DNA from: Eledone cirrhosa | Lineage: Eukaryota | NCBI GenBank assembly: GCA_964016885.1 | Contig: OZ024752.1 | Span: 25,358,001 to 25,422,000 of the forward strand | Length of the DNA: 64,000 bases | Direction of reading: 5' to 3' | Shown: piece by piece, positions 1 through 64,000 of the stretch | Layout: each line of letters starts with the position of its first letter | Position numbering within the stretch: the first letter of the stretch is position 1 | Position numbers and translations under genes: made by a program | The notes under the pieces: model-generated | Told to the model about the DNA's origin: nothing | The model's database searches: none | Seen by the model: the letters and a program-made list of their open reading frames with translations, nothing else

Positions 1-4
1 TTTA

Positions 5-8
<4 letters not shown>

Positions 9-56
<48 letters not shown>

Positions 57-230
57 TAAATATATATATATATATATATACATAAATATATATATATATA
101 TATACATAAATCTATCTATATATATATATATACATAAATATATATATATATATATATATATAAACATATATATATATATATATACATAAATATATATATA
201 TATATATATACATAAATATATATATATATA
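9..230. repeat. (TA)n microsatellite with TACATAAA interruptions
   Basis: Directly visible dinucleotide run. Confidence 0.98.
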
Positions 231-303
231 AAGAAAAAGAGATGAAATCGAAAATGCAACTGGAGTCTTATTTTTTTTTTTAAATATATATATTTATTTG
301 GTT

Positions 304-341
304 CCTTTACCGGTTTCGCAGTTCTTCTGCTTTTCAAAAGG
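304..341 (-). ncRNA. Type I hammerhead ribozyme, U3-A8 core variant (family B)
   Basis: Reverse complement of the 513-550 motif. Confidence 0.75.
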
Positions 342-379
342 TGAGTTGAGATGGAGGGTCTGTGGTTTTTCTCACATAC

Positions 380-439
<60 letters not shown>

Positions 440-512
440 GTATATATATATATACATATGTAATAAATAAATACAGATGTGAGAAAAACCACAGACCCTC
501 CATCTCAACTCA

Positions 513-550
513 CCTTTTGAAAAGCAGAAGAACTGCGAAACCGGTAAAGG
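513..550 (+). ncRNA. Type I hammerhead ribozyme, U3-A8 core variant (family B)
   Basis: cctt TTGAAAA gcag-aagaa-ctgc GAAA ccgg TA aagg. Stems I and II pair, stem III is the palindrome ACCGGT, cleavage triplet GUA. Confidence 0.75.
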
Positions 551-756
551 AACCAAATAAATATATATATTTTTTAAAAAAATAAGGCTCCACTTGCATT
601 TTCGATTTCATCTCTTTTTCTTTATACTTTCACTCGTGTAGGATACCTCAGTTATTTTTCATTTTGTAAAAAAAAACCTCACTTTCTAATATATATATAT
701 ATATATATATATTATGAAAATAAAAAAAAGAAGCCTTCAATACATCAAAAGTCTTT

Positions 757-801
757 ATTAGCCAACAATGTTTCGTCCTATTAAGGACGCATCAGGGCAA
801 T
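757..801 (-). ncRNA. Hammerhead ribozyme with mutated core (CUGAUGC)
   Basis: Same motif as 8196-8240 but A9 changed to C. The copy at 3592-3636 shares this change. Confidence 0.65.
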
Positions 802-2600
802 CAAAACCACAAGAAGTACTATCGGCCAATACAAGCCGAAAACTACGAAGAATATGGAGTGTACATACACTAAAGTATTAGAAGATTATGGGTAAAAATA
901 TATAATAAAAATCACTAAGGAGGTGTATAACATTTTGAACCATATTACAAATATAGTCCAAAGCAAAAAAAAACCTAGAGCTAAACAAAGGTGGTTATAT
1001 AGAGCGGGAACTATATATAATACAATATAATATAATATAATATACTTGTAACAATATTAAAATTAAAATTAAAAATTAAAATTAAAAGGCACAATATACA
1101 TATATATGTACGCACACGTACGCACATATACATATACATCAATACACATATCCATCATTAACAGCACAAATTAAACCTTATTAAGAGTTTAAATGTAAAT
1201 AAGCATAGTAGGAATAAAAATAAAAATAATAATAATACGTATATCTAATATGCATGAAGTAATGAAATGATTAAAAGTAACACATATAATATATAATAAA
1301 CTATATAATTATATAATATATAATATAATATAATAGATAATCTCCGGTTAATTTACACAAACAATCTAGATGTCACAATAATACTATAATAATAATATAA
1401 TAATATATATAATATATAATGGCATGTAAGTTAACAAATCAATTCATATAGAGTTACAGAGTATGTGAGAAAAAAAAAATAAATTGCACAATACCCAAAA
1501 TGATGATGATACAAAAATATAAACATCTTACATGATATATAAAATTTAACATATAATGTTACATAAAATCAACGGTAAGTAATAAGGATCAATAGTACAA
1601 TAACAACATCAATATAAAATAATGAACATAATATAATATATAATTACTTATAATTACAAGGTTGGTAAACAGACATCTATGTGGATGAGTGAATAAGGGC
1701 CAGACAAAAGATAAAATGCACAGTAGTATAAATAAATAAATAAATAAAATCAACCGGAAATTAAAAAACAAAAACAAAAGTATTTACTTAGGTCTCACAT
1801 GCAGTTAAGTAAAAACTTAGCAAACATCCCAGATAAATGACTCGAAAACCCTATTTGATAAATTAATAAGGCAATACAATATTAGCTATGGTTTAAGTAA
1901 TCAAAATTCATAAACATTAATATTTCACTATAAATATATATATAAAGGAATGAAATATTCTACTATCTTTTTCAGAACGATATCTAAAAGACTGACTTAA
2001 GCAGAATTATGGTAGGCTAATAGGGACAAAAAGAAAGAAATGTATGGAGGATACAAAGGAGCATAAAATCATAATCAATATACTGTATTATATCATAGAA
2101 AGGAGCATAAAAGAGGGGGGGGATTAAATATAATCATAATATATTTGAAGGGGTTGACAATAAATTTATATGGGGGGAGAGGGGGGTTATCCAAAGAAGA
2201 ATCCAAATAAAATAAAATAAAATGAAATAAAATAAAATAATATAAAATATATAATCAGATATATACTCATAAGGTGTTAATAGTGAAAATTTAATGTGTA
2301 AGAAGATAGATATGGTATAGTAGCCAAAAGATTATGAGAGCGAGAATAAAAAGTTGTGAAAAATCAATGATAATAATGATGATGAAACAACATTATTAGA
2401 ATTAAATCTAGCAAAATCATCACCAATGAGTGAGCGCTCAGAGGGTTCGACTTGATTCCTAGAGGTATTATATTCCCTATTACGAGTGCGGTGGGTTAAC
2501 TTATCGATGGGTTCAGATACACCTATGTAATTTCTACGATTATTATGCTTTCTACTCCCATTCATGGCCATGTTATGGGATATTATGTTATTATTATTAC

Positions 2601-2787
2601 AGGGCGGTGGATTGGCAGTATCGGTAGAGGGTTTGACGCCATGCTTTCCAGCATAGTTACGTCCCTTTACGATCTGAGTTCAAATCCCGCCGAGGTTGAC
2701 TTTGCCTTTCATCCTTACGGGGTCGATAAAATAAAGTACCAGTAATGCATTGGGTAATTGCTGGCCTTGTGCCTAAAGTAGAAACAA
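2601..2787 (+). mobile_element. tRNA-derived SINE (octopod-type)
   Basis: A-box-like TGGCAGTATCGG and B-box GTTCAAATCC. The body GAGGTTGACTTTGCCTTTCATCCTTACGGGGTCGATAAAATAAAGTACCAG resembles the abundant octopus SINE as I recall it. Flanked by an ~18-bp TSD attatgttattattatta. Confidence 0.85.
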
Positions 2788-2888
2788 TTATGTTATTATT
2801 ATTATAAGTAAAATATATACATATATATATACATAAATATATATATATATATATACATAGATAGATAGATATATATATATATACATAA

Positions 2889-2925
<37 letters not shown>

Positions 2926-3021
2926 AATCTATCTATATATATATATATACATAAATATATATATATATAAACATATATAAATATATATATATATATACAT
3001 AAATATATATATATATACATA

Positions 3022-3055
<34 letters not shown>

Positions 3056-3098
3056 CATAAATATATATATATATACATAAATATATATATATATATAT

Positions 3099-3527
3099 AA
3101 AGAAAAAGAGATGAAATCGAAAATGCAACTAGAGTCTTATTTTTTTTTTTAAATATATATATTTATTTGGTTCCTTTACCGGTTTCGCAGTTCTTCTGCT
3201 TTTCAAAAGGTTAGTTGAGATGGAGGGTGTGTGGTTTTTCTCACATACATATGTATATATATATATATACACATATGTATATATATATATACATATGTAA
3301 TAAATAAATACAGATGTGAGAAAAACCACAGACCCTCCATCTCAACTCACCTTTTGAAAAGCAGAAGAACTGCGAAACCGGTAAAGGAACCAAATAAATA
3401 TATATATTTTTTAAAAAAATAAGGCTCCAGTTGCATTTTCGATTTCATCTCTTTTTCTTTATACTTTCACTCGTGTAGGACACCTCGGTTATTTTTCATT
3501 TTGTAAAAAAAAACCTCACTTTCTAAT
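3099..3527. mobile_element. Fold-back family B copy with two HHRs (3173-3210 minus, 3350-3387 plus)
   Basis: Near-identical to 231-690. Confidence 0.8.
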
Positions 3528-5289
3528 ATATATATATATATATATATTATGAAAATTAAACAAAGAAGCCTTCAATACATCAAAAGTCTTTATTAGCCAA
3601 CAATGTTTCGTCCTATTAAGGACGCATCAGGGCAATCAAAACCACAAGAAGTACTATCGGCCAATACAAGCCGAAAACTCCGAAGAATATGGAGTGTACA
3701 TACACTAAAGTATTAGAAGATTATGGGTAAAAATATATAATAAAAATCACTAAGGAGGTGTATAACATTTTGAACCATATTACAATTATAGTCCGAAGCA
3801 AAAAAAACCTAGAGCTAAACAAAGGTGGTTATATAATATAATATAATATAATATAATATACTTGTAACAATATTAAAATTAAAATTAAAAATTAAAATTA
3901 AAAGGCACAATATACATATATATGTACGCACACGTACGCACATATACATATACGTGAATACACATATCCATCATTAACAGCACAAATTAAACCTTATTAA
4001 GAGTTTAAATGTAAATAAGCATAGTAGGAATAAAAATAAAAATAATAATAATACGTATATCTAATATGCATGAAGTAATGAAATGATTAAAAGTAACACA
4101 TATAATATATAATAAACTATATAATTATATAATATATATTATAATATAATAGATAATCTCCGGTTAATTTACACAAACAATATAGATGTCACAATAATAC
4201 TATAATATTAATATAATAATATATATAATATATAATGGCATGTAAGTTAACAATTCATATAGAGTTACAGAGTATGTGAGAAAAAAAAAATAAATTGTAC
4301 ACTACCCAAAATTATGATGATACAAAAATATAAACATCTTATATGATATATAAAATTTAACATATCATAATGTTACATAAAATCAACGGTAAGTAATAAG
4401 GATCAATAGTACAATAACAACATCAATATAAAATAATGAACATAATATAATATATAATTACTTATAATTACAAGGTTGGTAAACAGACATATATGTGGAT
4501 GAGTGAATAAGGGCCAGACAAAAAATGCAATGCACAGTAGTATAAATAAATAAATAAATAAAATCAACCGGAAATTAAAAAACAAAAACAAAAGTATTTA
4601 CTTAGGTCTCACATGCAGTTAAGTAAAAACTTAGCAAACATCCCAGATAAATGACTCAAAAACCCTATTTGATAAATTAATATTGAAAATATTTAAAATA
4701 CCCAATAAAGCAATACAATATTAGCTATGGTTTAAGTAATCAAAATTCATAAACATAAATATTTCACTAAAAATATATATATAAAGGAATGAAATATTCT
4801 ACTATCATTTACATAACGATATCTAAAAGACTGACTTAAGCAGAATTATGGTAGGCTAATAGGGACAAAAAGAAAGAAATGTATGGAGGATACAAAGGAG
4901 CATAAAATCATAATCAATATACTGTATTATATCATAGAAAGGAGCATAAAAGAGGGGGGATTAAATATAATCATAATATATTTGAAGGGGTTGACAATAG
5001 GTTTATGTGTGCATGGGGGGAGGGGGAGGGGGTTTATCCAAAGAAGAATCCAAATAAAATAAAATAAAATGAAATAAAATAAAATAATATAAAATATATA
5101 ATCAGATATATACTCATAAGGTGTTAATAGTGAAAATTTAATGTGTAAGAAGATAGATATGGTATAGTAGCCAAAAGATTATGAGAGCTAGAATAAAAAG
5201 TTGTCAAAAATCAATGATAATAATGATGATGATAATGGCGGTAAACAAAAAGAACCTAAACTAAAAAAATAAGTAATGGAATATATCAG

Positions 5290-7978
5290 CTAATGGATAC
5301 AATTTATACTACTAGAACCTTTAGGTTTATAATAAAAGTAAGAATTAGAAATAGCGTGGGGGCAAGAAGAGAATATCTCAGACTTTCTATTAAGTAAGGA
5401 TTCACTAGAGAAAATTATAGAGTGTGTCTCGAGGATACAGAGATTACAAAATTTAGTATGTGTAGAAAGGTTATTAGAGCGTGCTACTAAACGCCAATTA
5501 AGGCTATATGGTATATTAGCCCCATTAAGATCCCAGATATAGTGTGCTAAAGAAGTAGAATTCTTAAACTTAACATGTTTGAAATTAGAGATATGAGAAT
5601 TAAACCTAGTCTTAAAAGTGTTAGATGTAGAGCCTATATAAGTTCTATTAGAGGAATTAACTATATATATAACTACGCAAGCATAGACGGTGTTCTTAGA
5701 GAGGCAGTTACCGTTTAAAGGGCAGTTAGCACTCACTCTACAGTTACACTTCCAGGTGCTATTGATTGGCTGAAGTAGTGATGCATTACACGTAGGATTA
5801 CTATTAGATAAGGTCTGCTCTGGTGGTAAGGTATTTACAGATCTGTTCAGACTAGTAGTATCTAGAGAGGAGTATCCATCCCTAATTTTCCTATTGTTAG
5901 TGCTAGCTAAATGAGAACTAATATTAGGGGTGGTAGAGAATGAAATTTAATAACATTTTTATTAAAAATACTATGGTATTTATGAGAAGGGGGGAAATTT
6001 TTCTCTAACATAGAAAAGAAAGACCTATGGATATTAGTTAATACTTCCTGATTATATGGCGGGTTAAAATATGTATTTAGTCTCCTTCTATTTTTATCCT
6101 TACCGACTCTACCATTATCTAATATCCCATTATTAAGACTAGGGTTATTACAAGGATTAGTTAAAACCGCATTATTAGAATCAGCCAAAATTCCATTAAG
6201 TCTCTTACTGTTTCTACGTCTAATAGATCTGCTGCCGTCTGGAATCCCATCAAAAGGATTAGGGCCAATAATAGGATCAGTAGAAACAACATTATTAGAA
6301 TTAGATCTAGCAAAATCATCACCAATGAGTGAGCGCTCAGAGGGTTCGACTTGTTTCCTAGAGGTATTATATTCCCTATTACGAGTCCGGTGGGTTAACT
6401 TATGGATGGGTTCAGATACACCTATGTAATTTCTACGGTTATTATGCTTCCCACTCCCATTCATGGCCATGTTATGTGATATTATGTTATTATTATTATA
6501 AGTAAGCAGAGACTTTCTAAGGTTACTATCATTATAATGTATTTTACTAGAGTAACCGGAATTAGCTAGGGCATTATTATAGTACTCCGCATGTTCATTA
6601 AATGTTCCTACGTCTTAGAGAGTGTGGAAATCCTATTAGATACACCCTTAATTATAGAGCTTATCATAGATTTGGGGTGGTTAGAATTGGGACTAACATA
6701 AGAAAGTATTTCATTAGGCTTATGGAAGGGTTTAAAACTATTAGTGACCAAGTCCAAAGTCACATCTAAAAAGTTGACCGCTCTATCGTTTCTATCTATC
6801 GTGATCGAAAGGTTATAGCTTTTAAAAAACTTATAAAGCTTCTTATTATGCTCGACATTGTTGGTGCTAGAGTTAATAACAAACAATGCATCATCACGAT
6901 ATAGTCCTCCATTAAGGTGCGGAAAGGTAACATATAGTTCATTTAGGAGGAACAACCCAACAAGATCAGTTACCTGGGCCGAATCACTCGAACCCATTGT
7001 AACGTCGAAATTGTTGGGCGTGTTTTTACGGGTCCAAAATGTGTCCTCAAAATTAATAATAGTTCTACGGGCTGCTAGTATAATATCTACCTGTGATCGT
7101 GTAAGGCTGGACACTCTCATGGCCAACAGTAAGGCTTTATTGAGGAGGATGGGTGAAATCGATGTGTAGTAGGCATCAATATCGAACTGGATAAACTTAT
7201 TAGATTCAAGTTTATTAATCCCAGAGAACCAATCTATAACTTCCTTAGTGTTCCCCCATAGGTTAAAATTAACTTTATCCCTAACATCTGGTATAATAAG
7301 GTCAAGGATTTTTTTACTGATTATGGCTATATCGGACTTAGAAGGACAGATGAGTCTAACAGAGGGGTTACTAATGAAGTCTACCTTATGATCCTTAAGA
7401 GTGAACCTCGGTTCTCTAGGGTAATATGGCTGGGTATACTTATCAAGGCCGAGATCCGAGACTATTTTAAGACCCTCACTATTGATATGGTTCAAATTAT
7501 CTAGCGTAGTCTTTTTATAATTTCTATGCAGCTCCTTATAAAAAAAAGTCACGGTAAGCACTGTAATCCATAGAGTATAGATTCTTAGTCTTATCCGCCG
7601 GGACAAGAATAGACTTATTCGCACTAAAACCCTTAACAATATTTTAAAGTCTAGACTGGAACTTATCAAATTTATTATAATTTCTATGTCGATTATTTGG
7701 CCTATACTTAATATTTTTGACAAGAGAGAGTAAGTCACTTTTAAAATTATCTAATCGAACGTTATGTGGTGGGCTCTTATAAGTTTTGAAGCCATAGTTA
7801 TTAAAATTTGTTCTATTCCTGGGGTCCTTCCTATTCCTATTATTATCATAGTGGAAAGCACGCCATCTAATCCTTTTTACAAAGGAGTTAACACTAGCAA
7901 TCAATAGTTTTTCGTAAGTATTCTTAGAGGGGTGGGAATATTCTTCAGAGATAAAAGCAGGTAACTCTTTGTTAGCAT
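5290..7978 (-). pseudogene. PLE reverse transcriptase plus GIY-YIG endonuclease, frameshifted
   Basis: Motifs SLKNIP, KRIRWRA, FTLKDHK, FDIDAYY, FDVTMGSSDSAQ, GGLYRDD, NFLDVTL, YFNPPY, CPLNGNC, YIGSTSNTFKTR and CNLCILE are spread over several frames. Confidence 0.92.
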
Positions 7979-8195
7979 ACTGTCAGATATATATAAAGGC
8001 CAAAACACCAGTATATAGGAGGAAGCTCAACCAATCGGGAGCAGTGACAAGGATTAAAATACTGGAGCGTGTTGGAGTTAAACACGCTCTTCGTATTATA
8101 GAAATGACAGTAAAAGGTATAGCTCAATGTAATTAAACAGAGCCGAAGAATTATGAAAATAAAACAAAGAAGCCTTCAATACATCAAAAGTCTTT

Positions 8196-8240
8196 ATTAG
8201 CCAACAATGTTTCGTCCTATTAAGGACTCATCAGGGCAAT
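8196..8240 (-). ncRNA. Minimal type I hammerhead ribozyme (Hydra-1 pLTR)
   Basis: gcc CTGATGA gtcc-ttaata-ggac GAAA catt-g TT ggc. Confidence 0.8.
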
Positions 8241-8734
8241 CAAAACCACAAGAAGTACTATCGGCCAATACAAGCCGAAAACTACGAAGAATATGGAGTG
8301 TACATACACTAAAGTATTAGAAGATTATGGGTAAAAATATATAATAAAAATCACTAAGGAGGTGTATAACATTTTGAACCATATTACAAATATAGTCCAA
8401 AGAAAAAAAACCTAGAGCTAAACAAAGGTGGTTATATAGAGCGGGAACAATATATAATACAATATAATATAATATACTTGTAACAATATTAAAATTAAAA
8501 TTAAATATTAAAATTAAAAGGCACAATATACATATATATATATGTACGCACACGTACGCACATATACATATACGTCAATACACATATCCATCATTAACAG
8601 CACAAATTAAACCTTATTAAGAGTTTAAATGTAAATAAGCATAGTAGGAATAAAAATAAAAATAATAATAATACGTATATCTAATATGCATGAAGTAATG
8701 AAATGATTAAAAGTAACACCTATAATATATAATA

Positions 8735-8774
<40 letters not shown>

Positions 8775-8778
<4 letters not shown>

Positions 8779-9810
8779 AATATGATAATAATGGAGCTGC
8801 GGCGTTGCAAATGGGTTACATATGAAAAAGTTTGTCCTTCATCAGTGGCCTTCCAACCGTCGTAGGCATTTCATCGCTTTAAAGGCCATATACCTCAGGT
8901 TGGTGCGAGCAACGGCTAAAAAAAGTCGTTGGGACTCGTAAATAAAGCGGACGCTAGGGTAAACAAACAAAATGGTTTAAGCAACAGAAAGTGAGAAGAA
9001 AGTGACAAGTCCCAGATTTCTATGAATATAAATTCGGTGAAATCGTGAACGAGAGAATAAAGACCATCAAACCTGGTTGAAATGTGAGCAAGGAAGGAAT
9101 TTCGCACAGGTCTAACGGGAGGAAGAAGGGGTCTGGTCTGCGAATTCGGTAAACATAAGTTCTGTGAAGTCGCAGACGAGAGAGAGAGAGAGAAAAAAAA
9201 ATTCATACCGGCTTGGCCAAGAACGCGCGAGAAAATAATTCGGACAGGTAGTGACAGAGAATGAGTGAGTGAAAGGTGAGGAAGAGGCTAGCAGAGAGAG
9301 AGAGACTGCAAGAAAGGGTAAAGATACAAAGAACGAAACAGACGGGTAGCAGCAGAGGAAAAAATATATGTGTAAATATGATAATAATGGAGCTGCTGCG
9401 TTGCAAATGGGTTACAAACGAAAAAGTTTGTCCTTCATCAGTGGCCTTCCAACCGTCGTAGGCATTTCATCGCTTTAAAGGCCATATACCTCAGGTTGGT
9501 GCGAGCAACGGCTAAAAAATGTCGTTGGGACACGTAAATAAAGGGGACGCTAGGGTAAACAAACAAAATGGTTTAAGCAACAGAAAGTGAGAAGAAGGAG
9601 ACAAGTCCCAGATTTCTATGAATATAAATTCGGTGAAATCGTGAACGAGAGAATAAAGACAATCAAACCTGGTTGAAATGTGAGCAAGGAAGGAATTTCG
9701 CACAGGTCTAACGGGAGGAAGAAGGGATCTGGTCTGCGAATTCGGTAAACATAAGTTCTGTGAAGTCGCAGACGAGAGAGAGAGAGAGAAAAAAAATTCA
9801 TACCGGCTTG

Positions 9811-9814
<4 letters not shown>
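8775..9814. repeat. Unclassified 596-bp unit in 1.7 tandem copies (family F)
   Basis: 8775-9219 is repeated at 9371-9814. TA flanks both sides. Non-coding. Confidence 0.85.
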
Positions 9815-9860
<46 letters not shown>

Positions 9861-10178
9861 CATAAATATATATATATATATATATACATAAATATATATA
9901 TATATATATACATAAATATATATATATATATACATAAATATATATATATACATATATATATATTTCGTTTCTGAATTTGTTTAGCAAGATTCTTTATCTG
10001 AAATCGTGTGTTGAAACCGATATTGTTATACTTTGGGAGGGTCATGTTGCCAATAAGAAACACACGCACCAGTTGCTTTCACTTCAATTTAATTTAATAT
10101 ATATTTATAAATTTACAAATTTATAAATTTCTGGTTGGTTGGTTGGTTCCACAACCAGATAGTTGTTTATATATATAT

Positions 10179-10223
10179 AGTCATAGTTCTTTCGTCACAC
10201 ACTCTGTGACCTCTTCAGTGACT
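10179..10223 (-). ncRNA. Type I hammerhead ribozyme (Naiad-A)
   Basis: Reverse complement of 10349-10393. Confidence 0.8.
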
Positions 10224-10348
10224 GGGGATTTCTTTCTTCGTTTCTGTGCCTTTCCTTTCTTCTATCCTACGCCATTTTGTTTGACACACAAACAAAATGG
10301 CGTAGGATAGAAGAAAGGAAAGGCACAGAAACGAAGAAAGAAATCCCC

Positions 10349-10393
10349 AGTCACTGAAGAGGTCACAGAGTGTGTGACGAAAGAACTATGACT
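10349..10393 (+). ncRNA. Type I hammerhead ribozyme (Naiad-A)
   Basis: agtca CTGAAGA g gtcac-agagtgt-gtgac GAAA gaac TA tgact. Confidence 0.8.
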
Positions 10394-10546
10394 ATATATA
10401 TATAAACAACTATCTGGTTGTGGAACCAACCAACCAACCAGAAATTTATAAATTTGTAAATTTATAAATATATATTAAATTAAATTGAAGTGAAAGCAAC
10501 TGGTGCGTGTGTTTCTTATTGGCAACATGACCCTCCCAAAGTATAA

Positions 10547-11437
<891 letters not shown>

Positions 11438-11662
11438 TAATTAAGTCAAAGATGTACATCCATATATGTATACTGAAATACTAGTATGTATATGAATACA
11501 CACACGTATACATATGTAGATGTACCAAGTTTTTTTTCACTGATCACTTTACTGTGAGTGGCCAGCTATTCTGTATGTAAACACACAGACAAACCGGTTT
11601 TTAGAGTCATACTGGTTTTTGAGGAAACACCTTTCCTCTATTCTCCAGAAAGCCAGACAAGG

Positions 11663-11707
11663 AATATTGAACTAGTTTCGTTGTTGTTACAACTCATCAG
11701 CAATATT
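11663..11707 (-). ncRNA. Type I hammerhead ribozyme, array unit
   Basis: Reverse complement reads aatattg CTGATGA gttg-taacaa-caac GAAA ctag TT caatatt. Confidence 0.9.
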
Positions 11708-12131
11708 TACCTATCTTCCGGCCTCTCTAGAGAATCGTAAAAGCACATATCGCTATATGCTTTTTCTATGAAAATTAGTAGTGGGCAGACCAACTTGCAT
11801 AGAGTGTGAGTAAGTACCGGTTCAACGGAGACGATAAAAACAAATAACGAAACGAAATTAAATTTCATTTCGTTTGTAACTCACTTTTGTATGACTGACG
11901 CTCAAACAATTAAGTCAAAGATGTACATCCATATATGTATACTGAAATACTAGTATGTATATGAATACACACACGTATACATATGTAGATGTACCAAGTT
12001 TTTTTTCACTGATCACTTTACTGTGAGTGGCCAGCTATTCTGTATGTAAACACACAGACAAACCGGTTTTTAGAGTCATACTGGTTTTTGAGGAAACACC
12101 TTTCCTCTATTCTCCAGAAAGCCAGACAAGG

Positions 12132-12176
12132 AATATTGAACTAGTTTCGTTGTTGTTACAACTCATCAGCAATATT
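12132..12176 (-). ncRNA. Type I hammerhead ribozyme, array unit
   Basis: Identical motif. Confidence 0.9.
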
Positions 12177-12601
12177 TACCTATCTTCCGGCCTCTCTAGA
12201 GAATCGTAAAAGCACATATCGCTATATGCTTTTTCTATGAAAATTAGTAGTGGGCAGACCAACTTGCATAGAGTGTGAGTAAGTACCGGTTCAACGGAGA
12301 CGATAAAAACAAATAACGAAACGAAATTAAATTTCATTTCGTTTGTAACTCACTTTTGTATGACTGACGCTCAAACAATTAAGTCAAAGATGTACATCCA
12401 TATATGTATACTGAAATACTAGTATGTATATGAATACACACACGTATACATATGTAGATGTACCAAGTTTTTTTTTCACTGATCACTTTACTGTGAGTGG
12501 CCAGCTATTCTGTATGTAAACACACAGACAAACCGGTTTTTAGAGTCATACTGGTTTTTGAGGAAACACCTTTCCTCTATTCTCCAGAAAGCCAGACAAG
12601 G

Positions 12602-12646
12602 AATATTGAACTAGTTTCGTTGTTGTTACAACTCATCAGCAATATT
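12602..12646 (-). ncRNA. Type I hammerhead ribozyme, array unit
   Basis: Identical motif. Confidence 0.9.
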
Positions 12647-13070
12647 TACCTATCTTCCGGCCTCTCTAGAGAATCGTAAAAGCACATATCGCTATATGCT
12701 TTTTCTATGAAAATTAGTAGTGGGCAGACCAACTTGCATAGAGTGTGAGTAAGTACCGGTTCAACGGAGACGATAAAAACAAATAACGAAACGAAATTAA
12801 ATTTCATTTCGTTTGTAACTCACTTTTGTATGACTGACGCTCAAACAATTAAGTCAAAGATGTACATCCATATATGTATACTGAAATACTAGTATGTATA
12901 TGAATACACACACGTATACATATGTAGATGTACCAAGTTTTTTTTCACTGATCACTTTACTGTGAGTGGCCAGCTATTCTGTATGTAAACACACAGACAA
13001 ACCGGTTTTTAGAGTCATACTGGTTTTTGAGGAAACACCTTTCCTCTATTCTCCAGAAAGCCAGACAAGG

Positions 13071-13115
13071 AATATTGAACTAGTTTCGTTGTTGTTACAA
13101 CTCATCAGCAATATT
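13071..13115 (-). ncRNA. Type I hammerhead ribozyme, array unit
   Basis: Identical motif. Confidence 0.9.
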
Positions 13116-13539
13116 TACCTATCTTCCGGCCTCTCTAGAGAATCGTAAAAGCACATATCGCTATATGCTTTTTCTATGAAAATTAGTAGTGGGCAGACCA
13201 ACTTGCATAGAGTGTGAGTAAGTACCGGTTCAACGGAGACGATAAAAACAAATAACGAAACGAAATTAAATTTCATTTCGTTTGTAACTCACTTTTGTAT
13301 GACTGACGCTCAAACAATTAAGTCAAAGATGTACATCCATATATGTATACTGAAATACTAGTATGTATATGAATACACACACGTATACATATGTAGATGT
13401 ACCAAGTTTTTTTTCACTGATCACTTTACTGTGAGTGGCCAGCTATTCTGTATGTAAACACACAGACAAACCGGTTTTTAGAGTCATACTGGTTTTTGAG
13501 GAAACACCTTTCCTCTATTCTCCAGAAAGCCAGACAAGG

Positions 13540-13584
13540 AATATTGAACTAGTTTCGTTGTTGTTACAACTCATCAGCAATATT
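13540..13584 (-). ncRNA. Type I hammerhead ribozyme, array unit
   Basis: Identical motif. Confidence 0.9.
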
Positions 13585-14192
13585 TACCTATCTTCCGGCC
13601 TCTCTAGAGAATCGTAAAAGCACATATCGCTATATGCTTTTTCTATGAAAATTAGTAGTGGGCAGACCAACTTGCATAGAGTGTGAGTAAGTACCGGTTC
13701 AACGGAGACGATAAAAACAAATAACGAAACGAAATTAAATTTCATTTCGTTTGTAACTCACTTTTGTATGACTGACGCTCAAACAATTAAGTCAAAGATG
13801 TACATCCATATATGTATACTGAAATACTAGTATGTATATGAATACACACACGTATACATATGTAGATGTACCAAGTTTTTTTTCACTGAAAAAAAAAAAA
13901 ACTTGGTACATCTACATATGTATACGTGTGTGTATTCATATACATACTAGTATTTCAGTATACATATATGGATGTACATCTTTGACTTAATTGTTTGAGC
14001 GTCAGTCATACAAAAGTGAGTTACAAACGAAATGAAATTTAATTTCGTTTCGTTATTTGTTTTTATCGTCTCCGTTGAACCGGTACTTACTCACACTCTA
14101 TGCAAGTTGGTCTGCCCACTACTAATTTTCATAGAAAAAGCATATAGCGATATGTGCTTTTACGATTCTCTAGAGAGGCCGGAAGATAGGTA

Positions 14193-14237
14193 AATATTGC
14201 TGATGAGTTGTAACAACAACGAAACTAGTTCAATATT
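14193..14237 (+). ncRNA. Type I hammerhead ribozyme, array unit
   Basis: aatattg CTGATGA gttg-taacaa-caac GAAA ctag TT caatatt. 7-bp stem I and palindromic stem III ACTAGT. Confidence 0.9.
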
Positions 14238-14661
14238 CCTTGTCTGGCTTTCTGGAGAATAGAGGAAAGGTGTTTCCTCAAAAACCAGTATGACTCTAAA
14301 AACCGGTTTGTCTGTGTGTTTACATACAGAATAGCTGGCCACTCACAGTAAAGTGATCAGTGAAAAAAAACTTGGTACATCTACATATGTATACGTGTGT
14401 GTATTCATATACATACTAGTATTTCAGTATACATATATGGATGTACATCTTTGACTTAATTGTTTGAGCGTCAGTCATACAAAAGTGAGTTACAAACGAA
14501 ATGAAATTTAATTTCGTTTCGTTATTTGTTTTTATCGTCTCCGTTGAACCGGTACTTACTCACACTCTATGCAAGTTGGTCTGCCCACTACTAATTTTCA
14601 TAGAAAAAGCATATAGCGATATGTGCTTTTACGATTCTCTAGAGAGGCCGGAAGATAGGTA

Positions 14662-14706
14662 AATATTGCTGATGAGTTGTAACAACAACGAAACTAGTTC
14701 AATATT
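14662..14706 (+). ncRNA. Type I hammerhead ribozyme, array unit
   Basis: Identical motif. Confidence 0.9.
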
Positions 14707-15130
14707 CCTTGTCTGGCTTTCTGGAGAATAGAGGAAAGGTGTTTCCTCAAAAACCAGTATGACTCTAAAAACCGGTTTGTCTGTGTGTTTACATACAGAA
14801 TAGCTGGCCACTCACAGTAAAGTGATCAGTGAAAAAAAACTTGGTACATCTACATATGTATACGTGTGTGTATTCATATACATACTAGTATTTCAGTATA
14901 CATATATGGATGTACATCTTTGACTTAATTGTTTGAGCGTCAGTCATACAAAAGTGAGTTACAAACGAAATGAAATTTAATTTCGTTTCGTTATTTGTTT
15001 TTATCGTCTCCGTTGAACCGGTACTTACTCACACTCTATGCAAGTTGGTCTGCCCACTACTAATTTTCATAGAAAAAGCATATAGCGATATGTGCTTTTA
15101 CGATTCTCTAGAGAGGCCGGAAGATAGGTA

Positions 15131-15175
15131 AATATTGCTGATGAGTTGTAACAACAACGAAACTAGTTCAATATT
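15131..15175 (+). ncRNA. Type I hammerhead ribozyme, array unit
   Basis: Identical motif. Confidence 0.9.
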
Positions 15176-15598
15176 CCTTGTCTGGCTTTCTGGAGAATAG
15201 AGGAAAGGTGTTTCCTCAAAAACCAGTATGACTCTAAAAACCGGTTTGTCTGTGTGTTTACATACAGAATAGCTGGCCACTCACAGTAAAGTGATCAGTG
15301 AAAAAAACTTGGTACATCTACATATGTATACGTGTGTGTATTCATATACATACTAGTATTTCAGTATACATATATGGATGTACATCTTTGACTTAATTGT
15401 TTGAGCGTCAGTCATACAAAAGTGAGTTACAAACGAAATGAAATTTAATTTCGTTTCGTTATTTGTTTTTATCGTCTCCGTTGAACCGGTACTTACTCAC
15501 ACTCTATGCAAGTTGGTCTGCCCACTACTAATTTTCATAGAAAAAGCATATAGCGATATGTGCTTTTACGATTCTCTAGAGAGGCCGGAAGATAGGTA

Positions 15599-15643
15599 AA
15601 TATTGCTGATGAGTTGTAACAACAACGAAACTAGTTCAATATT
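15599..15643 (+). ncRNA. Type I hammerhead ribozyme, array unit
   Basis: Identical motif. Confidence 0.9.
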
Positions 15644-16067
15644 CCTTGTCTGGCTTTCTGGAGAATAGAGGAAAGGTGTTTCCTCAAAAACCAGTATGAC
15701 TCTAAAAACCGGTTTGTCTGTGTGTTTACATACAGAATAGCTGGCCACTCACAGTAAAGTGATCAGTGAAAAAAAACTTGGTACATCTACATATGTATAC
15801 GTGTGTGTATTCATATACATACTAGTATTTCAGTATACATATATGGATGTACATCTTTGACTTAATTGTTTGAGCGTCAGTCATACAAAAGTGAGTTACA
15901 AACGAAATGAAATTTAATTTCGTTTCGTTATTTGTTTTTATCGTCTCCGTTGAACCGGTACTTACTCACACTCTATGCAAGTTGGTCTGCCCACTACTAA
16001 TTTTCATAGAAAAAGCATATAGCGATATGTGCTTTTACGATTCTCTAGAGAGGCCGGAAGATAGGTA

Positions 16068-16112
16068 AATATTGCTGATGAGTTGTAACAACAACGAAAC
16101 TAGTTCAATATT
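16068..16112 (+). ncRNA. Type I hammerhead ribozyme, array unit
   Basis: Identical motif. Confidence 0.9.
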
Positions 16113-16425
16113 CCTTGTCTGGCTTTCTGGAGAATAGAGGAAAGGTGTTTCCTCAAAAACCAGTATGACTCTAAAAACCGGTTTGTCTGTGTGTTTACAT
16201 ACAGAATAGCTGGCCACTCACAGTAAAGTGATCAGTGAAAAAAAACTTGGTACATCTACATATGTATACGTGTGTGTATTCATATACATACTAGTATTTC
16301 AGTATACATATATGGATGTACATCTTTGACTTAATTGTTTGAGCGTCAGTCATACAAAAGTGAGTTACAAACGAAATGAAATTTAATTTCGTTTCGTTAT
16401 TTGTTTTTATATATATATATATATA

Positions 16426-16810
16426 TGGAAAGTTATATTTAAATTGTTGGGTTACAACGAGTAAATATTTATAACTGATATAAAAGCACTCAACAAGTAT
16501 TTGGAGTATATTTACAATATTAAATAAATGGAAATTATATTTATAAAACCATATTTATTTCATTATATATATTTCAGGGATATCATATTAAAAATATGTT
16601 ATGCCTTCTTCAGACAAAATACAATATAAACAGTCTTATAAATGCAAGTCGATGTTGAAAGGGTATGTCGAATCTATCTATTTATAAGACTGTTTATATT
16701 GTATTTTGTCTGAAGAAGGCATAACATATTTTTAATATGATATCCCTGAAATATATATGATGAAATAAATATGGTTTTATAAATATAATTTCCATTTATT
16801 TAATATCGTA
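16426..16810. mobile_element. Fold-back remnant of Hydra-like family 5 3' end, with HHRs at 16560-16617 (minus) and 16706-16763 (plus)
   Basis: Matches 55808-56050. Arms turn near 16645-16680. Confidence 0.8.
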
Positions 16811-16821
16811 TATATATATAT

Positions 16822-18459
16822 ATTTATTAAAATAACAGATTAAAGTTTAAGCAAAGAATCGCTGCTTTCACCCTTAACGGGATCTTCTGAAACTAACAAA
16901 GTCAATCTGTAAACGCAGAAGTGGATATTTCAAAAAACGTTGCAACCGGAGGAAGACAGGAAGACGATACTTTGGTTCGTGGTAACGTTCGCTGGCAAAG
17001 AACGGGAAAAAACGAATAATACGTCATTAATAGGAGCGGTGAAAAACAATTACGCGCAAAGACAAAACCACGTTTATGGTATAAAAGAGGTCGTAGACTA
17101 ATGTTCTCTTAGGTGGTGCATAGAGACGTTCTCTGGCAATGAACGAAAAAACGAAGATAATAAGTCATATGTGGAGCGTAGAGAACAAAAGCACGCAAAG
17201 ACAAAACCACGTAAATGGTATAGCAGAAGTCGTAGACTAAAATTCTAACTAGGAGACCGCATGAATCTCCGCTACAGAGTTAAGAACAAAGTAAATAAAT
17301 ACAATACAGAAGTAATAGAAACAAATAAATACATACACGCAAACAGATACGTACATACACAAGCACACGCAAAACCTTACCGTAGGTATACAAAACCACG
17401 CACATATAAATATGTGTGTGTGTGTGTGCTTGTGTACAAATAAATAAATAATTATATAAACGTATATAAGTAAATAAATACGTACATAACAAGCGCACAC
17501 ACATACCTACATATAAATACACGAATGTTCGGAGACGTGAGTCAACTAAAACAAGAAGTACACATATACACACACCCACCATACGTACGAACCTGCATAC
17601 TCACTCGGACGCAAAACTCCCGTATACACATAGCCATAAATACCAGAATATGTAAAAATGATACGCCATAACAGTCAAATATACGGACGAGAAGGTATAC
17701 ATACCTTCACAAAACATATGGGTAATATATACTTACCTATGCAAATAAGTAAAGGAATAAACAAACATATACTTAGCTCCCACATCAAGACGTAAAATAT
17801 CCGCGTAAACATCGTGCAATTTATGTTTACAAGCCAAAATTGCCTCAGATTTTTTGTTTAAGATGTGGTCTGTGGCGTAGAGTATTTCCAGGGCCTCAGC
17901 GGCCCAGAGGTCACATGGTCTTTTATTTCCGTTATACGATCCAGCCCTAGCTAGGATCTCCCAGTGTAACTTATATTGGGTGTGGTTATCTTTTAGACTC
18001 CAGATATAAGCTGAAAGTGACGTCATATTCCTTCTCAGAGGGTAACGAAAAGAATGGGTATGCATGTAAAGACGCTGCTTGAAACTATTGGCGGTTAACC
18101 CTATGTAGGCCCTACGGGACGTGGGTGTTACAACCTTACACTTGTAGACAATGTTACTAGAGAGGCATTTCCCGGATAGGGAGCAATCAGCCCGATTCCT
18201 ACAATTACAGTTAGTACTAACTACAGGATTGCACGTCTTCCTACGGCTAGGTAGTTTAGCTAAATTTGAAGCTGTGATGTTATGTGCAAGGTTAGGAGTC
18301 GTAGAGTAAGAAATTTTAATAGTATTTCTATTAAAGATTTTACTATATTTATGTGTAGGGGGAAAATGCTTCGTAATAAGGGAAAGAAAGATCTTAGCTA
18401 ATGGTGTGGCCACCTCCATATTATATGGTGGGTTAAACCAACAAATGCGACGAGATCTA
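16822..18459 (-). mobile_element. Hydra-like PLE family 3, 5'-truncated (GIY-YIG domain plus 3' UTR)
   Basis: 17273-18459 is the reverse complement of about 62800-64000. Motifs WFNPPY and YIGLTANSFKQR. Confidence 0.92.
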
Positions 18460-18738
18460 ATACTCTGGTGGATGGAGTTAGCTATTTGCTGGATGCTTTC
18501 CATTGTGTTTTTCTCTAGTTCCTGACTGTTCTCTAGTGGGGGTGTCTTAACTACGATGTTTATATAATCAACGTAGCGGGAGTACATTATCAGGGTTAAG
18601 GGGTCTTCTAATTGTTCTTTAAGTTTAAGTTTAAGTCTACTGTCCCACCATACCATGAATAAGTTAGCTATGTCGCCTGCAATGCTAACACCAATGGCTG
18701 CTCCTTCCTCTTGGGCATATGTTTTTCCATTAAATTTG

Positions 18739-20094
18739 AAGAAAATGATTGTACATGCGGTAGGGGCCAGCATAAAACTAACCCTTAAGGAACATATGTT
18801 CAAATTTTATGGAAAAACATATGCCCAAGAGGAAGGAGCAGCCATTGGTGTTAGCATTGCAGGCGACATAGCTAACTTATTCATGGTATGGTGGGACAGT
18901 AGACTTAAACTTAAACTTAAAGAACAATTAGAAGACCCCTTAACCCTGATAATGTACTCCCGCTACGTTGATGATATAAACATCGTAGTTATGACACCCC
19001 CACTAGAGAACAGTCAGGAACTAGAGAAAAACACAATGGAAAGCATCCAGCAAATAGCTAACTCCATCCACCAGAGTATTAGAGTTACTATAGACTACCC
19101 AAGTAAACACCCCAACCATCGATTACCTGTACTAGACACAGAGCTCTGGTTAGATACCATTAATAATAAAAAACAAATCCTCCATTCCCATTATGCCAAA
19201 CCCATGACTTCCAAACATCTGATCCACCGAAACTCGGACGTTTCGGACCATACCAAAATCAACATACTGATTGCGGATTTGGTACGGGTGATGAGAAACG
19301 TGTCCCGCATGTGCAACCCCGAAGAACTAGAGAGACACATACAACACTTCATCCACCGTATGCAGTTCTCAGGCTACAATCAGAGAGATAAAATCAGAGT
19401 GTATAGAGGAGCCAGAACCAAATGGGAAAAAATGGTAAATAATGACATAAATGGGACCTGCCCCTTGTATAGGAGCAAATTTTGGAATAGAATAGAAAGA
19501 ACTAGGAACAAGGCTAATAGAATAAATTCATGGTATGATAGCAATAAATACCAGAGTGTAATGTTCATCGATACAACCCCTAGAGGTGAATTAGCTTACA
19601 AATTTAGAAGGGCCCTAAATAAACATAAACTCAATATTAAGATAGTAGAAAGACCAGGTACCTCCGTAAAAACACTCATTAGCAAGACATACCCTTTTCA
19701 AAGACCCTCATGTATAGATAAGAAATGTATAACCTGTAAAATAAGCACCCATATTAACTGTAAAACTAAAAATGTAGTGTATAGCATAAGATGTACCGAA
19801 GGACAATGTAGAGACAAAAATATAGTGTATATAGGTGAGACAGCTCGTAGTGTAGGGGAATGGATAAATGAACACTGGCGAGACCTTCAAGATAGTAAAG
19901 AATCATCTGTACTCTACCAACATGCTAAAATAGAACACAAGGGTAAATTAGAGAACATAGAAATAAAAATAGAATCTACACACAGAAAAGACGCAATGTT
20001 TAGACAAATTACAGAGGCAATAAACATAAAAGAATTACAACCAAAATTAAATAGAAAATATGAGTGGAACAGCAACATCACAACTTACAATTAA
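18739..20094 (+). CDS. 5'-truncated PLE RT/thumb/GIY-YIG polyprotein (open frame)
   Basis: [31 protein letters not shown], CxxxxCxxC linker and VVY...YIGETARS. The first ~28 codons of the tracked ORF come from the inverted arm. Confidence 0.85.
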   Translation, partial: KKMIVHAVGASIKLTLKEHMFKFYGKTYAQEEGAAIGVSIAGDIANLFMVWWDSRLKLKLKEQLEDPLTLIMYSRYVDDINIVVMTPPLENSQELEKNTMESIQQIANSIHQSIRVTIDYPSKHPNHRLPVLDTELWLDTINNKKQILHSHYAKPMTSKHLIHRNSDVSDHTKINILIADLVRVMRNVSRMCNPEELERHIQHFIHRMQFSGYNQRDKIRVYRGARTKWEKMVNNDINGTCPLYRSKFWNRIERTRNKANRINSWYDSNKYQSVMFIDTTPRGELAYKFRRALNKHKLNIKIVERPGTSVKTLISKTYPFQRPSCIDKKCITCKISTHINCKTKNVVYSIRCTEGQCRDKNIVYIGETARSVGEWINEHWRDLQDSKESSVLYQHAKIEHKGKLENIEIKIESTHRKDAMFRQITEAINIKELQPKLNRKYEWNSNITTYN

Positions 20095-20199
20095 GGACAA
20101 AATGAGAACACACACACACATAGAACAAACAACCAACCAGTAACATGTAAATAAACAAATAAATAAATGAACATAAACACACACAGACACCCGGATGTG

Positions 20200-20248
20200 G
20201 CGCATGCGCAGACTGAGCACACAACACACACACAGAAACAAAATGGCG
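20200..20248 (+). promoter_or_regulatory. Putative pLTR promoter: NRF1-like GCGCATGCGCA and YY1-like CAAAATGGCG
   Basis: Consensus matches. The same pair in the same order is kept in Naiad-B at 28694-28786. Confidence 0.45.
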
Positions 20249-20295
20249 TAGGACAGAACAAAGGAGAGGCACAAAAATAAAGAAAGGAATCCCCA

Positions 20296-20338
20296 GTCAC
20301 TGAAGAGGTCACAGAGTGTGTGACGAAAGAACTATGAC
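20296..20338 (+). ncRNA. Type I hammerhead ribozyme (Naiad-A pLTR)
   Basis: gtca CTGAAGA g gtcac-agagtgt-gtgac GAAA gaac TA tgac. Confidence 0.8.
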
Positions 20339-20609
20339 AATATATAAACAACTATCTGGTTGTGGAACCAACCAACCAACCAGAAATTTATAAATTTATA
20401 AATTTATTATAAATTTATTATAATAAATTGAAGTGAAAGCAACTGGTGCGTGTGTTTCTTATTGGCAACATGACCCTCCCAAAGTGTATATATATACATA
20501 TATATATATATAAGTATGTACACGTACATACATATATGTATACAGACGTTCAGTAGTATGTATATATATATACATACATGCACACATATATATATGTACG
20601 TATGGATTC

Positions 20610-21126
20610 ACCGAACATTTATTACAATGCTCGGTGTGTTTGTAAACAAACAACCCGTATTATGCCGTAGTGTCAAGCAACCATTGTTGCTCGTTTGTTC
20701 AACACTGACAAAGGAACGCTGTACTCGTTTCAAGCTTATTAGCTACCACCAGCAACGTATACCTTCCTGCCCGATTGTTGAACATATATACTTACCTTAT
20801 GCATATTAACGTCTGAGTAGCCCAATTTGCATATCGAGTGGGTAAATCGGCCGGGTGTACCGAAAACGATAAACGGAAAAAATGAAACGAAATTTCATTT
20901 CCCACTCTTAGTACGGCTGTTACTTAAATATAATTATAAGTATAAGCCATTAATATGCATAAGGTAAGTATATACGTTCAACAATCTGGCAGGAAGGTAA
21001 ACGTTGCTGATGATAGCTTGAAACTAGTAGAGCGTTCCTTTGTCAGTGTTGAACAAACGAGCAACGATGGTTGCTAGACACTACGGCTTAATACGGGATG
21101 TTTGTTTACAAACACACCGAGCATTC
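20610..21126. mobile_element. Diverged fold-back relative of the 469-bp unit with decayed HHRs
   Basis: About 20625-20810 is an imperfect inverse of about 20950-21126. HHR remnant acgttg CTGATGA tagctt GAAA ctag TA gagcgt at about 21001-21036. Shares blocks such as acgataaa...aaacgaaatt...tcattt with the 469-bp unit. Confidence 0.7.
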
Positions 21127-21127
21127 C

Positions 21128-21968
21128 CAACATTAACCGTAGGATTTCTACCTTATCTTCGTCTCTAGACATTTTTAATAAAGCCGCCCTTTATTATAAT
21201 AAAGCCCTTAAGAACAGCGGTTTTACAGAAAAAAATGTTTATTTACCTACTACCCCCCCCCCCTAAAACTAACCACAATAACAGGAAAAGAAAAATTATT
21301 TGGTTCACACCCCCTTCTCTCTAACTGTCAAAACTAATGTAGGAAGGAAATTCCTTGAATTCTTAGACAAACATTTTCCTCCTAATCATAGATATTATAA
21401 GATATTTAATAGGAACGTAGTTAAGATCAGTTACTCTTGTTGCACATCTATGAAGTCCAAGATCACTATTTCAAATCATACGAGAACAAATCCAGGATGC
21501 AGTTGCAGGAAGCCGGATGAATGCCCATTGCAGGGTAAATGTAACACCAAATTTGTTGTTTATGAGGCTAAAATAACACCGTTAATCAACAACCAGCCAG
21601 CCAGGAGTGAGCGATATATCGGCATGACCCAGGATAGGTTTAAAACTAGATTTTACTCCCATGTCCCTTCTTTTAAGCACTCCGATAAACGAACATCAAC
21701 GGCCCTCGCAAGTAAGGTGTGGGAATTCAAGGATAGTAACATCCCGTACTCTATCGATTGGTCTATCTTAGACCATTCGAGGGAGTACCAAAGGGGCACA
21801 AAGAATTGTTCTTTGTGTACCACAGAAAAATATAGGATTTTGCTAAACTTGAGAGCCACTTCTGCTTGCCTAAACTCAAAGACCGAGATCTTCAGATGTT
21901 GTCCTCATCTGAAATCACATCGGATATGTAACTGGATTGACACTCCTATGATAAATCAACCGCCTTGA
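21128..21968 (+). pseudogene. PLE thumb plus GIY-YIG endonuclease fragment
   Basis: CSCRKPDECPLQGKC, VVY...YIGMTQDRFKTRFYSH and CSLCTTEK. Confidence 0.9.
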
Positions 21969-22151
21969 ACTCCTTCTCTGCTCTTTACTTCTACTACGGT
22001 TTTTTTTATTTGCTGAATCCACGTTCTCTACTCTTGTATTCTTTTTCTCCCTTATCTCCCCTTACAATTCACCTTTTCCTATGTCTTCTTCCCCCCCCCC
22101 CCCGTATATTCTTTTTGCCTTACCCTTCACATACCAAAATGTATGTGTATG

Positions 22152-22238
<87 letters not shown>

Positions 22239-22269
22239 ATATATATATGTAGATAGACCAGGTTTTTTT

Positions 22270-22323
22270 CATTCTGATGATTGAAGGCAAAATTTTTTGC
22301 TTTTAAGAAACCACTGGTGAATG
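22270..22323 (+). ncRNA. Hammerhead ribozyme with GUG at the cleavage site (probably inactive)
   Basis: Paralogue of 22922-22975. Confidence 0.6.
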
Positions 22324-22459
22324 GAATAATTACCTTATGTTGTTTATTACATTACTATATATATGTATAAGTATATTTTGTAGTTATATAAGGTTCATAT
22401 GAATTATCTAAGATTGAGTTTTACACACACACATATATATGTATATATATATATATATA

Positions 22460-22496
<37 letters not shown>

Positions 22497-22646
22497 CTAT
22501 TTGGTTGTGCATGTTTGTGATATGTACGTATTTGTATGTGTATATATGGATGTGTTGATATTTATGTGCGTATGTATGTATGTGTATGTGTGTATTTATA
22601 TACACATATATATGTGTATATGTGTGTGTGTATGTATGAGTGTATG

Positions 22647-22678
<32 letters not shown>

Positions 22679-22730
22679 CATATGTGTGTGTGTATGCTTT
22701 TGTGTGTGTGTGTGTGCGTGTGCGTGTGTG

Positions 22731-22793
<63 letters not shown>

Positions 22794-22921
22794 TGTGTAT
22801 TTGTTTGCATGTGTGTTTTTATTTTATTTTTCCTTTCCTTTTTATTTCTCCAGCCTCACTTTCATATAGATTGCATTTTTGTTTTTAAAATCCAAATTCA
22901 ATAAACAGACCAGGATTTTTT

Positions 22922-22975
22922 CATTCTGATGATTGAAAGCAAAATCTTTTGCTTTTGAGAAACCACTGGTAAATG
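22922..22975 (+). ncRNA. Type I hammerhead ribozyme
   Basis: catt CTGATGA ttgaaagcaaaa-tc-ttttgcttttga GAAA cc-act-gg TA aatg. Confidence 0.8.
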
Positions 22976-23002
22976 GAATAATTGCCTTATGTTGTTTATT
23001 AC

Positions 23003-23103
<101 letters not shown>

Positions 23104-23124
23104 CATATATATATATATATTTAT

Positions 23125-23633
23125 ATATTAGTTTAGCGAGGTTTTTTATATGAAATCGTGTATCGAAACAAATATTGTTATACTTGGGGAGGGTCATATT
23201 TTTGTAATATTGCCAGAATTAATAACAGAACACACTCACTGTTTGGTTGGTTTTCGCTTCTCGCTGTCTTTTATATCTGCGATCTAACTTAATCGGTCCT
23301 CAATGTTGTCATTGACTGACCGACGGTCAAAAATAATACAGATACAATATAGACACAAACACATATATATAGTTTACATAATTTACATAAATCTTTCGTT
23401 GCACATCTGCAACATCGTCAGTGGTGTTATATTTTTTCCTCCTGTTGTGTTGTATGTCTACGCCATTTTTTATTCAGTCTGTCTGACCGTCGGTCAGTCA
23501 ATGGCAACATTGAGGACCGATTAAGTTAGATCGCAGATATAAAAGACAGCGAGAAGCGAAAACCAACCAAACAGTGAGTGTGTTCTGTTATTAATTCTGG
23601 CAATATTACAAAAATATGACCCTCCCCAAGTAT

Positions 23634-23639
<6 letters not shown>
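23125..23639. mobile_element. Older fold-back remnant of Naiad-like family B pLTR (HHR 23384-23427 minus)
   Basis: Diverged match to 24635-24995. Turn near 23484. Confidence 0.85.
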
Positions 23640-23702
<63 letters not shown>

Positions 23703-23898
23703 GGGAGGGTCATATTTGCGTAATATTGCCAGAATTAATAACAGAACACACTCACTGTTTGGTTGGTTTTCGCTTCTCGCTGTCTTTTATATATATATAT
23801 CTGCGATCTAACTTACTCGGTCCTCAATGTTGCCATTGACTGACCGGCGGTCAAAAATAATACAGATACAATATAGACAAACACATATATATATAGTT

Positions 23899-23942
23899 TA
23901 CATAAATCTTTCGTTGCACATCTGCAACATCGTCAGTGGTGT
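23899..23942 (-). ncRNA. Hammerhead ribozyme (Naiad-B inverted arm)
   Basis: Reverse complement of the pLTR HHR. Confidence 0.7.
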
Positions 23943-24693
23943 TATATTCATTGTTCCTCCTGTTGTGTTGTATGTCTACGCCATTTTTTTTTGTTCAGTC
24001 TGTCTATATATTTATTTATTTATTTGCTTGTTTGTTTATCTTATTTTATTTTGTCTTCTTTGCGCATGCGTTTGCGTGTGTGTATAGTGTTATGTGTGAT
24101 GTGTGACTAGTGTGTATAGTGTTGTCTGCTGGGTGACTAGTGTGTGTTTATGTGCTTGTGTATGTATTTATTTATCTTATTTTATTTAATTTACTTTACT
24201 TATTTATTTATACTTCTCTTAGGTCAGTGTTGTTTGTTTGGGTGTTGTTGTTGTTCCACTCATTCTTTCTGTTTAGCTTTGGTCTTCTAATTTCTATTTC
24301 ACTGGCCTCTCTGATTTGCCTATCTGCTGGGTCATTCCTATGTTTAGATATTATTCTAATTTCTATGTTGTCTATGTTACCGTCATGGTGTTGTCTAGCA
24401 TGTTCGTATAGTACTGACCCGTTTTTTCGTCCTTTTAGTTCCCCCCAGTGTTGGTCTATCCTTTCACCTATGCTACGAGCTGTCTCACCTATGTATGTTG
24501 TTGTCGTGTTTCTGCAAGTACCCTCTGTACATCTTATGCTATAGACTACGTTTCTAGTTTTACAGTTTATCCGTAAAGAAGACAAAATAAAATAAGATAA
24601 ACAAACAAGCAAATAAATAAATAAATATATAGACAGACTGAACAAAAAAAAATGGCGTAGACATACAACACAACAGGAGGAACAATGAATATA

Positions 24694-24737
24694 ACACCAC
24701 TGACGATGTTGCAGATGTGCAACGAAAGATTTATGTA
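24694..24737 (+). ncRNA. Minimal hammerhead ribozyme (Naiad-B 5' pLTR)
   Basis: ca CTGACGA t gttgca-gatg-tgcaac GAAA gatt TA tg. Stem I is weak. Confidence 0.7.
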
Positions 24738-24922
24738 AACTATATATATATGTGTTTGTCTATATTGTATCTGTATTATTTTTGACCGCCGGTCAGTCAA
24801 TGGCAACATTGAGGACCGAGTAAGTTAGATCGCAGATATATATATATAAAAGACAGCGAGAAGCGAAAACCAACCAAACAGTGAGTGTGTTCTGTTATTA
24901 ATTCTGGCAATATTACGCAAAT

Positions 24923-25453
24923 ATGACCCTCCCCAAATATAACAATATCGGTTTCGACACACGATTTCATATAAAAAACCTCGCAAAACTAATTCATCGC
25001 CGCTATGGCATTAGCTTGTGCCAAGCTGAAAGGTTATTGAAAGACACTGTTTTCTGTTATATAAAAACTACAATAACAACAGAACAAATCCGCTTCTTAA
25101 AACACTGTGTTTCCTCCAAAACATACACAACAAACATATCAAAACAAGTAAATAATTTATTATTGAACAAAACACAAGCTGAACGGCTAAAACACACAAT
25201 AACAGTTAATATGAAAAGAACAACATACACAAAAGTCAACGCACTCTACAGACAAAAACGCATCAACGGTAAGGAAATCCGAAATCTCATCACAGCAAAC
25301 GAGAGAGATGACTTCATGAGCGTCATCCGACGCGAAACGAAATATGCTCAAAACGAATGCTGTAGGCATTTCAAGAAGAAATTAGAATGGATGAATAAAA
25401 AAGAAAAAACTACAAGAAAGGAAAATCGAATATTCTCAAAAATACCCAGATAA
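24923..25453 (+). CDS. PLE N-terminal basic domain (176 aa), probably the frameshifted start of the polyprotein
   Basis: [11 protein letters not shown] start is shared with Naiad-A. QIRFLKHC and KKKLEW resemble PLE N-termini. The frame of the next ORF is already open from about 25395. Confidence 0.75.
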   Translation: MTLPKYNNIGFDTRFHIKNLAKLIHRRYGISLCQAERLLKDTVFCYIKTTITTEQIRFLKHCVSSKTYTTNISKQVNNLLLNKTQAERLKHTITVNMKRTTYTKVNALYRQKRINGKEIRNLITANERDDFMSVIRRETKYAQNECCRHFKKKLEWMNKKEKTTRKENRIFSKIPR

Positions 25454-25469
25454 CATCGACAACATCCGT

Positions 25470-28400
25470 ATGAGTGATGTAAAACTACCGGAAGAATTTA
25501 CCAATGACCACACAGTAAATATCTATGGGAACACTTTAATCAGTGAACAAGAACAACAAATCCTAAAGTTACCACCAAAATTTGCCATCTACAAAAAGAT
25601 TAATCCTATGGAATGCAAAACGGAGCTGGAAAAGTGTTTCACAAAAATACGTTGGAATGCAAAGGTAAACAACAACAACAATAATAACGGTAGTAGTAAT
25701 ATAAACAATAACTCTGGGTATAGAAATAACAGCCATAACCATAACAATGGCAGGAAAGTGAGAAATAGTGATAATGGTAATAATACTAGCGATAGACAGA
25801 ACAACAACAACCACAATAATAATAATAATAGAAACGTTAACCACAGACACAGCAACAGTGACCACAGTAGTAATAACGGTAACAATACGAACAACAACAA
25901 CAACAATAACCACAGTGGTAATAATGGAAATAGTACATGTAGCAACATCAACAAAAACAAGAAACATAATAATAGTAACAACCACAATGGTAGAAATAGC
26001 AGTAACAACAACAATAACGGTGAAGTAAACAACAATACATCTAGCAATCATAACAATAATAATATTAATGCTAAGGATAGAAACAACAACAACCACCATG
26101 ATAACAATAATAGCAACACACACAACTATGACGATAGAAATAACGACAACCCCTTAGAGAAACTATTTTTCAACCCAGCTGACAAAACATATAAGATGGG
26201 TAATATCTATCCTACGAGGTTACCCTTTAATAAAAGAGTTTGCATACCACAACAAATAGATGACGAGACGGAGGCACAGTTCACCATAGCTAGAAATAAG
26301 ATTAGACAAGTAGTAGACAGGTACACTATGAGACAGAGCAGACCAGAGGCCCAACAACTTGGGATAAAACCTGTAGAAGGCTTGGTTAGCCTCAAGCAGC
26401 GCACAAGGGATGGTGAGGTAGTGTGTCTACCCACAGATAAGTCTGGTAGGATGTCAATAGATAGCATGCCGAACTACATCGAGGCAATGCAACCCCACAT
26501 CACCAACACGAGCGAAGTTGCACAACTAACACACGATGGGAGAGAAAAAATCCTCAACGCTCACATGATGATGTGGACTGACATCCTAAAGCCAAGCAGA
26601 CGCACTGCCAACAACTTCCAGGCGTCTAACAATGGCATACCACCCTTGTATGGGCTCCGCAAAGACCACAAGACAGTCGACGACCCGACAATAGGACCAC
26701 CAACAAGACCTGTATGCGGAGCTAATATAGCTAGCAACTACAGGATCTCCTACTTCCTCTCAATGGTTATACGCCCCATAATCAAGATGTCCCCAGATGT
26801 ATGTGAAAGTACAGAGGACCTCCTCAGCAGAATCAGTGAGTGCAACAAAAACAGGAGCCTATCCAACTGCATAATAGGCAGCATGGATGTGGTGTCACTG
26901 TACCCATCCATTAACATTGACTTTGCTGTGAAAAGATGTGTGGAGATGATCATTGAGAGTGAGGTGGAGTTCTGCGACGTCGACACAGACGAACTGGGCC
27001 TCCTACTTAGACTTACCTACGACACTGACTACCTAGACAGCCATGACCTTAGATGTTTCTGCCCTAGTAGACCTATAAGAGGTAGACCCCCCACCATAAC
27101 CTCAATGGCTAAAAAGACTCCCATAGGAAGGTGGATTGGGTGGACCAAAGCTATACGGACCCCCCAAAACACTGATCAGGTAAGAAAAATGGTCGCACAT
27201 GCAATAGGGGCTAGTATCAAAACTACCCTAAAGGGCCACATATTTAAGTTCAATGAGAAAATCTACACCCAAAATGAGGGAGCAGCCATCGGCGTCAGCA
27301 TAGCTGGCGATGTTGCCAACCTTTTCATGGTATGGTGGGAAAGGAGACTTAAAGATCTCCTTAATGAAAGCTCCATAGACCTCATCATGTACTCTCGTTA
27401 TGTAGACGATATCAATATAGTTATAAGAACACCCCCACTAGAGAGCACTAACAAGTTTGATTTAGAACGTAGCACGATGGAAAGCATCCAGCAGATAGCT
27501 AATTCCATACACCAGAGTATAACTGTAACTATAGACTTCCCTTCCAAACACCCTAACAATAGACTACCTGTATTAGACACAGAACTCTGGATTAACACTA
27601 TAGACGAGAGAGCCCAAATTCTCCACTCACACTATGCTAAACCCATGGCCTCCAAATACCTGATACTCAAAAACTCAGCAATGTCCAGTAGTGCTAAGTT
27701 TAATATTCTGATCGCAGATTTGGTACGAGTGATGAAGAATGTGTCCAGCATGTGCGACCCAACAGAAATGGAAGGACACATCCAACACTTCATCAACCGC
27801 ATGCAGTTCTCTGGCTACAACCAAAGAGACAGAGTCAGAGTATACGAAGGAGCCATGGAAAAGTATAAGACCCTCATAGAACTGGACATGAAAGGAATTT
27901 GCCCACTATACAGGAGCAAATCATGGAATAGCTTAGATAGGGCTAGACATAAGATAGGGAAGGCCACATCATGGTACGACAACCAGAGATATCAGAGTGT
28001 CATGTTTGTGGACGCCACCCCTGGAGGGAAATTAGCTAACCAGTGTAGAAAGGCCCTGAGAAAGACCCACTTAAAAATAAAGGTGGTAGAAAAGCCAGGA
28101 ACCACCATAAAATCCCTGATCAGCAAAACCTACCCTTTTAAGAAAACCCACTGTACCAATAGGAAATGTATCATATGTAAGGTGAACCCCCGGATAAACT
28201 GTAAAACTAGAAACGTAGTCTATAGCATAAGATGTACAGAGGGTACTTGCAGAAACACGACAACAACATACATAGGTGAGACAGCTCGTAGCATAGGTGA
28301 AAGGATAGACCAACACTGGGGGGAACTAAAAGGACGAAAAAACGGGTCAGTACTATACGAACATGCTAGACAACACCATGACGGTAACATAGACAACATA

Positions 28401-28556
28401 GAAATTAGAATAATATCTAAACATAGGAATGACCCAGCAGATAGGCAAATCAGAGAGGCCAGTGAAATAGAAATTAGAAGACCAAAGCTAAACAGAAAGA
28501 ATGAGTGGAACAACAACAACACCCAAACAAACAACACTGACCTAAGAGAAGTATAA
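25470..28556 (+). CDS. PLE reverse transcriptase plus GIY-YIG endonuclease (1028 aa, Naiad-like)
   Basis: LKLPPKFA, PTDKSG, YGLRKDHK, RPVCG, SMDVVSLYPSI, GAAIG, RYVDD, CxxxxCxxC and YIGETARSIGERIDQH, with no internal stop. Confidence 0.96.
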   Translation: MSDVKLPEEFTNDHTVNIYGNTLISEQEQQILKLPPKFAIYKKINPMECKTELEKCFTKIRWNAKVNNNNNNNGSSNINNNSGYRNNSHNHNNGRKVRNSDNGNNTSDRQNNNNHNNNNNRNVNHRHSNSDHSSNNGNNTNNNNNNNHSGNNGNSTCSNINKNKKHNNSNNHNGRNSSNNNNNGEVNNNTSSNHNNNNINAKDRNNNNHHDNNNSNTHNYDDRNNDNPLEKLFFNPADKTYKMGNIYPTRLPFNKRVCIPQQIDDETEAQFTIARNKIRQVVDRYTMRQSRPEAQQLGIKPVEGLVSLKQRTRDGEVVCLPTDKSGRMSIDSMPNYIEAMQPHITNTSEVAQLTHDGREKILNAHMMMWTDILKPSRRTANNFQASNNGIPPLYGLRKDHKTVDDPTIGPPTRPVCGANIASNYRISYFLSMVIRPIIKMSPDVCESTEDLLSRISECNKNRSLSNCIIGSMDVVSLYPSINIDFAVKRCVEMIIESEVEFCDVDTDELGLLLRLTYDTDYLDSHDLRCFCPSRPIRGRPPTITSMAKKTPIGRWIGWTKAIRTPQNTDQVRKMVAHAIGASIKTTLKGHIFKFNEKIYTQNEGAAIGVSIAGDVANLFMVWWERRLKDLLNESSIDLIMYSRYVDDINIVIRTPPLESTNKFDLERSTMESIQQIANSIHQSITVTIDFPSKHPNNRLPVLDTELWINTIDERAQILHSHYAKPMASKYLILKNSAMSSSAKFNILIADLVRVMKNVSSMCDPTEMEGHIQHFINRMQFSGYNQRDRVRVYEGAMEKYKTLIELDMKGICPLYRSKSWNSLDRARHKIGKATSWYDNQRYQSVMFVDATPGGKLANQCRKALRKTHLKIKVVEKPGTTIKSLISKTYPFKKTHCTNRKCIICKVNPRINCKTRNVVYSIRCTEGTCRNTTTTYIGETARSIGERIDQHWGELKGRKNGSVLYEHARQHHDGNIDNIEIRIISKHRNDPADRQIREASEIEIRRPKLNRKNEWNNNNTQTNNTDLREV
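25670..26150 (+). repeat. Cryptic AAC/AAT repeat encoding an Asn-rich tract
   Basis: About 160 codons dominated by N, in frame. Confidence 0.9.
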
Positions 28557-28822
28557 ATAAATAAGTAAAGTAAATTAAATAAAATAAGATAAATAAATAC
28601 ATACACAAGCACATAAACACACACTAGTCACCCAGCAGACAACACTATACACACTAGTCACACATCACACATAACACTATACACACACGCAAACGCATGC
28701 GCAAAGAAGACAAAATAAAATAAGATAAACAAACAAGCAAATAAATAAATAAATATATAGACAGACTGAACAAAAAAAAAATGGCGTAGACATACAACAC
28801 AACAGGAGGAACAATGAATATA

Positions 28823-28866
28823 ACACCACTGACGATGTTGCAGATGTGCAACGAAAGATTTATGTA
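28823..28866 (+). ncRNA. Minimal hammerhead ribozyme (Naiad-B 3' pLTR)
   Basis: Identical to 24694-24737. Confidence 0.7.
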
Positions 28867-29133
28867 AACTATATATATATGTGTTTGTCTATATTGTATC
28901 TGTATTATTTTTGACCGCCGGTCAGTCAATGGCAACATTGAGGACCGAGTAAGTTAGATCGCAGATATATATATATAAAAGACAGCGAGAAGCGAAAACC
29001 AACCAAACAGTGAGTGTGTTCTGTTATTAATTCTGGCAATATTACGCAAATATGACCCTCCCCAAATATAACAATATCGGTTTCGACACACGATTTCATA
29101 TAAAAAACCTCGCAAAACTAATTCATCGCCGCT

Positions 29134-29758
<625 letters not shown>

Positions 29759-30820
29759 TGAAATAAGAAATATAAGAATCAAAGAACTGTTCAAAACATT
29801 ATTGTGCTTACAGCTGTTTCCTCCAAACCGAGGTTTGGATTCTTCGGAGCAATTTATTAATGATTGGACAGTTATATGACCTCCTTTTCAGCCAAGAGAC
29901 ATACCGATACATATACAAATATTGTGGGTCAACATTCATTACAGAATTTAGAGTGGCAGTACACATTTCGAGATTACATTCATAATAAAAGGTACAATCA
30001 AAAATCAAAAATACAGGTTAAAATACAACATGAAGATAAGCGGTTATATAGTGTAAATATTATATGTGTGGCAAGCACGTGCGTCTTGTTTATATAGTGT
30101 GGCAGAGAGATATATGTGTGGTAGGAGCACTTAGGTAGGTAAAGAAGAGTGTTAGGTTGGTTGATCTGGTGGGAAATTCTTTATATGATTGTTATAGTCT
30201 GTGTGTGGAGAAAAGATATAAGCATTAAAAATAGTGCAAGCATTAAAAGTATTAAACGTATTGGAGATGCACAGCGAAGGGATGACAAGGACCTCATATA
30301 CTTCAACATTTTCATGGTCAGGGGAGTGTATTCTTCGATTATATGCCCCTCACATAATCCACGGCAATTCCATATTGAGCGTTTGACAATCCAGTTAGAG
30401 AATCGTAGTCCGATGTTCTTTAGTTCAATACAGGAGGCTGTTACGTTTCGCGAAACGACATTGAATACTACCCGGAAGTGTGTGTGTGGCTAAGGGGAGT
30501 TAATGCATGAGAGGAGGTAACTCCGGGGTTTCTATACCTAGCTATTGAAATGTCTCAATATAGACCCTAATTTCTATGGTTATGAGCAACTTCCAGAAAA
30601 TTCCTAAATCATATAACTGCTCTGTAAATCATCTGATGTTTTTACATTGAGCTACTTAACTTACTGGTAATAAGCTAGTAATACATTACTGCCTACCACT
30701 ATTTAGGGTTTGTATAAAAAATACATATAACTGCTAAAGGTTTTTGTATTTTCATAACCATAAATAGTACAATTAATAATATATATATACATATATATAT
30801 ATATATAAATATATATATAT

Positions 30821-30956
<136 letters not shown>

Positions 30957-31167
30957 CGTTTCTGAATTTGTTTAGCAAGATTCTTTATCTGAAATCGTGT
31001 GTTGAAACCGATATTGTTATACTTTGGGAGGGTCATGTTACCAATAAGAAACACACGCACCAGTTGCTTTCACTTCAATTTATTATAATAAATTTATAAT
31101 AAATTTATAAATTTATAAATTTCTGGTTGGTTGGTTGGTTCCAGAACCAGATAGTTGTTTATATATT

Positions 31168-31210
31168 GTCATAGTTCTTTCGTCACACACTCTGTGACCT
31201 CTTCAGTGAC
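31168..31210 (-). ncRNA. Type I hammerhead ribozyme (Naiad-A pLTR)
   Basis: Reverse complement of 20296-20338. Confidence 0.8.
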
Positions 31211-31411
31211 TGGGGATTCCTTTCTTTATTTTTGTGCCTCTCCTTTGTTCTGTCATACGCCATTTTGTTTCTGTGTGTGTGTTGTGTGCTCAGTCTGCGC
31301 ATGCGCCACATCCGGGTGTCTGTGTGTGTTTATGTTCATTTATTTATTTGTTTATTTACATGTTACTGGTTGGTTGTTTGTTCTATGTGTGTGTGTGTTT
31401 TCATTTTGTCC

Positions 31412-33045
31412 TTAATTGTAAGTTGTGATGTTGCTGTTCCACTCATATTTTCTATTTAATTTTGGTTGTAATTCTTTTATGTTTATTGCCTCTGTGATTT
31501 GTCTAAACATTGCGTCTTTTCTGTGTGTAGATTCTATTTTTATTTCTATGCTCTCTAATTTACCCTTGTGTTCTATTTTAGCATGTTGGTAGAGTACAGA
31601 TGATTCTTTACTATCTTGAAGGTCTCGCCAGTGTTCATTTATCCGTTCCCCTACACTACGAGCTGTCTCACCTATGTACACTATATTTTTGTCTCAACAT
31701 TGTCCTTCAGTACATCTTATGCTATACAGTACATTTCTAGTTTTACAGTTAATATGGGGGCTTATTTAACAGGTTATACATTTCTTATCTATACATGAGG
31801 GTCTTTGAAAAGGGTATGTCTTGCTAATAAGTGTTTTTACGGAGGTACCTGGTCTTTCTACTATCATAATATTGAGTTTATGTTTATCTAGGGCCCTTCT
31901 AAATGTGTAAGCTAATTCAGCTCTAGGGGTTGTATCGATGAACATTACACTCTGGTATTTATTGCTATCATACCATGAGTTTATTCTATTAGCCTTGTTC
32001 CTAGTTCTTTCTATTCTATTTCAAAATTTGCTCCTATACAAGGGGCAGGTCCCATTTATGTCATTATTTACCATTTTTTCCCATTTGGTTCTGGCTCCTC
32101 TATACACTCTGATTTTATCTCTCTGATTGTAGCCAGAGAACTGCATACGGTGGATGAAGTGTTGTATGTGTCTCTCTAGTTCTTCGGGGTTGCACATGCG
32201 GGACACGTTTCTCATCACCCGTACCAAATCCGCAATCAGTATGTTGATTTTGGTATGGTCCGAAACGGCCGAGTTTCGGTGGATCAGATATTTGGAAGTC
32301 ATGGGTTTGGCATAATGGGAATGGAGGATGTGTTTTTTGTTATTAATGGTATCTAACCAGAGCTCTGTGTCTAGTACAGGTAATCGATGGTTGGGGTGTT
32401 TACTTGGGTAGTCTATAGTAACTCTAATACTCTGGTGGATGGAGTTAGCTATTTGCTGGATGCTTTCCATTGTGTTTTTCTCTAGTTCCTGACTGTTCTC
32501 TAGTGGGGGTGTCATAACTACGATGTTTATATCATCAACGTAGCGGGAGTACATTATCAGGGTTAAGGGGTCTTCTAATTGTTCTTTAAGTTTAAGTTTA
32601 AGTCTACTGTCCCACCATACCATGAATAAGTTAGCTATGTCGCCTGCAATGCTAACACCAATGGCTGCTCCTTCCTCTTGGGCATATGTTTTTCCATAAA
32701 ATTTGAACATATGTTCCTTAAGGGTTAGTTTTATGCTGGCCCCTACCGCATATGCAATCATTTTCTTCAGTTCATCGTGGTTTTCGGGTGTCCGTATGTC
32801 TCTGGTCCACCCGTTCCATCTATCTGTGTGGGTTTTCTTGGCCATTGAGGTAATGGTAGGTGGTCTGCCTCTTGCTGGTCTTGTAGGGCACAGGTTGCTA
32901 AGGTCATATGTGTCTAGGTAATTATTACTATAGGTAAGTTTAAGTAGGAGTCCCAGCTCACTGGTATCAATCCCACGGAACTCAACATTGCTCTCACTGA
33001 TCATTTCTACGCATTTCTCCACAGCAAAATCCGCGTCAATAGATG
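31412..33045 (-). pseudogene. PLE RT/GIY-YIG with nonsense mutations
   Basis: Tracked ORFs 32021-33112 and 31412-31681 are collinear with 18739-20094. Confidence 0.9.
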
Positions 33046-33252
33046 GAACGGGTGGACCAGAGCCATACGGACACCCGAAAACCACGATGAACTGAAGAAA
33101 ATGATTGCACATGCGGTAGGGGCCAGCATAAAACTAACCCTTAAGGAACATATGTTCAAATTTAATAGAAAAACATATGCCCAAGAGGAAGGAGCAGCCA
33201 TTGGTGTTAGCATTGCAGGTGACATAGCTAACTTATTCATGGTATGGTGGGA

Positions 33253-34375
<1,123 letters not shown>

Positions 34376-35026
34376 TGTGAGAGACATAAAATAAGAAAAT
34401 TACAAAATTAACTTACTAAAATTTCACTCCAACTAATTACTTTCTGAAAGGGAATAAACATAGTTTCCGAAGAAACGTACGGAGAAGACTTTCGTCATCA
34501 GGGAAGTCTATTCTCAGCTAAGTTTCCAGGCAATACGTGGACACAGGGAACTTATACAAAAATAATTCAGTGGATGGAAAAAAGCAAAGCGTGGACTAAA
34601 TTCCAAGCCATTGAAAAAATCACTGCCTACTGCGTCGGTGGCAAATTCAAAAGTATCAGCCACGTGAGGTCAATTAGTGAAGAGTGGTTTGTTAAGAAGA
34701 TAGCAGCCGGACCGTTACTATAGTAGCAGTTTTGGCCAATTTTTGCTCGACAAAATAATTTGGAGATAATTATAAAGAATTAATATATCTAGTAAGATAT
34801 ATATACACAGATGCATACTTATGCTAGCAAATATATAGGTTTAGTCTTAGTAACTTTGTGGTTCAATGCATGAGGATGCAGAACAATAATATGAGAGACG
34901 TAAAATAAGAAAATTATAAAATTAACTTACTCCGTACGTTTCTTCGGAAACTATGTTTATTCCCTTTCAGAATCTAATTAGTTGGATTGAAATTTTAGTA
35001 AGTAAGTTAATTTTATAATTTTCTTA
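34376..35026. mobile_element. Non-coding HHR unit, family C (about 514-bp period, with short inverted arm 34931-35026)
   Basis: 34381-34418 is repeated at 34895-34931. Homologous to 57464-58513. HHR at 34426-34506 on minus. Confidence 0.75.
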
Positions 35027-35267
35027 GGAAATAAGTGATTATATTCCCAATTATGTGTTCGGGGTGCTAACTAAAAGTATTGCGTGGAAATATATACATA
35101 AACATATATATATACATACACACATATATATATATATATATATACATATATATATACCCTCTTCGTATTATAGAAATGACAGTAAAAGGTATAGCTCAAT
35201 GTAATTAAACAGAGCCGAAGAATTATGAAAATAAAACAAAGAAACCTTCAATACATCAAAAGTCTTT

Positions 35268-35312
35268 ATTAGCCAACAATGTTTCGTCCTATTAAGGACT
35301 CATCAGGGCAAT
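35268..35312 (-). ncRNA. Minimal type I hammerhead ribozyme (Hydra-1)
   Basis: Same motif as 8196-8240 with an intact core. Confidence 0.8.
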
Positions 35313-35483
35313 CAAAACCACAAGAAGTACTATCGGCCAATACAAGTCGAAAACTCCGAAGAATATGGAGTGTACATACACTAAAGTATTGGAAGATTAT
35401 GGGTAAAAATATATAATAAAAATCACTAAGGAGGTGTATAACATTTTGAACCATATTACAAATATAGTCCAAAGCAAAAAAAA

Positions 35484-37641
35484 ATATTACCCTAGAGAAC
35501 CGAGGTTCACTCTTAAGGATCATAAGGTAGACTTCATTAGTTAGACTCATCTGTCCTTCTAAGTCTGATATAGCCATAATCAGTAAAAGAATCCTTGACC
35601 TTATTATACCAGATGTTAGGGATAAAGTTAATTTTAACCTATGGGGGAACACTAAGGAAGTTATAGATTGGTTCTCTGGGATTAATAAACTTGAATCTAA
35701 TAAGTTTATCCAGTTCGATATTGATGCCTACTACACATCGATTTCACCCATCCTCCTCAATAAAGCCTTACTGTTGGCCATGAGAGTGTCCAGCCTTACA
35801 CGATCACAGGTAGATATTATACTAGCAGCCAGTAGAACTATTATTAATTTTGAGGACACATTTTGGACCCGTAAAAACACGCCCAACAATTTCGACGTTA
35901 CAATGGGTTCGAGTGATTCGGCCCAGGTAACTGATCTTGTTGGATTGTTCCTCCTAAATGAACTATATGTTACCTTTCCGCACCTTAATGGAGGACTATA
36001 TCGTGATGATGCATTGTTTGTTATTAACTCTAGCACCAACAATGTCGAGCATAATAAGAAGAAGCTTTATAAGTTATTTAAAAGCTATAACCTTTCGATC
36101 ACGATAGATAGAAACGATAGAGCGGTCAACTTTTTAGATGTGACTTTGGACTTGGTCACTAATAGTTTTAAACCCTCCCATAAGCCTAATGAAATACTTT
36201 CTTATGTTAGTCCCAATTCTAACCACCCCAAATCTATGATAAGCTCTATAGTTAAGGGTGTATCTAATAGGATTTCCACACTCTAGGAACATTTAATGGT
36301 GTATCTAATAGGATTTCCACACGTAGGAACATTTAATGAACATGCGGAGTACTATAATAATACCCTAGCTAATTCCGGTTACTCTAGTAAAATACATTAT
36401 AATGATAGTAACCTTAGAAAGTCTCCGCTTACTTATTATAATAATAATAACATAATATCACATAACATGGCCATGAATGGGAGTGGGAAGCATAATAACC
36501 GTAGAAATTACATAGGTGTATCTGAACCCATCCATAAGTTAACCCACCGGACTCGTAATAGGGAATATAATACCTCTAGGAAACAAGTCGAACCCTCTGA
36601 GCGCTCACTCATTGGTGATGATTTTGCTAGATCTAATTCTAATAATGTTGTTTCTACTGATCCTATTATTGGCCCTAATCCTTTTGATGGGATTCCAGAC
36701 GGCAGCAGATCTACTAGACGTAGAAACAGTAAGAGACTTAATGGAATTTTGGCTGATTCTAATAATGCGGTTTTAACTAATCCTTGTAATAACCCTAGTC
36801 TTAATAATGGGATATTGGATAATGGTAGAGTCGGTAAGGATAAAAATAGAAGGAGACTAAATACTTATTTTAACCCGCCATATAATCAGGAAGTATTAAC
36901 TAATATCCCTAGGTCTTTCTTTTCTATCTTAGAGAAAAATTTCCCTCTTCTCATAAGTACCATAGTATTTTTAATAAAAATGTTATTAAACTTTCATTCT
37001 CTACCACCCCTAATATTAGTTCTCATTTAGCTAGCACTAACAATAGGAAAATTAGGGATGGATGCTCCTCTCTACATACTACTAGTCTGAACAGATCTGT
37101 AAATGCCTTACCACCAGAGCAGACCTTATCTAATAGTAATCCTACGTGTAATGCATCACTACTTCAGCCAATCAATAGCACCCGGAAGTGTAACTGTAGA
37201 GTGAGTGCTAACTGCCCTTTAAACGGTAACTGCCTCTCTAAGAACATCGTCTATGCTTGCGTAGTTATAACTAATTCCTCTAATAGAACTTATATAGGCT
37301 CTACATCTAACACTTTTAAGACTAGGTTTAATTCTCATATCTCTAATTTCAAACATGTTAAGTTTAAGAATTCTACTTCTTTAGCACACTATATCTGGGA
37401 TCTTAAGGGGGCTAATATACCATATAGCCTTAATTGGCGTTTAGTAGCACGCTCTAATAACCTTTATACACATACTAAATTTTGTAATCTCTGTATCCTC
37501 GAGACATACTCTATAATTTTCTCTAGTGAATCCTTACTTAATAGAAAGTCTGAGATATTCTCTTCTTGCCCCCACGCTATTTCTAATTCTTACTTTTATT
37601 ATAAACCTAAAGGTTCTAGTAGTATAAATTGTATCCATTAA
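35484..37641 (+). pseudogene. PLE RT plus GIY-YIG, 5'-truncated and frameshifted
   Basis: GGLYRDD, NFLDVTL and YIGSTSNTFKTR. Confidence 0.9.
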
Positions 37642-38084
37642 CTGATATATTCCATTACTTATTTTTCTAGTTTAGGTTCTTTTTGTTTACCGCCATTATC
37701 ATCATCATTATTATCATTGGTTTTTGACAACTTTTTATTCTAGCTCTCATAATCATTTGGCTACTATACCATATCTATCTTCTTACACATTAAATTTTCA
37801 CTATTAACACCTTATGATTATATATCTCATTATATATTTTATATTATTTTATTTTATTTCATTTCATTTTATTTTATTTTATTTGGATTCTTCTTTGGAT
37901 ACCCCCCTTCCCTCCCCCCATGCACACATAAACTTATTGTCAACCCTTCAAATATATTATGATTATATTTAACCCCCCCCCCCTTTTATGCTCCTTTCTA
38001 TTATATAATACAGTATATTAATTATGATTTTATGCTCCTTTGTATCCTCCATACATTTCTTGAAGGCTTCTTTGTTTTATTTTC

Positions 38085-38123
<39 letters not shown>

Positions 38124-38182
38124 CATCGTTGGACATTGAATATCGGTAAGAAAGTTTTTTTTATATCGATGTTTGACGGGCA

Positions 38183-38305
38183 TCCACTGATGATTTATAA
38201 GTGCCCACCTGCATATATTACTACGGATTATTTGCAGACTTCTACATAAACCCGGACACATTTTTCCCAAATTGTAGAAAACTTATAATGAAACAATTGT
38301 TTGGA
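38183..38305 (+). ncRNA. Type I hammerhead ribozyme with very long stem II
   Basis: tcca CTGATGA t-ttataagt...(~78 nt)...acttataa-t GAAA caattg TT tgga. Confidence 0.7.
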
Positions 38306-38339
38306 AATGGAGATGTATTTTAATTATGTCTCATATAAC

Positions 38340-38949
38340 ATAATATATCTCCACACACAACCCCCTCAACAATGAGGCCTTTGACACCATCCTCCAGAAC
38401 ATCCCTGTGTTGAAAAAGGACCATAGAATGAACCAAATCCTACGAACACACGATATCATAAAGAGCAAAAGACAATCCAAGTCAATGAAAAATATCCTAA
38501 CGCATGCCAAAGTACTGCCAACCACAACAACGAAACCCACAGTAAAAAAATGCGATAGACCCAACTGTGGCATTTGCATCAACCTAATAGAGGGTTCGGA
38601 ATTCTATTTCAAAGAAGGACAACGTTTTATAGTAAAACACAATTTCACATGTGCATCGGAAAATCTAATATATGTATTAACTTGCTCAGGTTGTCGAGAA
38701 CAATATATAGGCCAGACCAAAAACAGCCTCCGCCAACGCATGACTGTCCATAGATCCCAAATTAAAATACGGTAATACAGGAAAATACCACTGAGTGAAC
38801 ACATTGATACCTGTGCCGCCCAAAATCATCCCAACTTCAGAATCTTTCCCCTCTACAAATTTAAAAATAATGCCACCAACACCCAGCGCATCAGCAAGGA
38901 ATCTTACTTCATTAACAAATAGGGACCCCGTCTAAACACTTCTCCCTAA
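38340..38949 (+). pseudogene. Neptune-like PLE GIY-YIG endonuclease fragment
   Basis: THNP, KRQSKSMKNIL, CDRPNCGIC and FTCASENLIYVLTCSGCREQYIGQT...RMTVHR. Internal stops. Confidence 0.88.
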
Positions 38950-39116
38950 GACGAACCCACAACATACACACGTCAACATACATACCTACATCAGCACACA
39001 TCTCTACCCACATATAAACACAATGAGATACGTAAACACACATGCTCTATGGTGCAACACAAAAAAAAAATATGTGTATATATATATATGTATATATATA
39101 TATATGTATATATATG

Positions 39117-39260
<144 letters not shown>

Positions 39261-39413
39261 GTGAATATATGTATGTGTATATATATATAGTGAATATCAT
39301 TTCACACCTTTTATTGTTAAGATTTTTGATGTTCTATTAAGAGAACCGATTTTACTGAAAAAATCGAATAATGTACACCATTTTACCAGGGGGGAAAAAA
39401 ATACTGGTCCACC

Positions 39414-39447
<34 letters not shown>

Positions 39448-39752
39448 CACACACATACACACGCGTACATTAACATACAAAGAGACTTATACACACACAC
39501 ACACACGCACTTCTCCGTATAAGACAAAAGCTGAAAAATATCTTTTGACATGCTAAAATACGATTGCTTACAGACACATTCTTACTGACCATCCCTGCTA
39601 CCACGAATTACTCTGCTATATACATACACACACACACACACACTTATCTTAATAGCCATTTGACACATATCCCTGCTAATCATTATCACAACATCGAACA
39701 CCTTATTACTACTACACACACACATATTTGTTGTGAAAGAGTCATTTCTCAA

Positions 39753-39999
39753 TCTTGGCGCAAAACCAATTTTTTATTCACATGACCTCTACCAACCAAT
39801 CAAAATTGTTTTGACCACAAGAATTTTTGCAAACACCAAGTAGCGCTGGAGCCACTTTTTTAACATAAAAACAGACTTGGCGCAAAATCAATTTTTTACA
39901 TTCACATGACCTCTACCGACCAATCAAAATTGTTTTGACCACAAGAATTTTTGCAACCCCAAAGTAGCGCTGGAGCCACTTTTTTAACATAAAAACAGG
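39753..39999. repeat. Two tandem copies of a ~124-bp unit
   Basis: cttggcgcaaaa...aacataaaaacag occurs twice. Confidence 0.85.
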
Positions 40000-40059
40000 T
40001 AGAATTCCCAAAACTAATCAGATCAGAGCAAACAACACGGACACACTATCTCAAAATTA

Positions 40060-40096
40060 TTTTTGAAAAGCAGTTAGAAATGCGCAACCGGTAAAA
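40060..40096 (+). ncRNA. Degenerate U3-A8 hammerhead-like motif
   Basis: ttt TTGAAAA gca-gttagaaa-tgc GCAA ccgg TA aaa, with GAAA changed to GCAA. Confidence 0.45.
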
Positions 40097-40218
40097 ACTT
40101 AAAAACTTAAAACCACAACGGAATACTAACCCATACAATTACTAATACTCTTTTATTCCTAATTAAACCATTTTTCAACTGTGAACAATTTGTCAGCATT
40201 TTCTATTCCGTTTACCAA

Positions 40219-40318
<100 letters not shown>

Positions 40319-40323
40319 TATAC

Positions 40324-40384
<61 letters not shown>

Positions 40385-40497
40385 AATACATATATATACA
40401 TATATATATATATTAAGATAAGCAGAACAAGTAAAATTCAATCAATTTTTTAAAATACATTAAAAAATATAATATAAATATTTACCTCTCCTAGTGG

Positions 40498-40575
40498 CCC
40501 TTACTAATCAGTTTCGCTTTGTAAAACCTCATAAATCCGATGGATTTATGATGGAAAACCAAAGCTCATCAGAGA
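40498..40575 (-). ncRNA. Hammerhead ribozyme (family E inverted arm)
   Basis: Reverse complement of 41000-41078 with a few substitutions. Confidence 0.75.
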
Positions 40576-40999
40576 AGCATTTTCCCTTCCTAGGGCTAAA
40601 CGTCCCAGGAACGACAAAATATATAACCTCCTGCCAGCAAATAAAGGTCTGAAAGGTCGTAAAAGCTGCTTATCTTAATATTAAAGTTCTGGTGTATCAA
40701 ATTAATACCATTGAACAACCTTGAATCATAGACAACCTATGTATTTCTGGGGGTACCTAGTATCCCTGGACATATTAACTTCAATCTCTTTCTCCGTCTG
40801 TTGAGAACAATTCTGTTGTTCTATTTAGCTGCTATCTTTTTAGTAGTAATTGTAGACAGCAAGTCTTTGATTTTCCCGCTTTTACTTCGGTCCAGTTTAC
40901 ATACGGGTCACTTTTACGACCTTTCAGACCTTTATTTGCTGGCAGGAGGTTATATATTTTGTCGTTCCTGGGACGTTTAGCCCTAGGAAGGGAAAATGC

Positions 41000-41078
41000 T
41001 TCTCTGATGAGCTTTGGTTTTCCATTATAAATCCATCGGATTTATGAGGTTTTACAAAGCGAAACTGATCAGTAAGGG
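41000..41078 (+). ncRNA. Type I hammerhead ribozyme with extended stem II (family E)
   Basis: ttct CTGATGA gctttg...ataaatcc-atc-ggatttat...caaagc GAAA ctgatcag TA aggg. Confidence 0.82.
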
Positions 41079-41280
41079 CCACTAGGAGAGGTAAATATTT
41101 ATATTATATTTTTTAATGTATTTTGAAAAATTGATTGAATTTTACTTGTTCTGCTTATCTTAATATTAAAGTTCTGGTGTATCAAATTAATACCATTGAA
41201 CAACCTTGAATCATAGACAACCTATGTATTTCTGGGGGTACCTAGTATCCCTGGACATATTAACTTCAATATATATATAC

Positions 41281-41325
<45 letters not shown>

Positions 41326-41330
41326 TATAC

Positions 41331-41499
<169 letters not shown>

Positions 41500-41502
41500 C
41501 AT

Positions 41503-41702
41503 TAGAAAGTGAGGTTTTTTTTACAAATTGAAAAATAACCGAGGTGTCCTACACGAGTGAAAGTATAAAGAAAAAGAGATAAAATCGAAAATGCAACAGG
41601 AGTCTTATTTTTTTTTAAAATATATATATTTATTTGGTTCCTTTACCGGTTTCGCAGTTCTTCTGCTTTTCAAAAGTAGAGTTGTGATAGAGGGTCTGTG
41701 GT
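41503..41702 (-). mobile_element. Family B terminus with U3-A8 HHR (41641-41676)
   Basis: Reverse complement of about 488-690. Confidence 0.8.
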
Positions 41703-41778
<76 letters not shown>

Positions 41779-41784
<6 letters not shown>

Positions 41785-41875
41785 TAACAGATTAAAGTTT
41801 AAGCAAAGAATCGCTGCTTTCACCCTTAGCAGCGATTCTTTGCTTAAACTTTAATCTGTTATTTTAATAAATATT
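41779..41875. repeat. Short fold-back of the Hydra-3 terminal sequence
   Basis: taaaataacag...cgctgct ttcaccctt agcagcg...ctgttatttta. The same terminus occurs at 16822, 52017 and 61673. Confidence 0.85.
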
Positions 41876-41956
41876 TGCTCTACGGTTCTTATATATTTGA
41901 TATATATTTTCCTTATCGAGCCCTCTTTGGATTTTAGTCTTCAATTTTATTATTAT

Positions 41957-41996
<40 letters not shown>

Positions 41997-42094
41997 CTGC
42001 GAAACAGGTAGTGTAACCAAATAAATATATATATTTTTAAAAAAATAAGACTCCAGTTGCATTTTCGATTTCATCTCTTTTTGTTTATATATAT

Positions 42095-42175
<81 letters not shown>

Positions 42176-42254
42176 TAACGAAGGAAATGTGGTAAGGAAC
42201 CAGGTGGACCATAACGCACCAAAGTACTCAATACTTGGGGTAGTAGAGTGGGTA

Positions 42255-42357
42255 ATAGGAACCAGTAAGACCCCGACGGCTGAGCTCAAGCCGTTTCGAC
42301 GGCTAATTAGCCGTCGAAACGGCTTGAGCTGAGCCATCGGGGTCTTACTGGTTCCTA
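42255..42357. repeat. Near-perfect ~100-bp palindrome containing the 3' half of an HHR
   Basis: Centre ctaattag. Minus strand reads GAAA cggct-tgagctc-agccg TC gggg. Confidence 0.8.
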
Positions 42358-42380
42358 TATACATATATATATATATATAC

Positions 42381-42413
<33 letters not shown>

Positions 42414-42440
42414 CATATATATACATATATATATATATAC

Positions 42441-42513
<73 letters not shown>

Positions 42514-42550
42514 TATATACATATATATATATATACATATATATACATAC

Positions 42551-42595
<45 letters not shown>

Positions 42596-42606
42596 CATAT
42601 ATATAC

Positions 42607-42695
<89 letters not shown>

Positions 42696-42818
42696 GGAGG
42701 TGAGTTTTATTGTAGTACAATAAAGCAATGCAGATATCGGATAAGAAGCACTCTACAGTTTGTGGGACTGGAGTATGCATAATATAAGATCAAAAGATGG
42801 TTAAAGGAGTTCAATATA

Positions 42819-42885
42819 TTTTATTATGCGCATTTCAAAAACAAACATCATCAAACAATAATATTTGTGTTTTCATCAGATAAAA
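42819..42885 (-). ncRNA. Type I hammerhead ribozyme (Hydra-4 inverted arm)
   Basis: Reverse complement of 46956-47022. Confidence 0.8.
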
Positions 42886-44184
42886 CAGGAGAACATGATA
42901 TGAAGGCTAAAAAAACACTTGTTGATAGTGCAGTTTTAAATCAACATATGAAAAGTGGTTTTAGATTGATGTGTGATATTGGGAAAAATATTTTATTTAG
43001 AGAGGGGGGAGAGAAAAGGATGAAAAGGGAAGGAGATGAGAGGGAGAGATGGGTGATAGAGAGAAAGAGATAGTTTTTATAACTGAGAGGAGATATATTT
43101 TATATAGAGGGGTTGAAAACCGTTGGAAGATACTGTATAAATTAAAAATTTTGAAAATTAACGAAGGGAGGATATGTGCGAGGAAAAAATATATTATATT
43201 TAGGGAGGGGGGGGTGGAAAGGATGAAAAAAAGGGGAGGAGATGAGAGTGAAGGTGGAAAGGGAGAGATGGGTGATAGAGAGAAAGAGATAGTTTTTATA
43301 ACTGAGAAAAAGATATAATGTTTTAATATAGAGAGGTTGGGAACCGTTGGAAGATAATGTATAAATTAAAGGAATTTGAAAATTAACGAAGGGAAATTAT
43401 GTATGAAGATAGAGAGAAAAAAATAATAATTGTGGGTGAATATTCTAACGTCAAAAGAAGAAATGTAGGAATTTTAAAATTAGCAAAGAGAAAAAGTTTA
43501 TGTGTAGAAGGATTTGAGAAAAATAATGTGAAGTTAAAGTTTGTATATTGAATTCATATGTATTAATAATGAGTTCGTTGATGGGGAGAAAAAAATAATA
43601 ATAAATTAAGGATGAAATTGAGATTAAAAAGATTTATGATAGAGAGAAAAAATAATAATGATTGCGGATGAATACTCAAAATGTCAAAAACAAATGTTAT
43701 TGTTTTACGAGGAGATAGAATGAGGGTAATGAGTAAACGAGTATTATAGAGTGTATAATGCCCTTTAAAGTAAGGTAGATTGGTATATTTTAAAGAATAT
43801 ATAAGTATATATTAAAAAAAATATATAATAATAAATTAAGGATGAAATTGAGATTAAAAAGATTTATGATAGAGAGAAAAAATAATAATGATTGCGGATG
43901 AATATTCAAAATGTCAAAAACAAATGTTATTGTTTTACGAGAAGATAGAATGAGGGTAATGAGTAAACGAGTATTATAGAGTGTATAATGCCCTTTAAAG
44001 TAAGGTAGATGGGTATATTTTAAAGAGGTGTATGTATATGTGCCTTTGAGAAAAGATTCTAAATTGATAAAGAATTGAATATTAACTGTATACTTTGTGA
44101 AAAGTTCTATGGAATTTATGCAGGCAGATAGAAAACAAATCTGAGCGTCTATTTATTATGGATTCTAGGTTAGAGATAATGCTC

Positions 44185-45753
44185 TATCTTTCGCACTTAA
44201 ATATTCTGACATCACCACAGATGAACTTCACATCATCCTCACCGCACGTAAAACCATCCTAGAGTTCAACAACGAATATTGGACCAGAGCCGATACCTCT
44301 AACAACTTCGACATCACAATGGGAGCATCCGATTCATCCCAATTGACTGATTTAATTGGTATCTTCATTTTGAACTCTTTGAGTCGGAAAATTCCTCAAC
44401 TTCGCGGTGGAATTTATCGTGACGATGGACTCTTTACTATCCTAAATTGCAATATAGTTAAACTTAATATTATTAAGAATCTCTTTAATACGTAATCTCT
44501 TTAACCAACATAACCTAAAAATTGAATTTGATAATAGTACCAAACTAGCTAATTTCTTGGATGTATCTCTTAATCTTGACACTGGCCTATATTACCCTTA
44601 CCATAAAAACAATGAGAATCTTAATTATGTTAACTTTAAATCTAACCATCCTACCAATATCAAGAATGCTATAGTTAATAATATTGGAAATAGAATATCT
44701 AACATATCTTCTAATAAAAACATCTTTGATGCTAACGCCAATTACTATAATAACGCACTTTCTAAAGCCGGCTATCCAGATAAAATCAAATATAATAAAG
44801 AAACAAATTCTAGGAAAACTTACAGTAGAATATTTAATCATAACCATTCCAATAATTTTAATAAAAGACCTAGATACAAAAACATAATCTGGTATAATGC
44901 TCCTTTCTCCATCTCTATTAATAACAATATTCCTAAATTATTTTTTAGTGCCTTAAATAAATGCTTCCCTCCCTCACATATCTATAGTAAAATATTTAAC
45001 AAACACACCATCAAATTTTCGTATTCTACATCCTCCAATATTTCCAACATCATCTCTAAACACAACAACAAAATATTAAATACTAAATCTCTTCCTTCCA
45101 ATATTGAATTTCATAATAACAGTAATAGTACTCCTGACGTCATTGTAAACCCTAGGCTAACTTCTGTAAACCCAAATGCAACGTCAAACACAACTTCGCT
45201 AAATGTTCATAATCCAACTCTAAATCAAGAAACTATTATTCCTATTATTCCTATCGCAAACAACTTCTCCAATCCAATTCCTTCTATAGATAACACTAGA
45301 TCACTCATTAATAATCTCTCTAATTGCAACTGCCGCATTAAAAATAAATGTCCTCTCAACAACCATTGCCTCGATAAAAACTTAATTTATGAATGTAAAA
45401 TTATAACTAGCACCAATTCCTTCACCTATTTTGGCTCCACTTCCACCTCTTTTAAAGCTCGTCTCTATAATCATCATTCATCTTTCAAATACAAACTTAA
45501 AAGAACTAACACTGCTCTCTCAGAACTCATATGGTCCTTAAAAGACAAAAACATTAAATATAACATCTTTTGGAAAAAGATTTCTTCTGCATCCTCATAC
45601 TTGAACAGCTCTCTATCTAAAATCTGTAATCTCTGCCTAAATGAAAAATTTACCATTATCTCTAACCTAGAATCCATAATAAATAGACGCTCAGATTTGT
45701 TTTCTATCTGCCTGCATAAATTCCATAGAACTTTTCACAAAGTATACAGTTAA
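44185..45753 (+). pseudogene. PLE RT C-terminus plus GIY-YIG
   Basis: FDITMGASDS, GGIYRDDG, FLDVSL, IIWYNAPF and YFGSTSTSFKAR. One frameshift near 44490. Confidence 0.9.
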
Positions 45754-45810
45754 TATTCAATTCTTTATCAATTTAGAATCTTTTCTCAAAGGCACATATA
45801 CATACACCTC

Positions 45811-46245
45811 TTTAAAATATACCCATCTACCTTACTTTAAAGGGCATTATACACTCTATAATACTCGTTTACTCATTACCCTCATTCTATCTTCTCGTAA
45901 AACAATAACATTTGTTTTTGACATTTTGAATATTCATCCGCAATCATTATTATTTTTTCTCTCTATCATAAATCTTTTAAATCTCAATTTCATCCTTAAT
46001 TTATTATTATATATTTTTTTTAATATATACTCATATATTCTTTAAAATATACCCATCTACCTTACTTTAAAGGGCATTATACACTCTATAATACTCGTTT
46101 ACTCATTACCCTCATTCTATCTCCTCGTAAAACAATAACATTTGTTTTTGACATTTTGAGTATTCATCCGCAATCATTATTATTTTTTCTCTCTATCATA
46201 AATCTTTTTAATCTCAATTTCATCCTTAATTTATTATTATTTTTT
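45811..46245. repeat. Tandem ~230-bp duplication in the Hydra-4 3' UTR
   Basis: tttaaaatatacccatc starts at 45811 and 46041. Mirrored in the inverted arm. Confidence 0.85.
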
Positions 46246-46955
46246 TCTCCCCATCAACGAACTCATTATTAATACATATGAATTCAATATACAAACTTTA
46301 ACTTCACATTATTTTTCTCAAATCCTTCTACACATAAACTTTTTCTCTTTGCTAATTTTAAAATTCCTACATTTCTTCTTTTGACGTTAGAATATTCACC
46401 CACAATTATTATTTTTTTCTCTCTATCTTCATACATAATTTCCCTTCGTTAATTTTCAAATTCCTTTAATTTATACATTATCTTCCAACGGTTCCCAACC
46501 TCTCTATATTAAAACATTATATCTTTTTCTCAGTTATAAAAACTATCTCTTTCTCTCTATCACCCATCTCTCCCTTTCCACCTTCACTCTCATCTCCTCC
46601 CCTTTTTTTCATCCTTTCCACCCCCCCCCCCTCCCTAAATATAATATATTTTTTCCTCGCACATATCCTCCCTTCGTTAATTTTCAAAATTTTTAATTTA
46701 TCCAGTATTTTCCAACGGTTTTCAACCCCTCTATATAAAATATATCTCCTCTCAGTTATAAAAACTATCTCTTTCTCTCTATCACCCATCTCTCCCTCTC
46801 ATCTCCTTCCCTTTTCATCCTTTTCTCTCCCCCCCCCTCTCTAAATAAAATATTTTTCCCAATATCACACATCAATCTAAAACCACTTTTCATATGTTGA
46901 TTTAAAACTGCACTATCAACAAGTGTTTTTTTAGCCTTCATATCATGTTCTCCTG

Positions 46956-47022
46956 TTTTATCTGATGAAAACACAAATATTATTGTTTGATGATGTTTGT
47001 TTTTGAAATGCGCATAATAAAA
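46956..47022 (+). ncRNA. Type I hammerhead ribozyme (Hydra-4 3' end)
   Basis: ttttat CTGATGA aaacacaaatatta...tgatgtttgttttt GAAA tgcgca TA ataaaa. Confidence 0.8.
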
Positions 47023-47060
47023 TATATTGAACTCCTTTAACCATCTTTTGATCTTATATT

Positions 47061-47718
<658 letters not shown>

Positions 47719-47879
47719 GGAGGAGGTTATAGTTCACTTGAAGCATTGTGTAATGAGGTATAAACGTTTGAATATGTATAATAAAGCCAAAACAATGCAG
47801 GTATGAACATAGAAAAAAGAATGCAATTGCAAAAGATATTGTTGACAATTCGTCTTTTACCTTAGATTTATTTTAAACG

Positions 47880-47916
47880 TCCTTAATTTTCGAGATAATA
47901 TCTCTTCTTCAGAGGG
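47880..47916 (-). ncRNA. Minimal hammerhead ribozyme
   Basis: cct CTGAAGA a gagat-att-atctc GAAA at TA agg. Confidence 0.65.
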
Positions 47917-48321
47917 AAATAAAGGTCTCAAACCAGCGTTCTAAATATCTTGCCAAGCCATGCTGCCAGGAAATAGTATAGAGTATCTGTTCTATCTCTA
48001 ATGTCAAAGAGTTAAAATTAGGTGGATAAAGAGTAGTCTCCCTTTAAAAGGGGTTTGTTTAGGGTTTTTTTAATATTTTTTTATATACACGCCTGTTTAA
48101 GTGTGTGGGAGAATGCATGAAGGTGTAAGTATGTGAGTGTGTGTGTGTGCGTGTGAGAAGATAAGTCTATTCGTAAATGTGGGGGATAGGTGTTATCTGG
48201 TGTTAGAACTGGTTTTGTGTGTGTATGTGTGAGAGAGAATAAGTGGAGGTGTAAGCGTGTGTGTGTGTGTGTGCGTGCGTGTGTGTGTATGGGGTGTGTA
48301 AATATGGGGCTAGAAGCCCTA

Positions 48322-49062
48322 TCAGGTTATAAATTGGGTGTTGAGTTCTAGTCTATTATTGATAGGTGGTTGTGTTTTATCTATAATTAGTGCTTCCTTA
48401 ATTCTAAGATTGCCGAGGTTTCTTTCCTTAGTTTCTATCCTAACTGTTATGGTTTTGTCGGTGTTTTTGCATTTAACTAGGTGTTTCTTAAATGAGGAAG
48501 CGTTAGTATTGAGGTGTTCTTTTATTCTTATGTGGAGTGGTCTGGTGGTGCTACCTACGTAGAAGTTGTTGCATTTGTCACACTCTAGTCTGTATACGAC
48601 GTAAGCCTGGTGGCATAGGTCTGTGTCGTTGATGGGGCAGTTGGCTAGTCTGCAGCAGTTGTCATGTCTGGTGGAGTGTCTTTTGGCTAGCTGTCCGCGC
48701 AGAGAAGGACCTGAGTGGGCCAGTTGGATATCTAGTCCTTCTCGTCTGATGGCTCTGCGGATGGCTGTTGTTGTTTCTTCACTGAAGTGTGGGAGCTTCA
48801 GGAAGCAAGTGTTAGTGCCTCGGGTGTGGTGTCCTCTGTTCTTTCTGGCACGGTTTGTGGTGGATGTCGTGTATCCGTTCAGTTTTAGTACTTCCAGGAA
48901 ATGTGTGGTGTGTGTGTCTCGGTCTCTAGCATCGGTGCATTTGTTCCGGATACGTGCCAGTTCGTTCCTTATGTATCCGAACTTGGCACCGAGTGGGAGG
49001 GCCGATCTGAAATGTACGAACAGGTCCCTGCTGGCGGCTTTTTTATAGAAGCAGGTGTGGAT
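48322..49062 (-). CDS. PLE thumb plus GIY-YIG fragment (246 aa, no start codon, absent from ORF track)
   Basis: Manual translation gives FYKKAASRDLFVHFRSALP...NGY...CRLANCPI...VVYRLECDKCNNFYVGSTTRPLHIRIKEH...IKEAL...PPINNRLE. Confidence 0.88.
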   Translation of the reverse strand: MHTCFYKKAASRDLFVHFRSALPLGAKFGYIRNELARIRNKCTDARDRDTHTTHFLEVLKLNGYTTSTTNRARKNRGHHTRGTNTCFLKLPHFSEETTTAIRRAIRREGLDIQLAHSGPSLRGQLAKRHSTRHDNCCRLANCPINDTDLCHQAYVVYRLECDKCNNFYVGSTTRPLHIRIKEHLNTNASSFKKHLVKCKNTDKTITVRIETKERNLGNLRIKEALIIDKTQPPINNRLELNTQFIT

Positions 49063-49063
49063 G

Positions 49064-49119
<56 letters not shown>

Positions 49120-49160
49120 AAGAAAAAGAGATGAAATCGAAAATGCAACTGGAGTCTTAT

Positions 49161-52003
49161 TTGTATACTGTATTTAGTTCGGACAGGAAAGAGAGAACTC
49201 ATGGTGGGGTTGCTCTGTATATCCGTGAAGATGTCACACCAATTGTACTGTTGACACATTCAAACTCAGTCTGTGACACACTGATAGTACATATGAAGCA
49301 ACTACAGACAGTAATATGTGTCACATATCGGCCGCCCGATGCCCCCAGTCATGAGGGTAAATTTGAGGATAGCCTAAGTAGGATAGAAGAGGTCCTTGAC
49401 AAACTGGACCAGGGTCTCAACATTCTACTGCTGGGAGACTTCAACCTACCAAAGGTCAAATGGCCTGAGGGCCACCTCCTCCCTGGAATGACGTCAATAG
49501 AACAGAGACAGACGGAATCCCTGCTGGCCCTCACACACAGGCTGTTCATGGAGCAAACAATACTCCTCCCAACAAGAGGGGAAAATGTCCTGGACCTCTG
49601 TTTTACAAACAACGAAGTGCTCATCCCCAATGTAAAGGTGACACCAACAACTCTCTCATAACTTAGTAGAGCTAATGATATGTGGTCCAAGAGAACCAAC
49701 AGAGATAAAACCACCAAGAAGCTCCGGGAGGTTATGCAGCCTTAACTTCTACAAGGCTAACTGGAAAAAGATTAAGAGAGAAATCCGGAAGCAAACATGG
49801 AGTGAAAACACCGCCACACAAGACACTAACACACAATTTCAACACTTCATGACAACGATACACACTATATGCAAAAAGTTTGTCCCGGAGAAAGAGGCAA
49901 ACAGACACAAAAATCTTATTCCCAGAGATAGGAAAATCCTTATGAGACGTAGAACTAAACTCTCAAACCAGTTGAATAGTCAACAAAACAAAAACAAGAA
50001 GGAATCCTATTTGAAACGTGCACTACTTGACACCGAGATTGCACTCAAACTTTCACATGAGAATGAGAGGGCAAAGAAAGAGAACAGGGCCATAGAAAAC
50101 ATTAAAACAAACCCTAAGGCCTTCTTTAAATTTGCAAAAGAAACTGCCTCAGTACACTGCAAGATTGGGCCACTCTTCCACACGGACGGTTCATTAACCG
50201 AAAACCCCCAAGAGATATGTGAAATACTGAACGAACAGTACAAAAGTGTCTTCACATGTCCACTGAGGCACATGCAAATAACGAAGCCAGAGGAGTTCTT
50301 CGATGCCACAACACTACATCAAGAAATGGCAACCATCAACCACATAGACATAACGGAGGAGGATGTGGTGTACGCCATTGATGAAATTAGACCTGATGGA
50401 TTCCCAGCAGTCCTCTTAAAAATATGTAAGCGGGCCTTAGCAACTCCACTGAAGATTCTCTTCAGAAGCTCCTTGGCTAGCTGAAAGAAGGCACAATATG
50501 CCCTATCCATAAAGGAGGTAGTAGAGCGGAGGCCAAGAACTATAGGCCAGTCTCCCTGACGTCGCATATCAGTAAGGTCATGGAGCGAGTCATCAGAAAG
50601 AAACTAATCACTTTCCTCGAAGAAAATAACCGCCTGACTAGCACGCAACATGGCTTCCGCCCAGGAAGAAGCTGCCTTACACAGCTGCTACATCACTACG
50701 ACTGGGTACTGAGACAACTACTAGACAGCTCACATGTGGACGTGATATATCTTGACTTTGCGAAGGCCTTTGACAAGGTCGACCACGGAATGATATGTCA
50801 CAAACTACACGGACTCGGCATAACTGGAAAAGAAGATGAGTGGCTGCATCGCTTCCTAAGGGACAGAAGCCAGGCAGTCGCAGCAAATGGGGCCCTCTCG
50901 AGGGAAACACCGATAACAAGTGGGGTGCCCCAGGGGACAGTCCTTGGACCACTACTGTTTTTGGTGTCTCTCTCGGACATGCCCTCTGTGGTGCATGCAA
51001 CAACATCCCTCACTAGCTATGCTGATGACACTAAGGTAGCACAGGCGATCAAAAACCCGGCTGACGCTGCCCTTTTACAGCAGGATCTGGAAGAAATGGG
51101 CGGAAGAAAACAACATGCAGTTTAATGCTGGCAAATTCCAAGCCCTACAATACAAACCTGCAAACACAAATATAGTGGAACACAGCTACACAGGACCAGG
51201 AGGAACTGATATCCCCGTGTCAAAATCGATACGAGACCTGGGCATAGACATGAGCGATGATGCATCTTTTTCTTCACACAACATGAAAGTGGCGACAATG
51301 TGCAGACGACTCGCTGGCTGGATCTTGAGGACTTTCCTTACAAGAGATCGAGACACCATGTTGACACTGTGGAAGACTTTTGTCCTAAGCCGCCTGGACT
51401 ACTGCTCCCAGTTGTGGTCACCCCATAGTGTCATACTAACCACGGAGCTTGAGGTAATCCAGCGAAGCTACACCAAGAGGATTGCCAAGATGGGGGAGAC
51501 AAGCTACTGGGAGAGGCTAAAGGAACTGAACCTCTACTCCTTGGAGCGAAGACGGGAGAGATACGCAGTGATCTACATGTGGAAAATCCTGGAGGGACTA
51601 GCACCAAACTTTGGCATTGGGAGCTGGACCAACCGTCGAACAGGACGTCACTGTGTGGTGCCAAAGGTCCCGTCTTACACATCTAGAATAAGGAGCAGGT
51701 ATTGCAATAGCCTGGGATTCAAGGGCCCTCAACTCTTCAACAGGCTGCCGAGGCATCTGAGAGACTTGCATGACGTGGAGGTGGATGTCTTTAAGGAACA
51801 TCTCGACACCTTGTTATCCAGGATCCCGGATGAGCCCACAGCAAGACACGAGGGAAACCTAAGGGCAGCAGCAACAAACTCCCTCCTACACCAGTGGCCA
51901 ACCTATACAGGCTGGAGATAAAATGTGTAGCAACAAGGGCGGTGCCCCAGCATGGCCTCAGCCGAATGGCTGAAACAGGTAAAAGAGTAAAAGAGTAAAA
52001 GAG
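49161..52003 (+). mobile_element. CR1/L2-group LINE, 5'-truncated ORF2 (APE plus RT), degraded
   Basis: GGVALYI, YRPP, GDFN, LDLCF, QHGFRPGRSC, YLDFAKAFDKV, SGVPQGTVLGP, YADD and LERRR. 3' tail (GTAAAAGA)3. Confidence 0.92.
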
Positions 52004-52137
52004 ATATATATTTATATTTATTAAAATAACAGATTAAAGTTTAAGCAAAGAATCGCTGCTTATGTATATATATATATATATATATATATAAATATATATA
52101 TATATAAATATATATATGTATATACATATATAAATAT

Positions 52138-52192
<55 letters not shown>

Positions 52193-52258
52193 ATAAAAAA
52201 TAAATCAGGAAAGAAGATAGACACGGTTTGCTATACAAAAAAGGTTTTTTAATCTCAT

Positions 52259-52366
52259 TGCTGACAATTGTTTCTCTGAACTGGTTGGTCTAGAGATCGC
52301 TATTCGCTTGTTTTCTCGTTACTCGATCGCCAATACAAAATTATAACCACTCAGTTCTTCGGAGCA
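52259..52366 (-). ncRNA. Hammerhead-like motif with long stem II and CCGAAGA core
   Basis: tgct CCGAAGA a-ctga-gtggtt...aacca-gt-tcag-a GAAA caattg TC agca. Confidence 0.55.
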
Positions 52367-52712
52367 TGCGAGAATGAAGAGGATATACAGGCATGAAAGG
52401 AATATACAGGCTACTATATGAAGTAGTAATGGCATTCAGTTAGAACAATAACAACAATGACAATAATGCTAGTAATAAATTATTTTAGATGATCCTAACA
52501 TTATACTAGGTGGGGGGTATAGTGTATCTAAGATTTTGGCGTGTAAAACTAGCTGACATGAAGCTGAAGTATAAAGTTGACATGTAAAGAGTGTCGTAGG
52601 GTGTATTATATCAATTTTAAAGATAATCCGGTGTTTATAATCAGATCCATAGCACGAATATCCCGCTTATCCTCTAACCTAGAAATATATTGAGAACAGA
52701 ACACAACCTTTC

Positions 52713-54418
52713 GTGCCCAGGAAACCGAAGATCAATATGAAAGATCACAAAAGAAATTTTGAAAATGACCTGCCAGTCAGATTGATTGCACCATCAAAAT
52801 CTGACCTGGGTAAACTAAGCAAAAACATTCTAGACAGGGTGATACAGCAAATTAAAAACTTGAATTGTTTACCTAACTTGAGCTTGTGGAAGGGAACTGG
52901 AGAGGTTATTGAGTGGTTTAAAGAAATTAAATATAACAATAATAATAAATTTATTCAACTAGATATTGCTAACTATTATTCATCTATTACCCCTAATCTA
53001 CTAAATAAGGCACTAAATTACGCATTCAAACATACAGACCTAACTAGCAATGAAATGCACATTATATTATCGGCTAGGAAAACATTGATAGAATTTAATG
53101 ACCAACTATGGACCAGAGCAGATAGAGATAACAATTTCGACATTACTATGGGATCATCCGACTCAGCTCAGGTAACTGACCTTGTGAGCCTATTTATAAT
53201 CAATTCGCTGCATAGGAAAATACCCGGTGCTACCGGAGGTTTATATAGAGATGACATGCTTTTACTTATTGAAAATAATAACTCTGAACTAAACAGAAAA
53301 AGAAAACAAATTACACAATTTTTTAATTACTTTAATCTAAAAATAGAAATTGAGAATAACCATAGAATAGTCAATTTCCTAGATGTAACATTAAATCTCA
53401 ACACATGTCTTCACTATCCATTTCACAAGTTGAATGAAAACTTAAACTATGTCAGTTTTAACTCTAACCACCCCAGATCTGTTAAAAATACTATAGTAAA
53501 CTCTGTTCAAAAACGTATCTCTAGAATCTCATCTAATAAAAAGATTTTCGACGAAAAAGCCCAGTATTACAATGAAGCGTTAGCTAGAGCAGGATATAGT
53601 GATAAAATTATGTACATAGATAATAATAGACAAACTAACCAAAATAACAACAATTTTAATTACGGCAACAACTTTAACAACTATAATAGAAAGCATTACA
53701 ATAATTCCAAAAGCCAAAAAAGAAATAGAACTAGGAATATAATATGGTTTGCCCCCCCACCCCCTTTCTCACTAAACATTAAAACCCACATCGCTAAACT
53801 ATTTTTAATGCTCTTGATAATCGCTTCCCTAGAACACATAGGTATCACTCAATTTTCAATAGACATACTATAAAATTAACTTACTCATCCACCAAAAATT
53901 TAGCACAAAATATTAATAGAATAAATAATAGGAATTTAAAACCTAGCCAAAATACCGATAATAGCATAAATAATATCCAAGTAAACAAATGTAACTGTAG
54001 AGATAGATCTAAATGTCCGTTAAATAACAATTGCTTAGTTAAAAATATAATATACAACTGTAATGTTAAAACGGACTTAAATTCTTTTAACTATGTTGGT
54101 TCCACCTCGACAGAATTTAAACTTCGCTATAATAACCACAAGAATTCTTTCACAGATCCAAGCAAAAAATCTTCAACATCACTATCAGGCTTACTCTGGC
54201 AACTTAAGCATGATAACGTTGGATATTCGACGGCTTGGAATATAGTCTCAAGAGGGATTCCTTTTAATTCATCCTCTGAGACATGTGACCTCTGCGCGGA
54301 GGAGATATTCTTTATACTAAAATCTAAAAATTCCCTTAATTTACGGACAAATTTATTCAGTTGCTGCAGACATAGATTGAACTCAACTTTTAAATATAAA
54401 TATAAATTTAAAATGTAG
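52713..54418 (+). pseudogene. PLE RT plus GIY-YIG with a frameshift near 53810
   Basis: MKDHK, LDIANYY, FDITMGSSDS, GGLYRDD, then CNCRDRSKCPL and YVGSTSTEFKLR. Confidence 0.9.
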
Positions 54419-55579
54419 TATATTTACTTTGATTTATAATTATTTATGAAACTCGCCGATAAATTTTTCGATTTCTTTTTTATTTTAAACATTCTTCATG
54501 AATAATTAAACTACCCTAAAAGCTGATGCTCCAAATATATCGAATAAATTTTACACTAGATAAACTTCTATATTAAATATAAGACCATCTGTAGATCAAA
54601 TGGGTATCCTAAACTTTTGGAATGATTTCTGCTAGACAGGATTTGGTAAATAATTTTGGTTTTGTTTGCTGTTGATTCTGATGCTTATAACGAATTTGGC
54701 AATATATTGTCAATTAACTTTGAAGGGTTGATCTCTGTGGTTGATTTGCGGGGCATACTGTGTTTTATTTTTAATATTTTTATTTTTAATATTTTTATTT
54801 TTAATATTTTTTTATTTTTTGATATTTTTATTGATATATTGATATCTGTTCTCTATTTATGCTTGAACGATAATCATGTAGAGTAAAGACAAGAATAGTA
54901 TTGTTAAAATTAATGTAGACTCTATATATATTTGTGTGTATGTACACATATATGTATACTAGAATTTTTATAGCACAATGAGAATGTTTTCATGTGAAAT
55001 AGGAATTTGCAGAGTTGATCACGTAAATTCACATGGAAGTCTATAGTATCGAATCTGGGATAACCTTCTATTTTCTTTTTCTTTTCTTTTTTCATGAAAG
55101 TGCATATATACTTATGTATTTCAATTTTTTTTGAAGTTTTTTATCTCAGTTTTTTATCTCAGTTTTTTATCTCAGTTTTTTTTATCTCAGTTTTTTATCT
55201 CAACTCTGATATAAACCTAGGAATTTTAAACTAGACATAGGATCATTATTTTTCACACATTATTGATACGTGTCTCATTCATGAATACTGATATTTACAT
55301 TATAATACCTAATTCATACGAATTGATATTTTTTACATTGATGAAACATAATGTTTTAAATCTGCCTCGTTTATGTCTGGATATTTTTCTTTTCTCTCTA
55401 TGTAACGGCTGTTTTCTCTCCTAACCACATATATCTCTCTCTACATTAATACTAGAACTAACTAAATAAATAAATAAATAAATAAATCATTGATACGTCA
55501 TTCAACTGGTGCCCAACTACCTATTTTCTTTCTCTCTATCTCTATCTATATCTATCTCTCTCTATTTTTTCTCTCTCTC

Positions 55580-55611
<32 letters not shown>

Positions 55612-55860
55612 CTGTGTTTTTTCCTCTCTCTATATATCTCTCTCTGTTTCTTTACATGAATTTCTTCTCTCTATCTATCTCTCTATATCTATCTCTCTCT
55701 ATTTAGTTGCATGCATTTCTTCTTTTTCTTCGCTTTTTTTCTTTCTTTCTTTTTATAACTGTCCCTAACATTTTTCACTACCAAATCAACTTTTTAAATG
55801 GAAGTTGAAGTTGAAAGGTATGTCAAATCTATCTATTTATAAGACTGTTTATATTGTATT

Positions 55861-55919
55861 TTGTCTGAAGAAGGCATACCATATTTTTAATATGATATCC
55901 CTGAAATATATATAATGAA
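55861..55919 (+). ncRNA. Type I hammerhead ribozyme (Hydra-5 3' end)
   Basis: ttgt CTGAAGA agg...catat-tttta-atatg...cct GAAA tatata TA atga. Confidence 0.7.
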
Positions 55920-56048
55920 ATAAATATGGTTTTATAAATATAGTTTCCATTTATTTAATATCGTAAATATACTCCAAATACTCGTTGAGTGCTTTTATAT
56001 CAGTTATAAATATTTACTCGTTGTAACCCAACAATTTAAATAAAACTT

Positions 56049-56116
<68 letters not shown>

Positions 56117-56175
56117 AATATATATATATATACATATATATACATAAATATATATATATACATAAATATATATAT

Positions 56176-57465
<1,290 letters not shown>

Positions 57466-57833
57466 TTACGTCATCAGGGAGTCTATTCTCAGCTAAGTTC
57501 CCAGGCAATGCGCGGACACTAGGAACCCATATAAAAATAATAATTCAGTGGATGGAACAAAGCTAGCGGGGACTAAATTCCAGAGCACTGGAAAAATTCA
57601 CTGCCTACTTGGTCAGTGGCAAATTCTAAAGAATCAATCACGTGACACTGAGGTTAATCAGGGAGGAGTGCTACAGGAGGAGCCTACTACTACTACCATG
57701 AACCATAGCAGTAAATTTTGGCAAGTTTTACTCAACAAATAATTTGGAGATAAATATGTTCCATCCACTGAATTATTATTTTTATATGGGTTCCTAGTGT
57801 CCGCGCATTGCCTGGAAACTTAGCTGAGAATAG

Positions 57834-57915
57834 ACTCCCTGATGACGTAAGGACTTCTCTATAGTTACGTTACGTAACTATATTTATTCCCTTACAGAAA
57901 CTAATTAGTTGGAGT
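57834..57915 (+). ncRNA. Type I hammerhead ribozyme with extended stem II (family C)
   Basis: actcc CTGATGA c-gtaagg...tatagttacg-tta-cgtaactata...ccttac-a GAAA ctaattag TT ggagt. Confidence 0.8.
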
Positions 57916-58375
57916 GAAAATTTTAGTAACTAAGTTAATTTTTAATTTTTAAAATTTTCTTATTTTACGTCTTTCATATAATTGTTCTGCATCCCCTTGC
58001 ATAGAACCACAAAGGTACTAAGACATAACATATATATTTGCTAGCATGGGTATACATCTGTATACATATGTTGATATATATACTAATTCTCTATATTTAT
58101 CTCCAAATTATTTGTTGAGTAAAACTTGCCAAAATTTACTGCTATGGTTCATGGTAGTAATAGTAGGCTCTTGTCATAATACCACCCCACTCCTCACTGA
58201 TTAACCTCAGTGTCACGTGATTGATTCTTTAGAATTTGCCACTGACCAAGTAGGAAGTGAATTTTTTCAGTGCTCTGGAATTTAGTCCCCGCTAGCTTTG
58301 TTCCATCCACTGAATTATTATTTTTATATGGGTTCCTAGTGTCCGCGCATTGCCTGGGAACTTAGCTGAGAATAG

Positions 58376-58456
58376 ACTCCCTGATGACGTAAGGACTTCT
58401 CTATAGTTACGTTACGTAACTATATTTATCCCTTACAGAAACTAATTAGTTGGAGT
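58376..58456 (+). ncRNA. Type I hammerhead ribozyme (family C, next unit)
   Basis: Same motif 542 bp downstream. Confidence 0.8.
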
Positions 58457-58508
58457 GAAAATTTTAGTAAGTTAATTTTTAATTTTTTAAATTTTCTTAT
58501 TTTACGTC

Positions 58509-58599
<91 letters not shown>

Positions 58600-58601
58600 C
58601 A

Positions 58602-58743
58602 TCTCTAAGGCGGGTAAAATTCCCGAGATCCAGCGGTCTCTGTCCTTCATTGTCGCTGCCATGTCCTGCGTCTCCAACAGGCCAGTGTCTGTCCTTAGGG
58701 CATCAATATACGTTAACCTTGGTCTTCCTCTTCTAGTGTGTCC

Positions 58744-58745
<2 letters not shown>
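58602..58745 (-). mobile_element. Inverted 3'-terminal fragment of the RTE LINE
   Basis: Reverse complement of about 61495-61652 with a ~18-bp deletion and substitutions. Confidence 0.88.
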
Positions 58746-58804
<59 letters not shown>

Positions 58805-58818
58805 CATATATATATATG

Positions 58819-58868
<50 letters not shown>

Positions 58869-58908
58869 ATATATATATACATACATATATATATATATAT
58901 ATTTATAC

Positions 58909-59097
<189 letters not shown>

Positions 59098-59122
59098 CAT
59101 ATATATATACATATATATATAT

Positions 59123-61652
59123 GTGTGAGTGCGGAGGAGTTCCATGAGGAGGTCAACACCACTCAGACACACAATATCCTGCTTGTTTTGGGGGACTTCA
59201 ATGCACATCTGAGTAAGGAGGGCAGTGAAGATCCTTGCTGGTACTTCCATAACAACACCAACCGAAATGGAAGACTACTGAGAGACACCCTGCTGGAGGC
59301 GAACTTGATGGCGACCAACCTAAGGTTTAGGAAGAATCTGGGGAAGATGTGGACCTACATCTCAGATATGCACCTGTCCAAGTCCCAGATTGATTTCATT
59401 CTGGTGAGCAAAAAGTGGCGGAATAGTGTTCTGAACACGGAACCATACAGCTAATGCAGTACACTGGGTAGTGACCACCGGCTTGTTATGAGTGAGGTCC
59501 AGGTGAGCTTAAGAAAGAGCAAGGCTCGGCCCTGGAGAACAATCTATGATTGGGGAGCTTTCAAGGAAGATGATAAGCTACAGGAGAGGTTCACAGTGGA
59601 AGTGAGAAACAGGTTTAGTGCTCTGTGTGGAGAGTCAGAGGAGAGAGAGATTGGATGGACTGAGGAGAGTGTGACGAGGAGGTACGGGCACTTCACCAAT
59701 GCAGTGGCGGAAGCAAGTGAAACGCTGGTGCCGAGGAAAAAGAACAAAGGGAAGCACGTCAGCTCTGCAAACCCAAAAGTATGTGCAGCCAGAGAACACC
59801 TGAAAGCTGCCAAGGACCAATTCTATGCTGATCCTACGGAGGAGAGGATGGAGACTGTGGAGGTGATGAGGGAAGAGCTCTGTACCGCTTACACTGAGGT
59901 CAGAGAGGAGGCACTGATAGAGAAGATCAGAAGTGTGGAGAGAGCGGTTGACAGATCTGGATGTAAGGTGAGCTGGATGATCATCAACGATATCACAGGG
60001 AGGAAGAGAGGGTGTTCGAGTCAGATCAAGGGAACGGGGCCCGAGGATAGGAAGAGGAAATGGCTAGACCATTTTAGGACCCTACTAGGAGAGCCACCCT
60101 CCACAGCCCAGAGCACTGGGGAGATCAGGCGGCTGTTTGAGGAACTGGATGTTGAGACAGAGCCCTTCACCAGAGAGGAGCTTCAGAGAGCCAAGAAGAG
60201 GATCAAGGAGTGTAAGGCTCAGGGAGAAGATGGAGTGGCATCAGAGGTGATGAAGAGGTGTGACTTTGATGATATCATCCTGGGGTTCTGTAACGGGGCA
60301 CTGGAGAAATGAGTTGCCCCGAATCAGTGGAGGATCAGTAACATCGTCCCAGTGCCAAAGAAGGGAGATCTCTCTAACACCAACAACTACGGGGGGATCT
60401 CACTGACGTCACTTGTGGCAAAGACCCTCAACAGGATGATTCTTAACAGGGTCCAGCCTGGGATGGAGAAGAAGCTCAGGGACAACCAGAACGGCTTCAG
60501 AGAGGGTAGATCAACCACCAGTCACATCCTGATGCTGAAGAGGATATTAGAGGGAGCTAGAGCAAAGTGCCTTCCTGCGGTCATGGTTTTTATTGACTTT
60601 AGGAAGGCCTTTGATTCTGTGGACCGTTACTGCCTGATGAAGATCTTACAGGCTTATGGAATACCCAAGAAGATAGTGAACCTGATATCACTGCTCTACA
60701 CCAACACCAAAGCCCAAGTCATTACACCTGATGGGATGACAGTGGTCCAGGGAGATACATTGGCTCCCTACCTTTTTATCATCGTAGTGGACTATTGTAT
60801 GCGCCTTGCACTGGAGAAACACCAGGACTCTGGCTTTAGTGTAGCACCGGCTCAGAGCAGGAGAGTTAGGGCGAAAAAGGTATCGGATGCTGAATTTGCC
60901 GACGACATAGTTTGGTGACAAATACAGTGAAGGAGGCAGAGGATTTGATGCGGGAGGTTGAGACTGTGACGATGAGTGTGAGGCTGATAATGAATGAGAC
61001 TAAAACAAAATATCTGGTAGAGAATGTTGAGAAGCCAGAGGGGATCACTAATGTAGGCGGGAAGCCGCTAGAATTGGTTGAGGGCTTCCTGTATTTGGGA
61101 GCAAAGATTGGGAATACGGAAGATGATGTGGTTGAGAGGAAGAGCAAGGCCTGGGCGGCGTGCCACAGCTTGAGATCGGTGTGGAAGTCAGACCTTCGTA
61201 GAGACCTGAAAATCCGCCTCTTCATTGCTGTAGTGGAGTCTGTGCTGCTGTATGGGTCTGAGACTTGGACACTGACCAAGAAACTCACTCAGATGGTGGA
61301 TGGGTGCTACACGAGAATGCTGAGGATGGCTCTGAACATTAATCAGTAAACACTGAGGATGAAAAACTCAGAGCTGTATGGGAACATCCCAAAAGTCAGC
61401 TCAAAAGTGACACAGAGGAGACTGAGGTTAGCTGGACATGCTCACCGACATCCAGAGTTGACATTGCACTCAGTGCTCCTTTGGGAGCCCCTACATGGAC
61501 ACACTAGAAGAGGAAGACCAAGGTTAACGTATGTTGATGCCCTAAGGACAGACACTGGTCTGTTGGAGACGCAGGACATGGCAGCGATAATGAGGGACAG
61601 AGACCGCTGGAGAGAACTCGTCCATGGATCTCGGGAATTTTACCCGCCTTAG
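59123..61652 (+). mobile_element. RTE-group LINE, 5'-truncated (APE plus RT), degraded
   Basis: GDFNA, SQIDFIL, SDH, QNGFREGRST, FIDFRKAFDSV, VQGDTLAP, FADD, LYGSETWTL and RRLRLAGH. Stops and frameshifts. Confidence 0.93.
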
Positions 61653-61672
61653 ATATATATATATATATATAT

Positions 61673-64000
61673 ATTTATTAAAATAACAGATTAAAGTTTA
61701 AGCAAAGAATCGCTGCTTTCACCCTTAACGGGATCTTCTGACCATCAACTACTACATAATGCTGTAACTAAGGATTACCGTAAAACTAATTGGTGCGTCA
61801 TCAATGAAATCAACGATGCTGGGTTTAAAATCACATCTGATCTCAACATCCTGGACCGGACCGAACCTCTGGACCCTATTTCTCCCCACTTTACCCTGAA
61901 GGATCACAAATCCAATTTTCCGAACAACCCCTCTATTCGGCTTATTAACCCTACGAAGTCCGACTTAGGTAGACTTAGTAAAACGATTCTCGATAGAATT
62001 ATACCTGAAATTAGAAGTTTGGCCCCTCTCGCACTGTGGAACAATTCTTTCGCGGTGATTGATTGGTTCAACGGCATATGTAACAAGGAACATTGCCGTT
62101 TTATCCAATTCGACATTAACAATTACTACTCCTCCATCACTTTACCACTTCTCCTTAGAGCTATCAATTTCGCTAAAACACTCACAGTGGTTAAGGATTT
62201 CGAAGTTGGTGTCATCCATAATGCCCGAAAGTCGGTGATTAATTTCGACGACTCTATTTGGATTAAACAATCCAATAGTACCCCCATTCGACGTGAGTAT
62301 GCGCGCCAGTGACTCTGCGGAGGTTACTGATCTCATTGGCCTTTTCCTTCTTTTCTCTATCGAGGACGAATTCCCCAACACGGGCGGTGGTTTGTACCGT
62401 GACGATGGTCTTTTGACCATGACTAAGTGCGGACCTCGTGCTTGCGACAGGTTCAGAAAAGAACTCACAGCCTTCTTTAAAGGCTTCAACCTCTCTATAC
62501 AGGTTGAGGCCAATCTCTCCGTCGTTAATTACCTTGACGTTACCCTTAATTTATTGAATGGGTTGTATTACCCGTATAGAAAGCCGAATGATACGCTTAA
62601 TTACATAAGTAATCATTCCAACCATCCTGCCAGTATAACCAAGAACCTGGTAAAAAAACGTTTCGTTGAGGCTTTCCCGTCTTTCCACCAACGAGCGCAT
62701 TTTCAACGACCATTCCACTTACTACAATGAAGCTCTTGCTCGAAGTGGATTTGTTGATAAGGTAGCATATACAGAGTACGAAAATAGACCTAGAAGAAAT
62801 AGATCCCGTCGCATTTGTTGGTTTAACCCACCATATAATATGGAGGTGGCCACACCATTAGCTAAGATCTTTCTTTCCCTTATTACGAAGCATTTTCCCC
62901 CTACACATAAATATAGTAAAATTTTTAATAGAAATACTATTAAAATGTCTTACTCTACGACTCCTAACCTTGCACATAACATCACAGCTTCAAATTTAGC
63001 TAAACTACCTAGCCGTAGGAACACGTGCAACCCTGTAGTTAGTACTAACTGTAATTGTAGGAATCGGGCTGATTGCCCCCTATCCGGGAAATGCCTCTCT
63101 AGTAACATTGTCTACAAATGTAAGGTTGTAACACCCACGTCCCGTAGGGCCTACATAGGGTTAACCGCCAATAGTTTCAAGCAGCGTCTTTACATGCATA
63201 CCCATTCTTTTCGTTACCCTCTGAGAAGGAATATGACGTCACTTTCAGCTTATATCTGGAGTCTAAAAGACAACCACACCCAATATAAGTTACATTGGGA
63301 GATCCTAGCTAGGGCTAGATCGTATAACGGAAATAAAAGACCATGTGACCTCTGCGCCGCTGAGGCCCTGGAAATACTCTACGCCAGGGACCACATCTTA
63401 AACAAAAAATCTGAGGCAATTTCGGCTTGTAAACATAAATTGTACAAAACTTTCATAACGGATAACACGATCTATACGTGGATATTTTACGTCTTGATGT
63501 GGGAGCTAAGTATATGTTTTGTTTATTCCTTTAATTATTTGCATAGGTAAGTATATATTACCCGTATGTTTTGTGAAGGTATGTATACCTTCTCGTACGT
63601 ATATTTGACTGTTCTGGCGTATAATTTTTACATATTCTGGTATTTAGGGTTTGGCTATGTGTATACGGGAGTTTTGCGTCTGCGTGAGTATGCAGGTTCG
63701 TACGTATGGTGGGTGTGTGTATATGTGTACTTCTTGTTTTAGTTGACTTACGTCTCCGAACATTCGTGTATTTATTTGTAGGTATGTGTGTGCGCTTGTT
63801 ATATACGTTTATATAATTATTTATTTATTTATTTGTACACAAGCATACACACACACACATATTTATATGTGCGTGGTTTTGTATACCTATGGTAAGGTTT
63901 TGAGAATGCTTGTGTATGTACGTATCTGTTTGCGTGTATGTATTTATTTGTTTCTATTACTTCTGTATTGTATTTATTTACTTTGTTCTTAACTCTGTAG
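61673..64000 (+). mobile_element. Hydra-like PLE family 3, 5'-truncated, short inverted terminus 61673-61741, runs off the window
   Basis: FTLKDHK, FDINNYY, GGLYRDDG, WFNPPY and YIGLTANSFKQR. Matches 16822-18459. Confidence 0.92.
61741..63550 (+). pseudogene. PLE RT plus GIY-YIG, frameshifted
   Basis: Tracked ORFs 62019-62312, 62293-62730 and 62666-63550 are consecutive pieces. Confidence 0.9.

Follow-up and report, generated by a model that had tools for sequence, protein, structure and literature searches.

The window analysed here, a 64,000-nucleotide stretch of Eledone cirrhosa DNA, contains an array of hammerhead-bearing repeats at 11439-16410 whose two arms point away from each other, and this raises the question of how such an inverted array is made. 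A preliminary description of the locus had proposed that a Penelope-like element (PLE) reverse-transcribed a circular RNA and that the cDNA then folded back to prime its own second strand. We find that the array is one of more than 2,000 insertions of a non-coding parasitic element, and that the palindromic form is the rule of this family and not a rarity. The array probably dates from one recent insertion of a non-LTR retrozyme that is non-autonomous and was mobilised by a PLE RT/GIY-YIG protein.

Anatomy of the array

The array comprises about 10.5 units of 469 bp with a GC content of about 0.35, and phases are numbered from the first base after GUU (Table 1). TRF reported 99% matches in both arms, the arms are reverse complements of each other at 99.8%, and the sole difference between the eight full units that were aligned is one A-run, in agreement with the head-to-head palindrome first described. 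No stop-to-stop frame of at least 150 aa lies within the array, which is thus devoid of the RT plus GIY-YIG ORF of an autonomous PLE, and its units are non-coding as had been claimed. Both array ends adjoin (TA)n and the ribozyme strands face outward, again as initially read.

Table 1. Coordinates of the array and neighbouring features in the window
Feature	Position	Strand	Remarks
Left (TA)n-type target flank	10549..11438		
Left arm	11439..13889	-	TRF period 469, 5.2 copies (5.23 units); RNA-sense 3' end at phase 231 (P site), 5' end at phase 127
Inversion centre	13884..13893	.	10-nt loop flanked by T8 run and expanded A13 run
Right arm	13894..16410	+	TRF period 469, 5.4 copies (5.37 units); 5' end at phase 133, 3' end at phase 305 (D site)
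Right (TA)n target flank	16411..16426		
Hammerhead cores CTGATGAG, n=5	11693, 12162, 12632, 13101, 13570	-	Region 11647..13595
Hammerhead cores CTGATGAG, n=5	14200, 14669, 15138, 15606, 16075	+	
First type I hammerhead	14182..14253	+	Rfam HH9 match, 37.7 bits (gathering score 52), E 9e-8
Predicted cuts	~11670, 12139, 12609, 13078, 13547	-	Placed by symmetry from unit identity
Predicted cuts	after 14230, 14699, 15168, 15636, 16105	+	GUU triplet ends at 14230
Monomer, cut site to cut site	14231..14699	+	469 nt
Tail segment, phases 225-310	14455..14540	+	Contains both end sites and a 13-bp hairpin
Array-fixed C>T variant, phase 272	14502	+	In all 11 copies, both arms
Second, distantly related retrozyme family	20494..21125	-	Head-to-head copy; homologous tail and hammerhead
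Autonomous-type PLE	23695..29135	+	RT and C-terminal GIY-YIG; separate from the array
PLE frame	25395-28556	+	1053 aa

The family ends at two fixed sites

We searched the genome for other arrays and recorded phase, TA flank and inversion, the check that the preliminary description had called for. This revealed a dispersed, multi-locus, mobile retrozyme family with at least 2,057 exact D ends adjoining TA and, in the young subfamily, 59 exact P ends that also adjoin it, and with subfamilies 86-100% alike. A head-to-head pair of arms was present in 105 of the 149 sequences examined, and several of the other 44 had a tiny second arm. Duplicates (L078 of L077, L111 of L110) were dropped and L052 was joined to L031 before counting. 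With the P end defined as phase 228-237 and the D end as phase 295-306, 87 of 96 complete two-armed insertions combined one P with one D end, nine had one eroded or other end, and neither P+P nor D+D occurred. Loci selected on a D end had P (55) or an end of another kind (8) at the free end and never D, loci selected on a P end had D (26) or an end of another kind (1) and never P, and all five internally selected loci were P+D. TA-rich DNA followed 182 of 192 P or D ends, a count to be read in the light of most loci having been selected on one TA-abutting end; in such (TA)n a target-site duplication is unreadable.

The two fixed end phases are the two-start-site 'tail' signature of PLEs. The preliminary description had correctly noted that the ends of this array lie at different phases (231 and 305), but these are not an incidental feature of one locus, as they are two fixed sites family-wide. 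The tail segment varies least of any part of the unit between subfamilies, with changes in 5 of 86 columns of the eight consensuses versus 13-29% elsewhere, and is a candidate site for protein binding and priming.

Library amplification is known to generate perfect long palindromes as artefacts, palindromes are numerous in the window, and the centre of this locus rests on assembly sequence. Even so, we consider it most improbable that the array arose in assembly or from chimeric reads, or that it is a satellite which a rearrangement of the DNA has inverted: the inversion halts exactly at element-specific sites and excludes the flanks, the P+D combination recurs at 87 loci on many contigs and across the subfamilies, and the centres carry microhomology and inserts.

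Copies within an array probably share one template

Variants fixed throughout an array (counted after L037 had been combined with L036, and without L059) comprised 21 A>G against 5 T>C (p 0.001), versus 28 against 33 among copy-private variants. This bias depends on a small number of loci: the array-fixed A>G changes came from 11 loci and the T>C changes from 5, with 7 of the 21 A>G in L118. In L044, both A70G and A121G were found in 14 of 14 copies in both arms, and no other match with both changes was found among the 40 of 435 candidates that were scored. The presence of these changes in every copy suggests that one RNA monomer, probably a circle, was copied repeatedly. The copy-wide changes resemble RNA editing, with ADAR-like A>G; the bias could also come from selection for pairing, array-fixed C>T (9) likewise exceeding G>A (2).

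No fixed difference between arms was seen in 81 of 82 pairs compared. Substitutions per unit in the young subfamily were 0.53 within arrays versus 4.23 between arrays, with 30 haplotypes in 45 arrays; in older subfamilies the two values were closer (e.g. 3.0 versus 7.6, and 5.2 versus 6.2). The phase-272 T in 11 of 11 copies at this locus, together with the A>G-biased array-fixed variants of the family, supports the repeated copying of one monomer that was proposed at the outset. This T has 29 exact matches in the assembly, 11 of them here and the other 18 as singles or pairs at a CpG, so that to call it unique in the genome would be too strong. It is absent from every other long array of the assembly, and no donor with it in all units was found there.

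The template could instead have been linear, with PLE two-site priming on an uncut multimeric transcript of a homogeneous donor and the hammerhead incidental. One common master haplotype in 15 of 45 long arrays, intact cut-site seams (536 of 551 copies, also in line with the circle) and the multi-unit periodicity of L050 and L087 agree with this, as do symmetric stops, which would fit run-off at a shared 5' end. A hammerhead weak in helix III may also cut poorly, and in PMC11167929 unprocessed RNA was the main substrate. We nonetheless judge a linear template to be decidedly unlikely: independent editing of units would not put an identical pair of A>G changes into 14 of 14 copies, and the assembly holds no all-unit phase-272 T donor, which another haplotype or loss could explain.

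Centres and arm lengths argue for two priming events

Under fold-back, the D-site cDNA would copy itself, an endonuclease or a short P-primed cDNA would resolve the P end, and later deletions would break the symmetry. Self-priming of this kind has been proposed for PLE head-to-head repeats (PMC3846280), and variants shared by both arms fit it equally well. This locus has a symmetric centre (phases 127 and 133), arms that differ by 66 nt and a 10-nt loop at the T8 and A13 runs, and fold-back here is possible. Near-symmetric centres were found at 9 of 105 loci (4.7 expected, p 0.046), and arm lengths were weakly correlated (rho 0.29). However, arm lengths fit the fold-back rule at 6 of 96 loci and failed it at the other 90, and the inner-end arm was more than 100 bp longer than the other at 31 of 96. 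Mutation-free young arrays are already grossly unequal (15.3 and 0.4 units in L050, 9.8 and 2.8 in L054). Symmetric centres occurred at 6 of 45 young versus 3 of 60 older loci, a difference of the sign that decay would produce which still leaves them well short of a majority, and among them three had loops of 0-2 nt and one, L156, had a 65-nt foreign insert that matched no RNA family.

D-arm 5' ends pile up near the P site: of the 73 arms that exceed one unit, 30 have theirs at phases 205-305 (p 1e-4, for an interval chosen after the data had been viewed). The arms of L059 are of different subfamilies, with a switch from c4 to c3 and a 22-nt deletion within one arm. Microhomology of at least 2 nt was present at 37 of 82 insert-free junctions, versus 18% expected. 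Fold-back second-strand synthesis, the preliminary proposal for this locus, thus finds no support as a general route, for which we think it unlikely, and two priming events, one per target strand, account better for the arrays. Fold-back may still be the joining route in the symmetric minority, including this locus.

In L1 twin priming, reportedly described by Ostertag and Kazazian, two target-strand primers give an inverted and a forward arm with junction microhomology. The second L1 primer pairs with a linear poly(A) RNA at internal positions that vary. The array resembles such products in its inverted and forward arms and its junction microhomology, but its second site is fixed, 70-74 nt from the first, and both arms are several template lengths long.

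Hammerhead and monomer RNA

The preliminary description had assigned one type I hammerhead to each unit, and this is upheld by ten cores, the HH9 match, an intact core and a compensatory change in helix II. The HH9 match lies below the gathering score, and an Rfam scan at that score returned nothing for the array. Helix III is one A-U pair closed by a palindromic CUAG loop, a dimer-type form, and modelled hammerhead folding energies are +0.8 kcal/mol for the active monomer, -6.8 for the misfolded monomer and -17.2 for the dimer. The monomer is predicted to fold into a branched structure (-154.5 kcal/mol, z = -10), with 99.3% of cells paired across the family. Six pairs show double changes, including helix II (U-A to A-U), a count of sequences and not of events that 32 of 500 shuffles also reach. 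The catalytic core is invariant except for one base in 1 of 37 units. Arm 5' ends showed no significant enrichment at the ribozyme cut site, with 15 of 210 falling in phases 1-25 (p 0.15), and run-off there was discarded as the cause of arm stops. Only 1 of 9 tested retrozyme dimers cleaved in 10.64898/2026.07.22.740005.

Sequencing runs listed with part of the unit amounted to 20 rows from 17 studies, none recorded as RNA. Run X1 had the unit at very high depth and is possibly the source sample, hence not independent; it has TA loose ends at 14461 and 14535. Runs X4 and X9 gave single unit-length looped contigs at a depth of about 10, without flanks, and X5 gave fragments. The looped contigs were rejected as a sign of circles or horizontal spread, since a tandem repeat assembles likewise and carry-over is possible.

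Proposed mechanism

We propose the following course of events as the likely one. Read-through array transcripts would be cut to monomers by dimer hammerheads and ligated to 469-nt circles, in which a lone hammerhead would be nearly inactive, as the anatomy and PMC7229834 suggest. The circles would gather RNA-level changes, some with the ADAR-like A>G signature seen here, which editing may have caused. A PLE protein, probably as a dimer, would bind the conserved tail segment and cut both strands of (TA)n, and cDNA would be primed from both free 3' ends at phases of about 305 and 231-236, by the priming described in PMC11167929. Each RT would circle the same monomer for 0.1 to more than 15 turns and give both arms the template's private changes. 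The cDNA ends would be joined at the centre through the 1-4-nt microhomology or short inserts observed there, to give a head-to-head product whose RNA 3' ends both face outward. The two arms of the present array halted at a near-equal phase and turn, which a shared template break or stop or a fold-back join would explain. The single-event insertion of the whole array that was first proposed is supported.

We give somewhat less than even odds to the further reading that each array is the recording of one circular RNA, copied both ways by a PLE dimer with one fixed start per target strand. If this reading is correct, the arrays document directly, in genomic sequence, that an animal circRNA underwent rolling-circle reverse transcription, ADAR-type edits enter the germline by rolling-circle copying, and PLE head-to-head inversion is fixed-site twin priming and not self-priming. 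If the A>G changes are edits, circles carry RNA editing into heritable DNA. The family supplies more than 2,000 natural products in which the 469-nt unit serves as a ruler along each arm, and these allow start sites, stop sites, the identity of the template and template switches to be tallied. The family bears on two published proposals for which we found no direct support, PLE copying of retrozyme circles and PLE head-to-head repeats with a one-ended tail; it tests how PLE inversions arise, and yields a cis element of 86 nt together with a short structured RNA usable in vitro.

Relation to known elements

The array resembles metazoan non-LTR retrozymes (newt satellite 2, axolotl Rtz331; PMC7229834, 10.64898/2026.07.22.740005) in its tandem non-coding repeats a few hundred bp long, GC of 35% (below 50% in the class), highly paired monomer, dispersed copies and the presence of PLEs in the genome. 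It also shares with them a single type I hammerhead in each unit, whose 1-bp helix III and palindromic tetraloop are as in HHR_Amex1. The non-LTR class assigned at first inspection therefore stands, with dispersed 469-bp tandem units each bearing a type I hammerhead, and a plant-type LTR retrozyme is excluded by type I topology and tandem monomers, versus type III hammerheads in LTRs with PBS and PPT. The unit had been called large for its class, which is true only marginally (150-450 in PMC7229834; 51-972 in 10.64898/2026.07.22.740005). The accessible text of these two sources describes retrozymes head-to-tail only, whereas the array is head-to-head, and does not report the fixed ends, tail or edit-like array-fixed variants of this family. 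The latter source ties retrozymes to PLE pLTRs by sequence and suggests local tandem amplification; in contrast, we found no homology of the unit to the pLTR of the PLE in the window or in 527 kb of masked loci, and the arrays here look ready-made at insertion.

EN+ PLE insertions (PMC3846280, PMC8557442, PMC11167929) are, like the array, head-to-head with a tail at one end only, lie in microsatellite or AT-rich targets and have two start sites downstream of the hammerhead. The array differs in being without an ORF, in its tail of 70-74 nt and not 30-40, and in its arms, which are multimers of a small unit; the one-site-per-end count and the centre asymmetry are not given for EN+ PLEs in the accessible text. 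In PMC11167929 a PLE protein, predicted to be a dimer, cuts and extends both strands and initiates at a pair of internal sites that delimit the tail. Two results of that study count against our reading: start sites did not differ between the strands, and cleavage was unnecessary for insertion in vitro. Chlamys PLEs such as MRC1 (PMC8557442) are also non-autonomous passengers with multicopy insertions, but are head-to-tail, similar to autonomous 3' ends, and belong to a clade without canonical hammerheads.

Our literature search, to which most subscription papers and supplements were external, found no report of inverted retrozyme arrays, PLE twin priming or retrozyme edits; supplementary figures of PMC7229834 (S9 model) and 10.64898/2026.07.22.740005 could bear on this. 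Like the preliminary description, we found no report of the palindromic array for retrozymes, but autonomous PLEs are known to form head-to-head inversions (PMC3846280, PMC8557442). We read the array as a non-LTR retrozyme in a form for which we found no description.

A neighbouring PLE shares the two-end geometry

The PLE in the window has the same head-to-head two-end geometry as the array, with ends equivalent to 29070 and 29135. Pfam barely recognises PLE proteins; the nearest relative of this one is named Octopus vulgaris (68% identity), and the label of cephalopod retrozyme given earlier is plausible, not proven. The two fixed 3' ends, head-to-head inversion and AT-rich target support a PLE as mobiliser, as had been suggested, and this neighbour is a candidate. 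Of the apparent PLE-retrozyme fusions only one stood: L077 and L078 share both flanks and represent a single ambiguous event in which two proximal ends are joined, perhaps by a deletion between neighbours. L112 was rejected as an inverted duplication of flank, and L139, L162 and L174 as nested neighbours. We fetched 20 copies of the neighbouring PLE family, of which 6 were cut off and 4 single-armed; distal and proximal ends were paired in 9 of the 10 resolved two-armed copies, two of which share a junction and may be duplicates.

Array structure and family membership

The two arms of the array are 99.8% identical as reverse complements, and a single A-run is the sole difference among eight aligned units. 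With phase 1 of the unit set at the base directly after the GUU at 14230, the left arm terminates at phase 231 and the right arm at phase 305, each adjoining (TA)n. The ribozyme strands of both arms are directed outward from the centre, where phase 127 meets phase 133 over a 10-nt loop. These results uphold the structure given in the preliminary description. The array is a real structure: an assembly artefact is unlikely because the inversion stops at element-specific sites, the flanks are left out of it, and one rule holds at 87 loci. Contigs from sequencing run X1, which may derive from the source sample, have TA loose ends at both end sites.

Features in the window and, where a locus is named, elsewhere in the genome
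Feature	Coordinates	Details
Left array	11439-13889	469-bp period, 5.2 copies (TRF)
Right array	13894-16410	469-bp period, 5.4 copies (TRF)
Neighbouring PLE	23695-29135	RT, Asn-rich N-terminal stretch, C-terminal GIY-YIG; frame break near start
PLE copy, locus L077	~2820-6870	1183-aa frame without stops
Short palindromic inserts (many)	227-626, 3096-3463, 9815-10749, 16507-16816, 18456-19083, 23075-23699, 56488-57466	Inserts at 18456 and 23075, at minimum, are PLE pieces
Second retrozyme family	20494-21125	
Second retrozyme family, other loci	L042 918-1878; L056 19-655; L039 9685-9887; L079 295-502	
Hammerhead-like cores	8227 and 35299 (-)	Minimal type, adjoining copies of second PLE family
Hammerhead-like cores	40565 (-) and 41004 (+)	Long-helix-II type, inverted pair
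Decayed frames	48322-51921 and 58870-61349	Presumably LINE-type (endonuclease and RT), and a GIY-YIG fragment

Every unit carries a hammerhead of type I, matched by HH9 at 37.7 bits (E 9e-8), below the gathering score; its helix III consists of a single A-U pair capped by the palindromic loop CUAG. The accessible text of PMC4209133 and PMC7229834 describes this form as weak as a monomer and active as a dimer, and the predicted folding energies agree with that description: -17.2 kcal/mol for the dimer against +0.8 for the active and -6.8 for the misfolded monomer. In a set of 37 units drawn from subfamilies 86-100% alike, only one unit departed from the catalytic core, at one base; the units had GUU or GUC as cut triplet, and helix II showed a double change from U-A to A-U. 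The monomer fold was much more stable than shuffled controls (z -10). In the whole-unit fold 99.3% of cells pair, with double changes at 6 pairs; 0/500 shuffles matched the cell count and 32/500 the 6-pair count, both comparisons being inflated by kinship of the units.

The unit forms a large dispersed family: the 3.0-Gb genome holds 987 candidate matches to it. Exact-pattern counts beside TA gave 2,057 phase-305 ends and 59 phase-231 ends of the youngest subfamily. We examined 100 of the former, every one on contig 1, 48 of the latter, including that of the window, and 10 arrays picked by an internal segment; after overlap of the three sets, the final table held 149 sequences. On the features testable in sequence, the array corresponds to a metazoan non-LTR retrozyme with a putatively self-cleaving hammerhead, and the class initially proposed was correct.

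Two fixed end sites shared with PLEs

The two-armed head-to-head form was found in 105 of the 149 sequences, nine of which ran off the fetched sequence. Among the 96 complete loci, 87 paired one end at phase 228-237 (P) with one at 295-306 (D), none had like ends (P+P or D+D), and nine had one eroded or other end. The free end was P in 55, other in 8 and D in 0 of the loci selected by a D end; D in 26, other in 1 and P in 0 of those selected by a P end; and internally selected loci were P+D in 5/5. Several apparently single-armed loci had a second arm of 6-20 nt with the opposite end type. The preliminary description had missed both the fixed nature of the end sites and the fact that insertions of this family are normally palindromic. 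The unit is best conserved in the stretch bounded by the two sites.

The ends of the neighbouring PLE are arranged alike: they lie ~200 and ~270 nt behind the hammerhead-like motif of this element and are separated by 57-65 nt. We counted 1,233 distal ends for the PLE family and, among 20 copies fetched, distal was paired with proximal in 9/10 of the resolved two-armed ones. The P/D end pattern is the PLE tail. According to the accessible text of PMC11167929, a PLE protein in vitro cuts and extends both target strands, starting at two internal sites that agree with the genomic tail ends. The shared geometry and these two-site starts strongly indicate that the retrozyme family is mobilised by PLE machinery, the mobiliser originally suggested. 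No sequence common to the unit and PLEs was found in the window PLE and masked loci (527 kb), and no clean PLE-retrozyme chimera occurred among the loci examined. The closest relative of the PLE protein is, by name, from Octopus vulgaris (68%). The window is crowded with elements that target TA.

The head-to-head form and tail, already known in autonomous PLEs, are likewise present in this retrozyme family. In the literature, as far as its text was accessible, neither feature was described for retrozymes, and we met no account of a strict one-site-per-end rule or of array-wide fixation of edit-like changes.

A probable single template molecule per insertion

Of the arm pairs, 82 were compared and 81 lacked a fixed inter-arm difference, and private variants were common to many pairs. 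In the young subfamily, substitutions per unit comparison numbered 0.53 within arrays vs 4.23 between them; its 45 long arrays comprised 30 haplotypes, the master haplotype occurring in 15. At this locus a phase-272 T is present in all 11 copies; elsewhere in the genome it was hit 18 times, singly or in pairs. The single-event origin first put forward is supported.

Array-fixed variants were strand-biased (A>G 21 vs T>C 5, p 0.001; 11 vs 5 by locus, with the retrozyme locus L118 supplying 7 changes), whereas copy-private changes were not (28 vs 33). Array-fixed C>T also exceeded G>A (9 vs 2), and selection in favour of changes that G-U pairing tolerates may therefore play a part. U was the 5' neighbour at 10/21 A>G sites vs 46/147 in the background, in agreement with the 5'-neighbour preference of ADAR. 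Whether through editing or selection, the bias is bound to the ribozyme strand. At another locus, L044, A70G and A121G are present in 14/14 copies across both arms, and no other match among the 40 scored of 435 candidates had both. Fixation in all copies needs a one-unit bottleneck. The cut-site seam was intact in 536/551 copies and arm 5' ends of two-armed loci were not enriched at the cut site, which makes a circle likelier than jumps from one linear monomer to the next. The template may instead have been an unprocessed transcript from a homogeneous donor array that was not seen.

Separately, L118 has seven A>G changes fixed in every one of its 2-3 copies and looks like the product of a hyper-edited template. 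Variants in L050 and L087 are periodic over several units (6 in L050), which suggests that the template was multimeric or that units were duplicated in tandem later.

Joining of the two arms

Simple fold-back second-strand synthesis, the route initially proposed, predicts symmetric centres and arm lengths ~72 nt apart. Centres were symmetric in 9/105 loci (chance expectation 4.7) and the length rule held in 6/96, the P arm being >100 bp longer in 31/96; the family's palindromes mostly do not arise by fold-back. Arms were already very unequal in young arrays without mutations. D-arm stops favoured phases 205-305 around the P site (30/73 among arms exceeding one unit in length; p 1e-4 for a window set post hoc), with no such preference in P arms (15/65). 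Microhomology of at least 2 nt was in excess at centres (37/82 vs 18% expected), 23 centres had inserts, and within one of its arms L059 (3344-7472) changes from subfamily c4 to c3, with 22 nt deleted from the tail hairpin. The unequal arms, D-arm stops, centre features and switch fit a cDNA from each target strand, the two being joined end to end.

Three points count against two primers. The array studied here is itself symmetric, and its loop would permit fold-back; symmetric centres were somewhat commoner in the young subfamily (6/45 vs 3/60); and start sites in vitro were alike on both strands (accessible text of PMC11167929). Self-priming was put forward for PLE head-to-head repeats in the accessible text of PMC3846280, which leaves the question open. 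For this locus alone we consider two primers with a common stop the more probable origin, and a fold-back join the less probable one.

Further products and a second family

At L156 a 65-nt GC-rich foreign insert (570-634) without an Rfam match lies at the centre, and both flanking arms stop at phase 14. L066 (~707-790) carries at its far end four tandem repeats of a D-end piece of ~11 nt plus TA, possibly from repeated abortive priming, telomerase-like, or slippage. Flanking DNA next to the insertions in L112 and L038 is in inverted duplication, possibly another outcome of second-strand priming.

The second retrozyme family, with 2,414 candidate genomic matches, is a distant homologue of the array unit in its tail and hammerhead (nhmmer E as low as 8e-16). 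It too has the palindromic helix III and occurs in head-to-head copies, and its D end, homologous to that of the array unit, likewise abuts TA. The array unit was also present at depth ~10 in runs X4, X5 and X9, labelled as other organisms, and in X4 and X9 formed a single looped unit-length contig without flanks; this may reflect carry-over, diet or real spread.
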